Positions 1 through 28,624 of a DNA stretch of 28,624 nt are shown piece after piece; the first letter of the stretch is position 1; each line of letters opens with the position of its first letter. The notes below the pieces were generated by a model that was not told the DNA's origin, ran no database searches, and worked only from the letters and a program-made list of their open reading frames with translations. The translations under genes and the position numbers were made by a program. The DNA lies in IMG/VR virus record IMGVR_UViG_3300027373_000015, positions 1 to 28,624 of that record. One strand, given 5' to 3'. Origin of the DNA: a virus. Taxonomy: Duplodnaviria > Caudoviricetes.

Positions 1-2
1 AT

Positions 3-125
3 GCCCTGAAGCTACTGGAAAATATAAAGGCATGGGACATACAACAAGCTGCTGAAAAAGGCACTTACAAACTGGTTTTGCCAACAAGATTAAGAAAAAG
101 AACACAGAAGTTGCTTAGTTTCTAA
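3..125 (+). CDS. C-terminal part of cassette ORF, truncated by window edge (...GTYKLVLPTRLRKRTQKLLSF*)
   Basis: Open frame from position 3 ending in the TAA of the first TAAC core, as for other cassettes. Confidence 0.65.
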   Translation, partial: ALKLLENIKAWDIQQAAEKGTYKLVLPTRLRKRTQKLLSF

Positions 126-245
126 CGAGTAACGAGTTAACTGGCTTGCGTAATTTGAAAATACACAAAGAAAGAAGGTGCTTATATGGGAGAAGCTACT
201 GATGCAACCACGGGCAGCAAGTCCAAGTTGAATGAGCTGTTATGC
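120..245 (-). repeat. attC-like site 1 (126 bp)
   Basis: TTCTAAC...GTTAACTGGCTTGC / GCAAGTCCAAGTTGAAT...GTTATGC; arms pair with three unpaired bases on the right arm. Confidence 0.85.
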
Positions 246-509
246 CCCACTGCTGCCCAGATTAAAGACATGCAGCACATGCTGGGTATGACTGGCAGCG
301 CACCAAAGGGACAATGGGGATACCGAAACCACTATGCTGCTTCACACGGCAACACAAAGGTACTGGAAAGCATGGCGCAACTGGTAGCGATGGGCTTGGT
401 GTCTGAAGGTTCTACCACTATTACCTTGCAATATTTTCATTGCACCCGTGAAGGCTGCAGGGCCGCTGGGTTAAGTAAAGCCGGTATCAAGCGAGTGTTT
501 GGGGCATAA
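186..509 (+). CDS. Cassette ORF, phage-type hypothetical protein (GYRNHY motif)
   Basis: ATG after AAGAAGGT in attC1 loop; stop is TAA of next core; flanks GTTATGCCCC / GGGGCATAAC complementary over 10 bp. Confidence 0.8.
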   Translation: MGEATDATTGSKSKLNELLCPTAAQIKDMQHMLGMTGSAPKGQWGYRNHYAASHGNTKVLESMAQLVAMGLVSEGSTTITLQYFHCTREGCRAAGLSKAGIKRVFGA

Positions 510-626
510 CTTACCGTGATAACCGGATTACGACACGAAGAGTGCATACAGAAAGAAGATACTGATATGGAAACTGGTAAAATTACGCCCAAAGCAAGTA
601 ATTCCGAGTTGATTAAGGCGTTAGGG
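504..626 (-). repeat. attC-like site 2 (123 bp)
   Basis: GCATAAC...GATAACCGGATTAC / GTAATTCCGAGTTGATT...GTTAGGG. Confidence 0.85.
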
Positions 627-833
627 GCGGGTATGGACTACGAAAAACAACAGGACACACTCTCTGCGCTGCAAGAAGCACGCAAATGGGTGCAAGAAGC
701 ACATGACGAGGCAGAGGGAAGACACGATACTTATGGCTTATATTACATGGATGCGTCGCAGTATGAAATAATGCAGGAAACGGAGAGGCTGCTCACACGC
801 ATAGATATGCTGTTACAACATTTAAGCCCCTAA
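567..833 (+). CDS. Cassette ORF, hypothetical protein
   Basis: ATG 567 after purine-rich GAAAGAAGA in attC2 loop (alternative ATG 633); flanks GTTAGGGGC / GCCCCTAAC. Confidence 0.75.
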   Translation: METGKITPKASNSELIKALGAGMDYEKQQDTLSALQEARKWVQEAHDEAEGRHDTYGLYYMDASQYEIMQETERLLTRIDMLLQHLSP

Positions 834-959
834 CGACCCGTGATAACCGGGTTGCGACCAAAGGAGAAAGAAATGGCCCTGAATGGATATGGCAGTGTAG
901 TAGACGATAGTCCCAAAGCTGACACAGTAAGCAACTCCGAGTTGATTAAGGCGTTAAGC
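828..959 (-). repeat. attC-like site 3 (132 bp)
   Basis: CCCTAAC...GATAACCGGGTTGC / GCAACTCCGAGTTGATT...GTTAAGC. Confidence 0.85.
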
Positions 960-1124
960 CCCGAGGACGAGCAAACAAAAGAATGGTTGGCAGAATCAGC
1001 AAGGCGCATGGCTGGTGCGGCAAAAACTTATTTGGAGCTGGAAAAGTACGATTCTGCCGCAATGTGTGCGATGCGCGCCGATGCCCTGCAATGGGCAAGC
1101 CAGTACTTGAAGCGTGGGGCATAA
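873..1124 (+). CDS. Cassette ORF, hypothetical protein (copy 1 of 2)
   Basis: AAGGAG SD then ATG 873 in attC3 loop; no in-frame ATG near the attC end; identical to 2349-2600. Confidence 0.8.
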   Translation: MALNGYGSVVDDSPKADTVSNSELIKALSPEDEQTKEWLAESARRMAGAAKTYLELEKYDSAAMCAMRADALQWASQYLKRGA

Positions 1125-1247
1125 CGTAACAAAGATAACCGGCTTGGGGAATATTACCCAACCAGAAACGGAGATAGAAAGTGACGGACAAGAATACAGC
1201 AAATTCAGAGGAGCATCCCCAAGTCCGAGTTGATTGCGGCGTTAGGT
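1119..1247 (-). repeat. attC-like site 4 (129 bp)
   Basis: GCATAAC...GATAACCGGCTTGGGGA / TCCCCAAGTCCGAGTTGATT...GTTAGGT. Confidence 0.85.
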
Positions 1248-1582
1248 ACATGCCAATGAGCCAAGAAAATATACTAAATATAGCCAGAAAAACACTGGAT
1301 ACAGGGCTTGATTTTGGCCGGACAACTAGAATTACGCGTGCAACAGACAAAGAACTGATTGATTTTGCCAATGCAATAACAGGTACATGGATGCCAATTG
1401 ATACGGCACCTAGAGACGAACGTGTTTTACTCTGGAACGGTACTGGGACGTATTGTGGCCACTGGGCAAAGAGTATTGAAACAGATGATGAAGCCTGGAT
1501 CATAGCTGAGTTTGGAAACGAGGGGGATCAGCTACTGATAAAGGCTACTCACTGGATGCCACTGCCTGCGCCGCCCGTTTAG
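1181..1582 (+). CDS. Cassette ORF, DUF551-like phage protein
   Basis: WMPIDTAPRD...VLLW...THWMPLPAPP signature typical of DUF551-type phage proteins; GGAG then GTG in attC4 loop; flanks GTTAGGTAC / GTACCTAAC. Confidence 0.8.
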   Translation: MTDKNTANSEEHPQVRVDCGVRYMPMSQENILNIARKTLDTGLDFGRTTRITRATDKELIDFANAITGTWMPIDTAPRDERVLLWNGTGTYCGHWAKSIETDDEAWIIAEFGNEGDQLLIKATHWMPLPAPPV

Positions 1583-1583
1583 T

Positions 1584-1705
1584 ACCTAACGATAGAATTA
1601 ACTGGCTTGCGGAGCCGAAGCGAAAGGATAAGACCAATGAGCGACAAAAAAAATGCTGGAAATGCGCCCGAAAATAGCAAGTCCAAGTTGAATGATGCGT
1701 TAGGG
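1584..1705 (-). repeat. attC-like site 5 (122 bp)
   Basis: ACCTAAC...ATTAACTGGCTTGC / GCAAGTCCAAGTTGAAT...GTTAGGG. Confidence 0.85.
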
Positions 1706-1831
1706 GCGCAGGAGGTTTGGGGATATGGTGAAGACAACGATGGGTGGTACGTGAGCTGTAATGATGAACAGATAGCATGGGCGGCATCAGAAATTAATGC
1801 CAAACGCATTGCCGAGCGAATGAATGCCTGA
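1637..1831 (+). CDS. Cassette ORF, small hypothetical protein
   Basis: AAAGGA SD then ATG 1637 in attC5 loop, reads SKLNDAL through the arm. Confidence 0.7.
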   Translation: MSDKKNAGNAPENSKSKLNDALGAQEVWGYGEDNDGWYVSCNDEQIAWAASEINAKRIAERMNA

Positions 1832-1843
1832 ATTACGGTAAGC

Positions 1844-1975
1844 CTCTAACGTAACTAAGATAACCGGCTGGCGATGCCGGAGAGGAGAAGCCAAATGAGC
1901 CTACAAACTAACGACAGAGAAGCCGCTGAAATTGCTGACACGGTAAGACAGTCCGAGTTGATTGAGGCGTTAGGT
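1844..1975 (-). repeat. attC-like site 6 (132 bp)
   Basis: CTCTAAC...GATAACCGGCTG / CAGTCCGAGTTGATT...GTTAGGT. Confidence 0.8.
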
Positions 1976-1999
1976 ACGGAGGGGACTGACCATGAATGA
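1895..1999 (+). CDS. attC-encoded leader peptide (34 aa, MSLQTND...SELIEALGTEGTDHE), not in ORF track
   Basis: GAGGAG SD, ATG 1895, stop in cATGAATGA overlapping the start of the next ORF. Confidence 0.55.
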   Translation: MSLQTNDREAAEIADTVRQSELIEALGTEGTDHE

Positions 2000-2309
2000 C
2001 TTTGTAGCCAGATGCCGAGAATGGCAGGCAAAAAATACTGATTACACTCTGATGTGCGACACCAACGGCACTGACATATTTTATGTGCAGTGGAATGAAC
2101 TGTCAAAATCACACAGAATGGCATGGATTGGTAAATACGGGCGTGCGGCAAAGGATGCATTTGAAGAGTTTGCAATTAAAAAATGCAAAGTGCCGCAATT
2201 TGTATTGACTGCTGACATGCGCTTGCTTCCTGACCCGCTGTACAACTGGCCACACGGTGATGCAATGCTGGTTTTCCAGACCAAGCAAGATGGTGTTCCA
2301 TTGGTCTAA
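1992..2309 (+). CDS. Cassette ORF, hypothetical protein
   Basis: GGAGGGG SD; stop is TAA of next core. Confidence 0.8.
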   Translation: MNDFVARCREWQAKNTDYTLMCDTNGTDIFYVQWNELSKSHRMAWIGKYGRAAKDAFEEFAIKKCKVPQFVLTADMRLLPDPLYNWPHGDAMLVFQTKQDGVPLV

Positions 2310-2435
2310 CGACCCGTGATAACCGGGTTGCGACCAAAGGAGAAAGAAATGGCCCTGAATGGATATGGCAGTGTAGTAGACGATAGTCCCAAAGCTGACA
2401 CAGTAAGCAACTCCGAGTTGATTAAGGCGTTAAGC
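2304..2435 (-). repeat. attC-like site 7 (132 bp; body identical to site 3)
   Basis: GTCTAAC...GTTAAGC; identical to 830-959 from CTAAC onward. Confidence 0.85.
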
Positions 2436-2600
2436 CCCGAGGACGAGCAAACAAAAGAATGGTTGGCAGAATCAGCAAGGCGCATGGCTGGTGCGGCAAA
2501 AACTTATTTGGAGCTGGAAAAGTACGATTCTGCCGCAATGTGTGCGATGCGCGCCGATGCCCTGCAATGGGCAAGCCAGTACTTGAAGCGTGGGGCATAA
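2349..2600 (+). CDS. Cassette ORF, hypothetical protein (copy 2 of 2)
   Basis: Identical to 873-1124. Confidence 0.8.
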   Translation: MALNGYGSVVDDSPKADTVSNSELIKALSPEDEQTKEWLAESARRMAGAAKTYLELEKYDSAAMCAMRADALQWASQYLKRGA

Positions 2601-2722
2601 CGTAACTAAGATAACCGGCTTGGGGAATATTACCCAACCAGAAACGGAGATACCAAGTGACCGACGAGAATACAGAAATTCAGAGCAGCATCCCCAAGTC
2701 CGAGTTGATTGCGGCGTTAGGG
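2595..2722 (-). repeat. attC-like site 8 (128 bp; close relative of site 4)
   Basis: GCATAAC...GATAACCGGCTTGGGGA / TCCCCAAGTCCGAGTTGATT...GTTAGGG. Confidence 0.85.
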
Positions 2723-2752
2723 GTGAAGCCGAGGAGATGTTGCCATGAATAA
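2657..2752 (+). CDS. attC-encoded leader peptide (31 aa, MTDENTEIQSSIPKSELIAALG...CCHE), not in ORF track
   Basis: GGAG then GTG 2657; stop in cATGAATAA overlapping ATG 2745. Confidence 0.5.
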   Translation: MTDENTEIQSSIPKSELIAALGVKPRRCCHE

Positions 2753-2939
2753 ACCCTATTTTGTAATACTTAATTGCAGTAATGGCGGTATTACTCCGCT
2801 GGTTACTGGTGATTTACACGAGGAATTGGCTACGTTTGACTCAGAAGACGAGGCCGCAGAAGCCGCACGAAACAACACGCTTGGTAATTTCTTCGGCTTC
2901 GAGGTTTTTTGTGCTGGCTGCGGCGAACTTAACGGTTGA
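2745..2939 (+). CDS. Cassette ORF, small hypothetical protein
   Basis: GAGGAG SD; flanks GTTAGGGGT / ACCCCTAAC. Confidence 0.75.
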   Translation: MNKPYFVILNCSNGGITPLVTGDLHEELATFDSEDEAAEAARNNTLGNFFGFEVFCAGCGELNG

Positions 2940-2941
2940 AC

Positions 2942-3002
2942 CCCTAACGACCAGAGTTAACCGGCGGGCGTTTAGCCCGTCCGAGTTGAACGAGCGTTAG
3001 AG
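2942..3002 (-). repeat. attC-like site 9 (61 bp, classical short 59-be-like form)
   Basis: Minus strand reads CTCTAAC GCTC GTTCAACTCGGACGGGC TAAAC GCCCGCCGGTTAAC TCTGGTC GTTAGGG, matching canonical attC top-strand layout. Confidence 0.9.
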
Positions 3003-3018
3003 GCTGAAAGGACAAAAC

Positions 3019-3249
3019 ATGCAAAACGTTGAATACCAACCATATATGCCGAGTTGCGGAACTGAGATGATGCAATTTTACGCCAATTTCTGCGACCAAT
3101 GCGCTGACCCTGACGAGGTTTTGTGGAGCGAAAAACAGGAAGGCTCTGGATGCAAGTTTATCATTGAGGCCACTGCGGAAAGCAAACAGCCTGAACCGTG
3201 GGTGATAAAAGACGGCTGCGCTTGCTGCCTAAATTTCAGAAGACTCTAA
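3019..3249 (+). CDS. Cassette ORF, Cys-rich hypothetical protein (possible metal binding)
   Basis: Own AAAGGA SD; CDQC and CACC motifs; stop is TAA of next core. Confidence 0.75.
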   Translation: MQNVEYQPYMPSCGTEMMQFYANFCDQCADPDEVLWSEKQEGSGCKFIIEATAESKQPEPWVIKDGCACCLNFRRL

Positions 3250-3367
3250 CGAAAACGAGATAACTGGCTTGCGACAAGAAGCAACCGGACAGGAAAGAGG
3301 AACTGATATGGAAAACGTAACAAACAAGGATGAGGTAAGCAAGTCCGAGTTGATTGAGCCGTTAGAG
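3244..3367 (-). repeat. attC-like site 10 (124 bp)
   Basis: CTCTAAC...GATAACTGGCTTGC / GCAAGTCCGAGTTGATT...GTTAGAG. Confidence 0.85.
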
Positions 3368-3736
3368 GCCCGAAATGCAATACAGCCTCTTTACACCGAC
3401 GAACACGGCACACTGAGGTTTAAGGGCAATGCCATTGTGAAATACCTGCTGGATAATGGAGGCATAAACCTTAACGACCTTGCCCGTATTGAGTTTAGCC
3501 AAGATGACCAGCAACACTTTGCCCAACTGATAGGCTACAGCCTGAGTGGATATGGCGACCTAAGCTACGTTGATGATGCCAGCTACGAGGCCGCTGCAAC
3601 TATGGCTGAGGATGGTCTGGACGAGAAAGACGCGCGGATTGCCACGCTGACACAGAAGCTGAATGCTCTTAAAGCAGCATTGCAGTTGCCGCTGGCAGAG
3701 TTGTTTGGTGTGCATCCCGACGACCTTAGCCTCTAA
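3308..3736 (+). CDS. Cassette ORF, phage-type hypothetical protein (RFKGNAIV...FAQLIGYSLSGY)
   Basis: AAAGAGGA SD then ATG 3308 in attC10 loop; flanks GTTAGAGGC / GCCTCTAAC. Confidence 0.8.
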   Translation: MENVTNKDEVSKSELIEPLEARNAIQPLYTDEHGTLRFKGNAIVKYLLDNGGINLNDLARIEFSQDDQQHFAQLIGYSLSGYGDLSYVDDASYEAAATMAEDGLDEKDARIATLTQKLNALKAALQLPLAELFGVHPDDLSL

Positions 3737-3750
3737 CGAGTATTAGACCC
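3731..3750 (-). other. Putative attI-like simple site closing the array
   Basis: CTCTAAC core not followed by an attC hairpin but by a short inverted box (TCTAA cgagta TTAGA), then AT-rich DNA. Confidence 0.45.
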
Positions 3751-3775
3751 CCTAATTTTTACCAAATACGACACA

Positions 3776-3805
3776 TTGACCACATAACCGATAATACAGT
3801 ATAAA
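3776..3805 (+). promoter_or_regulatory. Possible sigma70 promoter
   Basis: TTGACC-18 nt-TATAAA upstream of ORF 3827. Confidence 0.35.
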
Positions 3806-3826
3806 AAACGACAAAAAGGCCGTCAC

Positions 3827-4093
3827 ATGATCCACATCACCACCCTCATAACCCTGCAGTCTAAACACGACAGGGCCTGTTCAAAACACGACTGGACCGG
3901 ATACACCCTGGCAGACATGAACGCTGCAGCAGCCGGTGAGCAATTAGAGATCACCCAGGCCGAGGGACGCGGACAGATCCACGGCCCCCATGGCGTCATT
4001 GATGAAACCTATGACCTGATCGCCGTACTACTGCGCAAGGTAGAAGCGCTGGAAGGGACGCCCCATGCAAGCAATCAGAACCCTACTGCTTGA
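3827..4093 (+). CDS. Hypothetical phage protein
   Basis: 88-aa ORF after putative promoter; DETYDLIAV weakly recalls all-alpha NTP pyrophosphatases. Confidence 0.6.
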   Translation: MIHITTLITLQSKHDRACSKHDWTGYTLADMNAAAAGEQLEITQAEGRGQIHGPHGVIDETYDLIAVLLRKVEALEGTPHASNQNPTA

Positions 4094-4238
4094 CCCCCGC
4101 GTCTTCAGCTACCTAATTATGGGGCTCTACCTGCTCAACGCCCTGCGCTGGGCCTATGAACGTAAACCGGCTAATGTCTGCTACTGGCTCTCAGCCCTGG
4201 CAATCACCGCAACCGTAACCTTTGGGTATAAACACTAA
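4065..4238 (+). CDS. Small membrane protein (57 aa, MQAIRTLLLDPRVFSYLIMGLYLLNALRWAY...), not in ORF track
   Basis: GGAAGGGA SD, two hydrophobic stretches, TAATG overlap with next gene. Confidence 0.65.
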   Translation: MQAIRTLLLDPRVFSYLIMGLYLLNALRWAYERKPANVCYWLSALAITATVTFGYKH

Positions 4239-4903
4239 TGTCAGCCAACCACGCCACAGACCTGCAGGCCATCCTTGACGCTGCCATTGCCACCGCCAAG
4301 GCCAACCCCACCGCTGCCAACATCAGCACCGTGGAAAAGGCCCGCAAAGCCGTGGATGACTACAACTCTGCCCAGGCTGGTGACCCTGCTGGTGAAAAGT
4401 TCAAAACACAGGCCGCTGCCCTGCAATACCTGCAGCGCACCTGGAAGATCGAAAAAAGCAAACTCTCTGCCGATGTCCAGTCTGGCAAAGTACCCCGCAA
4501 GGATGGCTTGTTCTCTGCCAAAGATCTGGACTACTACGCCAACGCCGTCCGGCTGGATCTTAAAACCAGCGAACCACAACAAAGCAGTGATGGCCTGTCA
4601 GATGATATCAAGCGCGAAACAGCGCGCAGACTGAGAATCCATAACGAAGAACGCGAAGGCCTACTGATCAACAGGCTGGAAGAAGAGGCCAGGGATGCCA
4701 AGCTCTGGTCAGCAGTAAAATCAGATATTGAAAACCACGCCCCTGTCATTGTGCATGAACTAATCAACCGGCTGCTGCCGATTATTGAAGACGATGAACT
4801 TCGCGCCAGGGTGTTGTCACTAACTCATGAACTGAGGCTGGTATATGAGGATGCTATTGCAGATATCTTTGACCGTTACGCAAAGATAGAGGGCGAAGAG
4901 TGA
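4238..4903 (+). CDS. Probable terminase small subunit (Nu1-like position)
   Basis: Directly upstream of and overlapping (GTGA) the large subunit; helical, ARRLRI...EG.LI segment reminiscent of Nu1-like proteins. Confidence 0.6.
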   Translation: MSANHATDLQAILDAAIATAKANPTAANISTVEKARKAVDDYNSAQAGDPAGEKFKTQAAALQYLQRTWKIEKSKLSADVQSGKVPRKDGLFSAKDLDYYANAVRLDLKTSEPQQSSDGLSDDIKRETARRLRIHNEEREGLLINRLEEEARDAKLWSAVKSDIENHAPVIVHELINRLLPIIEDDELRARVLSLTHELRLVYEDAIADIFDRYAKIEGEE

Positions 4904-6801
4904 GCATTGCAACCCTGCCCATACCTGCGGCGCCGCGCCCCAGGGCAGCAGAACGCAAGGTCTTTGCCAAGCGCAAGCGCTTGCATGGGCCGCAGTGGTT
5001 TGAACGTAACATCAACGTTCCGGTCGGCAGCCGTCAGGGCCTCTATCGCAACCAGAACAACCCTGCCATGTGGGGCGTGCTTGATTGGTCTACCAGATCC
5101 CATGTCAGGGTTACGGTGTTGGCCAAGGGTATCCAGATCGGCGGCACCCTGGCTTTTTACGGCCTGCTGCTGCGCGAAGGGGAATACACCAGCGATAACG
5201 CCCTGATTGTTGTTGCCGATGAACGCACCCTGAAAAAGCTGATCAAAAAACGGCTGCAGAAAATGATCGACAGCAGCCCTAACCTGGCCGCCATTAAATC
5301 AGCAAACCCCGATGACACCACCATGTACAGCGTTACCTTGGGTAACGGATTCACCATCGAGGGCGGCTGGGCATCATCAGAAGTTTCGGTATCGTCTGAA
5401 TCCTACCGGGTAGTCATCCTGGACGAAATCAGCAAATACAAATCACGGGGCAACATTGAAGATGCAAAAAGCCGTGCCACCGTATTCCCTGACACACACA
5501 AGATCTGGATCCTCTCCAGCCCCGGCATAGACACCGATGACCCGGAAAACCGTGATCCCCTCATGGTAGAGGCTGAAGCATGTGACGTGATGCTTGAATT
5601 TCACGCCAAATGCCCTGATTGCGGAAAAGAACAGGTAATGACCTTTGACCGGTTCGGCTGGCCCGGACAAGTCAATCTTGAAGGCAAAACAGAGGCAGAC
5701 CACAAGGCAATCCGCCGCAACCGCTCTGCCTGGTACCAGTGTGAACACTGTAATAGCCGCTGGAATGACTACAAGCGCGACAAAGCCGTGCTGGCCAGCA
5801 TGAAAACCGGCTGGAAACCAACCGACGGCTGCGACATCGAGCAACCCCAGTCGGTATATTTCCACTTTCCGGCCTGGCTCTCTCCCTATGTCAGCCTATC
5901 TGAAGTGGCGGCAAGCTGGCTTGAGGCCCAGGGGGATGAAGAGAAACTACGCAAGTGGTACAACCGCTTTGCCGGGGTAAGCCACCGCGTCAACAGCACC
6001 CATGCACCAGAGCTGGACGCCCTTGCCGATCGTGCCGAAGTCTACCCGGCAGAAGTGCCGATGAACGCCGGTATTCTTACCGCCGGGGTAGACGTACAGA
6101 TCAACCGGATAGAGATTGAAGTTGTGGCCTGGGGTGTAGGTAATGAATCGTGGGGCATAGAAAACAACGTCTTTTACGGTGACCCACGGCTGCCCGATGT
6201 CTGGGGTCAGCTCGACACCTACCTGATGAAGCGCTGGAAGCATGAAAGCGGGGTAGAAGTCGGCCTTTCACGTACCTTTGTAGACTCTGGCTACTGTACC
6301 AGCCACGTCTACAAATTCACCTCACCACGCAAGCCCCGCAACATCTACGCCGTTAAGGGGGCATCATCGGCAGAGGCTGCAGAGATCCTGGGGCCAACCA
6401 AACAGAGAATAGGATTAATCAAGGCAGAGGCCTTCATATTGGGCGGAAATAAATTAAAAAGCACCATGTTTGGCTACTTTGATATTACCCAGCCCGGCCC
6501 TGGCTACTGTCACCTACCTGACACCTACGACAAGACCTGGTACGAACAAATGCAGGCAGAACACCAGGTAGCCCAGAAGACAAGCGGTAAGCTGGTACAG
6601 GTCTGGCAAAAGAAAAAGGCCAACCTTGCCAACGAAGCCATAGACAAGCGCCAATATGCCCTGGCCGCGCTCATGTCTCTGAGGGTGGATATCAGGGCGC
6701 AAGTGGCAGCATTAAAATCTGCAGCAGCAAACCTTAACAAACCACAACAGCAAGCGGCATCAGGCCCAACAGGCGGATTTGTTCGCGGATGGAGACGATA
6801 A
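4900..6801 (+). CDS. terL: Terminase large subunit, lambda GpA family
   Basis: K.xQxG.T motif, VVILDE Walker B, CPDC/CEHC zinc motif, LTAGVDVQ nuclease motif, NEAID. Confidence 0.93.
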   Translation: MSIATLPIPAAPRPRAAERKVFAKRKRLHGPQWFERNINVPVGSRQGLYRNQNNPAMWGVLDWSTRSHVRVTVLAKGIQIGGTLAFYGLLLREGEYTSDNALIVVADERTLKKLIKKRLQKMIDSSPNLAAIKSANPDDTTMYSVTLGNGFTIEGGWASSEVSVSSESYRVVILDEISKYKSRGNIEDAKSRATVFPDTHKIWILSSPGIDTDDPENRDPLMVEAEACDVMLEFHAKCPDCGKEQVMTFDRFGWPGQVNLEGKTEADHKAIRRNRSAWYQCEHCNSRWNDYKRDKAVLASMKTGWKPTDGCDIEQPQSVYFHFPAWLSPYVSLSEVAASWLEAQGDEEKLRKWYNRFAGVSHRVNSTHAPELDALADRAEVYPAEVPMNAGILTAGVDVQINRIEIEVVAWGVGNESWGIENNVFYGDPRLPDVWGQLDTYLMKRWKHESGVEVGLSRTFVDSGYCTSHVYKFTSPRKPRNIYAVKGASSAEAAEILGPTKQRIGLIKAEAFILGGNKLKSTMFGYFDITQPGPGYCHLPDTYDKTWYEQMQAEHQVAQKTSGKLVQVWQKKKANLANEAIDKRQYALAALMSLRVDIRAQVAALKSAAANLNKPQQQAASGPTGGFVRGWRR

Positions 6802-6802
6802 C

Positions 6803-7015
6803 ATGGCATCACCATATCTTACAATCGGACAGGTAGCGCAAAAGCTGGGGGTCAGCACCCGTACCGTCCGCAACTGGTGGCTGTCAGGTAAAACCTCTTT
6901 GCAGGTCTGGTGCCCTGGCCACCTGCTGGGTAAAACAGGCATCAAGTTTACACGGAAAAGTGTGGAAGTTTTCATACAACAAGGCAACGTGAAGCCCGAA
7001 GAATACACGAAATAG
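6803..7015 (+). CDS. Helix-turn-helix DNA-binding protein (MerR/excisionase-like)
   Basis: YLTIGQVAQKLGVSTRTVRNW; GGAG SD. Confidence 0.85.
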   Translation: MASPYLTIGQVAQKLGVSTRTVRNWWLSGKTSLQVWCPGHLLGKTGIKFTRKSVEVFIQQGNVKPEEYTK

Positions 7016-7032
7016 CTCACTGTACATGCAGT

Positions 7033-7077
7033 GAAAAAGTCGAAAAAGTCGAAAAAGTCGAAAAAGTCGAAAAGGCC
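7033..7077 (+). repeat. Tandem 9-bp repeat GAAAAAGTC x4 plus one variant
   Basis: Directly visible in intergenic gap. Confidence 0.95.
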
Positions 7078-7099
7078 TACATGCTTTTCGGCTTTTTTT
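7061..7099 (+). terminator. Hairpin / possible intrinsic terminator overlapping the repeats
   Basis: AAAAAGTCGAAAAG pairs with CTTTTCGGCTTTTT, ending in a T run. Confidence 0.45.
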
Positions 7100-7118
7100 A
7101 TTGCACGCTCTAACCACC

Positions 7119-7685
7119 ATGAGCGTAACCATACCAACAACCGAACCGCAGCAACTTCAGGCCGGTGATTCCATCAAATGGAAGATCAGCCTGGCTGATT
7201 ATCCGGCCTCTGCTGGCTGGTATCTTAAGTACCGGCTGCTGGCATCAAGCGGCAAGATTGATATCAGATCTAACGCTGATGGTGATGACCACCTGGTTGC
7301 AATCACTGCTGCTGCCTCTGCAGCCTGGTCCGCCGGTACCTACACCATGCAGCGCATGGTTACCAACGACACAGACCGCTACACCCTTGACACCCGTACC
7401 ATCCAAATCCTGCCTGATCTGTCAGCAGCAACCGACGCAACCGATACCCGCACACAGGCACGCCGGGCACTGGATGCTATTAACGCCGTACTTGAGGGTC
7501 GTGCCTCCCGCTCTGATGCAGAGTATGAAGTTACCACCGCTGGATCTACCCGCAAACTTAAGTCCTTAACTACAGAGCAACTGCTTCCCCTGCTGCAGCA
7601 TTACACTCTGGCTGTCTGGCGTGAACAGAACCCCGGCAAGCTCTGCCCGCAACTACGCCTTAATGTGAGGTGTACCAATGGGTAA
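7119..7685 (+). CDS. Head completion / head-tail joining protein (gpW-like position)
   Basis: Between terminase and portal; LDAINAVLEGRA...EYEV...RKL C-terminus. Confidence 0.65.
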   Translation: MSVTIPTTEPQQLQAGDSIKWKISLADYPASAGWYLKYRLLASSGKIDIRSNADGDDHLVAITAAASAAWSAGTYTMQRMVTNDTDRYTLDTRTIQILPDLSAATDATDTRTQARRALDAINAVLEGRASRSDAEYEVTTAGSTRKLKSLTTEQLLPLLQHYTLAVWREQNPGKLCPQLRLNVRCTNG

Positions 7686-9207
7686 GCTCAGTCGCATGGT
7701 CAACCGTGCCCTATCTGCCGTGGGCCTGCGCCGTGTGCGCAACTCCGGTATTGTCCCTGGCACAGAATCCTATCAGATCCTGAAAGAGTGGATTGAAAGC
7801 CCGTTAAAGGGTGCCGGTTCGCTTGATTGGGATCTGCGCAACAAGATCAGATCTACCCGTACCACCTCCCGCAAGCTGGCCCTTAATAACCCGCTGGTAC
7901 GTCAATATTTGCAGCTGCTTGAGCAAAACGTCATCGGCCCGCGCGGTATGCGCCTGCAGTGTCAGGTGCGTGATGCTGACGGAAAACTGAATAAATCCAT
8001 CAACAACGCCATTGAAGCCGCATTTGCTGATTTCTGGCGTTACCCCTGGGTAGATGGCCGCCTGTCCGGTGTACAGGGCGAGCAGCTGCTTATCCGCACC
8101 ATGGCTGTTGATGGTGAGGCCTTTGTCCGTCGCGTGCTGGGTAGCCGCTTCAAGTACGGCATGGCCCTGCAAATGATTGATGCAGACCTGGTTGATCATC
8201 ACCTTAACCGTCCCCGTGGTGCCAACGGAGAAAATGAAATTAGGCTGGGTATTGAAGTTGATGAATGGGGTGCGGATGTTGCCATCTACGTGCTGGAATC
8301 TGGCCAGCAGGATATTAACGGCGGACGTTCACAGCGCAAGCACAACCGTATACCGGCATCTGAAATCATCCACCTTTACGATCCAGAGCGGATCAATCAG
8401 AGCCGGGGCATTACCTGGCTGAACTCGGTTGCTTTGTCGCTCAACATTCTGGACGGCTATGTAGAAGCTTCTTTGGTTACTGCCCGTACCGCTGCCTGCT
8501 CCATGCCTATGTTCAGGCACACCAACACAGAGGCATACAGCACCGATTCAAGCGGCAACCCTGTAGCACAAAACTTTAGCATCGAACTAAACCCAGGCGG
8601 TGGTCTTACTCTTCCGCCCGGACTCGAAATGCAGGAATTCGACCCCAGCAAGCCAACTATCGGCTTTGGGGAATTCACCAAAGAGAACAAGCGCTGGGTT
8701 TCATCCGGCATGCAGGTTTCTTACAACGCCCTGGCTAATGACCTTGAAGGGGTCAACTACTCCAGTATGCGTTCAGGGCTGCTGATAGAGCGTGATTCAT
8801 GGCAGTGCCTGCAACAGATGTGGGTAGATCGTTTCAGACACCCGGTGCATGCCTGGTTTGTGCCTGCTGCAATTCTCTCAGGTAACCTTCGGTTGCCCAC
8901 CCGTGATGCCTCCCTGTATCTGGCTGCCCGCTTTATACCTCGTGGCTGGAAGTGGGTTGATCCGCTCAAAGATGTTACCGCCGCTGTATTGGCCATTAAA
9001 GAGGGGCTTGGTTCCCGCACCGGATTCCTGGGCGAACAGGGCGAAGATTTTGAAGCCATTGTTGAGCAGCTGGCGGATGAAGCCAACATTACCAGTGATG
9101 CCGGTATCACCCTGGGAGAAGATCAACAACAGAACCAGCAGCAGAATAGTGATAAGCGCCTGATGGCCGCCCTACGTCTGCTGCTTGCAGAAGAAAAGGA
9201 GGCATAA
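7678..9207 (+). CDS. Portal protein, lambda family
   Basis: SRKLALNNP, VDGEAF, Q.RG, VNYSSMRSGL, WVDPLKD motifs. Confidence 0.93.
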   Translation: MGKLSRMVNRALSAVGLRRVRNSGIVPGTESYQILKEWIESPLKGAGSLDWDLRNKIRSTRTTSRKLALNNPLVRQYLQLLEQNVIGPRGMRLQCQVRDADGKLNKSINNAIEAAFADFWRYPWVDGRLSGVQGEQLLIRTMAVDGEAFVRRVLGSRFKYGMALQMIDADLVDHHLNRPRGANGENEIRLGIEVDEWGADVAIYVLESGQQDINGGRSQRKHNRIPASEIIHLYDPERINQSRGITWLNSVALSLNILDGYVEASLVTARTAACSMPMFRHTNTEAYSTDSSGNPVAQNFSIELNPGGGLTLPPGLEMQEFDPSKPTIGFGEFTKENKRWVSSGMQVSYNALANDLEGVNYSSMRSGLLIERDSWQCLQQMWVDRFRHPVHAWFVPAAILSGNLRLPTRDASLYLAARFIPRGWKWVDPLKDVTAAVLAIKEGLGSRTGFLGEQGEDFEAIVEQLADEANITSDAGITLGEDQQQNQQQNSDKRLMAALRLLLAEEKEA

Positions 9208-9210
9208 CCC

Positions 9211-11190
9211 ATGCCTGAAAAGAAATTCTACTCAATCAAAGCCATGGCAGAAACCAACACGGCTGAGATCTTTATCTATGAGCAGATTGGTGAAGATTGG
9301 TGGACCGGTGAAGGAATTGCCGCGAAAAACTTCTGCAAAGAAGTGGCTGCCCTCAAGGTTAACCAGATCGATCTGCACATTAATAGCCCTGGTGGTTCGG
9401 TGTTTGATGGTCAGGCCATCTACAACGCACTCAAGCGCCACCCTGCCAGCGTCACCACCTACGTTGACGGTATTGCCGCTTCAATCGCCTCAGTTATTGC
9501 CCTGGCTGGTGACACTGTCGTTATGGCCCCCAATGCCCTCTATATGATTCATAACCCTTGGGGCCTGGCACAAGGCAGCGCCGATGAAATGCGCAAGTAT
9601 GCAGACCTGCTGGACAAGGTGCGTGACACCATCGTTTCTGTCTACCGCGAAAAGTGCGGCCTGTCTGATGAAGAGATCATTGCTGCCATGGATGCAGAAA
9701 CCTGGATGAGTGCAGAAGAAGCCCAGGCGTTTGGATTTGTAGATCAGATTGGCGACGAACTGAAGCTGGCTGCCATGGCACTGAAAGGCGCTTCTGAGTT
9801 TGACTTCAAGGCCCTGGGCTTCAAAAAAGCCCCGGCCATTTCCGCAAGCATTACCTCTGCTCCGGCAGAGACACCACAAACGGCCCCACAGGCCGAAATA
9901 AAGGAGGCTCCAATGCCTAACGTAGCTGTTGGAACCCCGGCTGCCGGGGAACGTAACCATCAGAGCGAAGCTGCAGAAATTGCAGCAATGTGCGCACAGA
10001 ACCACTGTGCAGACCGTGCATCAGGATTTATTAAAGCCGGTCTCACCCCTGATCAGGTCGGGCGCCAGATTCTTGATCTACACGCATCCGGCGCACTAGC
10101 CACCCCTGCTGCAGAAGCCCCGGCACTGGTAGACATGGGTAAAGATGCTAAGCTGTACAGCTACCAGAAAGCTGTACTGGCTGCTATTGAAATGCGCGAA
10201 GGCCGCAACGCATCCGGGTTTGAGTATGAAATCCACCAAGAGATCGCCAAGCGTCTGCCCCAAAACTACCAGGCCAAAGGTGGCATTTTTATGCCTATGC
10301 GGGTGCAGAACACCGTGCTTACCACCGGAGGTACCAACACCGGTGCTGAAACCGTATTTACTGAGTACGGTGAATTCATCGACCTGCTGCGCAACATCTC
10401 TGTTGTTGCCCGCATGGGTGCCCGTACTCTAACTGATCTGCGCGGCCCGATCACCTTCCCGAAACAGACCGGCGCAAGCACCGCATACTGGGTAGGTGAA
10501 AACCCAGGCGCCGGTGTAACTCAGAGCAACCCCACCTTTGGCACCATGACTATGAGCCCCAAAACCATGCAGGCAACCGGTGCAGTATCCCGCCAGCTGC
10601 TGGTACAGTCTACGCCTGATGTTGAAGGTCTGGTACGTGAAGATCTGGCAGCAGTCCACGCCCTTGGCTGGGATCTGGCCGCCCTGCACGGAACCGGAGC
10701 AGCAAACGACCCAACCGGCGTATATGTAGCTGCTGGTGTCAATGCTGTTGCTATGGGTGGTGTGCCAACCTTCGGCAAGCTGGTAGACATGGAGACCGAA
10801 ATCAACAAAGACAATGCCCTGATCAACAATATGGGCTTTGTAACCACCTCTGGTATGGCCGGAAAGATGCGCCAGACCCTTGAAAGCGCCACCGCTGGTG
10901 CCCGCTGGATCTGGGACGGCAACGCCATGGAAGGCATCATGGCTGGCTACCGTGCGGTATCCAGTAACCAGGTTAAAGCAAATCTTGGCACAGGTACAGA
11001 TGAACACGGCATTGTCCTGGGCAACTGGGCTGACATGCTGATCGGTATGTGGGCAGGCCTGGAGCTGATTGTTGATCCGTACACCCTGGCTGACCAGGGG
11101 CTGGTCAAAGTCACCTCGTTCCAGATGTGTGACGTAGGCCTGCGCCGAGCAGAATCTTTCTGCAAGGCCACTGGAGCCAAGCTAGCCTAA
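9211..11190 (+). CDS. ClpP-type prohead protease fused to major capsid protein (HK97 fold)
   Basis: INSPGGSVFDG, GIAASIAS, MIHNPW, ETWMSAEEA..GFVD followed by capsid motifs (AYWVGE, GTGAANDPTG, GNWAD, VDPYT). Confidence 0.92.
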   Translation: MPEKKFYSIKAMAETNTAEIFIYEQIGEDWWTGEGIAAKNFCKEVAALKVNQIDLHINSPGGSVFDGQAIYNALKRHPASVTTYVDGIAASIASVIALAGDTVVMAPNALYMIHNPWGLAQGSADEMRKYADLLDKVRDTIVSVYREKCGLSDEEIIAAMDAETWMSAEEAQAFGFVDQIGDELKLAAMALKGASEFDFKALGFKKAPAISASITSAPAETPQTAPQAEIKEAPMPNVAVGTPAAGERNHQSEAAEIAAMCAQNHCADRASGFIKAGLTPDQVGRQILDLHASGALATPAAEAPALVDMGKDAKLYSYQKAVLAAIEMREGRNASGFEYEIHQEIAKRLPQNYQAKGGIFMPMRVQNTVLTTGGTNTGAETVFTEYGEFIDLLRNISVVARMGARTLTDLRGPITFPKQTGASTAYWVGENPGAGVTQSNPTFGTMTMSPKTMQATGAVSRQLLVQSTPDVEGLVREDLAAVHALGWDLAALHGTGAANDPTGVYVAAGVNAVAMGGVPTFGKLVDMETEINKDNALINNMGFVTTSGMAGKMRQTLESATAGARWIWDGNAMEGIMAGYRAVSSNQVKANLGTGTDEHGIVLGNWADMLIGMWAGLELIVDPYTLADQGLVKVTSFQMCDVGLRRAESFCKATGAKLA

Positions 11191-11203
11191 TCAAACCTGA
11201 AAC

Positions 11204-11227
11204 GGGCGGCCTGTAATGAGGCCGCCC
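11204..11227 (+). terminator. GC-rich hairpin after capsid gene
   Basis: GGGCGGCCT-gtaatg-AGGCCGCCC; no T tail, so may be an mRNA stabiliser. Confidence 0.45.
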
Positions 11228-11245
11228 TGTAATGAGGACATACCT

Positions 11246-11527
11246 ATGAAAAAATATAAAGTATTACGCGGCTTTTGCCTTGGTGCCGGGAAAGATGTTC
11301 ATCCTGGCGAAGAAATTGAGCTGACGCCTGAACGGGCAGAACTTTTTATCCGTCAAGGCCGTATCAAGCTGGTCACAGACCCGATTGACATGAACAAGGC
11401 CGCCCTGCTGGCCAGTATCGCCATTGCCGAGTCGGTTGAAGTGCTTAACGAGCTGGTAGGCGCTGAAGAGACAGACACTGAAATTGTTGAAGCCTATGAA
11501 GCCCGTGCTGCAGAGCTTGAAGGGTGA
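11246..11527 (+). CDS. Hypothetical head-associated protein
   Basis: GAGGA SD; follows capsid gene. Confidence 0.7.
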   Translation: MKKYKVLRGFCLGAGKDVHPGEEIELTPERAELFIRQGRIKLVTDPIDMNKAALLASIAIAESVEVLNELVGAEETDTEIVEAYEARAAELEG

Positions 11528-11832
11528 GTATTCCAGGCTCTGAAATAGCCAGCATATCGCTGGCTGACTTCGGCGAACCCTGCACCCTGCAGCATAGAGC
11601 AACCCGCCGCCCGGTCACCGCTATTGTCTCAGACATCAACGAACCCGGCCGCGTGATCATGGGCGAAGGTCCGGCAGATGAACACAGCATCGAACTGGCA
11701 GCAGCAGAGGCCGCCGGTGTCAACACAGACTGGACCGCAACCGTCCAGGCAACCGGCATTACCCGCCCTGTGTTGTGGGTATCGCCACCCAATGCAGGCT
11801 TTGTCAAAATCATCCTGGGGGCTGCAGTATGA
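11524..11832 (+). CDS. Putative head-tail adaptor
   Basis: Position, size, overlapping start/stop; LADFGEP N-terminal motif. Confidence 0.55.
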   Translation: MSIPGSEIASISLADFGEPCTLQHRATRRPVTAIVSDINEPGRVIMGEGPADEHSIELAAAEAAGVNTDWTATVQATGITRPVLWVSPPNAGFVKIILGAAV

Positions 11833-12275
11833 GCACCGTAACCTACAGCCAGATCGTGCAGCACATGGTGGCCACCCTGGTCAACCTGCTGCCGGTAAAG
11901 CACAGGGCCAGCGTTATTGCCTGGCCTGATCGCCCCGATGATCTGACTGAACAGAAGCTGGAAAAAGATCATCCTAACGGTTGCTACGCCGTTCGGTATC
12001 TGAAATCAACTGCAGGCGAAACCGGACACGAAACCGCCCTGTTCGGCGTGGTGCTGGTGGCAAACGGTTTTACCCGTGTGGGCAACATGGCAGCCACAGC
12101 AAAGATAGCCATGCAGGATGAAGTATCACCCCTGGGTCAGAAGTATACCTTTGCCGGGGTAGAACCGATTGAGCACCTGGCAGGCTGGGTGAAAGACACC
12201 GCAATATTTTCCGTATTCAGAGGGAAGCAGAGCATTACAAACAAGGCCGCGTTAATAGCGGATCTCAATCTTTAA
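11829..12275 (+). CDS. Putative tail terminator (Gp37-like)
   Basis: ATGA overlap; WPDRPDD...HPNG motif; precedes tail tube. Confidence 0.55.
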   Translation: MSTVTYSQIVQHMVATLVNLLPVKHRASVIAWPDRPDDLTEQKLEKDHPNGCYAVRYLKSTAGETGHETALFGVVLVANGFTRVGNMAATAKIAMQDEVSPLGQKYTFAGVEPIEHLAGWVKDTAIFSVFRGKQSITNKAALIADLNL

Positions 12276-12285
12276 GGAGAAAACC

Positions 12286-13056
12286 ATGCAAGGACCATTG
12301 AGAGCAACAAAGTATTTCATGCCTCAGGGCCGGTTGATGATGGCAGAAAAAGACCCCACCACCGGCGAACCGATGGGCTTTATTCATGTCGGAAACGCCG
12401 TTGATATCAAGGCCTCTCTCAACGTATCAACCATCGACAAGAAAGAGGCAATGACCGGTCAGTTTGGCTTGGCTGCCCAGTTTGAAAACGAAAAAGGCGT
12501 TAACTTTTCTTTCACCCTGGAAAGTTTTCACGAAGAAAATCTGGCAATGGCATTGCGTGCCAACATCACAACCATTGGTGCAGGTACAGCCGCTGACAAG
12601 CCTATAAAATTGTACAAAGGCAAAGAGATGGTCCTGCCGCATATCAAGGCCACGGTAACGGAAATCACTTCAGCTGATGGAGCGACTACTTATGTTGCAG
12701 GTACCGATTACATCGCTTACGACAACTCTGTGCTAGTGCCTGCTGCATCTGGTGCCCTTGCTACTGCTGACACCGGCGATGGTGTTGACGTGCTGGTCAC
12801 CTACAGTTACCCCGCTCAAAAGAAAGTTGATTCGTTCACCACTGGCCAGAAAAGTTACTGGTTCTGGCTGGATGCCATTGACGCTGCTAATGATCTGGGC
12901 GTGAAGAGCTTCCACTTTTACAAAGTCAACCCGCAGCCACTGAAAGAACTGCTGCTGATCTCAAGCGAACCGGGGAATATCTCCATTGAAGGTGCCTGTA
13001 TGCTGGATGAAACCCGTCCGTCTGGCACGTCAAAATTCTTCAGCTACAGCGAATAA
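12286..13056 (+). CDS. Major tail tube protein
   Basis: TAAGGAG SD; YFMPQGR...VGNA...ENLAMAL pattern typical of siphovirus tube proteins. Confidence 0.75.
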   Translation: MQGPLRATKYFMPQGRLMMAEKDPTTGEPMGFIHVGNAVDIKASLNVSTIDKKEAMTGQFGLAAQFENEKGVNFSFTLESFHEENLAMALRANITTIGAGTAADKPIKLYKGKEMVLPHIKATVTEITSADGATTYVAGTDYIAYDNSVLVPAASGALATADTGDGVDVLVTYSYPAQKKVDSFTTGQKSYWFWLDAIDAANDLGVKSFHFYKVNPQPLKELLLISSEPGNISIEGACMLDETRPSGTSKFFSYSE

Positions 13057-13069
13057 CCGATGCAGGCCA

Positions 13070-13096
13070 GCGGGGATGATTTCTAATCATCCCCGC
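13070..13096 (+). terminator. Perfect 12-bp hairpin after tail tube gene
   Basis: GCGGGGATGATT-tct-AATCATCCCCGC. Confidence 0.5.
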
Positions 13097-13153
13097 GCAC
13101 AAGCACCGATTACAACCATCCTTTGTCGGAGAACACCGACCAGGAGCCACGTA

Positions 13154-13423
13154 ATGACCACCACCATAACCTTCAAAGCCTCAATCAAAGAAAGCATGAT
13201 CTCTCTTGATCAGTTTTTAAACACCCGCGTTTCAGTCGCTGATGATGGCTATGGTTATGCTGATGAAATGCTGTCTGCTCGTGCTTGGCGTTTGCGTGAA
13301 AAATCAAGGCTGTATGTGTGGATTGATCGGCTGTTCTTCTGGGATAAAGATCATTGTAAAGAATGCTACGAAATTGAACTTGAGCGTAAGCAGTTGCCGC
13401 CTGAGTACAGGGTGTTTAAGTAA
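13154..13423 (+). CDS. Small phage protein (SLDQFLN...DEMLSARAWR...IDRLFFW..DHC)
   Basis: AGGAG SD; motif pattern familiar from phage tail/lysis regions. Confidence 0.75.
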   Translation: MTTTITFKASIKESMISLDQFLNTRVSVADDGYGYADEMLSARAWRLREKSRLYVWIDRLFFWDKDHCKECYEIELERKQLPPEYRVFK

Positions 13424-14724
13424 TGGCAACTGAATACGCATTATTAACTGAAAACGGAACAAGCGGAAGCTACTGGGCTTCACTGACTACTGAACAAAAA
13501 GCTAGGTATTATTCTAATCGTGCGGGCCAGTATATTGTTTTCAGTAGTCTTAATGGCATTGTTAGTTACCCATCTACAGGTGGTATAGGCAATATAGAGG
13601 CAGTAGTTGAGGTATATGACGCATTTAATGATACAGCTTCCGCCACATCATCATCAATGCCTAGTTTATATAGTCTGACCATAACAACCATGATAAATGG
13701 AGTTAGAACTCCAGCATTTCATGGAGGTATATCAGGATCAGGATATAGACGTACTGCAAATAGTAGTAGTTATAGTGTGATCCCTTTACTTAAATCCAGA
13801 ACTACGGTTGATGGGTTAGAACTTATAAATCAAAATACTACTGGTGGACAGGCCATTAGCTTGCCTAATGCAGCAGCAGTATGTGTTATAAAAAATAATA
13901 TTGTTACTGGCTACCGAGGTATAACTGATTCTGGAGCAGGATCATTATTTTTAAATAATATTGCATTAAACTGTACACAATATGGTTTTGGAGTAGGGTA
14001 CGCCTATGGCGCTGGTTCATTATGGGCGAATAATCTAGCAGCAAAATGTGGAACTGGTTTTAGTAATGCTTCCGGTTCTTCATGTTACTCTACATTCATA
14101 GGTAACGCTGCTGTTGGTTGTTCTGTCGCTAATTGGTCTACAATTCCATCAAATGCACTTGCCAGTAATAATGCAGGTGTATCTGGAGATAGCCCTTGGA
14201 ATACATTTGGTACGGCTATAACATCACTAACAGCCGACAATACAACATTTTATGATTATGCAAATAATGACTTTAGACCAGCATCAGGTTCTTCCCCGCT
14301 TGTAAATGCTAATATTAATTGGAATGGTCAAATAAACACTGACATTATTGGAAAATTTAGACCTGATTATGAATCAGCAACTTACCCAGACAACCTACGG
14401 GATATCGGCCCGTTTGAATATGATCACGGTGAAGGTAATACCCCGCCTGCATCTTGCAACCTGACTATATCCGCGCCAACATCCCTTGTCGGTGCAGAAA
14501 TCCGCATTTACGATAACGACAACAGCCCTGCAGGATCTTTCGGAACTGAGCTTGCCGGTACTGAATCACACACTGCCAGCACCTACACCTATACCGGCCT
14601 GGCTGGTAATTCCATCATCATCCAGATTATGCACAATGATTTTAAAGAGTTTGTCCAGACCTATACCCTGCCGTCTGTTGACACTGAACTTTACGCACGC
14701 ATGACCCCAGATGCAAACAAGTAA
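13423..14724 (+). CDS. Right-handed beta-helix (pectin lyase-like) protein, putative spike or adhesin
   Basis: Asn/Gly repeats (IKNNIV, FLNNIA, WANNLA, FIGNAA), NDFRPASGSSPLVNA...DIGPFEY motif. Confidence 0.7.
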   Translation: MATEYALLTENGTSGSYWASLTTEQKARYYSNRAGQYIVFSSLNGIVSYPSTGGIGNIEAVVEVYDAFNDTASATSSSMPSLYSLTITTMINGVRTPAFHGGISGSGYRRTANSSSYSVIPLLKSRTTVDGLELINQNTTGGQAISLPNAAAVCVIKNNIVTGYRGITDSGAGSLFLNNIALNCTQYGFGVGYAYGAGSLWANNLAAKCGTGFSNASGSSCYSTFIGNAAVGCSVANWSTIPSNALASNNAGVSGDSPWNTFGTAITSLTADNTTFYDYANNDFRPASGSSPLVNANINWNGQINTDIIGKFRPDYESATYPDNLRDIGPFEYDHGEGNTPPASCNLTISAPTSLVGAEIRIYDNDNSPAGSFGTELAGTESHTASTYTYTGLAGNSIIIQIMHNDFKEFVQTYTLPSVDTELYARMTPDANK

Positions 14725-14736
14725 AGGAGCATACCA

Positions 14737-16239
14737 ATGGCCCTGATTGATCATACCAATTACAGCACCACGCTGAAGCAAAGCACGAACCCTGCGGGAA
14801 GCTCCCCGAACGGCAACATCTATTTTGATGTTGCCAATGATGAGGTGCAGCTGATCGGTGTTGATGAGCTGGCAACCGTTGATTTTGGATCAGGTGCGGT
14901 AGCAAACCCGCTTACCAATGTTGACGGCATCACCATGCGGGCGCTGTACAATTTTGAAAATGCCCGTCGCCGTGTTGATGAGACACTGCGTAAATACAAA
15001 CGTGGTACAGATGGTGATTACCGGTTCTCTGGTGCCTACAACTTTGTAAACGGAGTCAAACTGCGTACTGCTGACCGGAAGAAGATCAGGGGCAGCGGTT
15101 TCATAGAATTTGCCGAACTTGGTGACGGCTACACAACCAAAGACCGCGTGTATCACGGCGTTAAATCACTGGTGGCTATTCAGCCCACTACCACTGGCTA
15201 CTGGGCCTTGGTCACCGCAACCGATGAAGCAACCCTGCAGGCAGCCACCTGGGCTGACTTTCAGCGCCCTGGAAACATTGACGAGGTTGTGCAGGTACTT
15301 GGTACCACAGCCAACGGCGATACCGGCGCTGGTGATTTTGATTACACAGCCAGAACGCTGGTGGTACGGGTCCGCAGCTGGGGCTACAACGCAGGGGAAA
15401 CCACCTCTGTCGCCTCTGGTGTAACTGAGTTCAGCGGATTCTCTGCTGGATATGGTGTGGGTGAATCCCTTAATGCCAACAACAGCTATACGCTGGCTGA
15501 TGTCTTTGGTGGTGCTGCAGTAGCCCCCTTTACCGGCCTGTCTCTGGAAAAGCTCTCCACCCCGCAGGTTGAAACAGGCTTTAACGAGGCAGACGGTAGC
15601 TTTACGTGGGTGCTGAACAACACTGCAGGTGCCACGGTTGAACAGTGCGCAGCCTATCTGGATGCTGTTGCACTACAAAACGCTGATGTTGACGCGGGTA
15701 GTGGAACCTATAACGGCAAAAAGGGCCGGGTCTGGTACAGCCGCAATGCTGCCGGTAAGGTGGTTACCAGCTCTGTTGGTGGTGCAGGCCTGTTTGTTGA
15801 AGGGCTATCCATTGCTGAAAAGCAGAACATCATCCAGACCGACAACAGCAGCAACCAGAAAACCTACCCCTACTTCCCCAGCTGCGAAATCACGGTCGGT
15901 GCTGCAGCCGTGGCAGATCCAAATGCCTGGTACCAGATTTTTTACAAAGACGGTGCTGCCGGTGCTGATTTTGATACCGCCTCTGCAGTTACCGTAAAGG
16001 ATGCAGACGGAGTTGATGTGAAGGGCAACGTGGCCACCGATGCCAGTGGTAACAAGATCAGCTTTGCCTATGCCTATGACACCAACACACAGGCAGGCCT
16101 AGCTGCCGGGGTGGATAAACAGATGGTCGTACAGGTAGAGGGTGACGGCTACGCTGGCCAGGCGCTTACAGAATTTACCATGACCCGTGCCGCTGTTGTG
16201 GCTGTTACCTGCGCCCCTTCGGTTGACACCAATGCGTAA
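14737..16239 (+). CDS. Putative virion structural protein (500 aa)
   Basis: AAAGGAG SD; Gly/Ala/Thr-rich, beta-rich. Confidence 0.7.
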   Translation: MALIDHTNYSTTLKQSTNPAGSSPNGNIYFDVANDEVQLIGVDELATVDFGSGAVANPLTNVDGITMRALYNFENARRRVDETLRKYKRGTDGDYRFSGAYNFVNGVKLRTADRKKIRGSGFIEFAELGDGYTTKDRVYHGVKSLVAIQPTTTGYWALVTATDEATLQAATWADFQRPGNIDEVVQVLGTTANGDTGAGDFDYTARTLVVRVRSWGYNAGETTSVASGVTEFSGFSAGYGVGESLNANNSYTLADVFGGAAVAPFTGLSLEKLSTPQVETGFNEADGSFTWVLNNTAGATVEQCAAYLDAVALQNADVDAGSGTYNGKKGRVWYSRNAAGKVVTSSVGGAGLFVEGLSIAEKQNIIQTDNSSNQKTYPYFPSCEITVGAAAVADPNAWYQIFYKDGAAGADFDTASAVTVKDADGVDVKGNVATDASGNKISFAYAYDTNTQAGLAAGVDKQMVVQVEGDGYAGQALTEFTMTRAAVVAVTCAPSVDTNA

Positions 16240-16561
16240 GATACTACGCACTCAACAGATCATTATTGATCTGCCCAAGCCAGGCGCTGAACCGTGGATG
16301 CAAGTGGTGGTGCAGTACGTTGAAATGTCTGACGATCTGCAGGAGGTTATCAACACGGTAGGCACCTGGAACCAGTTTAGTGTCCGTGTTGCTGCTGTTG
16401 CTGGCTCTTTGTATCCGCTGGTTGATCCCGTGCAGCCTCCTGCTGGACTGATCAGTAACGCCGGTATCGTGCAATCAATTGGGCTATCAGTCATTGACAT
16501 GATCATTAAGCGCTATGGCGGCACCTTTGATCCGGCAACCGGCGACATCGTACTGGAGTAG
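16232..16561 (+). CDS. Hypothetical protein
   Basis: ATG overlapping upstream stop; fills gap in operon. Confidence 0.65.
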   Translation: MRKILRTQQIIIDLPKPGAEPWMQVVVQYVEMSDDLQEVINTVGTWNQFSVRVAAVAGSLYPLVDPVQPPAGLISNAGIVQSIGLSVIDMIIKRYGGTFDPATGDIVLE

Positions 16562-16563
16562 CA

Positions 16564-17049
16564 ATGGCCCTGATAGACCACATAGATGGTGCAAACCGCG
16601 ACATCTACCTAAGCGCAGACACCGTGGGTGCCTCTATCCACCCGATTTCCATTTACAAAGAGTATCGGGGACTGCGTCGCACTGACGAAACCCTGCGCCG
16701 GTTCTCCCCCCTGCTGTCTGCCAAGGGTAACGATTTCAAGGGTGGTGGCAAATACACGGAACGGTACGTGATTGAACACAATGGCACCAGGATCATCCCC
16801 TATGACGTGAGCCATGCACTGACGATAACCGGAACGATCATCACTGACGATGGACAAGAGGGCATCGCCTGTTTTGACCGTACACCATTAAGCAGCACCA
16901 CCCGTGTGGATATCAACTACGTTCCGCCACAGGTAGAAATTATTCAGGTGTCCTCCGGCAGCGGGCTATCAACTGAAGAGCACAACAAGCTGATGGCGGT
17001 ACCAACGGCAACCGGCAACGCAAGTGCGGTTTGGGAGTACACCCGGTAA
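16564..17049 (+). CDS. Hypothetical structural protein, N-terminus paralogous to 14737 ORF
   Basis: GGAG SD; MALIDH...RR.DETLR shared. Confidence 0.7.
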   Translation: MALIDHIDGANRDIYLSADTVGASIHPISIYKEYRGLRRTDETLRRFSPLLSAKGNDFKGGGKYTERYVIEHNGTRIIPYDVSHALTITGTIITDDGQEGIACFDRTPLSSTTRVDINYVPPQVEIIQVSSGSGLSTEEHNKLMAVPTATGNASAVWEYTR

Positions 17050-17309
17050 TGGATGCCTGGGAAACTCTGGCAGCCCTCTCCACCACCGGTGATGCCTGGG
17101 AACGGCTGAATGGGATTACCGGGGGTGGTGGCGGGGTTATTGCCCTTGATGTAGGCACCCTGTCACCAATAGAGGCCGGTGTTGTTATCATCGGTATCGA
17201 CCTGGTGGCGCTGTCTGAACCAATTGACACAGAATTGCTGCTGTCTGCAGCAGATCTGCAAACCATAACAGAAACACCGGACATAACCAGTATTGAGGTG
17301 TGCCAATGA
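17049..17309 (+). CDS. Hypothetical protein
   Basis: TAATG overlap; DAWETL/DAWERL internal repeat. Confidence 0.6.
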   Translation: MDAWETLAALSTTGDAWERLNGITGGGGGVIALDVGTLSPIEAGVVIIGIDLVALSEPIDTELLLSAADLQTITETPDITSIEVCQ

Positions 17310-17611
17310 TTGAAAAAATAGCAGGTAGTAGCATTTTCAGGGATTACCGCAGCCCAGAGGGAACAGAGTTTGGCCCTGAATGGTCAGGCTCCAGATGGGT
17401 CATCAAAGATGCGGTTGATTCAGCCACCCCCCGTGCATCTGGGCCTATCACCATCAGCACAGACAAGCTGAGGCTTGAACTGCGGGTGACTGAATCCGAT
17501 ACAGACCTGCCACCAGCAGACTACTTCTTTGCTGTGCGGTTTGAAAACTCTGCTACCGGTTTTGCTGATGAGCTGCAGGATACGCTGCAGATTCAGGCCA
17601 GGGGGATTTGA
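17306..17611 (+). CDS. Hypothetical protein (BppU N-terminal-like size and pattern)
   Basis: GAGGTG SD, ATGA overlap. Confidence 0.6.
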   Translation: MIEKIAGSSIFRDYRSPEGTEFGPEWSGSRWVIKDAVDSATPRASGPITISTDKLRLELRVTESDTDLPPADYFFAVRFENSATGFADELQDTLQIQARGI

Positions 17612-17838
17612 TGATCACAGACGCCATTAAGCAGGCTGTTGCAGTAATCGGAGGTGCCGCCCTGTGCGCCCAACTTACCAGCAGCCAGATAGCAAACGCC
17701 GCTTTTATGATTATCGTACTGCTTACCTGCGTAACTGTTATGGGCCATATCCTGGCCAAGTGTTGGTTGGCCAATCGTAAGGCCAGAAAGAAAAAGGAGG
17801 CGGCCCGTGGAAGAGCTGACAAAACTGATACCCCCTGA
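17608..17838 (+). CDS. Small membrane protein, holin candidate
   Basis: Two hydrophobic segments with basic C-terminus, upstream of endolysin. Confidence 0.5.
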   Translation: MMITDAIKQAVAVIGGAALCAQLTSSQIANAAFMIIVLLTCVTVMGHILAKCWLANRKARKKKEAARGRADKTDTP

Positions 17839-18064
17839 TGTCGGCTGGAAAGTGGCGGGCTGGTCATTTACTGCCGCCGTGACCATGGGCACCATGCTTT
17901 ACAAAGGGATCTGGAAGCGGATCAACCAACTGGCTGAAGACCTGGACGACACCCGTACCGATCTTGACCGGCTGATAGGGGCCTGTGGTGTAAACCACCA
18001 GAAGCAAACGCCTTGGGTAGGCGCGGAACGCAGAAAGGCAAAAAGGGAAACAGAAGATGAATAA
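17807..18064 (+). CDS. Single-TM protein with coiled coil, holin/antiholin candidate
   Basis: AAGGAGG SD, GTG start, directly before lysozyme. Confidence 0.55.
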   Translation: MEELTKLIPPDVGWKVAGWSFTAAVTMGTMLYKGIWKRINQLAEDLDDTRTDLDRLIGACGVNHQKQTPWVGAERRKAKRETEDE

Positions 18065-18530
18065 AACAAGAATCGGCATAGCCTCTTTGATGCTTTCCGC
18101 CCTAGGGATGATCGGCATAGCCAACCACGAACGGTTCGTCGGCCACACCTACAAGGATGCTGTTGGCGTTAACACCATCGGCTACGGTACCACCGCCGGT
18201 GTCAAACCTGGTCAGACCATTACGCCAGAACGCGCCCTGATCCGGCTGGGTCAAGACGTGGGCCAGTTTGAAAAAGACATGAAAGCCTGCCTGCCTGCAG
18301 ACCTTCCCCTGCACCAGTATGAATGGGATGCCTATGTATCCCTTACCTACAACATCGGCACCGGTGCATTCTGCCGGTCCAGCATAGTCCTCAAACTGAA
18401 GCAGGGCCCGCCTGATTATGCCGGTGCCTGTGAATCAATCCTGCTGTTTAATAAAGCAGGCGGCAAAGTCTTAAAGGGTCTGGTGGTGCGTCGGCAGACT
18501 GAATACAAGCTGTGTAAGGGGCAGAAATGA
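18057..18530 (+). CDS. Endolysin, GH24 phage lysozyme with SAR-like N-terminus
   Basis: E-8x-D-5x-T triad (HERFVGHTYKDAVGVNTIGYG), YNIGTGAF, GLVVRR; hydrophobic Gly/Ala-rich N-terminus. Confidence 0.93.
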   Translation: MNKTRIGIASLMLSALGMIGIANHERFVGHTYKDAVGVNTIGYGTTAGVKPGQTITPERALIRLGQDVGQFEKDMKACLPADLPLHQYEWDAYVSLTYNIGTGAFCRSSIVLKLKQGPPDYAGACESILLFNKAGGKVLKGLVVRRQTEYKLCKGQK

Positions 18531-18667
18531 GCGTCGGAAGGTTTTGCAAAAAGTGTAACCGGTTCACCGCTGCTAAAAACTGGTGCGACCGTCACGGCAA
18601 GTACGTTACCGGCTGGACAGATATGTGTGCAGAGGAAAAGGCAGAGCGTAAGGAGCGGATGCAATGA
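18527..18667 (+). CDS. Small Cys/His protein (46 aa, MSVGRFCKKCNRF...WCDRH), not in ORF track
   Basis: ATGA overlaps at both ends; CxxC and CxxH. Confidence 0.55.
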   Translation: MSVGRFCKKCNRFTAAKNWCDRHGKYVTGWTDMCAEEKAERKERMQ

Positions 18668-18768
18668 GTTGCTGTTTTTTCTGTCGGGTAAATAACTGCA
18701 AGGTCTGTGATGGCAGTTGCGGGGCATGCGGCAAAAATTGCCCCGGATATGAGGAGCCTAAAAAATGA
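18664..18768 (+). CDS. Cys-rich miniprotein (34 aa, 8 Cys), not in ORF track
   Basis: AAGGAG SD; ATGA overlaps at both ends; MSCCFFCRVNNCKVCDGSCGACGKNCPGYEEPKK. Confidence 0.55.
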   Translation: MSCCFFCRVNNCKVCDGSCGACGKNCPGYEEPKK

Positions 18769-19145
18769 CCTGGGCCATATTTGCAAAAGCTGCCAATGCT
18801 GCGCTGGATATCAAGGCCGTACAGTATGCACTTGTGGTTGCCGTCATTGCCCTGCTGGTGCTCGCGCTGGTTTATCGTGGCCGGTTGGAAGTATGCAGCC
18901 TGCAGCTTTCCGCTGCAAAGGGTGACAAAGCTGAATACGCGGCCTATCTGCTTACCCAGAATGCTGCCATCAAAAAGCAAGGTGATGCTATGCAGGCACT
19001 GCTTGAAAAGCTCCAGAAGGCAAATGCTGAAGCCGCTAAAGTGCGGGAACAGATGAAAAAGCGCCAGCAGGAACTAGGGCAAATAATCCTGCGGGGTGAT
19101 TGTCCGGCCATGGTCCAACAGGTACTTGATGAGGTGCGAAAATGA
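18765..19145 (+). CDS. Inner-membrane spanin (Rz-like)
   Basis: N-terminal TM then coiled coil; after endolysin. Confidence 0.75.
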   Translation: MTWAIFAKAANAALDIKAVQYALVVAVIALLVLALVYRGRLEVCSLQLSAAKGDKAEYAAYLLTQNAAIKKQGDAMQALLEKLQKANAEAAKVREQMKKRQQELGQIILRGDCPAMVQQVLDEVRK

Positions 19146-19387
19146 ACCGACTGACCATTTTGTTGATGTCAACAATATGGTTGTATGGCTGCTGCCCCCC
19201 ACCGGTGCTGATACCGGTTAGCAGCTGCCCACAACCGCCCACCATCACCATGCCGCTGCTGGCAGTTGATCAGCTGCCAGCCAAACCAGACACCGCAACC
19301 GGCCTGAAGGCCCTGGCTATTGATCATGTAACCCTCAAAGAAACCCTTAAACAGTGCATCATAGATCTGGAAGGATACAGGCAATGA
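19142..19387 (+). CDS. Outer-membrane spanin lipoprotein (Rz1-like)
   Basis: Lipobox LYGC followed by Pro-rich segment. Confidence 0.8.
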   Translation: MNRLTILLMSTIWLYGCCPPPVLIPVSSCPQPPTITMPLLAVDQLPAKPDTATGLKALAIDHVTLKETLKQCIIDLEGYRQ

Positions 19388-19650
19388 TAAATACAAAATC
19401 AGTCGAAATAGGCGGCCAGACCATAACTATCAGAGAGCTGCAGGTGCGTGATCTTATAGAGGCCCCTGACCAGGTAGGCAGGGTTACTGATGAGGGCATA
19501 CCGTATCTGGTGCTGCGCTGTATTGATAAAAAAGTTGAAGAGATAGCAGACTTGAGTTTTTCTGAGCTTGAGCAGCTTGAATCCGCATTTATGGAGGTTA
19601 ATGCCGCTTTTTTTCGCCGGGCCGGAAAGGCACAAAGCCCAACGGCCTGA
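19384..19650 (+). CDS. Tail assembly chaperone (gpG-like)
   Basis: ITIRELQVRD...SELEQL...EVNAAFF; upstream of tape measure. Confidence 0.8.
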   Translation: MINTKSVEIGGQTITIRELQVRDLIEAPDQVGRVTDEGIPYLVLRCIDKKVEEIADLSFSELEQLESAFMEVNAAFFRRAGKAQSPTA

Positions 19651-19856
19651 CCCCGGAACAGAATATAGCCCAGGCAGTATGCAAAGTGATTGCTGCCGGT
19701 CATGGTGTGGATGCTTATGAGTATGGTTTAACCTGGTTTATGAGGTGCCTTGAGGCTATTGAGGCTCTTGATCAGACCGGAATGAAGGCAACATCAGCAG
19801 CGGTGCGTGCAGCGGCACTTGAGGATAAGAATTGGCAGAGGTGGTGTAATGGCTAG
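19608..19856 (+). CDS. -1 frameshift extension of tail chaperone (gpGT-like)
   Basis: T TTT TTT slippery site at 19608-19614; -1 frame open for 80 further codons (..AGHGVDAYEYGLTWF..) to TAG 19856. Confidence 0.75.
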   Translation, partial: FFSPGRKGTKPNGLTPEQNIAQAVCKVIAAGHGVDAYEYGLTWFMRCLEAIEALDQTGMKATSAAVRAAALEDKNWQRWCNG

Positions 19857-22527
19857 TGAAACAAAAGTCATAATCAAAGGCGAAGACCAGGCCAGCAAGG
19901 TCTTTAAGAACGTGGGCAACGCTCTCGGGGATTTTGGCACAAAGGCCGCAGCGGTATCATTCGCCTTTAACCAGGTGACCTCTGCAATAGGTCAGGTTGT
20001 CAGCGCCATAAAACCGCTTATTGATGCAGCCATTACCATGGAAAAAATAGACAGCACCATGCGGGTGGCTGCCGGATCTTCTGAAGCTGCAGCTCAGGAG
20101 CTCGCTTTTGTCCGGCAGGAAGCCCAGCGGCTTGGTCTATCCTTTGTTGATGTTGCCCAGTCCTATGCAAAATTTGCTGTTGCCAGTAAAGGCACTGCAC
20201 TTGAAGGAGAGCAGACCCGTAAAGTTTTCAGCTCGATTGCAACAGCCTCTGCTGCCCTTAGATTATCAACAGATGAAACCAATGGCGCCCTAACTGCCGT
20301 GCAACAGATGATGAGCAAAGGCACGGTCAGCAGCGAAGAGCTACGTGGCCAACTGGGAGAACGTCTGCCCGGTGCTTTTAACCTGGCAGCAAAAGCCATG
20401 GGGGTAACTACCGCCCAGCTTGGTAAAATGCTGGAACAGGGGCAAATAAGCGCCGCTGATATGCTGCCAAAACTGGCGGCGGAACTGGAAAAGACATTCG
20501 GTGGTGAAGCTGCAAAAGGTGCTGACAGCCTGCAGGGTAGTATCAATAAACTTAATACCACATTAAAAGAAACAGCCGGATCTTTGGGCACAACTTTTGG
20601 CCCTGCAGTTAAATGGGTCCTTGGCTGGGTAGAAAAGCTTGCAAAGGCATCAGTAAACCTTTTTAGTCTGCTTGAGGCGCTTGGTATAGGGTTGGGTGTT
20701 GCAATGGCTCGCGTGGCTGTCCGCCTTGAGGGCCTTTTTAGTGGCGATTATCTTACTGATTCAGGGAAGAAGGCTATAAGGGCCAAGTTGGATGCAATAA
20801 ACGAAGGGGCACAACAAGAAATAGCTGCGTTAGAAAAGAAATACAGCACCCTGCTTGGAAAAGAAAACCAGCTAAATGAAAAGGCTGTAGATAACTCTGA
20901 AAAAGCAGGCAAGCTCCGCCGCGAATCAGCCAAGAAAACCGGATCTGATCTAGTAAAGATAGAGTCTGAATATGCAAAGGAAATGGGCACTACTCAGCAA
21001 AAACTAACAGCAGAGTACGACAAAAACTACGAAGACCGTAAAAAGGCATTAACCGCTTATTATGACAGCCTTAAGTCGCAGGCAGGCAGCAACAGAGAGG
21101 AAGAGCAATATGAAAAGATGAAGAAGGCCCGCCTGCTGGAACTGGAAAAACAGCATGCCCAGGATATCAATATTGTAAAGGCCAGAACCTATGCTGATGC
21201 AATAGCAGCTCGCCAGAGTGCAGTTGATGACGAAATAGCCTCCATAAATATGGCAGCTGCAAAAAAACAAATCACTACTCAAGAGGCTGAACGCCGCATT
21301 ACGGCCCTTACTGTTGCAAGCCTGCAGGACCAGTACCAGGCCAGAAAAAACGCTGCAGATATGGCAGCATCAATTTATGGCAAAGACAGCGCAGAGTATC
21401 AGGCCCGCCTAAAAGAAATGGAAGGTGCCCACAAATCGTATGTTAGCGCCAACCTTGCTGCCTATAAAAAATACTCTGATGAAATCAAGGCCATTGACCA
21501 GCAGATCAAGGATTACCGCCAATCGATTCAAGATAAAATAAGAGATATCCAACAGAAGGGCATGACGGATGGTCAAAAGTATGCAGATGACCAGAAGCGG
21601 TATGATGAGGCCGTAAGCGCCAGCCGTGCTGCTTTGGCGGTTAAGGATTACGATACAGCAACTAAATATGCCAAACAGGCTGAAGAGCTGGCTGGCAGGC
21701 TGGTTGATAAAAAAGCTGAAAGCAACACTAAATTACAAGAATTGGAAAAACAGCACCAGCAACGGCTGGCTGATATTGCAAAACAGTCAACAGGGAACCA
21801 GACCGAACAACAACGCCAATCATCAGAAGTTATCAAGGAAACCGCTGATTATGAGAAGCAGCGTATTGCTATACTGGCAGAACAAAAGGCAGCTACAGAT
21901 GGTATTACAAACGCCACCCAGGCGCTTACTGCAGTTGAACAGCTGCGGGTACAAATTATGGAGGCCCAGAAAAAAGAAATCGTAGATGCCCGTTCTGAGC
22001 TGGAGAAAATACGCGATTTAAAGCTGGAACCTAAGAACGTGGTAGTAAATATGGATCAGGGCGCACTTGCATCGGTTAAGTCTGAGATTGATGCACTGAC
22101 CAAGGATGCCACAAAAACCATCTACATTAAGACCGTGGGGGCATCAGGTGAGGCAAGTTATAGCAACACTAGTGGCGGTGCCACTGGTGGCTATTTTGCG
22201 GGCGGAAAGGTCACCAACGGTTCACCCCTGCGGGATTCAGTCAATGCCATGTTGGCCCGTGATGAGTGGGTCATCAACAACAAGGCTGCCGGTTTCTGGG
22301 GTGACAACCTGCTGGCCGCCATTAATGCCCCACTGTCCAGTTCTGGCCGCCGCCTGCAGGAAACCTTGCGGTCTGTGCCATCCCCCACACAACCCAACGT
22401 AACCCCCATGGGCACCATCAACCTTGATATCGGCGGTGGATCGTTCCCCATGTCTGCTCCTATTGATGTGCTGTCGGAACTGCAAACCGCCCTGCGTAGG
22501 CGTAAAATGACAAGGCCCAACCTATGA
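19849..22527 (+). CDS. Tape measure protein
   Basis: QMMSKGTVSSEELRGQLGERLPGA tape-measure domain, long helical region, GAGGTGG SD. Confidence 0.93.
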   Translation: MASETKVIIKGEDQASKVFKNVGNALGDFGTKAAAVSFAFNQVTSAIGQVVSAIKPLIDAAITMEKIDSTMRVAAGSSEAAAQELAFVRQEAQRLGLSFVDVAQSYAKFAVASKGTALEGEQTRKVFSSIATASAALRLSTDETNGALTAVQQMMSKGTVSSEELRGQLGERLPGAFNLAAKAMGVTTAQLGKMLEQGQISAADMLPKLAAELEKTFGGEAAKGADSLQGSINKLNTTLKETAGSLGTTFGPAVKWVLGWVEKLAKASVNLFSLLEALGIGLGVAMARVAVRLEGLFSGDYLTDSGKKAIRAKLDAINEGAQQEIAALEKKYSTLLGKENQLNEKAVDNSEKAGKLRRESAKKTGSDLVKIESEYAKEMGTTQQKLTAEYDKNYEDRKKALTAYYDSLKSQAGSNREEEQYEKMKKARLLELEKQHAQDINIVKARTYADAIAARQSAVDDEIASINMAAAKKQITTQEAERRITALTVASLQDQYQARKNAADMAASIYGKDSAEYQARLKEMEGAHKSYVSANLAAYKKYSDEIKAIDQQIKDYRQSIQDKIRDIQQKGMTDGQKYADDQKRYDEAVSASRAALAVKDYDTATKYAKQAEELAGRLVDKKAESNTKLQELEKQHQQRLADIAKQSTGNQTEQQRQSSEVIKETADYEKQRIAILAEQKAATDGITNATQALTAVEQLRVQIMEAQKKEIVDARSELEKIRDLKLEPKNVVVNMDQGALASVKSEIDALTKDATKTIYIKTVGASGEASYSNTSGGATGGYFAGGKVTNGSPLRDSVNAMLARDEWVINNKAAGFWGDNLLAAINAPLSSSGRRLQETLRSVPSPTQPNVTPMGTINLDIGGGSFPMSAPIDVLSELQTALRRRKMTRPNL

Positions 22528-22907
22528 ACATGTTTCTGAACACAATTGAGCTGCCGGGGCTGGTAATTGCCAATGACATGACCGGATCAGCTATCCGCGC
22601 CACCGCCTCTAAGACCCTTTCAGGCCGCGCCGTGGTCTGGGAAGAGCCCACCACAGGAGGCCGCACGCTGGATCTGGTTGGAGCTGCTGACTATGGCTGG
22701 CTGACCCGCGCCAACTTGCAGGCCCTGAACGCTCTGGCCGCCACCGCTGGTGCTACTGCAACCCTGACCCTGGCAGATGCCAGCACCATTACCGTGCGGT
22801 TCAGGCATGAGGACACAGCCATAGAGGCAACCCCTCTGGTTGCCAGACCAAACCCTGAATCAACCGATTACTACAACAACGTAACTATCAGATTAATGGA
22901 GGTGTAA
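22524..22907 (+). CDS. Putative distal tail protein
   Basis: Follows tape measure; TLSGRAVV...GR.LDL..GWL pattern. Confidence 0.6.
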   Translation: MNMFLNTIELPGLVIANDMTGSAIRATASKTLSGRAVVWEEPTTGGRTLDLVGAADYGWLTRANLQALNALAATAGATATLTLADASTITVRFRHEDTAIEATPLVARPNPESTDYYNNVTIRLMEV

Positions 22908-22908
22908 C

Positions 22909-23319
22909 ATGATTATGACCCCGGACGAAGGCGCCCTGGAAATACTTGAAGCGTATTTCCTTAATGTAGATTTAACCCTTAAACTGTTCACCAATGATAT
23001 TGAACCTGCAGACACCAATACAGCCAGCAGCTACACAGAGGCTGCGGGCGGTGGTTACGTTTCTATCTCTCTTAATACAGGCGGGTGGTATTCAGGTATT
23101 GAAGAGGGTATTGCCCAGGTTTATCAAGATGTTGTTACGTTTATGTTTTCTGGCCCTCTTACCACAAATGCGGATGTTTATGGGTACTATGTGGTTAATC
23201 CAATCACCGGGAAATTGATATTTGCTGAAAGATTAACCACCGCCATAACCCCGCTTAATAATGGTGATATTATTAATATTACACCTGTTTACAAATTAAG
23301 TAAGGGCACACCGACATAG
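22909..23319 (+). CDS. Tail-associated protein
   Basis: GGAGGT SD; LKLFTND...YTEA.GGGY...VYGYYV...AER. Confidence 0.65.
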   Translation: MIMTPDEGALEILEAYFLNVDLTLKLFTNDIEPADTNTASSYTEAAGGGYVSISLNTGGWYSGIEEGIAQVYQDVVTFMFSGPLTTNADVYGYYVVNPITGKLIFAERLTTAITPLNNGDIINITPVYKLSKGTPT

Positions 23320-23328
23320 GGGTTTGAC

Positions 23329-25119
23329 ATGGCTGTAGCTGGCGGATCAGCAATAATAACATTCGGTTTATCCGTTATATCCACAGGCGGTGCGGTTGCT
23401 GGCGGTCAGGCATTGGCTGAGTTTGTGTCTTCTGTTCAAACTCATGTCCCTGTTGGTGGGGCGGTCGCCGGTGGAGCGGCGCTTTTTTCTGTAGCATTGA
23501 ATTACGTTTCTTCAGGCGGTGCGGTAACCGGTGGTGCTGCTGTTATAGAGTTTCATGGCGCACCGCCGGTACATATTGCTGCTGGTGGCTCTGTTGCCGG
23601 TGGTGCTGCCGATATCAAGGCGTTTTTCTCGGTAGCACCAATAACGAATCCCCCTGTTGATTGGCAGGATGATACCACCCCTGTACCTCCGGGCCCGTCC
23701 GGTTTGCTGCCTGATCTGGCAGCACCGTTGTTGCCTGCTCACCAAAGCCTTACGCCAATCTACGCCCTTACCACCTATATCATCACGCTGAACCTGCAGG
23801 ATATAACCGGGCAGGTTCAGCGCTGCACCATTGATGAGTCAGAAAATCAGGCCTTTGGCACCTGCACCATTGAAATACCGGTAGGTATGGAAATAAAGCA
23901 GAACGATGCAATGTCGGTCACGGTGGATGGAGTGCCGCGCCTGTACCGCGTGGAAGACATCACCCCCACCGGTCCGGCCCGTTCGGTTTGGTGTCGATCC
24001 ATAGCGGCAAGTATTGATGAACCCCATGTAGCAGAGTCCAGCTGGAACAGCTGGGATACCCCCTACACCACTGCAGCTCAATTGGCCACTGCGCTGGCCG
24101 GTACTATTCCGTTAACCTGGTTACTACCTGATTGGGCTCTGCCCAATCGATGGGAATTGACCGGCTACCCGATAGAAGCTCTTCAGCAGCTGGTGGCCAG
24201 CGTGGGGGGGCTTATTGTAAGCAATCCTGATGGCAGCCTGACCGTCCGCAGAAAATGGCCGGTGCGTCCTCCTGATATGGCTGCAGCCACTCCGGTAACA
24301 ACTATTAACCGTGATGTTGCCCTTGAAGATAGTCCCATCACTGCCAAGTTAACTCCCGGCAAAGGGTATGGATCAGTAACTGTGTACGGGTATGATCCAT
24401 CATCATCCCTGCCGGATATTCAGGTTGAAGAATCAAGCCCTGTATTGGCTAAACCTGTGCATGTGCGGCTTTTCTGGCCATACATATCACCACCTCCATT
24501 CAGTTCGTTTATAACCGACGGCACTGCCACCAAGCTGGGTAGTTATGATTATCTGGTGGAGGATGAAGAGGTTATTTTCACCGATGGCACAGCATCAACC
24601 CGTTACCCTATCAAGCGGCTGTACGGGGTGGAATGGATAGGTGCCAACCGTGGCGAAATATGGTGGTTGGAAAACGGCAGCAGCAAAGAAATTTCAACGA
24701 TTGCGCCTAACGCCCGGGGCATTGCAAAAATAACCTACGGTACCCGTTATGAACGCTGGCAATTGACCGGCCAGACAGCAAACAAGTGTCTGTTTGGTGT
24801 CGATGTCGGACGTGGGCAAGTATCCGCAGTGGTAACGTATTCTTCTGGTGGATCAGTGGCACCTGCACTAACTGCCTCCCTGGCGAATGACACGGGGGCA
24901 TGCATTGAAGCCGGCACTGCATTTTTAGACGGATCACGTGCGTATGTATCAGCCACTGCCCAGCTCCCCTTAATGGCCGGGTATCCTGGTGTAGGAGACA
25001 TCGCACTATTTTACGATCCAGTTACCGGCCTTGATGGAAATGGCAAAATTGCGTCAAGCCGAATTGTTCTCGAGCCTGCAAAAACAACACAGGATCTTGA
25101 GGTACATCTACCATGTTAA
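23329..25119 (+). CDS. Tail tip / hub-like protein with N-terminal GGAVAGG repeats
   Basis: Five A/S-V-A/T-GG-x-A repeats, then a hub-like region (ALQQLVASVGG...DGSLTVR). Confidence 0.65.
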   Translation: MAVAGGSAIITFGLSVISTGGAVAGGQALAEFVSSVQTHVPVGGAVAGGAALFSVALNYVSSGGAVTGGAAVIEFHGAPPVHIAAGGSVAGGAADIKAFFSVAPITNPPVDWQDDTTPVPPGPSGLLPDLAAPLLPAHQSLTPIYALTTYIITLNLQDITGQVQRCTIDESENQAFGTCTIEIPVGMEIKQNDAMSVTVDGVPRLYRVEDITPTGPARSVWCRSIAASIDEPHVAESSWNSWDTPYTTAAQLATALAGTIPLTWLLPDWALPNRWELTGYPIEALQQLVASVGGLIVSNPDGSLTVRRKWPVRPPDMAAATPVTTINRDVALEDSPITAKLTPGKGYGSVTVYGYDPSSSLPDIQVEESSPVLAKPVHVRLFWPYISPPPFSSFITDGTATKLGSYDYLVEDEEVIFTDGTASTRYPIKRLYGVEWIGANRGEIWWLENGSSKEISTIAPNARGIAKITYGTRYERWQLTGQTANKCLFGVDVGRGQVSAVVTYSSGGSVAPALTASLANDTGACIEAGTAFLDGSRAYVSATAQLPLMAGYPGVGDIALFYDPVTGLDGNGKIASSRIVLEPAKTTQDLEVHLPC

Positions 25120-25352
25120 GTGGATTACAGCAGCCCCCCGCCACCATAGGCAGTGGACAGGTATTAGAGGCTCTACTTAATGGCCAGTATCGTGTGCTGT
25201 TCAAGGGTGTAAAAACTATTGCAACATCACAGGCCGGAGCGTTGGTACAGGGCCAACAGGTTACTATCGCCAGGACTGAATCAGGCCTGAAAATACTATC
25301 CGCTGGCAGCATCTGTGGTGGCACTGCAGAAGAGGTGGTAATCAATGGGTAA
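25113..25352 (+). CDS. Small tail-region protein (OB-like)
   Basis: Overlapping operon position. Confidence 0.6.
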   Translation: MLSGLQQPPATIGSGQVLEALLNGQYRVLFKGVKTIATSQAGALVQGQQVTIARTESGLKILSAGSICGGTAEEVVING

Positions 25353-25824
25353 TGCAACCGCTTCCACCACAATTGTTTTCGCAGATCAGGCAGTATCACT
25401 TTCAATACAACTGGATGATCTGCTGAATAACAATAAGACCAGCTTTGATTCTGGTGCCACCGTCTATTTTCTGGTTTTTTCCGTGGTGGATGCTATCAGC
25501 GTTAACACCCTCTGCAGCTCTGGAGCCGTGACTTCCAACGGAACAAAGCAAGTGGATGTTACTGAAATCGTTGTCTTTGAAAACACCGCCACGGCCAGTC
25601 TTGATAAATTGCCAAATGGCACGGTCACCTGGTCATGGATGGGTAATGCAGGAGGTGTACCGGTATTTGATGGCCGATCCGTTACGATGCCCAGAAATAC
25701 GGTAGGAGTGCTGCAATGCAGCTATACAACCACTGCCAGATCATTTGCTTTGGCTGGTGTGACCATACCAGACAACCTTGAAGAATTTGACGTTGTTGTT
25801 GTCGCAGAAGGATCTCTGTTATGA
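25345..25824 (+). CDS. Tail-region hypothetical protein
   Basis: GAGGTGG SD; beta-rich. Confidence 0.65.
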   Translation: MGNATASTTIVFADQAVSLSIQLDDLLNNNKTSFDSGATVYFLVFSVVDAISVNTLCSSGAVTSNGTKQVDVTEIVVFENTATASLDKLPNGTVTWSWMGNAGGVPVFDGRSVTMPRNTVGVLQCSYTTTARSFALAGVTIPDNLEEFDVVVVAEGSLL

Positions 25825-26096
25825 GTGCCCTGACCATACATTTTAAGCGCTCTGCATCCTCGCAGCCCAGAGACGTGCTGCTAAAGGTTAAGAACTACTG
25901 TACAGATGCATTGCTACCAGGCGCATCGGTTACAATAACCGGCCCAAATGGTTATTCTTTCACCGGACAGGCATCGCCAACTGGCGAAATTGCGCTGTCT
26001 CAGTTAATACCGGGAGAATACACCGTCAAAACCACCCTGGCAGGTTATGTGCCAAGTGATGCAGACGCGCTTGCCAATGACAGGTTTACTGTCTGA
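25821..26096 (+). CDS. Prealbumin/carboxypeptidase-regulatory-like beta-sandwich protein
   Basis: LPGASVTI...TGEI....LIPGEYTV...GY. Confidence 0.65.
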   Translation: MSALTIHFKRSASSQPRDVLLKVKNYCTDALLPGASVTITGPNGYSFTGQASPTGEIALSQLIPGEYTVKTTLAGYVPSDADALANDRFTV

Positions 26097-27619
26097 TGGC
26101 GGCGATTGAAAAGGTGGTATACCTCTGTGACGGTACCAGAATAGGAGTTGTGTATGATGACAACTGCAGTGGTGGCACATCGTTATCCTTGGATGATCAG
26201 GGTGTGGGTACTATCTCTTTAGTACCTGAATTGCTCCCGCCAAAAATAATTGAATTAAAGATGCTGGCAGACGGCCAAAACCCAAACAGTATAATTCCGC
26301 CACTCACCTGGGAAATGGTACCTGATTCAATCAACGGTGAACCGCCTTACTGGGTTATAGGGGCCCGCATTAAAGGCACTGTTCCGCAGGCCTGCGACTG
26401 GAAAGAAAGCCGCATAAAATCAGCCTTCAATACCTTGCCTATCCTGACACAAAAACCAGCAACCTATGAAATACCAGACAGTAAAGGCGATGTTTTAAAG
26501 GGCGGTGACCTGAGTACCACGGTCACCAATCTATTGACTCCTGGCGAAGGCATCTGGATTGAAAATGATTACAGCCTCACCGATCCTAATGCCAGTTCTG
26601 TGCATTACTGGCGAACCATTGCCATGTCAGGTGGCACTATAGTAGAAAAATGGCCACATGCCACTATTGAAGACCTGTACCAGTATGATGTGGATGTAGA
26701 TGGGGTTGTGTACAACGACCTGCTTCCAACAGATTATTACAATTACAACGTGGGCGAATGGGTATTTGTACTAACTCTGACACCAGCAGCGGTTATTCAG
26801 GACAGAAGCGTATTAAATCCATCATCAATAGGATCATCAAGCCAGATCAGAGTGGCACCATACAACATCAATGGCCATGGTCAGACCCCCGCAATTAAAA
26901 GCTACCTGGTGTCTGAATTCAGCCGCTGGGCTAATATGAGGATTCTTTACGCTATTATAAACAGCATAAACGGGGACACCGAATCAGACCACAGCCTTAA
27001 AACCAACAAAGCGACAATTACCCTTTCCCAAACCGGACAAAGCGTAACTGATGTGCCAATTACCTACTGGTGCCAAAACAACAGCACTACAAAAGCTGCC
27101 CACGCTTTCCAGCCAGGTGATGTCGTCATGGTTGCGTTTGATGGATTCAGAGACACACCTGACAACCAAAATAGCGTTATCATTGGCCATGCAGCCAGCG
27201 TTTACCCATGCACTACCACCACCACGACTACAACAGAATCAACCACTACTACTACCACCACCACAAGCAGTACGACGTCTACGACAACTACCACCACGGT
27301 ACCGCCGGTTTGCAGGTGGGAACGTGAAGATATCAGCACCAGAAACACCTATTCTGGTATTGATGATTACTGCTCAAACTGGCATGCAGATCCAGGGGCT
27401 ACACCTGAATGGAAAAACATGGTGTACGATGATATTGGTGGAGGCGGAAAGTATGTAGAAGACTGGTTTATCACTGGATTTAACGGCGGAACTATCCACT
27501 TTGATACCAGTACAAACGGCATACCTAATGATCACTTTTATTTCACGCCTCCCTATTTTAATTGGGTTGGCGTAAATATCAGAATTGAGAAATATTATTT
27601 GAGGTGGGTATGCGAATAA
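26096..27619 (+). CDS. Putative tail tip / receptor-binding protein with Thr/Ser-rich linker
   Basis: Last structural gene; AF..GD.V.V.F...VIIG motif, 29-residue Thr/Ser tract, distinct C-terminal domain. Confidence 0.65.
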   Translation: MAAIEKVVYLCDGTRIGVVYDDNCSGGTSLSLDDQGVGTISLVPELLPPKIIELKMLADGQNPNSIIPPLTWEMVPDSINGEPPYWVIGARIKGTVPQACDWKESRIKSAFNTLPILTQKPATYEIPDSKGDVLKGGDLSTTVTNLLTPGEGIWIENDYSLTDPNASSVHYWRTIAMSGGTIVEKWPHATIEDLYQYDVDVDGVVYNDLLPTDYYNYNVGEWVFVLTLTPAAVIQDRSVLNPSSIGSSSQIRVAPYNINGHGQTPAIKSYLVSEFSRWANMRILYAIINSINGDTESDHSLKTNKATITLSQTGQSVTDVPITYWCQNNSTTKAAHAFQPGDVVMVAFDGFRDTPDNQNSVIIGHAASVYPCTTTTTTTTESTTTTTTTTSSTTSTTTTTTVPPVCRWEREDISTRNTYSGIDDYCSNWHADPGATPEWKNMVYDDIGGGGKYVEDWFITGFNGGTIHFDTSTNGIPNDHFYFTPPYFNWVGVNIRIEKYYLRWVCE

Positions 27620-28503
27620 TAACCTGCATTCAGGATAATATTTACCTTAATTGGCAAGCTGAGTTGCTGGCGTGGAACTGTCTGCAGCACGGACAGTCAC
27701 TGACCGTGCTTTCAGGATACACTGGCGAACCATCGGAATATGCCGAACGATTAAAAACAACGATTGATAATTATATCAGCATTGAAGATACCCGCCTATT
27801 CAAAGGTTATGCCCCCAGCATTCAGCCGCACCTGCTGGCAAAATATGCCTCAAACAATGATAATGTAGCTGGTCCGGCCCTGCTGGTTGATTCAGACATT
27901 TTGTTTCGCTCGTTGGATTGGCTTAAGGAAATACCACTTGATGGCAAAACGGTTTACGGCAGTGATGTAAAAAGTTATATCAGCGCTGATTATCTGGCTG
28001 GCTGTGATCCAGCCTTATTGTACTTAATGTCCCAGGTGGCCCGTTGCCCTGCAGAAACAATTCAAAGCCACCCGCACAGCATAGGTGCCCAATACCTACT
28101 GCCTAATCTGTTAGATGCAGTCTTCTGGGAAGCCGTCGAACGAACCAGCAACAACCTGCACGCACTGCTGGCCACGTATTCGTGCAGCATCCATCCGGTT
28201 CAAACCTGGACTAGCAGCATGTGGGCCATTCTATGGGAGTTGTATAAAAGAGAACTGGCAGGGCAATTAATAGTTAAAACATGCCCGGAAATGGAATTCT
28301 GTTGGGCCACGGAACCTGAAGACCGGTATTATCAAACAAACATATTGCACTGCTCAGGCGTAACAGCCGACCAGAGAAATCTTTTTTACAAAGGCAACTA
28401 CACCACCATGCCGCCATTTCAAAAAAACCTCTCTCACGTAAAGCCAGGCACTTGCAGCAAAATTTATGCAGAAGCTATTGAGATGTATTCTGAAGTGAGA
28501 TAG
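27610..28503 (+). CDS. Glycosyltransferase-like protein (GT-A DxD), HPAT/SGT1-like motifs
   Basis: YLNWQ, YAPSIQP, LLVDSDILF, WTSSMW, ILH motifs; GAGGTGG SD before ATG 27610. Confidence 0.6.
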   Translation: MRIITCIQDNIYLNWQAELLAWNCLQHGQSLTVLSGYTGEPSEYAERLKTTIDNYISIEDTRLFKGYAPSIQPHLLAKYASNNDNVAGPALLVDSDILFRSLDWLKEIPLDGKTVYGSDVKSYISADYLAGCDPALLYLMSQVARCPAETIQSHPHSIGAQYLLPNLLDAVFWEAVERTSNNLHALLATYSCSIHPVQTWTSSMWAILWELYKRELAGQLIVKTCPEMEFCWATEPEDRYYQTNILHCSGVTADQRNLFYKGNYTTMPPFQKNLSHVKPGTCSKIYAEAIEMYSEVR

Positions 28504-28522
28504 TTAGAGTTAGACCATACAA

Positions 28523-28542
28523 AATGCACCACAATGCACCAC
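28523..28542 (+). repeat. Direct repeat AATGCACCAC x2, candidate integrase arm-type sites
   Basis: Tandem 10-mer about 40 bp from tRNA end. Confidence 0.45.
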
Positions 28543-28547
28543 ATACA

Positions 28548-28575
28548 ACAAGGGCTTACTTTCGTAAGCCCTTGT
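28548..28575 (-). terminator. Hairpin immediately 3' of the tRNA
   Basis: ACAAGGGCTTAC-tttc-GTAAGCCCTTGT perfect 12-bp stem. Confidence 0.65.
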
Positions 28576-28579
28576 AATT

Positions 28580-28624
28580 TGGCGTCCCCTGCAGGATTCG
28601 AACCTGCGACCTACGGCTTAGAAG
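28580..28624 (-). tRNA. tRNA-Arg(TCT), 3' half, truncated by window edge; probable prophage att core
   Basis: Reverse complement CTTCTAAGCCGTAGGTCGCAGGTTCGAATCCTGCAGGGGACGCCA: anticodon loop CT-TCT-AA, T-loop GGTTCGAATCC, CCA end. Confidence 0.9.

Follow-up and report, generated by a model that had tools for sequence, protein, structure and literature searches.

Does the left end of the window (the whole stretch of DNA analysed, 28,624 nt) hold an integron-like array of attC cassettes within a phage genome, and if so, which integrase would move its cassettes? The reading that we favour, with a probability of roughly 0.7, is that of an attC cassette array of reversed polarity that ends in a host-type attI and has no intI in the window, in a phage likely to be temperate on Geobacter-type bacteria, whose cassettes are likely moved in trans by the chromosomal IntI of the host. 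Three aspects are unusual here: the polarity is inverted, translation starts lie within the sites, and the attI is of host type. The features on which the argument rests are as follows.

3..125, plus strand: 3' end of the cassette 0 ORF (C-terminal 40 aa of a 74-aa protein), stopping at the TAA of the first core; contig break
120..245, plus strand (the attC bottom strand): attC site 1, containing the start of ORF 186-509
186..509, plus strand: ORF 1, 107 aa, phage family, function unassigned (phrog_13561, E 8e-9)
504..626, plus strand: attC site 2, containing the start of ORF 567-833
567..833, plus strand: ORF 2, 88 aa, no family match
830..1130, plus strand: site 3 (828-959) and ORF 3 (873-1124, 83 aa), exact duplicate of 2306-2606, ending at or just past TAAC
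1119..1247, plus strand: attC site 4, with the start of ORF 1181-1582 inside, frame shifted
1181..1582, plus strand: ORF 4, 133 aa, C-terminal DUF551 (PF04448, E 3e-5; phrog_924)
1584..1831, plus strand: attC site 5 (1584-1705) and ORF 5 (1637-1831, 64 aa), starting inside the site
1844..1975, plus strand: attC site 6, nearest to host chromosomal attC; a 34-aa leader (1895-1999) overlaps ORF 6
1992..2309, plus strand: ORF 6, 105 aa, the sole cassette with non-pairing cores
2306..2606, plus strand: site 7 (2304-2435) and ORF 7 (2349-2600), second copy of the duplicated unit
2595..2939, plus strand: attC site 8 (2595-2722) with a 31-aa leader (2657-2752) overlapping ORF 8 (2745-2939, 64 aa)
2942..3249, plus strand: short attC site 9 (2942-3002, 61 nt) and ORF 9 (3019-3249, 76 aa), starting past the site (phrog_6074, E 7e-7)
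3244..3736, plus strand: attC site 10 (3244-3367) and ORF 10 (3308-3736, 142 aa), starting inside the site; the attI-proximal cassette
3731..3761, minus strand: attI homologue of host chromosomal type, predicted insertion point TAA|C at 3734-3737
3827..4093, plus strand: small ORF whose homologue comes right after intI in a related prophage in genome G218 (the G218 prophage)
4238..6801, plus strand: probable small terminase (4238-4903, by position only) and gpA-type large terminase (4900-6801; PF05876, PF20454; phrog_15)
28547..28624, minus strand: hairpin and 3' half of a tRNA gene (anticodon loop TCT), likely a prophage att region

Structure of the attC array

As the preliminary description of this DNA had it, there are ten sites of 61–132 nt at the above coordinates, all bounded by TAAC...GTTA in agreement with the attC core pattern RYYYAAC/GTTRRRY (inverted R''/R'); a single unpartnered TAAC lies beyond them at 3734. 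When a T, an A and a G are looped out of the 3' arm, the arms pair at 12/12 positions in eight sites and at 11/12 in two, giving 118 of 120 stem pairs with the three extrahelical bases present in every site. Direct inspection showed that the spacers between the R and L boxes are non-complementary and measure 8–11 nt and 6–7 nt. The definition of attC in Bouvier 2009 includes an L stem with 2–3 extrahelical bases, among them a conserved G and T, on one arm.

The further claims made for these sites largely held, each with an exception. Arm covariation is seen overall, with 61 of 63 variable positions pairing against 48.6 with shuffled partners (p 4e-4, seven distinct arm pairs), but the proposed change to TGG/CCA is not found at site 10, which has TGG/CCG. 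The cores flanking each ORF do match each other better (42/50 positions) than those within a site (22/50; permutation p 4e-5, or 8e-5 once the duplicate cassette is left out), except at cassette 6 (1/5). The sites alternate with small phage-type ORFs, but not strictly one to one, sites 6 and 8 adding a leader ORF. They are hairpins in that their arms pair, but the nine long sites are not unusually stable by minimum free energy (z -1.03 to +0.79 on the minus strand), the 61-nt site alone reaching -3.25. The predicted probability of the recombining fold ranges from 0.0003 to 0.79, being below 0.06 in six sites and at least 0.38 in four, with a median of 0.42 for host sites (n=29).

A strict site detector gave no hits in 876,528 nt of control loci (both strands counted). 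Among 75 candidate loci, 29 were kept by hand as true sites and 4 overlapping or near-identical ones were set aside; the rest, comprising matches judged chance or protein-coding, served as controls. This detector misses the short sites of IntI-bearing phages; a looser version finds them, together with 4 weak matches in the 24.8 kb of structural genes of the window. A short-loop pattern found no match in the window, and Rfam gave no hits there, which is uninformative about attC. Cury et al. 2016 (PMC4889954) define a CALIN as two or more attC sites without a nearby intI, which an integrase elsewhere in the genome may mobilise. The window has ten sites and no intI within 24.9 kb rightwards, on a contig that lacks its left side; it departs from a CALIN so described in retaining an attI homologue and in its reversed ORF polarity.

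Cassette ORFs and their inverted polarity

Most ORFs have their start within their own site and their stop on or close to the TAA|C core. The site loops are purine-rich, with ribosome-binding sites and start codons, and in seven of the nine long sites the loop holds the start of the ORF, which continues through the arm, while in the other two a short leader overlaps the next start; sites 4, 6 and 8 have a frameshifted or truncated leader. No function could be named for the cassette proteins from Pfam (one real match, DUF551), NCBIfam or PADLOC, the last giving only fragments at E 0.004–0.01 that were taken as chance. The nearest Atlas clusters of ORF 1 score 0.96–0.97 and are viral for the most part, all scores for ORF 10 are under 0.9, and the cassette 0 protein is 98% identical to the 74-aa P0121. 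A promoter and terminator scan, which also bears on Pc, stayed at chance level (5 hits against 4.8 by chance), with no convincing promoter.

In all ten sites the layout score is 9.5–14.5 with the extra bases in the 3' arm, against 3–4 the other way. An equal layout of extra bases is given for the bottom strand of aadA7 in Table S3 of Qi 2023, and the rule linking the bottom strand to extrahelical bases is that of Bouvier 2009. Since it is the ORF-sense strand that carries the unpaired T, A and G, the plus strand corresponds to the attC bottom strand; because this is the recombining strand, all the ORFs are inverted relative to bacterial cassettes. Thus, all ten ORFs are oriented towards attI on the bottom strand, whereas the integron norm is the top strand, read from Pc in the direction away from attI. 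The preliminary description had missed both this polarity and the attI homologue at 3734. A reading as canonical cassettes, in which the site follows its ORF, was rejected on the arguments given below against the rival readings.

Orientation by the longest ORF (plus to minus 39:15 in viral and 18:133 in bacterial loci) is noisy in GC-rich DNA, so we used a stop-at-core test that scores sites with an ORF of at least 50 aa stopping at one core only. In viral loci the ratio of plus-only to minus-only sites was 52:8 (101 unique sites; the window supplies 6 of the 52) and in loci from bacterial genomes 6:81 (225 sites; Fisher p 3e-24 for viral against bacterial). A ribosome-binding site and ATG in the loop, reading past the core, occur in 35 of 85 long viral sites and 7 of 236 bacterial ones. 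The split is incomplete: 8 viral sites are canonical-only, and the TJE1 and Rctr41k arrays have canonical polarity (in TJE1 at the two sites detected). Our literature search found no report of inverted ORF polarity in phage attC arrays.

Probable host, attI homologue and likely source of the integrase

A site in a Geobacteraceae genome matches site 6 with 84% identity along 116 nt (E 2e-29). When 239 genomes of the order were searched at the DNA level (E 1e-25), site 6 alone was matched and none of the cassette ORFs. Relatives of the terminase at 94, 85 and 76% were found in three genomes of the order; strict patterns detected no sites in the stretches examined around four terminase relatives (L002–L005). 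The right end, 28547..28624, shares 96% identity along 78 nt with the G218 prophage at its integrase end, and ARAGORN found no whole tRNA in the window. The phage is likely to be temperate on Geobacter-type bacteria.

The segment 3734-3761 is identical at 22–24 of 28 nt to seven chromosomal attI candidates upstream of intI, which marks it, by homology, as a candidate attI at the array end. Another phage contig (L069) carries the same homologue (60 nt at 93%) behind a different cassette. As the array ends at a close copy of the host-type attI, the phage likely borrows the host integrase and likely trades genes with the host integron. In sequencing run X1, cassette 0 has double depth (1365) and branches on one side to site 1 of the phage (658), on the other to an attI of chromosomal type (767), seen as 24 nt identical to the chromosomal attI candidate of locus L430. 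At a length of only 24 nt this second branch might be part of another mobile element, and X1 is possibly the run from which the window itself derives. In a chromosomal array of genome G216, two of the 11 scored cassettes are inverted, one with a ribosome-binding site and ATG in its loop; neither inverted ORF matched a PHROG.

No intI or other recombinase is present among the 43 ORFs of the window, as had been remarked before; since the contig breaks off at cassette 0, an intI could lie further left. It is thus conceivable, albeit unlikely, that the cassette system is the same but is served by a phage-clade IntI from the missing left part or from a co-resident phage. Close relatives do encode IntI (the G218 prophage, L037/L043, L300–L304 and L325) and share site types with the window. 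However, they place intI to the right of the array with an attI motif of their own. In the G218 prophage the order is array, attI, intI, terminase, with an intI of the phage-borne clade exactly at the spot where the window has the host-type attI and no intI, and L069, with the same attI as the window, has no tyrosine recombinase motif in 16 kb (L448).

The IntI of L037 scores 357.7 bits against TIGR02249 (cut-off 265), and R140, K165, H271, R274, H302 and Y311 are invariant in 24 sequences; R-K-H-R-H-Y is the catalytic set of integron integrases. IntI above the same cut-off occurs in 104 of 239 genomes of the likely host order. In a quick tree, for which viral rows were picked by patterns from the same clade, L439, labelled chromosomal, adjoins a terminase gene and falls outside the phage IntI clade; thus the phage IntIs are not all of one lineage.

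Under our favoured reading, the host IntI would excise units as circles and insert them at the attI at 3734. A phage transcript running rightwards would traverse the array in the direction of attI; new cassettes would thus be added at the promoter-distal end, each with a ribosome-binding site of its own. Phage cassettes in the host integron, or host cassettes in the phage, would be antisense to the local promoter and silent. At this position sibling phages carry an IntI of their own, with a different attI.

Gain, duplication and re-joining of cassettes

A unit begins at the C of one TAA|C, takes in the site and the ORF after it, and ends with the next TAA; the crossover had been correctly placed at TAA|C. 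Contigs L037 and L043 are 100% identical save for a 700-bp site-plus-methylase unit bounded by TAAC with 4 shared bases only, and this unit has different neighbours in L300. Exact tandem or dispersed copies ending at TAAC occur in the window, L090 and L304, and in run X4 the end of cassette 0 is joined to three other sites, 0–2 nt past TAAC. The earlier suggestion of a locus at which the phage shuffles genes by attC recombination is supported here by the kind of comparison with related phages for which it had called: related contigs and sequencing runs (those with small shares were left out) show units gained, duplicated and joined anew at TAAC, and IntI genes at the same position in related phages lend the idea further support. 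A tblastn search of the fetched loci with the window ORFs gave window copies and one weak hit only. Among the joints listed none is of the circle type, contigs dropping rare forms.

ORF 6 is present in runs X2 and X4 without site 6, and this, with the failure of cassette 6 to follow the core rule, shows that other events also shape the array. One might therefore ask whether the array is a relic, once assembled by IntI and now fixed, with reshuffling only by homologous recombination between similar sites. The chimeric cassette 6, the low predicted folding of six sites, the damaged leaders and the 20–30 nt arms shared between sites are in keeping with this. We nevertheless consider it quite improbable, given the 4 shared bases at the L037/L043 indel, the many neighbours of identical cassettes with breaks at TAAC and not spread along shared arms, and the intact arms, extra bases and attI.

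That the repeats are translation leaders or RNA elements, or the array an assembly artefact, is very improbable and already largely refuted: the purine-rich loops with their start codons would suit leaders, and no Rfam match explains the repeats either way, but chromosomes carry arrays of the same sites next to bona fide intI, there with the ORFs on the opposite strand, and core complementarity across ORFs is unexpected of leaders. An artefact was rejected since the X1 contigs, among the pieces listed, equal the window without differences, the duplicated unit (sites 3 and 7) has a depth of 1285 against about 650 in that run, and L001 is 100% identical over 2506-16798.

Relationship to known systems and implications

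Integrons had been taken as generally described outside phage gene programmes, but both attC arrays and integrons have been published from phages before: Qi et al. 2023 (PMC9892861) report 17 phage CALINs, those in their Table S1 with 2–4 sites, and recombination of phage sites by IntI1. Like the window, these are intI-less phage arrays, with methylase cassettes in both; a term search of that article returned no remark on ORFs antisense to attC. The window differs from them as described in its ten sites, its inverted ORFs starting in sites, the host-type attI and the gain and reshuffling seen, and, at its two detected sites, their example TJE1 has canonical polarity, unlike the window. Geobacteraceae-type and Holophagaceae chromosomal integrons share with it the attC family (84% over 116 nt), the extra bases and the attI (22–24/28 nt) on the same side of the array. 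However, these host integrons have their ORFs on the opposite strand and homogeneous sites, mostly of 126 nt, that seldom hold a start codon, and intI follows attI in them but not in the window. In the "inverted integron-integrase" type it is intI that is flipped, whereas here it is the ORFs.

Integron polarity is thought to serve the reading of captured genes from Pc (Bouvier 2009). The systematic opposite polarity and the start codons inside attC show a system used for a phage gene programme and not carried by accident. A site-specific explanation thereby becomes available for the mosaic regions of small genes in temperate phages. With a host-type attI, and a cassette found beside both phage site 1 and a chromosomal-type attI, phage-to-chromosome traffic becomes directly testable, and this in non-pathogenic bacteria. 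More tentatively, and with the odds somewhat against it, phages and hosts may run one shared cassette pool of opposite polarity, in which the phage attC loop was rebuilt into a translation start, either the host attI and IntI or an IntI clade of the phages' own is used, and each side stores the other's cassettes silently in antisense. The mechanism that creates new cassettes is given as unknown in Cury et al. 2016 (PMC4889954). If the shared pool were real, phage accessory genes would be a direct source and sink of chromosomal integron cassettes, and this would open a route to the unsolved question of cassette origin.

The phage genome and its cassette array

The virus record of 28,624 nt is the window in its entirety, and encodes a gpA-type terminase, a lambda-type portal, a ClpP-capsid fusion, tail and tape-measure proteins and lysis functions; no recombinase was found among the 43 window ORFs scanned. 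Over 78 nt its right end is 96% identical to the end of a G218 genome prophage at which the integrase lies. Of 239 genomes from the order that includes a Geobacteraceae genome, which we take to be Geobacterales, three encode terminase relatives, at 94, 85 and 76% identity. On these grounds we infer a temperate phage of that order. The tail module is broken up ahead of the lysis genes, at 13423-17049, by ORFs that match neither Pfam nor PHROG: two are large (433 and 500 aa) and several are small.

Principal features of the window
120-3367, + strand: ten attC-type sites, 61-132 nt long, with TAAC and GTTA at their ends
3731-3761: attI homologue, after the last cassette
3734: final TAAC
Right end: hairpin and 3' half of a tRNA gene

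The alternation of these hairpin sites with small ORFs, as given in the preliminary description, is present, and the covariation claimed for their arms is borne out: with T, A and G left unpaired in the 3' arm, 118 of 120 positions pair across the ten sites, and at variable positions 61 of 63 pair, against 48.6 with shuffled partners (p 4e-4). The further claim, that cores pair across an ORF better than within their own site, holds overall (42/50 complementary positions versus 22/50; p 4e-5) and breaks down at cassette 6, which is chimeric. Predicted folding probability is below 0.06 for six window sites, against a host-site median of 0.42. The array includes a duplicated 300-nt unit, whose depth is doubled in sequencing run X1; hence the duplication is real. 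Sites 4 (1119-1247) and 8 (2595-2722) are near-identical, apart from a one-base indel in the loop that puts the leader into one or the other of two reading frames. ORFs 1, 4 and 9 have matches in phage families whose function is unknown, and the searches made assigned no function to the cassette ORFs.

Polarity of the cassettes and starts within sites

The extrahelical G and T of attC mark the bottom, recombining strand, according to Bouvier 2009 (PMC2727003), and in the aadA7 bottom strand of Table S3 of Qi 2023 (PMC9892861) they lie in the 3' arm. On the window's + strand the extra bases occupy the 3' arm at 10/10 sites, matching this layout. Since they mark + as the bottom strand, the ORFs, which lie on +, run antisense to canonical cassettes. 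ORFs start within seven of the nine long sites, reading through the 3' arm (in a shifted frame at site 4); sites 6 and 8 have short leaders that overlap the next start, and at the short site 9 the start lies behind the site. For seven of the ten ORFs the stop codon is the core TAA itself; the other three end 7-18 nt before the core.

When genome contigs were scanned by pattern (12 of the 64 parts; 162 stretches, flanks taken for 80), the same site family turned up in bacteria, its arrays being long in Holophagaceae and shorter in Geobacter, Gracilimonas and other bacteria. These arrays adjoin integron integrases, lying on the + strand to the right of the array, and 5/5 proteins tested exceed the cut-off of the IntI model TIGR02249. 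Counting sites with an ORF of at least 50 aa that stops at one core only, we observed 52 on + versus 8 on - in loci labelled viral (101 unique sites; 6 of the 52 are the window's own), against 6 on + versus 81 on - in bacterial loci (225 sites; viral versus bacterial p 3e-24). Likewise, a ribosome-binding site and ATG occur in the loop of 35/85 long viral sites versus 7/236 bacterial ones. Bacterial integrons are known to carry toxin-antitoxin modules as inverted cassettes; one chromosomal cassette (L451:3501-4084) holds a two-gene bottom-strand pair that resembles such a module by eye.

Inversion is not universal in phage arrays, as those of TJE1 and Rctr41k, unlike the window, have canonical polarity. 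In Rctr41k (KX853513; L458, 4680-9431, ORF polarity canonical) an IntI-like gene annotated xerD is followed by five long attC-like sites on the same strand; the virus is absent by name from the tables consulted in Qi 2023 (PMC9892861). That study described phage integrons and 17 CALINs (attC clusters without nearby intI), and found IntI1 active on phage sites. As far as its searched terms go, it holds no remark on antisense ORFs. In literature covering few subscription journals, judged by search listings together with passages of PMC2727003, PMC8946536, PMC13323075, PMC13492144 and PMC4889954, we found no paper describing inverted cassettes, translation starts within attC, or a clade of phage IntI in a Geobacteraceae-type host group.

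The feature is real and, judging from sequence, appears to work as an array of integron cassettes. By definition it counts as a CALIN, its left arm missing from the contig. It is not a canonical or complete integron, which has intI and sense ORFs, because the window has no intI and its ORFs are reversed.

The proposed mobile unit

With + as the bottom strand, crossover would fall at TAA|C and each site would travel with the ORF behind it. Relatives show such units. The comparison loci L037 and L043 differ by a single 700-bp site and methylase unit and are otherwise 100% identical. The ends of this unit share TAAC only, four bases being too few for homologous recombination; the same unit recurs in L300 beside other neighbours. 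L304 has an exact tandem copy spanning TAAC to TAAC, and L090 and L109/L110 behave alike. There are counter-cases, such as L098/L110, in which shared segments begin elsewhere in the site. Among the matches listed, pieces from runs X2, X4 and X6 that match window cassettes break at 126, 507-510, 1126, 2304 and 3738, and in X4 the end of cassette 0, the partial ORF at the left end, is joined to three other sites. Such TAAC-bounded gain, duplication and new neighbours (L037/L043, L300, L304, X4) favour the earlier proposal of a gene-shuffling locus with crossover at TAA|C.

The attI homologue and possible exchange with the host chromosome

Canonical geometry places the expected attI at the array's right end. 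There, from 3734, 22-24 of 28 nt are identical to the candidate attI of seven host-order chromosomal integrons, in which it precedes intI by 137-146 nt (five) or by 479 and 733 nt (two). In phage contig L069 this element follows another cassette; apart from that contig, an exact 25-nt pattern for it was matched only by a copy of the phage in the window. In L069 (7694-8050; also L448) the host-type attI and a similar array lie between terminase/HTH and head-tail/portal genes, and the module is thus differently placed in the genome. Elsewhere in L069 (504-3467) several neighbouring ORFs have near-identical C-terminal segments and one gene resembles, by eye, an accessory protein of a diversity-generating retroelement (DGR); the region is possibly a DGR.

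The 353-nt contig that carries cassette 0 in run X1 (depth 1365) forks just after TAACG: one branch leads into phage site 1 (depth 658), and the other (767) consists of 24 nt that match the chromosomal attI candidate of L430 exactly. The simplest reading would be one copy in the prophage and another as the newest cassette of a host integron, which would account for the contig starting at cassette 0; the 24-nt branch is short and could be part of a different element, and X1 is possibly the run from which the window itself came. Among 11 scored cassettes of a chromosomal array in G216, two are inverted, five canonical and four of unclear orientation; neither inverted ORF has a PHROG match, and one has a ribosome-binding site and ATG in a 115-nt site. 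One chromosomal site shares 84% identity with site 6 and also has a purine-rich stretch and ATG in its loop; hence the start signal may be partly older than the phage, or this counterpart may be phage-derived.

Integrases of related phages

IntI proteins above cut-off occur in 104/239 genomes of the order. The G218 prophage, 82% identical to window 3826-8073, has five detected sites, an attI motif differing from the window's and an intI gene with a stop codon that overlaps the homologue of window ORF 3827-4093. In L037/L043, L300-L304 and L325 an intI of this type is flanked by a string of small genes on one side and by terminase or other late genes on the other; attC sites were found in all of these except L303, with only one in L302. 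Relatives lie at 60 to 98% identity, after which there is a fall to about 52%, and they retain the catalytic residues. In a quick tree, with biased sampling, eight phage-group IntI rows and other viral IntIs fall on one side of a branch (support 100) and 28 rows from genomes of the order on the other. A conserved motif upstream of phage-clade intI (L132:4400-4508, L300-L304, L325, L412), from the terminal TAAC to near TATAACCGG, is probably the phage attI overlapping the intI promoter. In two more genomes of the order intI lies immediately or a short way upstream of the terminase genes of prophages (L439 in G110:C200; G152:C53:48136-49065); L439 falls outside the main phage IntI clade, which suggests more than one capture. 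Given phages with G218-type intI and attI, and those with the window's attI and no intI, a single locus comes in two versions within this phage group, the one with its own intI and attI, the other with a host-type attI and no intI.

What the first reader, a model, noticed from the sequence alone, without database searches (positions are those of the whole stretch)
120..3367. attC polarity is inverted: genes run antisense to canonical cassettes
Seen: in all ten sites the three unpaired bases lie on the right arm of the + strand (T, A and G in TCCRAGTTGA). The minus strand of site 9 reads TAAC-GCTC-GTTcAACtCGGaCGGGC...GGTTAAC...GTTAG. Established: in canonical attC the extra C of L'' is on the top strand in the arm next to the gene's stop, and the bottom strand with extrahelical G/T is the recombinogenic one. 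Inference: here the coding (+) strand is the recombinogenic strand and crossover is at TAA|C. A cassette is therefore attC body plus downstream ORF (126-509, 510-833, 834-1124, 1125-1589, 1590-1849, 1850-2309, 2310-2600, 2601-2947, 2948-3249, 3250-3736). Ten of ten reversed ORFs is the opposite of the usual rule.
Basis: partly seen in the sequence, partly recalled or inferred. Interest (0 to 1): 0.88.

Follow-up and report, generated by a model that had tools for sequence, protein, structure and literature searches.

The report
Phage integron array with reversed genes
A tailed phage carries ten small genes, each placed behind an integron recombination hairpin that faces the opposite way to those of bacterial integrons, in a row that ends at an insertion site matching a bacterial (likely Geobacteraceae) chromosomal integron, so the phage likely borrows its host's integrase to swap accessory genes that it reads from the other strand.

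Summary
Confirmed. All ten sites carry unpaired T/A/G on the right arm of the + strand, the bottom-strand geometry of attC(oxa2). A covariance model trained on coding strands of bacterial cassettes hits all ten on the minus strand only. Nine sites hold a ribosome-binding site and start codon inside the hairpin loop, so each unit is attC body plus downstream gene. Related viral contigs break at TAAC (29 pairs share downstream only, 1 upstream only).

New here: the array ends in an attI (3731-3757) of the same family as a chromosomal integron whose IntI is 88-89% identical to Trichlorobacter lovleyi's. That integron has related attC sites but normally oriented genes, and window 5-127 also sits at its attI. 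The 36%-complete record has no integrase; related phages encode one. Phage PH101, whose attC bottom strands Qi et al. 2023 showed recombining, is also reversed, unremarked in their text; TJE1 is canonical.

Recombination itself was not shown here. The scan noted such arrays before in at least 30 other genomes (AI notes). Verdict: new variant of integron array.

The parts
1..125 (.). End of a further cassette ('cassette 0'), cut by the contig end; open frames on both strands, orientation undetermined
   Evidence: 5-127 is 100% identical in L430, where it is joined to a bacterial-type attI, TA genes and intI; a relative is joined to the phage attI in runs X2 and X4
120..245 (+). attC site 1, bottom (T/A/G) strand on +; start codon at 186 in the loop
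186..509 (+). Cassette 1 ORF, 107 aa, reads through the right arm; stop is the TAA of site 2
   Evidence: phrog_13561 E 8e-9; followed by other attC bodies after 510 in runs X2 and X4
504..626 (+). attC site 2; ATG at 567 in the loop
567..833 (+). Cassette 2 ORF, 88 aa, no family
   Evidence: cassette found from 507/508 with other upstream DNA in X2, X4, X6
828..959 (+). attC site 3; ATG at 873 behind AAAGGAG
873..1124 (+). Cassette 3 ORF, 83 aa; cassette 3 is identical to cassette 7
   Evidence: 0 differences in 831-1125 against the second copy
1119..1247 (+). attC site 4; GTG at 1181 in the loop, read in another frame than in the other sites
1181..1582 (+). Cassette 4 ORF, 133 aa, DUF551
   Evidence: PF04448 E 3e-5, phrog_924
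1584..1705 (+). attC site 5; ATG at 1637 in the loop
1637..1831 (+). Cassette 5 ORF, 64 aa, no family
1844..1975 (+). attC site 6, 76% identical to the bacterial chromosomal attC of L431; the loop carries GAGAGGAG and an ATG at 1895 where the bacterial site has none; short leader ORF 1895-1999 overlaps the next start
1992..2309 (+). Cassette 6 ORF, 105 aa, no family
   Evidence: occurs with different upstream DNA from about 1990 in X2 and X4
2304..2435 (+). attC site 7 (body identical to site 3)
2349..2600 (+). Cassette 7 ORF (copy of cassette 3 ORF)
2595..2722 (+). attC site 8; GTG at 2657 starts a leader ORF (to 2752) that overlaps the next start
2745..2939 (+). Cassette 8 ORF, 64 aa, no family
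2942..3002 (+). attC site 9, short type (5-nt loop, no internal start); close to the attC of a class 1 integron cassette and 96% identical to a site in phage G003
3019..3249 (+). Cassette 9 ORF, 76 aa
   Evidence: phrog_6074 E 7e-7
3244..3367 (+). attC site 10; ATG at 3308 behind AAAGAGGA
3308..3736 (+). Cassette 10 ORF, 142 aa; stop is the TAA of the attI core; predicted to be the newest cassette
   Evidence: phrog_5848 E 0.008, weak
3731..3757 (+). attI-type insertion site (TAAC-N4-ATTAGAC...CCCTAATT); same family as the attI of bacterial chromosomal integrons L431, L433, L437, L438, L440
   Evidence: 12 different upstream sequences among 17 loci holding the motif, all changing at TAAC; intI downstream in 9 of 17; 8 listed loose ends before 3725-3735 in 4 runs
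4238..28503 (+). Lambda-like late region (gpA terminase, portal, ClpP-capsid fusion, tail tube, endolysin, tape measure), co-directional with the cassette ORFs; no tyrosine recombinase in the record

Best explanation
This is a phage-borne integron cassette array whose attC hairpins and attI keep normal integron polarity toward each other while the genes lie on the hairpins' bottom strand, and it is likely shuffled by an integron integrase, most likely the host's, cutting at TAA|C. Shown by sequence: each unit is attC body + downstream gene; in 9 of 10 sites the loop holds the ribosome-binding site and start codon, and in 7 of 10 cassettes the stop codon supplies the TAA of the next core. Inferred: the folded coding strand is the substrate. 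Excision takes out body + gene, and new cassettes enter at the attI at 3734, the 3' end of the transcript, so the newest gene is read last rather than first. The genes are likely read from a phage promoter upstream of the array, running toward the late genes. The reversal likely arose because the phage acquired attI (with or without intI) co-directional with its operon, after which only cassettes with genes on the bottom strand were expressed and kept. Relatives keep their own intI just behind attI; this phage has none at that slot.
For: Geometry equals the G16/A20/T24 bottom strand described for attC(oxa2) in PMC5027507 (passages). Model hits 10 of 10 on minus. A near-identical site in class 1 integrons recombines in this polarity: first cassette after attI1 in L038, after blaIMP-13 in L036/L037. 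Viral site pairs with bodies >=80% alike: 29 share downstream only, 1 upstream only, 1 both, 319 neither (n=350). Orientation, longest ORF between sites: viral 22 bottom / 5 top / 9 tie (n=36), bacterial 0 / 37 / 4 (n=41); further bacterial loci 5 / 95 / 11 (n=111). Family hits: viral IntI loci 20 of 63 bottom-strand ORFs against 1 of 59 top; bacterial 19 of 64 top against 0 of 62 bottom. Phage IntIs pass TIGR02249 (3 of 3); in 85 viral intI loci 119 of 126 model hits have canonical polarity to intI. attI shared with a bacterial chromosomal integron whose cassette ORFs are canonical (7 of 18 top-strand ORFs with Pfam hits, 0 of 5 bottom; hand-picked); its IntI is 88-89% identical to Trichlorobacter lovleyi's. 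PH101 sites, whose bottom strands recombined better than top strands in PMC9892861, lie on the gene strand.
Against: No recombination, circle or transcript was observed. No integrase in the record, which is 36% complete; the host is inferred from site similarity only. In the long sites the recombinogenic hairpin is weak: the minimum-energy fold of + recovers it only in sites 4, 5, 9 and partly 10, and constrained energies with the loop left open are -4.7 to +4.6 kcal/mol with almost no difference between strands. Some breaks are not at TAAC: the cassette 6 ORF has other upstream DNA from its start codon in X2 and X4; sites 4 and 8 have 94%-alike bodies behind the same cassette but different downstream genes; the bodies of sites 6, 9 and 10 occur elsewhere with different DNA on both sides. 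The 29 pairs fall into about six families, so they are not independent. In viral intI loci 17 of 66 segments had the longer ORF on the top strand, and a stop-codon position test there was even (17 against 18).
Confidence: 0.82

Rival explanations
1. The sites are integron-derived relics now used only as translation-start modules, and units are exchanged by homologous or phage Red-type recombination between the repeats, not by IntI.
For: Loops are 64-77% purine with RBS and start against 53-56% in the bacterial sites; weak folding; breaks at an ORF start and at right arms; no intI in the record.
Against: Junctions fall at a 4-5 nt core with unrelated DNA on one side; the three unpaired bases and their spacing are kept in 10 of 10 sites and the inner stems remain complementary; the duplicate 3/7 has 0 differences in 295 nt up to TAAC and 8 in the next 119 nt (Fisher p 4e-5); attI is conserved.
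Confidence: 0.08
2. The same mechanism, but catalysed by a phage-encoded IntI lying in the missing 64% of this genome (or supplied by co-infecting phages), not by the host enzyme.
For: Related phages with this site subtype encode full IntI directly behind a TAAC-N4/5-NTTA site (G001-G003); the record is a fragment.
Against: In those relatives intI follows attI within about 60 nt; here that slot holds an 88-aa ORF and then the terminase genes, with no intI remnant. The attI is of the bacterial chromosomal family.
Confidence: 0.2
3. The left end of the window is a prophage junction: 1-125 is the first cassette of the host's chromosomal integron, and the phage inserted at host attI using site 1 as its attachment site.
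For: 5-127 is joined to a bacterial attI + TA + intI in L430; the window and L435 both begin about 125 nt before the junction, as contigs do at an assembly branch.
Against: A relative of the same sequence is joined directly to the phage-type attI and the phage ORF behind it in X2 and X4, so it circulates in phage arrays; no phage-end/host-attI junction was recognised among the host-type attI loci whose ORFs I listed.
Confidence: 0.12
4. The genes are ordinary cassettes inserted backwards by top-strand recombination, or the true genes are on the minus strand.
For: Top-strand recombination does invert cassettes (PMC5027507, passages); minus-strand ORFs up to 185 aa exist.
Against: Inverting a cassette turns site and gene together, so their relative polarity would stay canonical; start codons lie inside the sites on +; 0 of 17 minus ORFs hit PHROGs.
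Confidence: 0.02

Closest known systems
CALINs and integrons in phage genomes (Qi et al. 2023, PMC9892861; parts 1-4 of 7 of the text and part 1 of 2 of the supplement read; figures not seen)
   Same: Clustered, co-oriented attC sites in a phage without adjacent intI; small phage accessory genes as cargo. Two of their arrays that I checked (PH101, ctTUS972/MW202573) also have genes on the bottom strand.
   Different: The text calls TJE1 and PH101 typical arrays and has 0 occurrences of 'opposite', 'reverse' or 'antisense'. TJE1 is canonical. Here there is also an attI, start codons inside attC loops, and a matching bacterial chromosomal integron.
Canonical integron cassettes, class 1 and sedentary chromosomal; attC(oxa2) type (Nivina et al. 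2016, PMC5027507, passages)
   Same: R and L boxes, three extrahelical bases G/A/T opposite the AAC arm, 61-132 nt length, purine-rich bottom-strand loop, breakpoints at the AAC/GTT core, attI at the array end.
   Different: Genes are on the bottom strand, behind their attC, reading toward attI; the newest cassette would be expressed last; the loop serves as translation start.
Chromosomal integron of Trichlorobacter-like Geobacteraceae (loci L431, L433, L437, L438; named through IntI relatives)
   Same: Same attI family, related 132-nt attC (76% to site 6, 58-65% to the other long sites), one cassette end shared at 100% (L430).
   Different: There the sites are homogeneous, the genes canonical, TA modules and intI follow attI, and the loops lack the bottom-strand RBS-ATG module.
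Treponema integrons with inverted integrase (Wu et al. 2013, PMC3607928, passages; Cury et al. 2016, PMC4889954, passages)
   Same: intI and cassette genes are transcribed in the same direction, as in the intI-bearing phage relatives.
   Different: In Treponema intI is transcribed toward attI, i.e. intI is turned; in these phages intI points away from attI as usual and it is the genes that are turned relative to attC.

Membership tests
attC site | R boxes with conserved AAC/GTT core, paired in the hairpin | tested here: met
   TAAC...GTTA in 10 of 10
attC site | Two or three extrahelical bases (G16, optional 20, T23/24) with a 6-bp stem between first and last | tested here: met
   G, A, T with 3+3 pairs in 10 of 10; G 8 nt from the core in 9 of 10 (rule from PMC5027507)
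attC site | Unpaired central spacer of 5-6 nt per arm; length 57-141 nt | tested here: inconclusive
   Lengths 61-132 fit; right arm fits, left arm is up to about 3 nt longer in several sites
attC site | Match to an attC covariance model | tested here: met
   10 of 10 on minus, own model trained mostly on this subfamily; the IntegronFinder model was not available; Rfam gave 0 matches
attC site | Recombined by IntI as a folded bottom strand | not testable with these tools
   Indirect only: close relative in class 1 arrays, natural junctions, published assay on PH101 sites
CALIN (Cury 2016) | Two or more attC within 4 kb on the same strand, no neighbouring intI | tested here: met
   10 sites, spacing 260-465 nt; no TIGR02249 or PF00589 match in 28.6 kb; record 36% complete
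Complete integron | intI adjacent to the array | tested here: not met
   met in relatives G001-G004
Complete integron | attI at the integrase-proximal end | tested here: met
   3731-3757; same motif precedes intI in 9 of 17 loci and takes 12 different upstream sequences
Canonical cassette array | Cassette ORFs on the top strand, each followed by its own attC | tested here: not met
   ORFs on the bottom strand, starting inside the preceding attC
Canonical cassette array | Pc promoter at attI reading into the array | tested here: inconclusive
   One 9/12 sigma-70-like match on minus at 3826-3798; 5 matches found against 4.8 expected in 1-4300
Treponema-type inverted-integrase integron | intI transcribed toward attI | tested here: not met
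   No intI here; in phage relatives intI points away from attI

The most novel reading that the evidence does not exclude
Phages run a mirror-image integron system on the host's own machinery. They carry a copy of the host attI, rebuild host attC loops into translation-start modules on the recombinogenic strand, and use host (or their own) IntI to collect accessory genes. The reversed polarity works as a firewall: phage cassettes that land in the host integron face away from its promoter, and host cassettes (including anti-phage ones) that land in the phage array are silent, so two gene pools share one recombinase yet stay functionally separate. This would be a site-specific engine for phage genome mosaicism.
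Probability: 0.35. Interest if true: 0.88.

Novelty: new variant of a known kind. Interest (0 to 1): 0.76.

Why it matters
Cassette orientation is treated as a fixed property of integrons, enforced by strand-selective recombination so that genes face the Pc promoter. A widespread phage class that keeps the recombination polarity but reverses the genes shows the rule is set by the promoter, not by the chemistry. It offers a site-specific explanation for part of the gene-by-gene mosaicism of phage accessory regions. It also gives a tractable case for how an attC becomes attached to a gene (host attC next to a phage version carrying RBS and start), and links a phage array to a chromosomal integron through shared attI, attC and one cassette. 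Tools that assign each gene to the attC behind it will mis-cut these cassettes.

Tried and rejected
Rfam: 0 matches in 1-4200. First viral pattern scan: 0 loci; a two-arm gapped pattern gave 1; a cassette 0 pattern gave 0, so the orientation of cassette 0 stays open. Site 9 against GenBank phages: only short chance hits. Unconstrained and constrained folding did not separate the strands, so energy is no evidence for polarity. Stop-codon position tests were weak: 38 of 75 against 24 of 87, 17 against 18 of 66. Promoter scan at chance level. I first read the junction of 1-125 to attI as an empty array and dropped that when L430 showed the same DNA at a bacterial attI. An IntI tree (78 sequences, only 5 bacterial) placed phage IntIs in several groups and is too thin for claims of origin. 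The model found nothing in the whole PH101 record by the fast search and only weak hits locally (E 1e-5 to 0.09). All laid runs were contigs, so strand and level of RNA could not be seen. No look-alike earlier findings for this stretch. Nine literature searches listed no paper whose title or abstract start describes reversed phage cassettes; subscription journals and all figures were not covered, nor the Dryad annotation file of Qi et al., which may show the arrows.
Full report
Context. The window is a whole virus record of 28,624 nt, linear, 36% complete. From 4238 on it encodes a lambda-like late region on the + strand: gpA terminase, portal, ClpP-capsid fusion, tail tube, endolysin, tape measure. 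Neither TIGR02249 nor PF00589 matches anywhere in it.

The observation. Ten sites lie between 120 and 3367, each TAAC-N7..10-[AT]TAACYGG ... TCCRAGTTGA-N7(6)-GTTA. The right-arm motif occurs 10 times on + and 0 times on -. Pairing the arms leaves T, A and G unpaired on the right arm in 10 of 10, with 3+3 pairs between them. Nivina et al. 2016 (PMC5027507, passages) state that on the bottom strand the extrahelical bases lie on the arm opposite the AAC triplet, and give G16, A20, T24 for attC(oxa2). The bottom strand of the blaOXA-2 attC in plasmid locus L037 carries the same TCCGAGTTGA. I built a covariance model from 29 attC sites taken on the coding strand (24 from bacterial genome loci found with this motif family, 5 downstream of annotated class 1 genes). 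It hit all ten sites on the minus strand, E 1.6e-11 to 2.7e-3, and nothing better than E 2.3 on +. The model is biased to this subfamily, so it tests strand, not membership in general.

The genes are on +. Four of nine distinct + ORFs match PHROGs against 0 of 17 minus ORFs. Nine sites have a purine-rich loop with a start codon behind an RBS-like tract. Six read through the right arm as S-[EK]-L into the gene (sites 1, 2, 3, 5, 7, 10). Two start short leaders whose stops overlap the next ATG (6, 8), and one reads through in another frame (4). Site 9 is short and has its RBS downstream. Seven ORFs end at the TAA of the next TAAC.

Where the units break. A close relative of site 9 is the attC of a cassette in class 1 integrons: first after attI1 in L038, after blaIMP-13 in L036 and L037, followed by different cassettes, with junctions at G|TT on the strand equal to our minus strand. 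So IntI1 has used this site type in the polarity claimed. Among viral sites with bodies at least 80% alike, 29 of 350 pairs share only the downstream 60 nt, with identity starting at TAAC; 1 shares only upstream, 1 both, 319 neither. Bacterial pairs show the same linkage in strand terms (10, 2, 2, 371 of 385). The 29 pairs come from about six families. The internal duplicate (cassettes 3 and 7) has 0 differences over 831-1125 and 8 over 1126-1244. Contigs from four public runs (three studies; X1 may be the source sample) continue into other attC bodies right after 510, 1126 and 3738, and hold cassette 2 from 507/508 with other upstream DNA. Against a single rule: the cassette 6 ORF has foreign upstream DNA from its start codon in X2 and X4, and several bodies occur with unrelated DNA on both sides, as bacterial attC families also do.

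Phage against bacteria. With the same motif family, the longest ORF between neighbouring sites lay on the bottom strand in 22 of 36 viral segments (5 top, 9 ties) and in 0 of 41 bacterial segments (37 top, 4 ties). In 22 further bacterial loci it was 95 top, 5 bottom, 11 ties of 111 (three of these loci share a contig or strain with training sites), with Pfam hits on 19 of 64 top and 0 of 62 bottom ORFs (up to four segments per locus). Viral contigs often encode IntI: three tested pass the TIGR02249 cut-off with intact catalytic motifs, and 533 viral stretches encode a relative of the query, of which the best 80 were kept (that count may include other tyrosine recombinases and mis-binned bacterial DNA). 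In 85 such loci the model gave 126 hits: 119 with the top strand opposite intI (117 upstream of it, in 35 loci) and 7 the other way, all downstream. Between those sites (two duplicate loci and the downstream hits dropped) the longer ORF was on the bottom strand in 37 of 66, top in 17, tie in 12, and PHROG hits were 20 of 63 bottom against 1 of 59 top. So attC and intI keep canonical geometry in phages and the genes are what is turned.

The attI and the likely host. The last TAAC (3734) begins TAAC-N4-ATTAGAC. A TAAC-N4..6-TTA motif lies within 230 nt before intI in 14 of 36 phage loci (2.4 expected from shuffles; in two of the 14 the match falls inside the intI start region). A scan for the window's version gave 17 loci with 12 different upstream sequences, all changing at TAAC, and intI downstream in 9. 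Four with long arrays (L431 on a 335-kb contig, L433, L437, L438) are bacterial chromosomal integrons: homogeneous 132-nt attC, TA modules or intI behind attI, a YkuD or HrpB gene beyond. Their cassette genes are canonical (Pfam hits on 7 of 18 top-strand and 0 of 5 bottom-strand ORFs; 45 of 79 listed ORFs hand-picked for the scan). Phage locus L439, with the same attI, has hits on 4 of 6 bottom-strand and 0 of 2 top-strand ORFs. The L431 IntI is 88-89% identical to proteins named Trichlorobacter lovleyi integron integrase, and its attC is 84% identical to one in Geobacter sp. UBA4074. Site 6 aligns with that attC at 76% and differs in the loop, where the phage has GAGAGGAG...ATG. In L430, window 5-127 is joined at TAACG to the bacterial attI, TA genes and an IntI 97% identical to L431's. 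One cassette therefore occurs both in the phage array and at the bacterial attI. L430 is a single 2.3-kb contig, and X1 shows the same junction over 24 nt.

What is in print. Qi et al. 2023 (PMC9892861; parts 1-4 of 7 and supplement part 1 read, figures not seen) describe phage CALINs and show IntI1 recombining bottom strands of TJE1 and PH101 sites better than top strands. They do not mention reversed genes. I checked three of their phages. TJE1 is canonical. In PH101 the tested bottom strands lie on the strand of the annotated genes, and a duplicated body is linked to its downstream DNA. In ctTUS972 the model hits minus while the genes are on +. Their assay is thus existing, unremarked support for coding-strand recombination in a reversed phage array, on other DNA. 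Treponema integrons (PMC3607928, passages) turn intI, not the genes. Loot et al. 2017 (PMC5371416, passages) show that long loops can lower the chance of the recombinogenic fold, which fits the weak folding of the long sites here and suggests slow turnover (inference). PMC4889954, PMC8618304 and PMC8876359 (passages) did not describe reversed arrays. The scan's own notes list 31 findings of this kind in at least 30 genomes; I reached my reading before that look-up and do not count them as evidence.

Verdict. Shown: site anatomy, strand, gene direction, natural junctions at TAAC, attI, and the contrast with bacterial arrays of the same site family. Inferred: IntI activity on the coding strand, the host as source of IntI, the promoter, and the reason for the reversal. 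It is a CALIN with attI by the tested features, not a canonical cassette array, and a new variant of a known kind.

Noticed in passing
L430:1-123 and window 5-127: The same cassette end sits in the phage array and at the attI of a bacterial chromosomal integron; its gene direction is unknown.
   Followed up: partly
window 3761-3826: Behind the attI, contigs in runs X1, X2, X4 and X6 diverge into several different sequences, so the slot between attI and the terminase genes is itself variable; one loose end in X4 begins an ORF loosely like the start of G003-type IntI (30 nt seen only).
   Followed up: no
window 1119-1247 against 2595-2722: A one-base length difference in the loop puts the GTG start of site 4 in frame with the downstream gene, whereas in site 8 it starts a 32-codon leader; loop indels can rewire the N-terminus.
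   Followed up: partly
L036:6001-6250, L037, L038: The class 1 cassette carrying the site-9-like attC has no convincing ORF and varies in length between plasmids (only 3-4 plasmid records hold most of it).
   Followed up: partly
L365:7465-11234, L352, L362, L418, L420: In a few viral loci attC sites lie downstream of intI with opposite polarity (7 hits).
   Followed up: no
L336:5258-6030 (G003): The cassette next to the phage intI carries its own AT-rich promoter-like stretch with an inverted repeat, a gene and an HTH gene whose stop is the attI core; it could regulate intI.
   Followed up: no
L431, L433, L438 arrays: The bacterial arrays hold repeated about 360-nt cassettes without a clear ORF.
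   Followed up: no
viral intI loci L367, L373, L377, L386, L388, L420: Reversed cassettes with known functions include DNA methyltransferases, Mom-like modification proteins, PAPS reductase, DHH phosphoesterase and an HNH nuclease, i.e. likely counter-defence cargo.
   Followed up: no
window 13423-16239: Two large ORFs (433 and 500 aa) without Pfam or PHROG match lie between the tail-tube region and the lysis genes; GC drops to 0.42-0.46 at 13-15 kb.
   Followed up: no

Follow-up and report, generated by a model that had tools for sequence, protein, structure and literature searches.

A probable phage-borne integron array with reversed cassette genes and translation starts in its attC loops

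The upstream end of a tailed-phage contig probably carries an integron array of ten attC sites and an attI. As judged from sequence, its genes are encoded by the attC bottom strand; their translation would likely be initiated by an SD and start codon in the attC loop, and the units would likely be moved by a host integrase acting in trans. The analyzed DNA, herein the window, is the whole stretch of 28,624 nucleotides (positions 1–28,624) of IMG/VR record IMGVR_UViG_3300027373_000015 (Caudoviricetes; Duplodnaviria), and all coordinates refer to this stretch. Integrons are usually viewed as bacterial devices with genes located upstream of their attC.

Architecture of the array

The element spans 120–3765, exceeding the extent of 165–3367 given in a preliminary description. 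Nine long attC-type sites and a short one lie within 3.3 kb and are closed by an attI (Table 1), 3′ of which short ORFs and packaging genes are found. The contig has a completeness of 36%, and its start truncates the array on the upstream side; the stretch 3–125 occurs in run X1 joined to site 1 and also to attI-like sequence. The unit 830–1129 is an identical copy of 2306–2605. The sites starting at 831 and 2307 are identical and those at 1122 and 2598 are 93% alike; hence, the nine long sites are not independent.

Table 1. Features of the array and its flanks.
Feature	Position	Strand	Remarks
Cargo ORF 3′ end, cut by contig start	3..125	+	Stop is the TAA of the site 1 left core
attC site 1	120..245	-	Canonical top strand -, bottom strand +; loop start 186
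Loop-started ORF, 107 aa	186..509	+	Tag ends SKLNELL; weak PHROG 13561 match; stop on core TAA
attC site 2	504..626	-	Loop start 567, weak SD; lowest predicted folding probability (0.0003)
Loop-started ORF, 88 aa	567..833	+	SELIKAL tag; alternative ATG 10 nt past site
attC site 3	828..959	-	Loop start 873, strong SD
Loop-started ORF, 83 aa	873..1124	+	SELIKAL tag
attC site 4	1119..1247	-	Loop GTG 1181; exceeds its twin, site 8, by one base
Loop-started ORF, 133 aa	1181..1582	+	VRVDCGVR tag; C-terminal DUF551; alternative ATG 1250
attC site 5	1584..1705	-	Loop start 1637
Loop-started ORF, 64 aa	1637..1831	+	SKLNDAL tag
attC site 6, 126 bp	1844..1975	-	Kin to Trichlorobacter thiogenes repeats; loop start 1895
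Loop-started leader, 34 aa	1895..1999	+	Stop overlaps cargo ATG 1992; translational coupling predicted
Cargo ORF, 105 aa	1992..2309	+	Own SD; stop on core TAA
attC site 7	2304..2435	-	Identical to site 3
Loop-started ORF	2349..2600	+	Duplicate of 873–1124
attC site 8	2595..2722	-	Loop GTG 2657
Loop-started leader, 31 aa	2657..2752	+	Stop overlaps cargo ATG 2745
Cargo ORF, 64 aa	2745..2939	+	Own SD; homologue with 70% identity in the L620 array
attC site 9, short (61 bp)	2942..3002	-	No loop start
Cargo ORF, 76 aa	3019..3249	+	Own SD; PHROG 6074; stop on core TAA
attC site 10	3244..3367	-	Loop start 3308
Loop-started ORF, 142 aa	3308..3736	+	SELIEPL tag; stop on attI core
attI-like site closing the array	3731..3765	-	24/32 bases identical to T. 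thiogenes/Geobacter sites between array and intI

As in a CALIN, the attC sites are clustered on one strand with a spacing below 4 kb and no integrase nearby. The adjacent integrase of a complete integron is absent: a PF00589 profile search of the whole contig matched no tyrosine recombinase, so the acting integrase is one that we infer. The usual, though not strict, layout of attC top-strand genes read from a promoter beside attI does not apply, all cargo being on the bottom strand. DUF551 is the sole Pfam match of the cargo above cut-off, and NCBIfam gave none for five cargo or flanking proteins. An Rfam scan of 1–4000 matched nothing, and blastn with distant settings found no match to 120–3740 among 50,697 GenBank phage records. 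Promoter and terminator scans gave 5 and 6 matches versus 4.8 and 4.9 expected by chance. Two RNA-labelled runs (X14 and X16) contribute small shares, in contigs and mostly over the sites, and are therefore not counted as evidence of transcription.

attC anatomy and orientation

The TAAC and GTTA cores are invariant across the nine distinct sites, and the cassette ends are complementary at 8–10 of 10 bases in 9 of 10 units. With their cores, the sites measure 61–132 bp, within the attC range of 57–141 bp, and show an unpaired central spacer and a variable terminal structure. An attC bottom strand bears extrahelical G16 and T23/24 and an optional base 20, with 6 bp separating the first and the last (PMC5027507). 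Here, the extrahelical G16, A20, and T24 are invariant and located in the right arm of the + strand; the right-arm motif has nine matches and none across 100 shuffles. The attC bottom strand corresponds to the + strand, and the genes are therefore reversed compared with bacterial cassettes, with crossover predicted at the left end of each site. It follows that the mobile unit would be a site plus the gene behind it, the site being located at the 5′ end of the gene.

By sequence, the sites are kin to the chromosomal integron repeats of Trichlorobacter and Geobacter; site 6 is identical to T. thiogenes repeats at 89–97 of 126 bases without gaps. In genomes carrying this type of repeat, intI is found 3′ of the array on the pattern strand and the cassette genes on the opposite strand. 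The attI match is to host sites upstream of intI, and the top score among 200 shuffled queries was 23. The canonical reading, a gene plus its downstream site, was dismissed for most units on bulge position, host geometry, and breakpoints. The attC anatomy on the + strand, the reversed genes, the attI homology, and the unit boundaries at the left AAC are read directly from the sequence.

Predicted translation starts in the attC loops

All nine loop starts of the long sites listed in the preliminary description (Table 1) were confirmed at their coordinates. A purine-rich SD-like stretch had been claimed for every long-site loop; eight of nine starts are preceded by an SD-like word of at least 4 nt at a spacing of 4–13 nt, whereas 567 has only a run of purines. 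From seven starts, the frame continues into the cargo and gives the tags described before, that at 1181 in the VRVDCGVR frame since site 4 is one base longer than site 8. The two leaders cross the arm and end at 1999 and 2752, overlapping cargo ATGs (1992 and 2745) that have their own SD. It was likewise correct that only the short site has no loop start, its gene at 3019 carrying its own SD, and that a core TAA is the stop of 8 of 11 ORFs, although the last such core belongs to attI rather than attC.

Several cargo genes were said to have no start of their own after the site, which, as regards near starts, applies to 186, 873/2349, 1637, and 3308 but not to 567 (ATG at +10) and 1181 (ATG at +6). 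The first in-frame starts past the site are an ATG without SD at +28 for 186, TTG at +31 for 873/2349, GTG at +49 for 1637, and GTG at +73 for 3308. In 2000 loop shuffles, eight of nine loops with SD and start were attained four times, and eight read-throughs and six long fusions never. Site 6 combines an SD and an ATG with an open frame, which a TGA interrupts in 14 of 16 host repeats.

In the window copy of the cargo gene at 3308, no further in-frame start precedes V44, and the invariant residues Q26, P27, R37, F38, N41, and I43 all do. The start lies at most 7 aa from a conserved PIQP motif in 91 of the 120 homologues listed, and at least seven further loop tags occur among homologues, including that of window site 1. 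The role of the site as a translation-start module is well supported statistically and by such homologues, as far as sequence comparison goes.

With genes in canonical orientation, the loop would be part of the preceding cassette. The earlier view of each cassette as a self-contained start-to-stop unit is thus correct only by virtue of the gene reversal, which it left unstated, and it is not absolute, as cargo and loop tags re-pair.

Recurrence in other viral contigs

Orientation was surveyed by strict calls on 919 de-duplicated sites, about half of which gave no orientation. The sites were gathered with patterns from one attC family; the rates are therefore not phage-wide. Viral sites comprised 147 reversed, 12 canonical, 155 ambiguous, and 14 too short (147/159 callable sites reversed); genome sites 6, 102, 199, and 12, respectively (6/108); and metagenome sites 7, 70, 169, and 18.

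With the window excluded, 117 of 178 long viral sites have a loop SD with ATG or GTG (shuffles: mean 41.4, maximum 58), and a loop ORF runs at least 30 aa past the site in 97 (mean 10.7, maximum 20). When similar loops are collapsed, 70 of 138 still do so (shuffles 8.3). The 117 viral starts, 105 ATG and 12 GTG with an SD spacing of mostly 5–9 nt, fall into the three frames as 63/48/6, the stop-closed frame being rare. Loop SD and ATG are strongly enriched in the two stop-free arm frames. Among 299 genome sites, 128 have SD and start (shuffles 137.8) and 17 run at least 30 aa past the site (15.0); chromosomal loop starts cross the arm in 81 cases versus 52.9 in shuffles. The ATG bias, the spacing peak, and the avoidance of the closed frame are confined to viral sites. 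Of the short viral sites, 2/133 are fused, and 107 of 130 without a loop start are followed by a start with its own SD.

All seven full-length integrases tested from viral loci score above the TIGR02249 cut-off and lie 3′ of co-oriented cassette genes, and integron integrases of related phage arrays adjoin an attI-like site. In the GenBank virus Rctr41k, an integron-integrase-like gene is surrounded by small genes of the same orientation, with the attC detector negative within 4.6 kb. The reversed layout with loop starts, as deduced from these sequences, recurs in many uncultivated phages.

Unit boundaries, exchange, and folding

Among 26 viral pairs sharing the downstream gene but not the upstream DNA, the site is kept in 19 (11 of 15 groups), and identity sets in 0–3 nt before the core in 18 of these 19. 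Among eight pairs with the same upstream gene, the site differs in six. Breaks at or within the right arm occur in 7 of the 26 and 2 of the 8 pairs, including window 1122 versus 2598. Contigs of other runs break at 504–510, 1126, and 2304. One cargo is found behind different loop tags, and one loop before different cargo.

Because unconstrained folding often missed the attC form of the long sites, these were folded under constraint. The predicted probability of the recombinogenic fold is 0.6–0.85 for four sites and 0.0003–0.052 for five, with 0.22–0.79 for host repeats; poor folding (0.0003–0.05 or near) is thus predicted for four of the eight distinct long ones. The proposed display of the RBS in the hairpin loop agrees with RNA folding at five of the eight distinct long sites, where the RBS is more open than the arms, and not clearly at the remainder (186, 2657, and 3308).

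Proposed mechanism and alternatives

The folded + strand would be cleaved within the left AAC, after its second A, releasing a cassette of site, loop start, and gene up to its TAA. The attI would be the entry point of new cassettes, at the far end of the rightward phage transcript. Long loops, unread by the integrase, may derive from purine-rich host repeats and have become translation-start regions by drift, yielding N-terminal extensions of 10–30 residues or coupled leaders, while genes behind short sites would keep their own SD. The benefit would be a compact, gap-poor translation of the array with expression not dependent on the neighbor. A second, rarer exchange in the shared right arm would swap start modules among genes.

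The preliminary description had proposed that the loop starts get around the translation barrier of attC hairpins. Selection mainly against ribosome blocking by the attC RNA hairpin is rather unlikely, and this purpose is weakly supported. According to review PMC8876359, translation downstream is reportedly impeded by attC stem-loops and eased by short ORFs within attC, and the phage sites are less stable as RNA than five host repeats (−19 to −29 versus −32 to −42 kcal/mol). However, the barrier described concerns cassettes in canonical orientation, and attC deletion altered downstream expression in a minority of the cassettes tested in 2024 (PMC11511950); short, stable phage sites, moreover, manage without a loop start by using a downstream SD. 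A quite improbable alternative is that attC-derived sites with real start signals are mere homology linkers, shuffled at their 20–30 nt arms by phage recombinases with no integron integrase. It would accommodate the contig without an integrase, the right-arm breakpoints, the tag swapping, and the weak predicted folding of several sites. It fits poorly with most shared units starting 0–3 nt from the left AAC, where homology is scant, with the retained complementary cassette ends, G/A/T bulges, and attI, and with the integron integrases beside attI-like sites in related phage arrays.

It is least probable, and very much so, that the loop starts are by-products of purine-rich bottom strands and open arm frames, with ORF callers over-extending genes whose true starts lie downstream. 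The attC bottom strands are indeed purine-rich (PMC5027507), such words occur in 128/299 chromosomal loops, no good SD precedes 567, and both 567 and 1181 have another ATG close by. Composition-matched shuffles, however, give 10.7 fusions versus 97 observed; the ATG bias, spacing peak, and closed-frame avoidance are viral only; conserved residues of cargos 3308 and 186 lie ahead of any downstream start; and the host in-frame TGA is missing from the phage copy.

Relation to known systems

Phage CALINs described by Qi et al. 2023 (PMC9892861) likewise consist of attC runs between small phage genes without an adjacent integrase, and five of six phage attC sites tested there recombined with attI1. 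The accessible portion of that text reports no systematic gene reversal, loop starts, or N-terminal tags, and the two short sites of its phage TJE1 have the bottom strand opposite the genes, which is canonical. Compared with these CALINs, the present array has long sites, reversed genes, and a closing attI. The sedentary chromosomal integrons of T. thiogenes, Geobacter MAGs, and Holophaga share the attC family, attI motif, and attC–attI geometry but differ by top-strand cassette genes, no excess of loop SD and start, and an adjacent intI. In class 1 integrons, short ORFs in attC and ORF-11 in attI1 aid the next gene by coupling, comparable to the leaders 1895 and 2657; in the passages of PMC8876359 and PMC11511950 considered, they are part of the upstream cassette or platform, lie on the top strand, and are termed anecdotal. 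In the phage array, by contrast with the ORFs so described, the start would travel with the gene, mostly as an in-frame fusion, and such starts occur in more than half of the long sites sampled.

Tailed phages such as cluster K mycobacteriophages have start-associated repeats or boundary sequences, in which an RBS-bearing motif precedes small accessory genes; to our knowledge, these involve neither attC hairpins nor integrase-type crossover. No printed description of reversed phage cassettes with loop starts was found. Clusters of attC sites in phages and short ORFs within attC have been published.

Implications

Tentatively, temperate phages may possess a widespread mirror-image integron with attC as start module, in which an integrase moves whole start-to-stop units at the left core, right-arm exchange re-pairs start modules with genes, and any fragment of a phage gene behind an attC acquires an RBS and a start codon and thereby becomes a cassette. 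If true, it would make a route of cassette creation visible, phage arrays would exchange units with the chromosomal integrons of hosts, and it would bear on the open question of cassette origin. The combination of folded DNA substrate, RBS, and protein N terminus in one 120-bp sequence would be a testable case of overlapping constraint. Tools that pair a gene with its downstream attC are predicted to mis-delimit phage cassettes, and attC-encoded N-terminal tags to be common to many unrelated phage proteins. Reversed integrons in phages, some of which encode an integrase themselves, would generate phage mosaicism in the accessory region in a programmed manner and would link phage and host cassette pools.

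Array layout

The 28.6-kb record has an estimated completeness of 36%. From position 4238 on, its + strand carries lambda-like packaging, head, and tail genes (terminase large subunit, portal, protease–capsid, and tape measure), and positions 1 to 3765 hold a row of short + strand ORFs with ten related repeats between them. The eleventh core of this array is an attI and not an attC. The start coordinates, tags, single short site, and 8 of 11 ORFs stopping on the next core, as listed in the preliminary description, were all confirmed on recheck; its claim of an SD before every loop start stood except at 567, where a 4-nt SD word is missing. Two loop starts that do not fuse to the cargo give leaders of 34 and 31 aa, whose stop codons overlap the cargo ATG, and alternative ATGs follow the site at 10 nt (start 567) and 6 nt (start 1181). 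Upon shuffling the loops 2000 times, 8 read-throughs were reached 0 times, with two site pairs in this set being copies or near copies. At the loop position of recurrent insertions (see the table), one-base insertions shift the start from one open frame of the arm to the other.

Features of the window and of other loci (L, scanned viral, genome, or metagenome loci; X, other sequencing runs)
Feature	Location	Observation
Perfect duplication	Window 830–1129 = 2306–2605	Begins at the left core
attI-like sequence	Window 3731–3765	Closes the array; 24/32 identical to the sequence separating array and intI in genomes of T. thiogenes and Geobacter (top score among 200 shuffled queries, 23)
Tandem repeat	Window 7033–7077	9-nt unit, four to five units, between terminase and portal regions
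Related sites, runs X4 and X6	Window 1119–1247 vs 2595–2722	Single-base insertions recur at one loop position
Viral contigs with own integron integrase	L420, L610, L370, L326, L337, L343, L403, L388, L524, L341	Integrase downstream of co-oriented cassette genes
Retroelement-like genes	L350:2504–5467	Reverse-transcriptase-like ORF, Avd-like neighbor, two similar upstream genes
attI-proximal chromosomal cassette, T. thiogenes	L358:749–985	78-aa SD-preceded ORF on the bottom strand, phage style; competing reading, 103-aa TTG ORF on the other strand

Orientation and crossover

On the + strand, the unpaired bases are G16, A20, and T24, all in the right arm, a pattern that PMC5027507 gives for attC bottom strands. 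Chromosomal arrays carry the same repeat family (at least 177 stretches in the genome scan), and an integron integrase above the TIGR02249 cut-off was found in 5/5 genomes tested. Where it adjoins the array, the host integrase lies on the pattern strand, with the cassette genes on the opposite strand. From the unpaired bases and this host geometry, it follows that the phage genes lie on the attC bottom strand. Hence, the A/C cut of AAC would fall at the left end of each site, and a cassette would consist of a site, its loop, and the gene after it. The attI-like sequence is present in six other viral loci as well; no integrase follows it on the window contig.

Reversal and loop starts in other sequences

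The reversed layout is real and general in the sampled attC family. Five viral scans, one genome scan, and one metagenome scan yielded at least 995 sites, whereas shuffled viral DNA (2.2 Mb) produced 0 false matches; the patterns derive from one attC family, and the rates are not phage-wide rates. Orientation was scored with amino-acid frequencies, which left about half of the sites ambiguous. Strict calls gave 147 reversed versus 12 canonical sites in viruses, 6 versus 102 among the genome matches listed, and 7 versus 70 in metagenomes.

The long viral set comprises 178 sites of 75 to 135 nt from 123 loci, excluding the window. Herein, 117 loops contain an SD and a start (shuffles 41.4), the start being ATG in 105 and using the arm frame closed by TGA in just 6. 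Read-through of at least 30 aa past the site occurs in 97/178 (shuffles 10.7, maximum 20 in 200) and, with similar loops collapsed, in 70/138 (shuffles 8.3). Among the genome matches listed, there is no excess of loop SD and start (128/299 versus 137.8 shuffled) or of long read-through (17/299 versus 15.0); frames crossing the arm do exceed shuffles (81 versus 52.9 in 299 sites). The lone short site of the window, described as having no loop start and a gene with its own SD, exemplifies a rule: fusion was seen in 2 of 133 short viral sites, and 107 of 130 genes behind such sites have their own SD.

Dependence of the cargo on the loop start is suggested by the protein started at 3308, which has 1298 homologues. 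N termini were assessed in the 120 listed, of which 91 start at most 7 residues from a conserved motif, 22 have longer N termini, and 7 lack the motif. The copy in the window has six invariant residues ahead of any in-frame start located past the site. Likewise, the homologue alignment of the protein started at 186 begins directly past the tag.

Mobility of the units and integrases

In viral pairs sharing a downstream gene but differing upstream, the site is kept in 19 of 26, and for 18 of these 19 the identical stretch opens 0 to 3 nt ahead of the core; pairs sharing the upstream gene have a different site in 6 of 8. Contigs of other runs match single units, ending at 504–510, 1126, and 2304. 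Speaking against a strict unit, breaks fall in or after the right arm in 7/26 and 2/8 pairs, respectively, and sites 1 and 2 stand before different genes in other runs. In addition, the protein started at 3308 has seven close homologues with other loop tags, one being that of window site 1. These breaks and tag swaps likely arose by exchange in the shared right arm, either through homologous recombination or through an integrase reacting off axis.

An integron-integrase homologue is found on ten viral contigs out of 386 overlapping loci and is full length on eight; all 7 of the 7 viral integrases tested score above the family cut-off. Among the layouts listed, seven viral loci show cassette genes followed by intI on one strand, five of them with an attI-like core immediately before intI.

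In run X1, the assembly graph over window 1–127 forks at 127, where a depth of 1365 divides into two branches: one (depth 659) leads into window site 1, and the other (767) continues for 24 nt that match the T. thiogenes attI exactly. The reversed cassette ahead of this fork may also adjoin a host-type attI. The retroelement-like genes of L350 are suggestive of a diversity-generating retroelement; they lie near a reversed array, itself located between terminase and portal.

Origin and placement of the start module

Site 6 shares 89 to 97 of 126 bases, ungapped, with 16 T. thiogenes repeats. TGA occurs in 14/16 of these in the frame left open by site 6, and the phage SD and ATG occur at the equivalent place in 0/16. 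We infer a host-to-phage direction of descent. A cassette of ~240 bp without a clear ORF is repeated many times in Trichlorobacter-type chromosomal arrays (L050, L189, and L192). The first match of L012 is a lone right arm after an SD and ATG, lacking a left arm and fused to a gene; it is possibly a decayed site retaining the start module alone.

The simplest reason for starts in the loop would be geometry, as reversal would place an attC at the 5′ end of a gene. The loop is unread by the integrase and already purine-rich on the bottom strand (PMC5027507). A loop start would also keep the untranslated gap after the previous stop to about 40 to 65 bases; in class 1 arrays, downstream expression was reduced by untranslated stretches and seldom altered by attC removal (PMC11511950). 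At 5 of the 8 distinct long sites, the RBS is predicted to be more accessible than the arms; the folding measure used for the sites came from PMC5371416. From sequence, we infer with good support both translation from the loop start and integrase action on the array.

Relation to known integrons

Clusters of attC in phages (PMC9892861) and short ORFs inside attC (PMC8876359 and PMC11511950) are already published. Unlike the reversed array of the window, the sites of phage TJE1, a phage of PMC9892861, proved canonical on checking. The available parts of PMC4889954 and bioRxiv 2026.03.17.712381 contain nothing on phages, and no report of systematic gene reversal, loop-encoded starts, or tagged proteins was found in a search of mostly open-access literature. 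The reversed layout with loop starts is a new version of the integron design.
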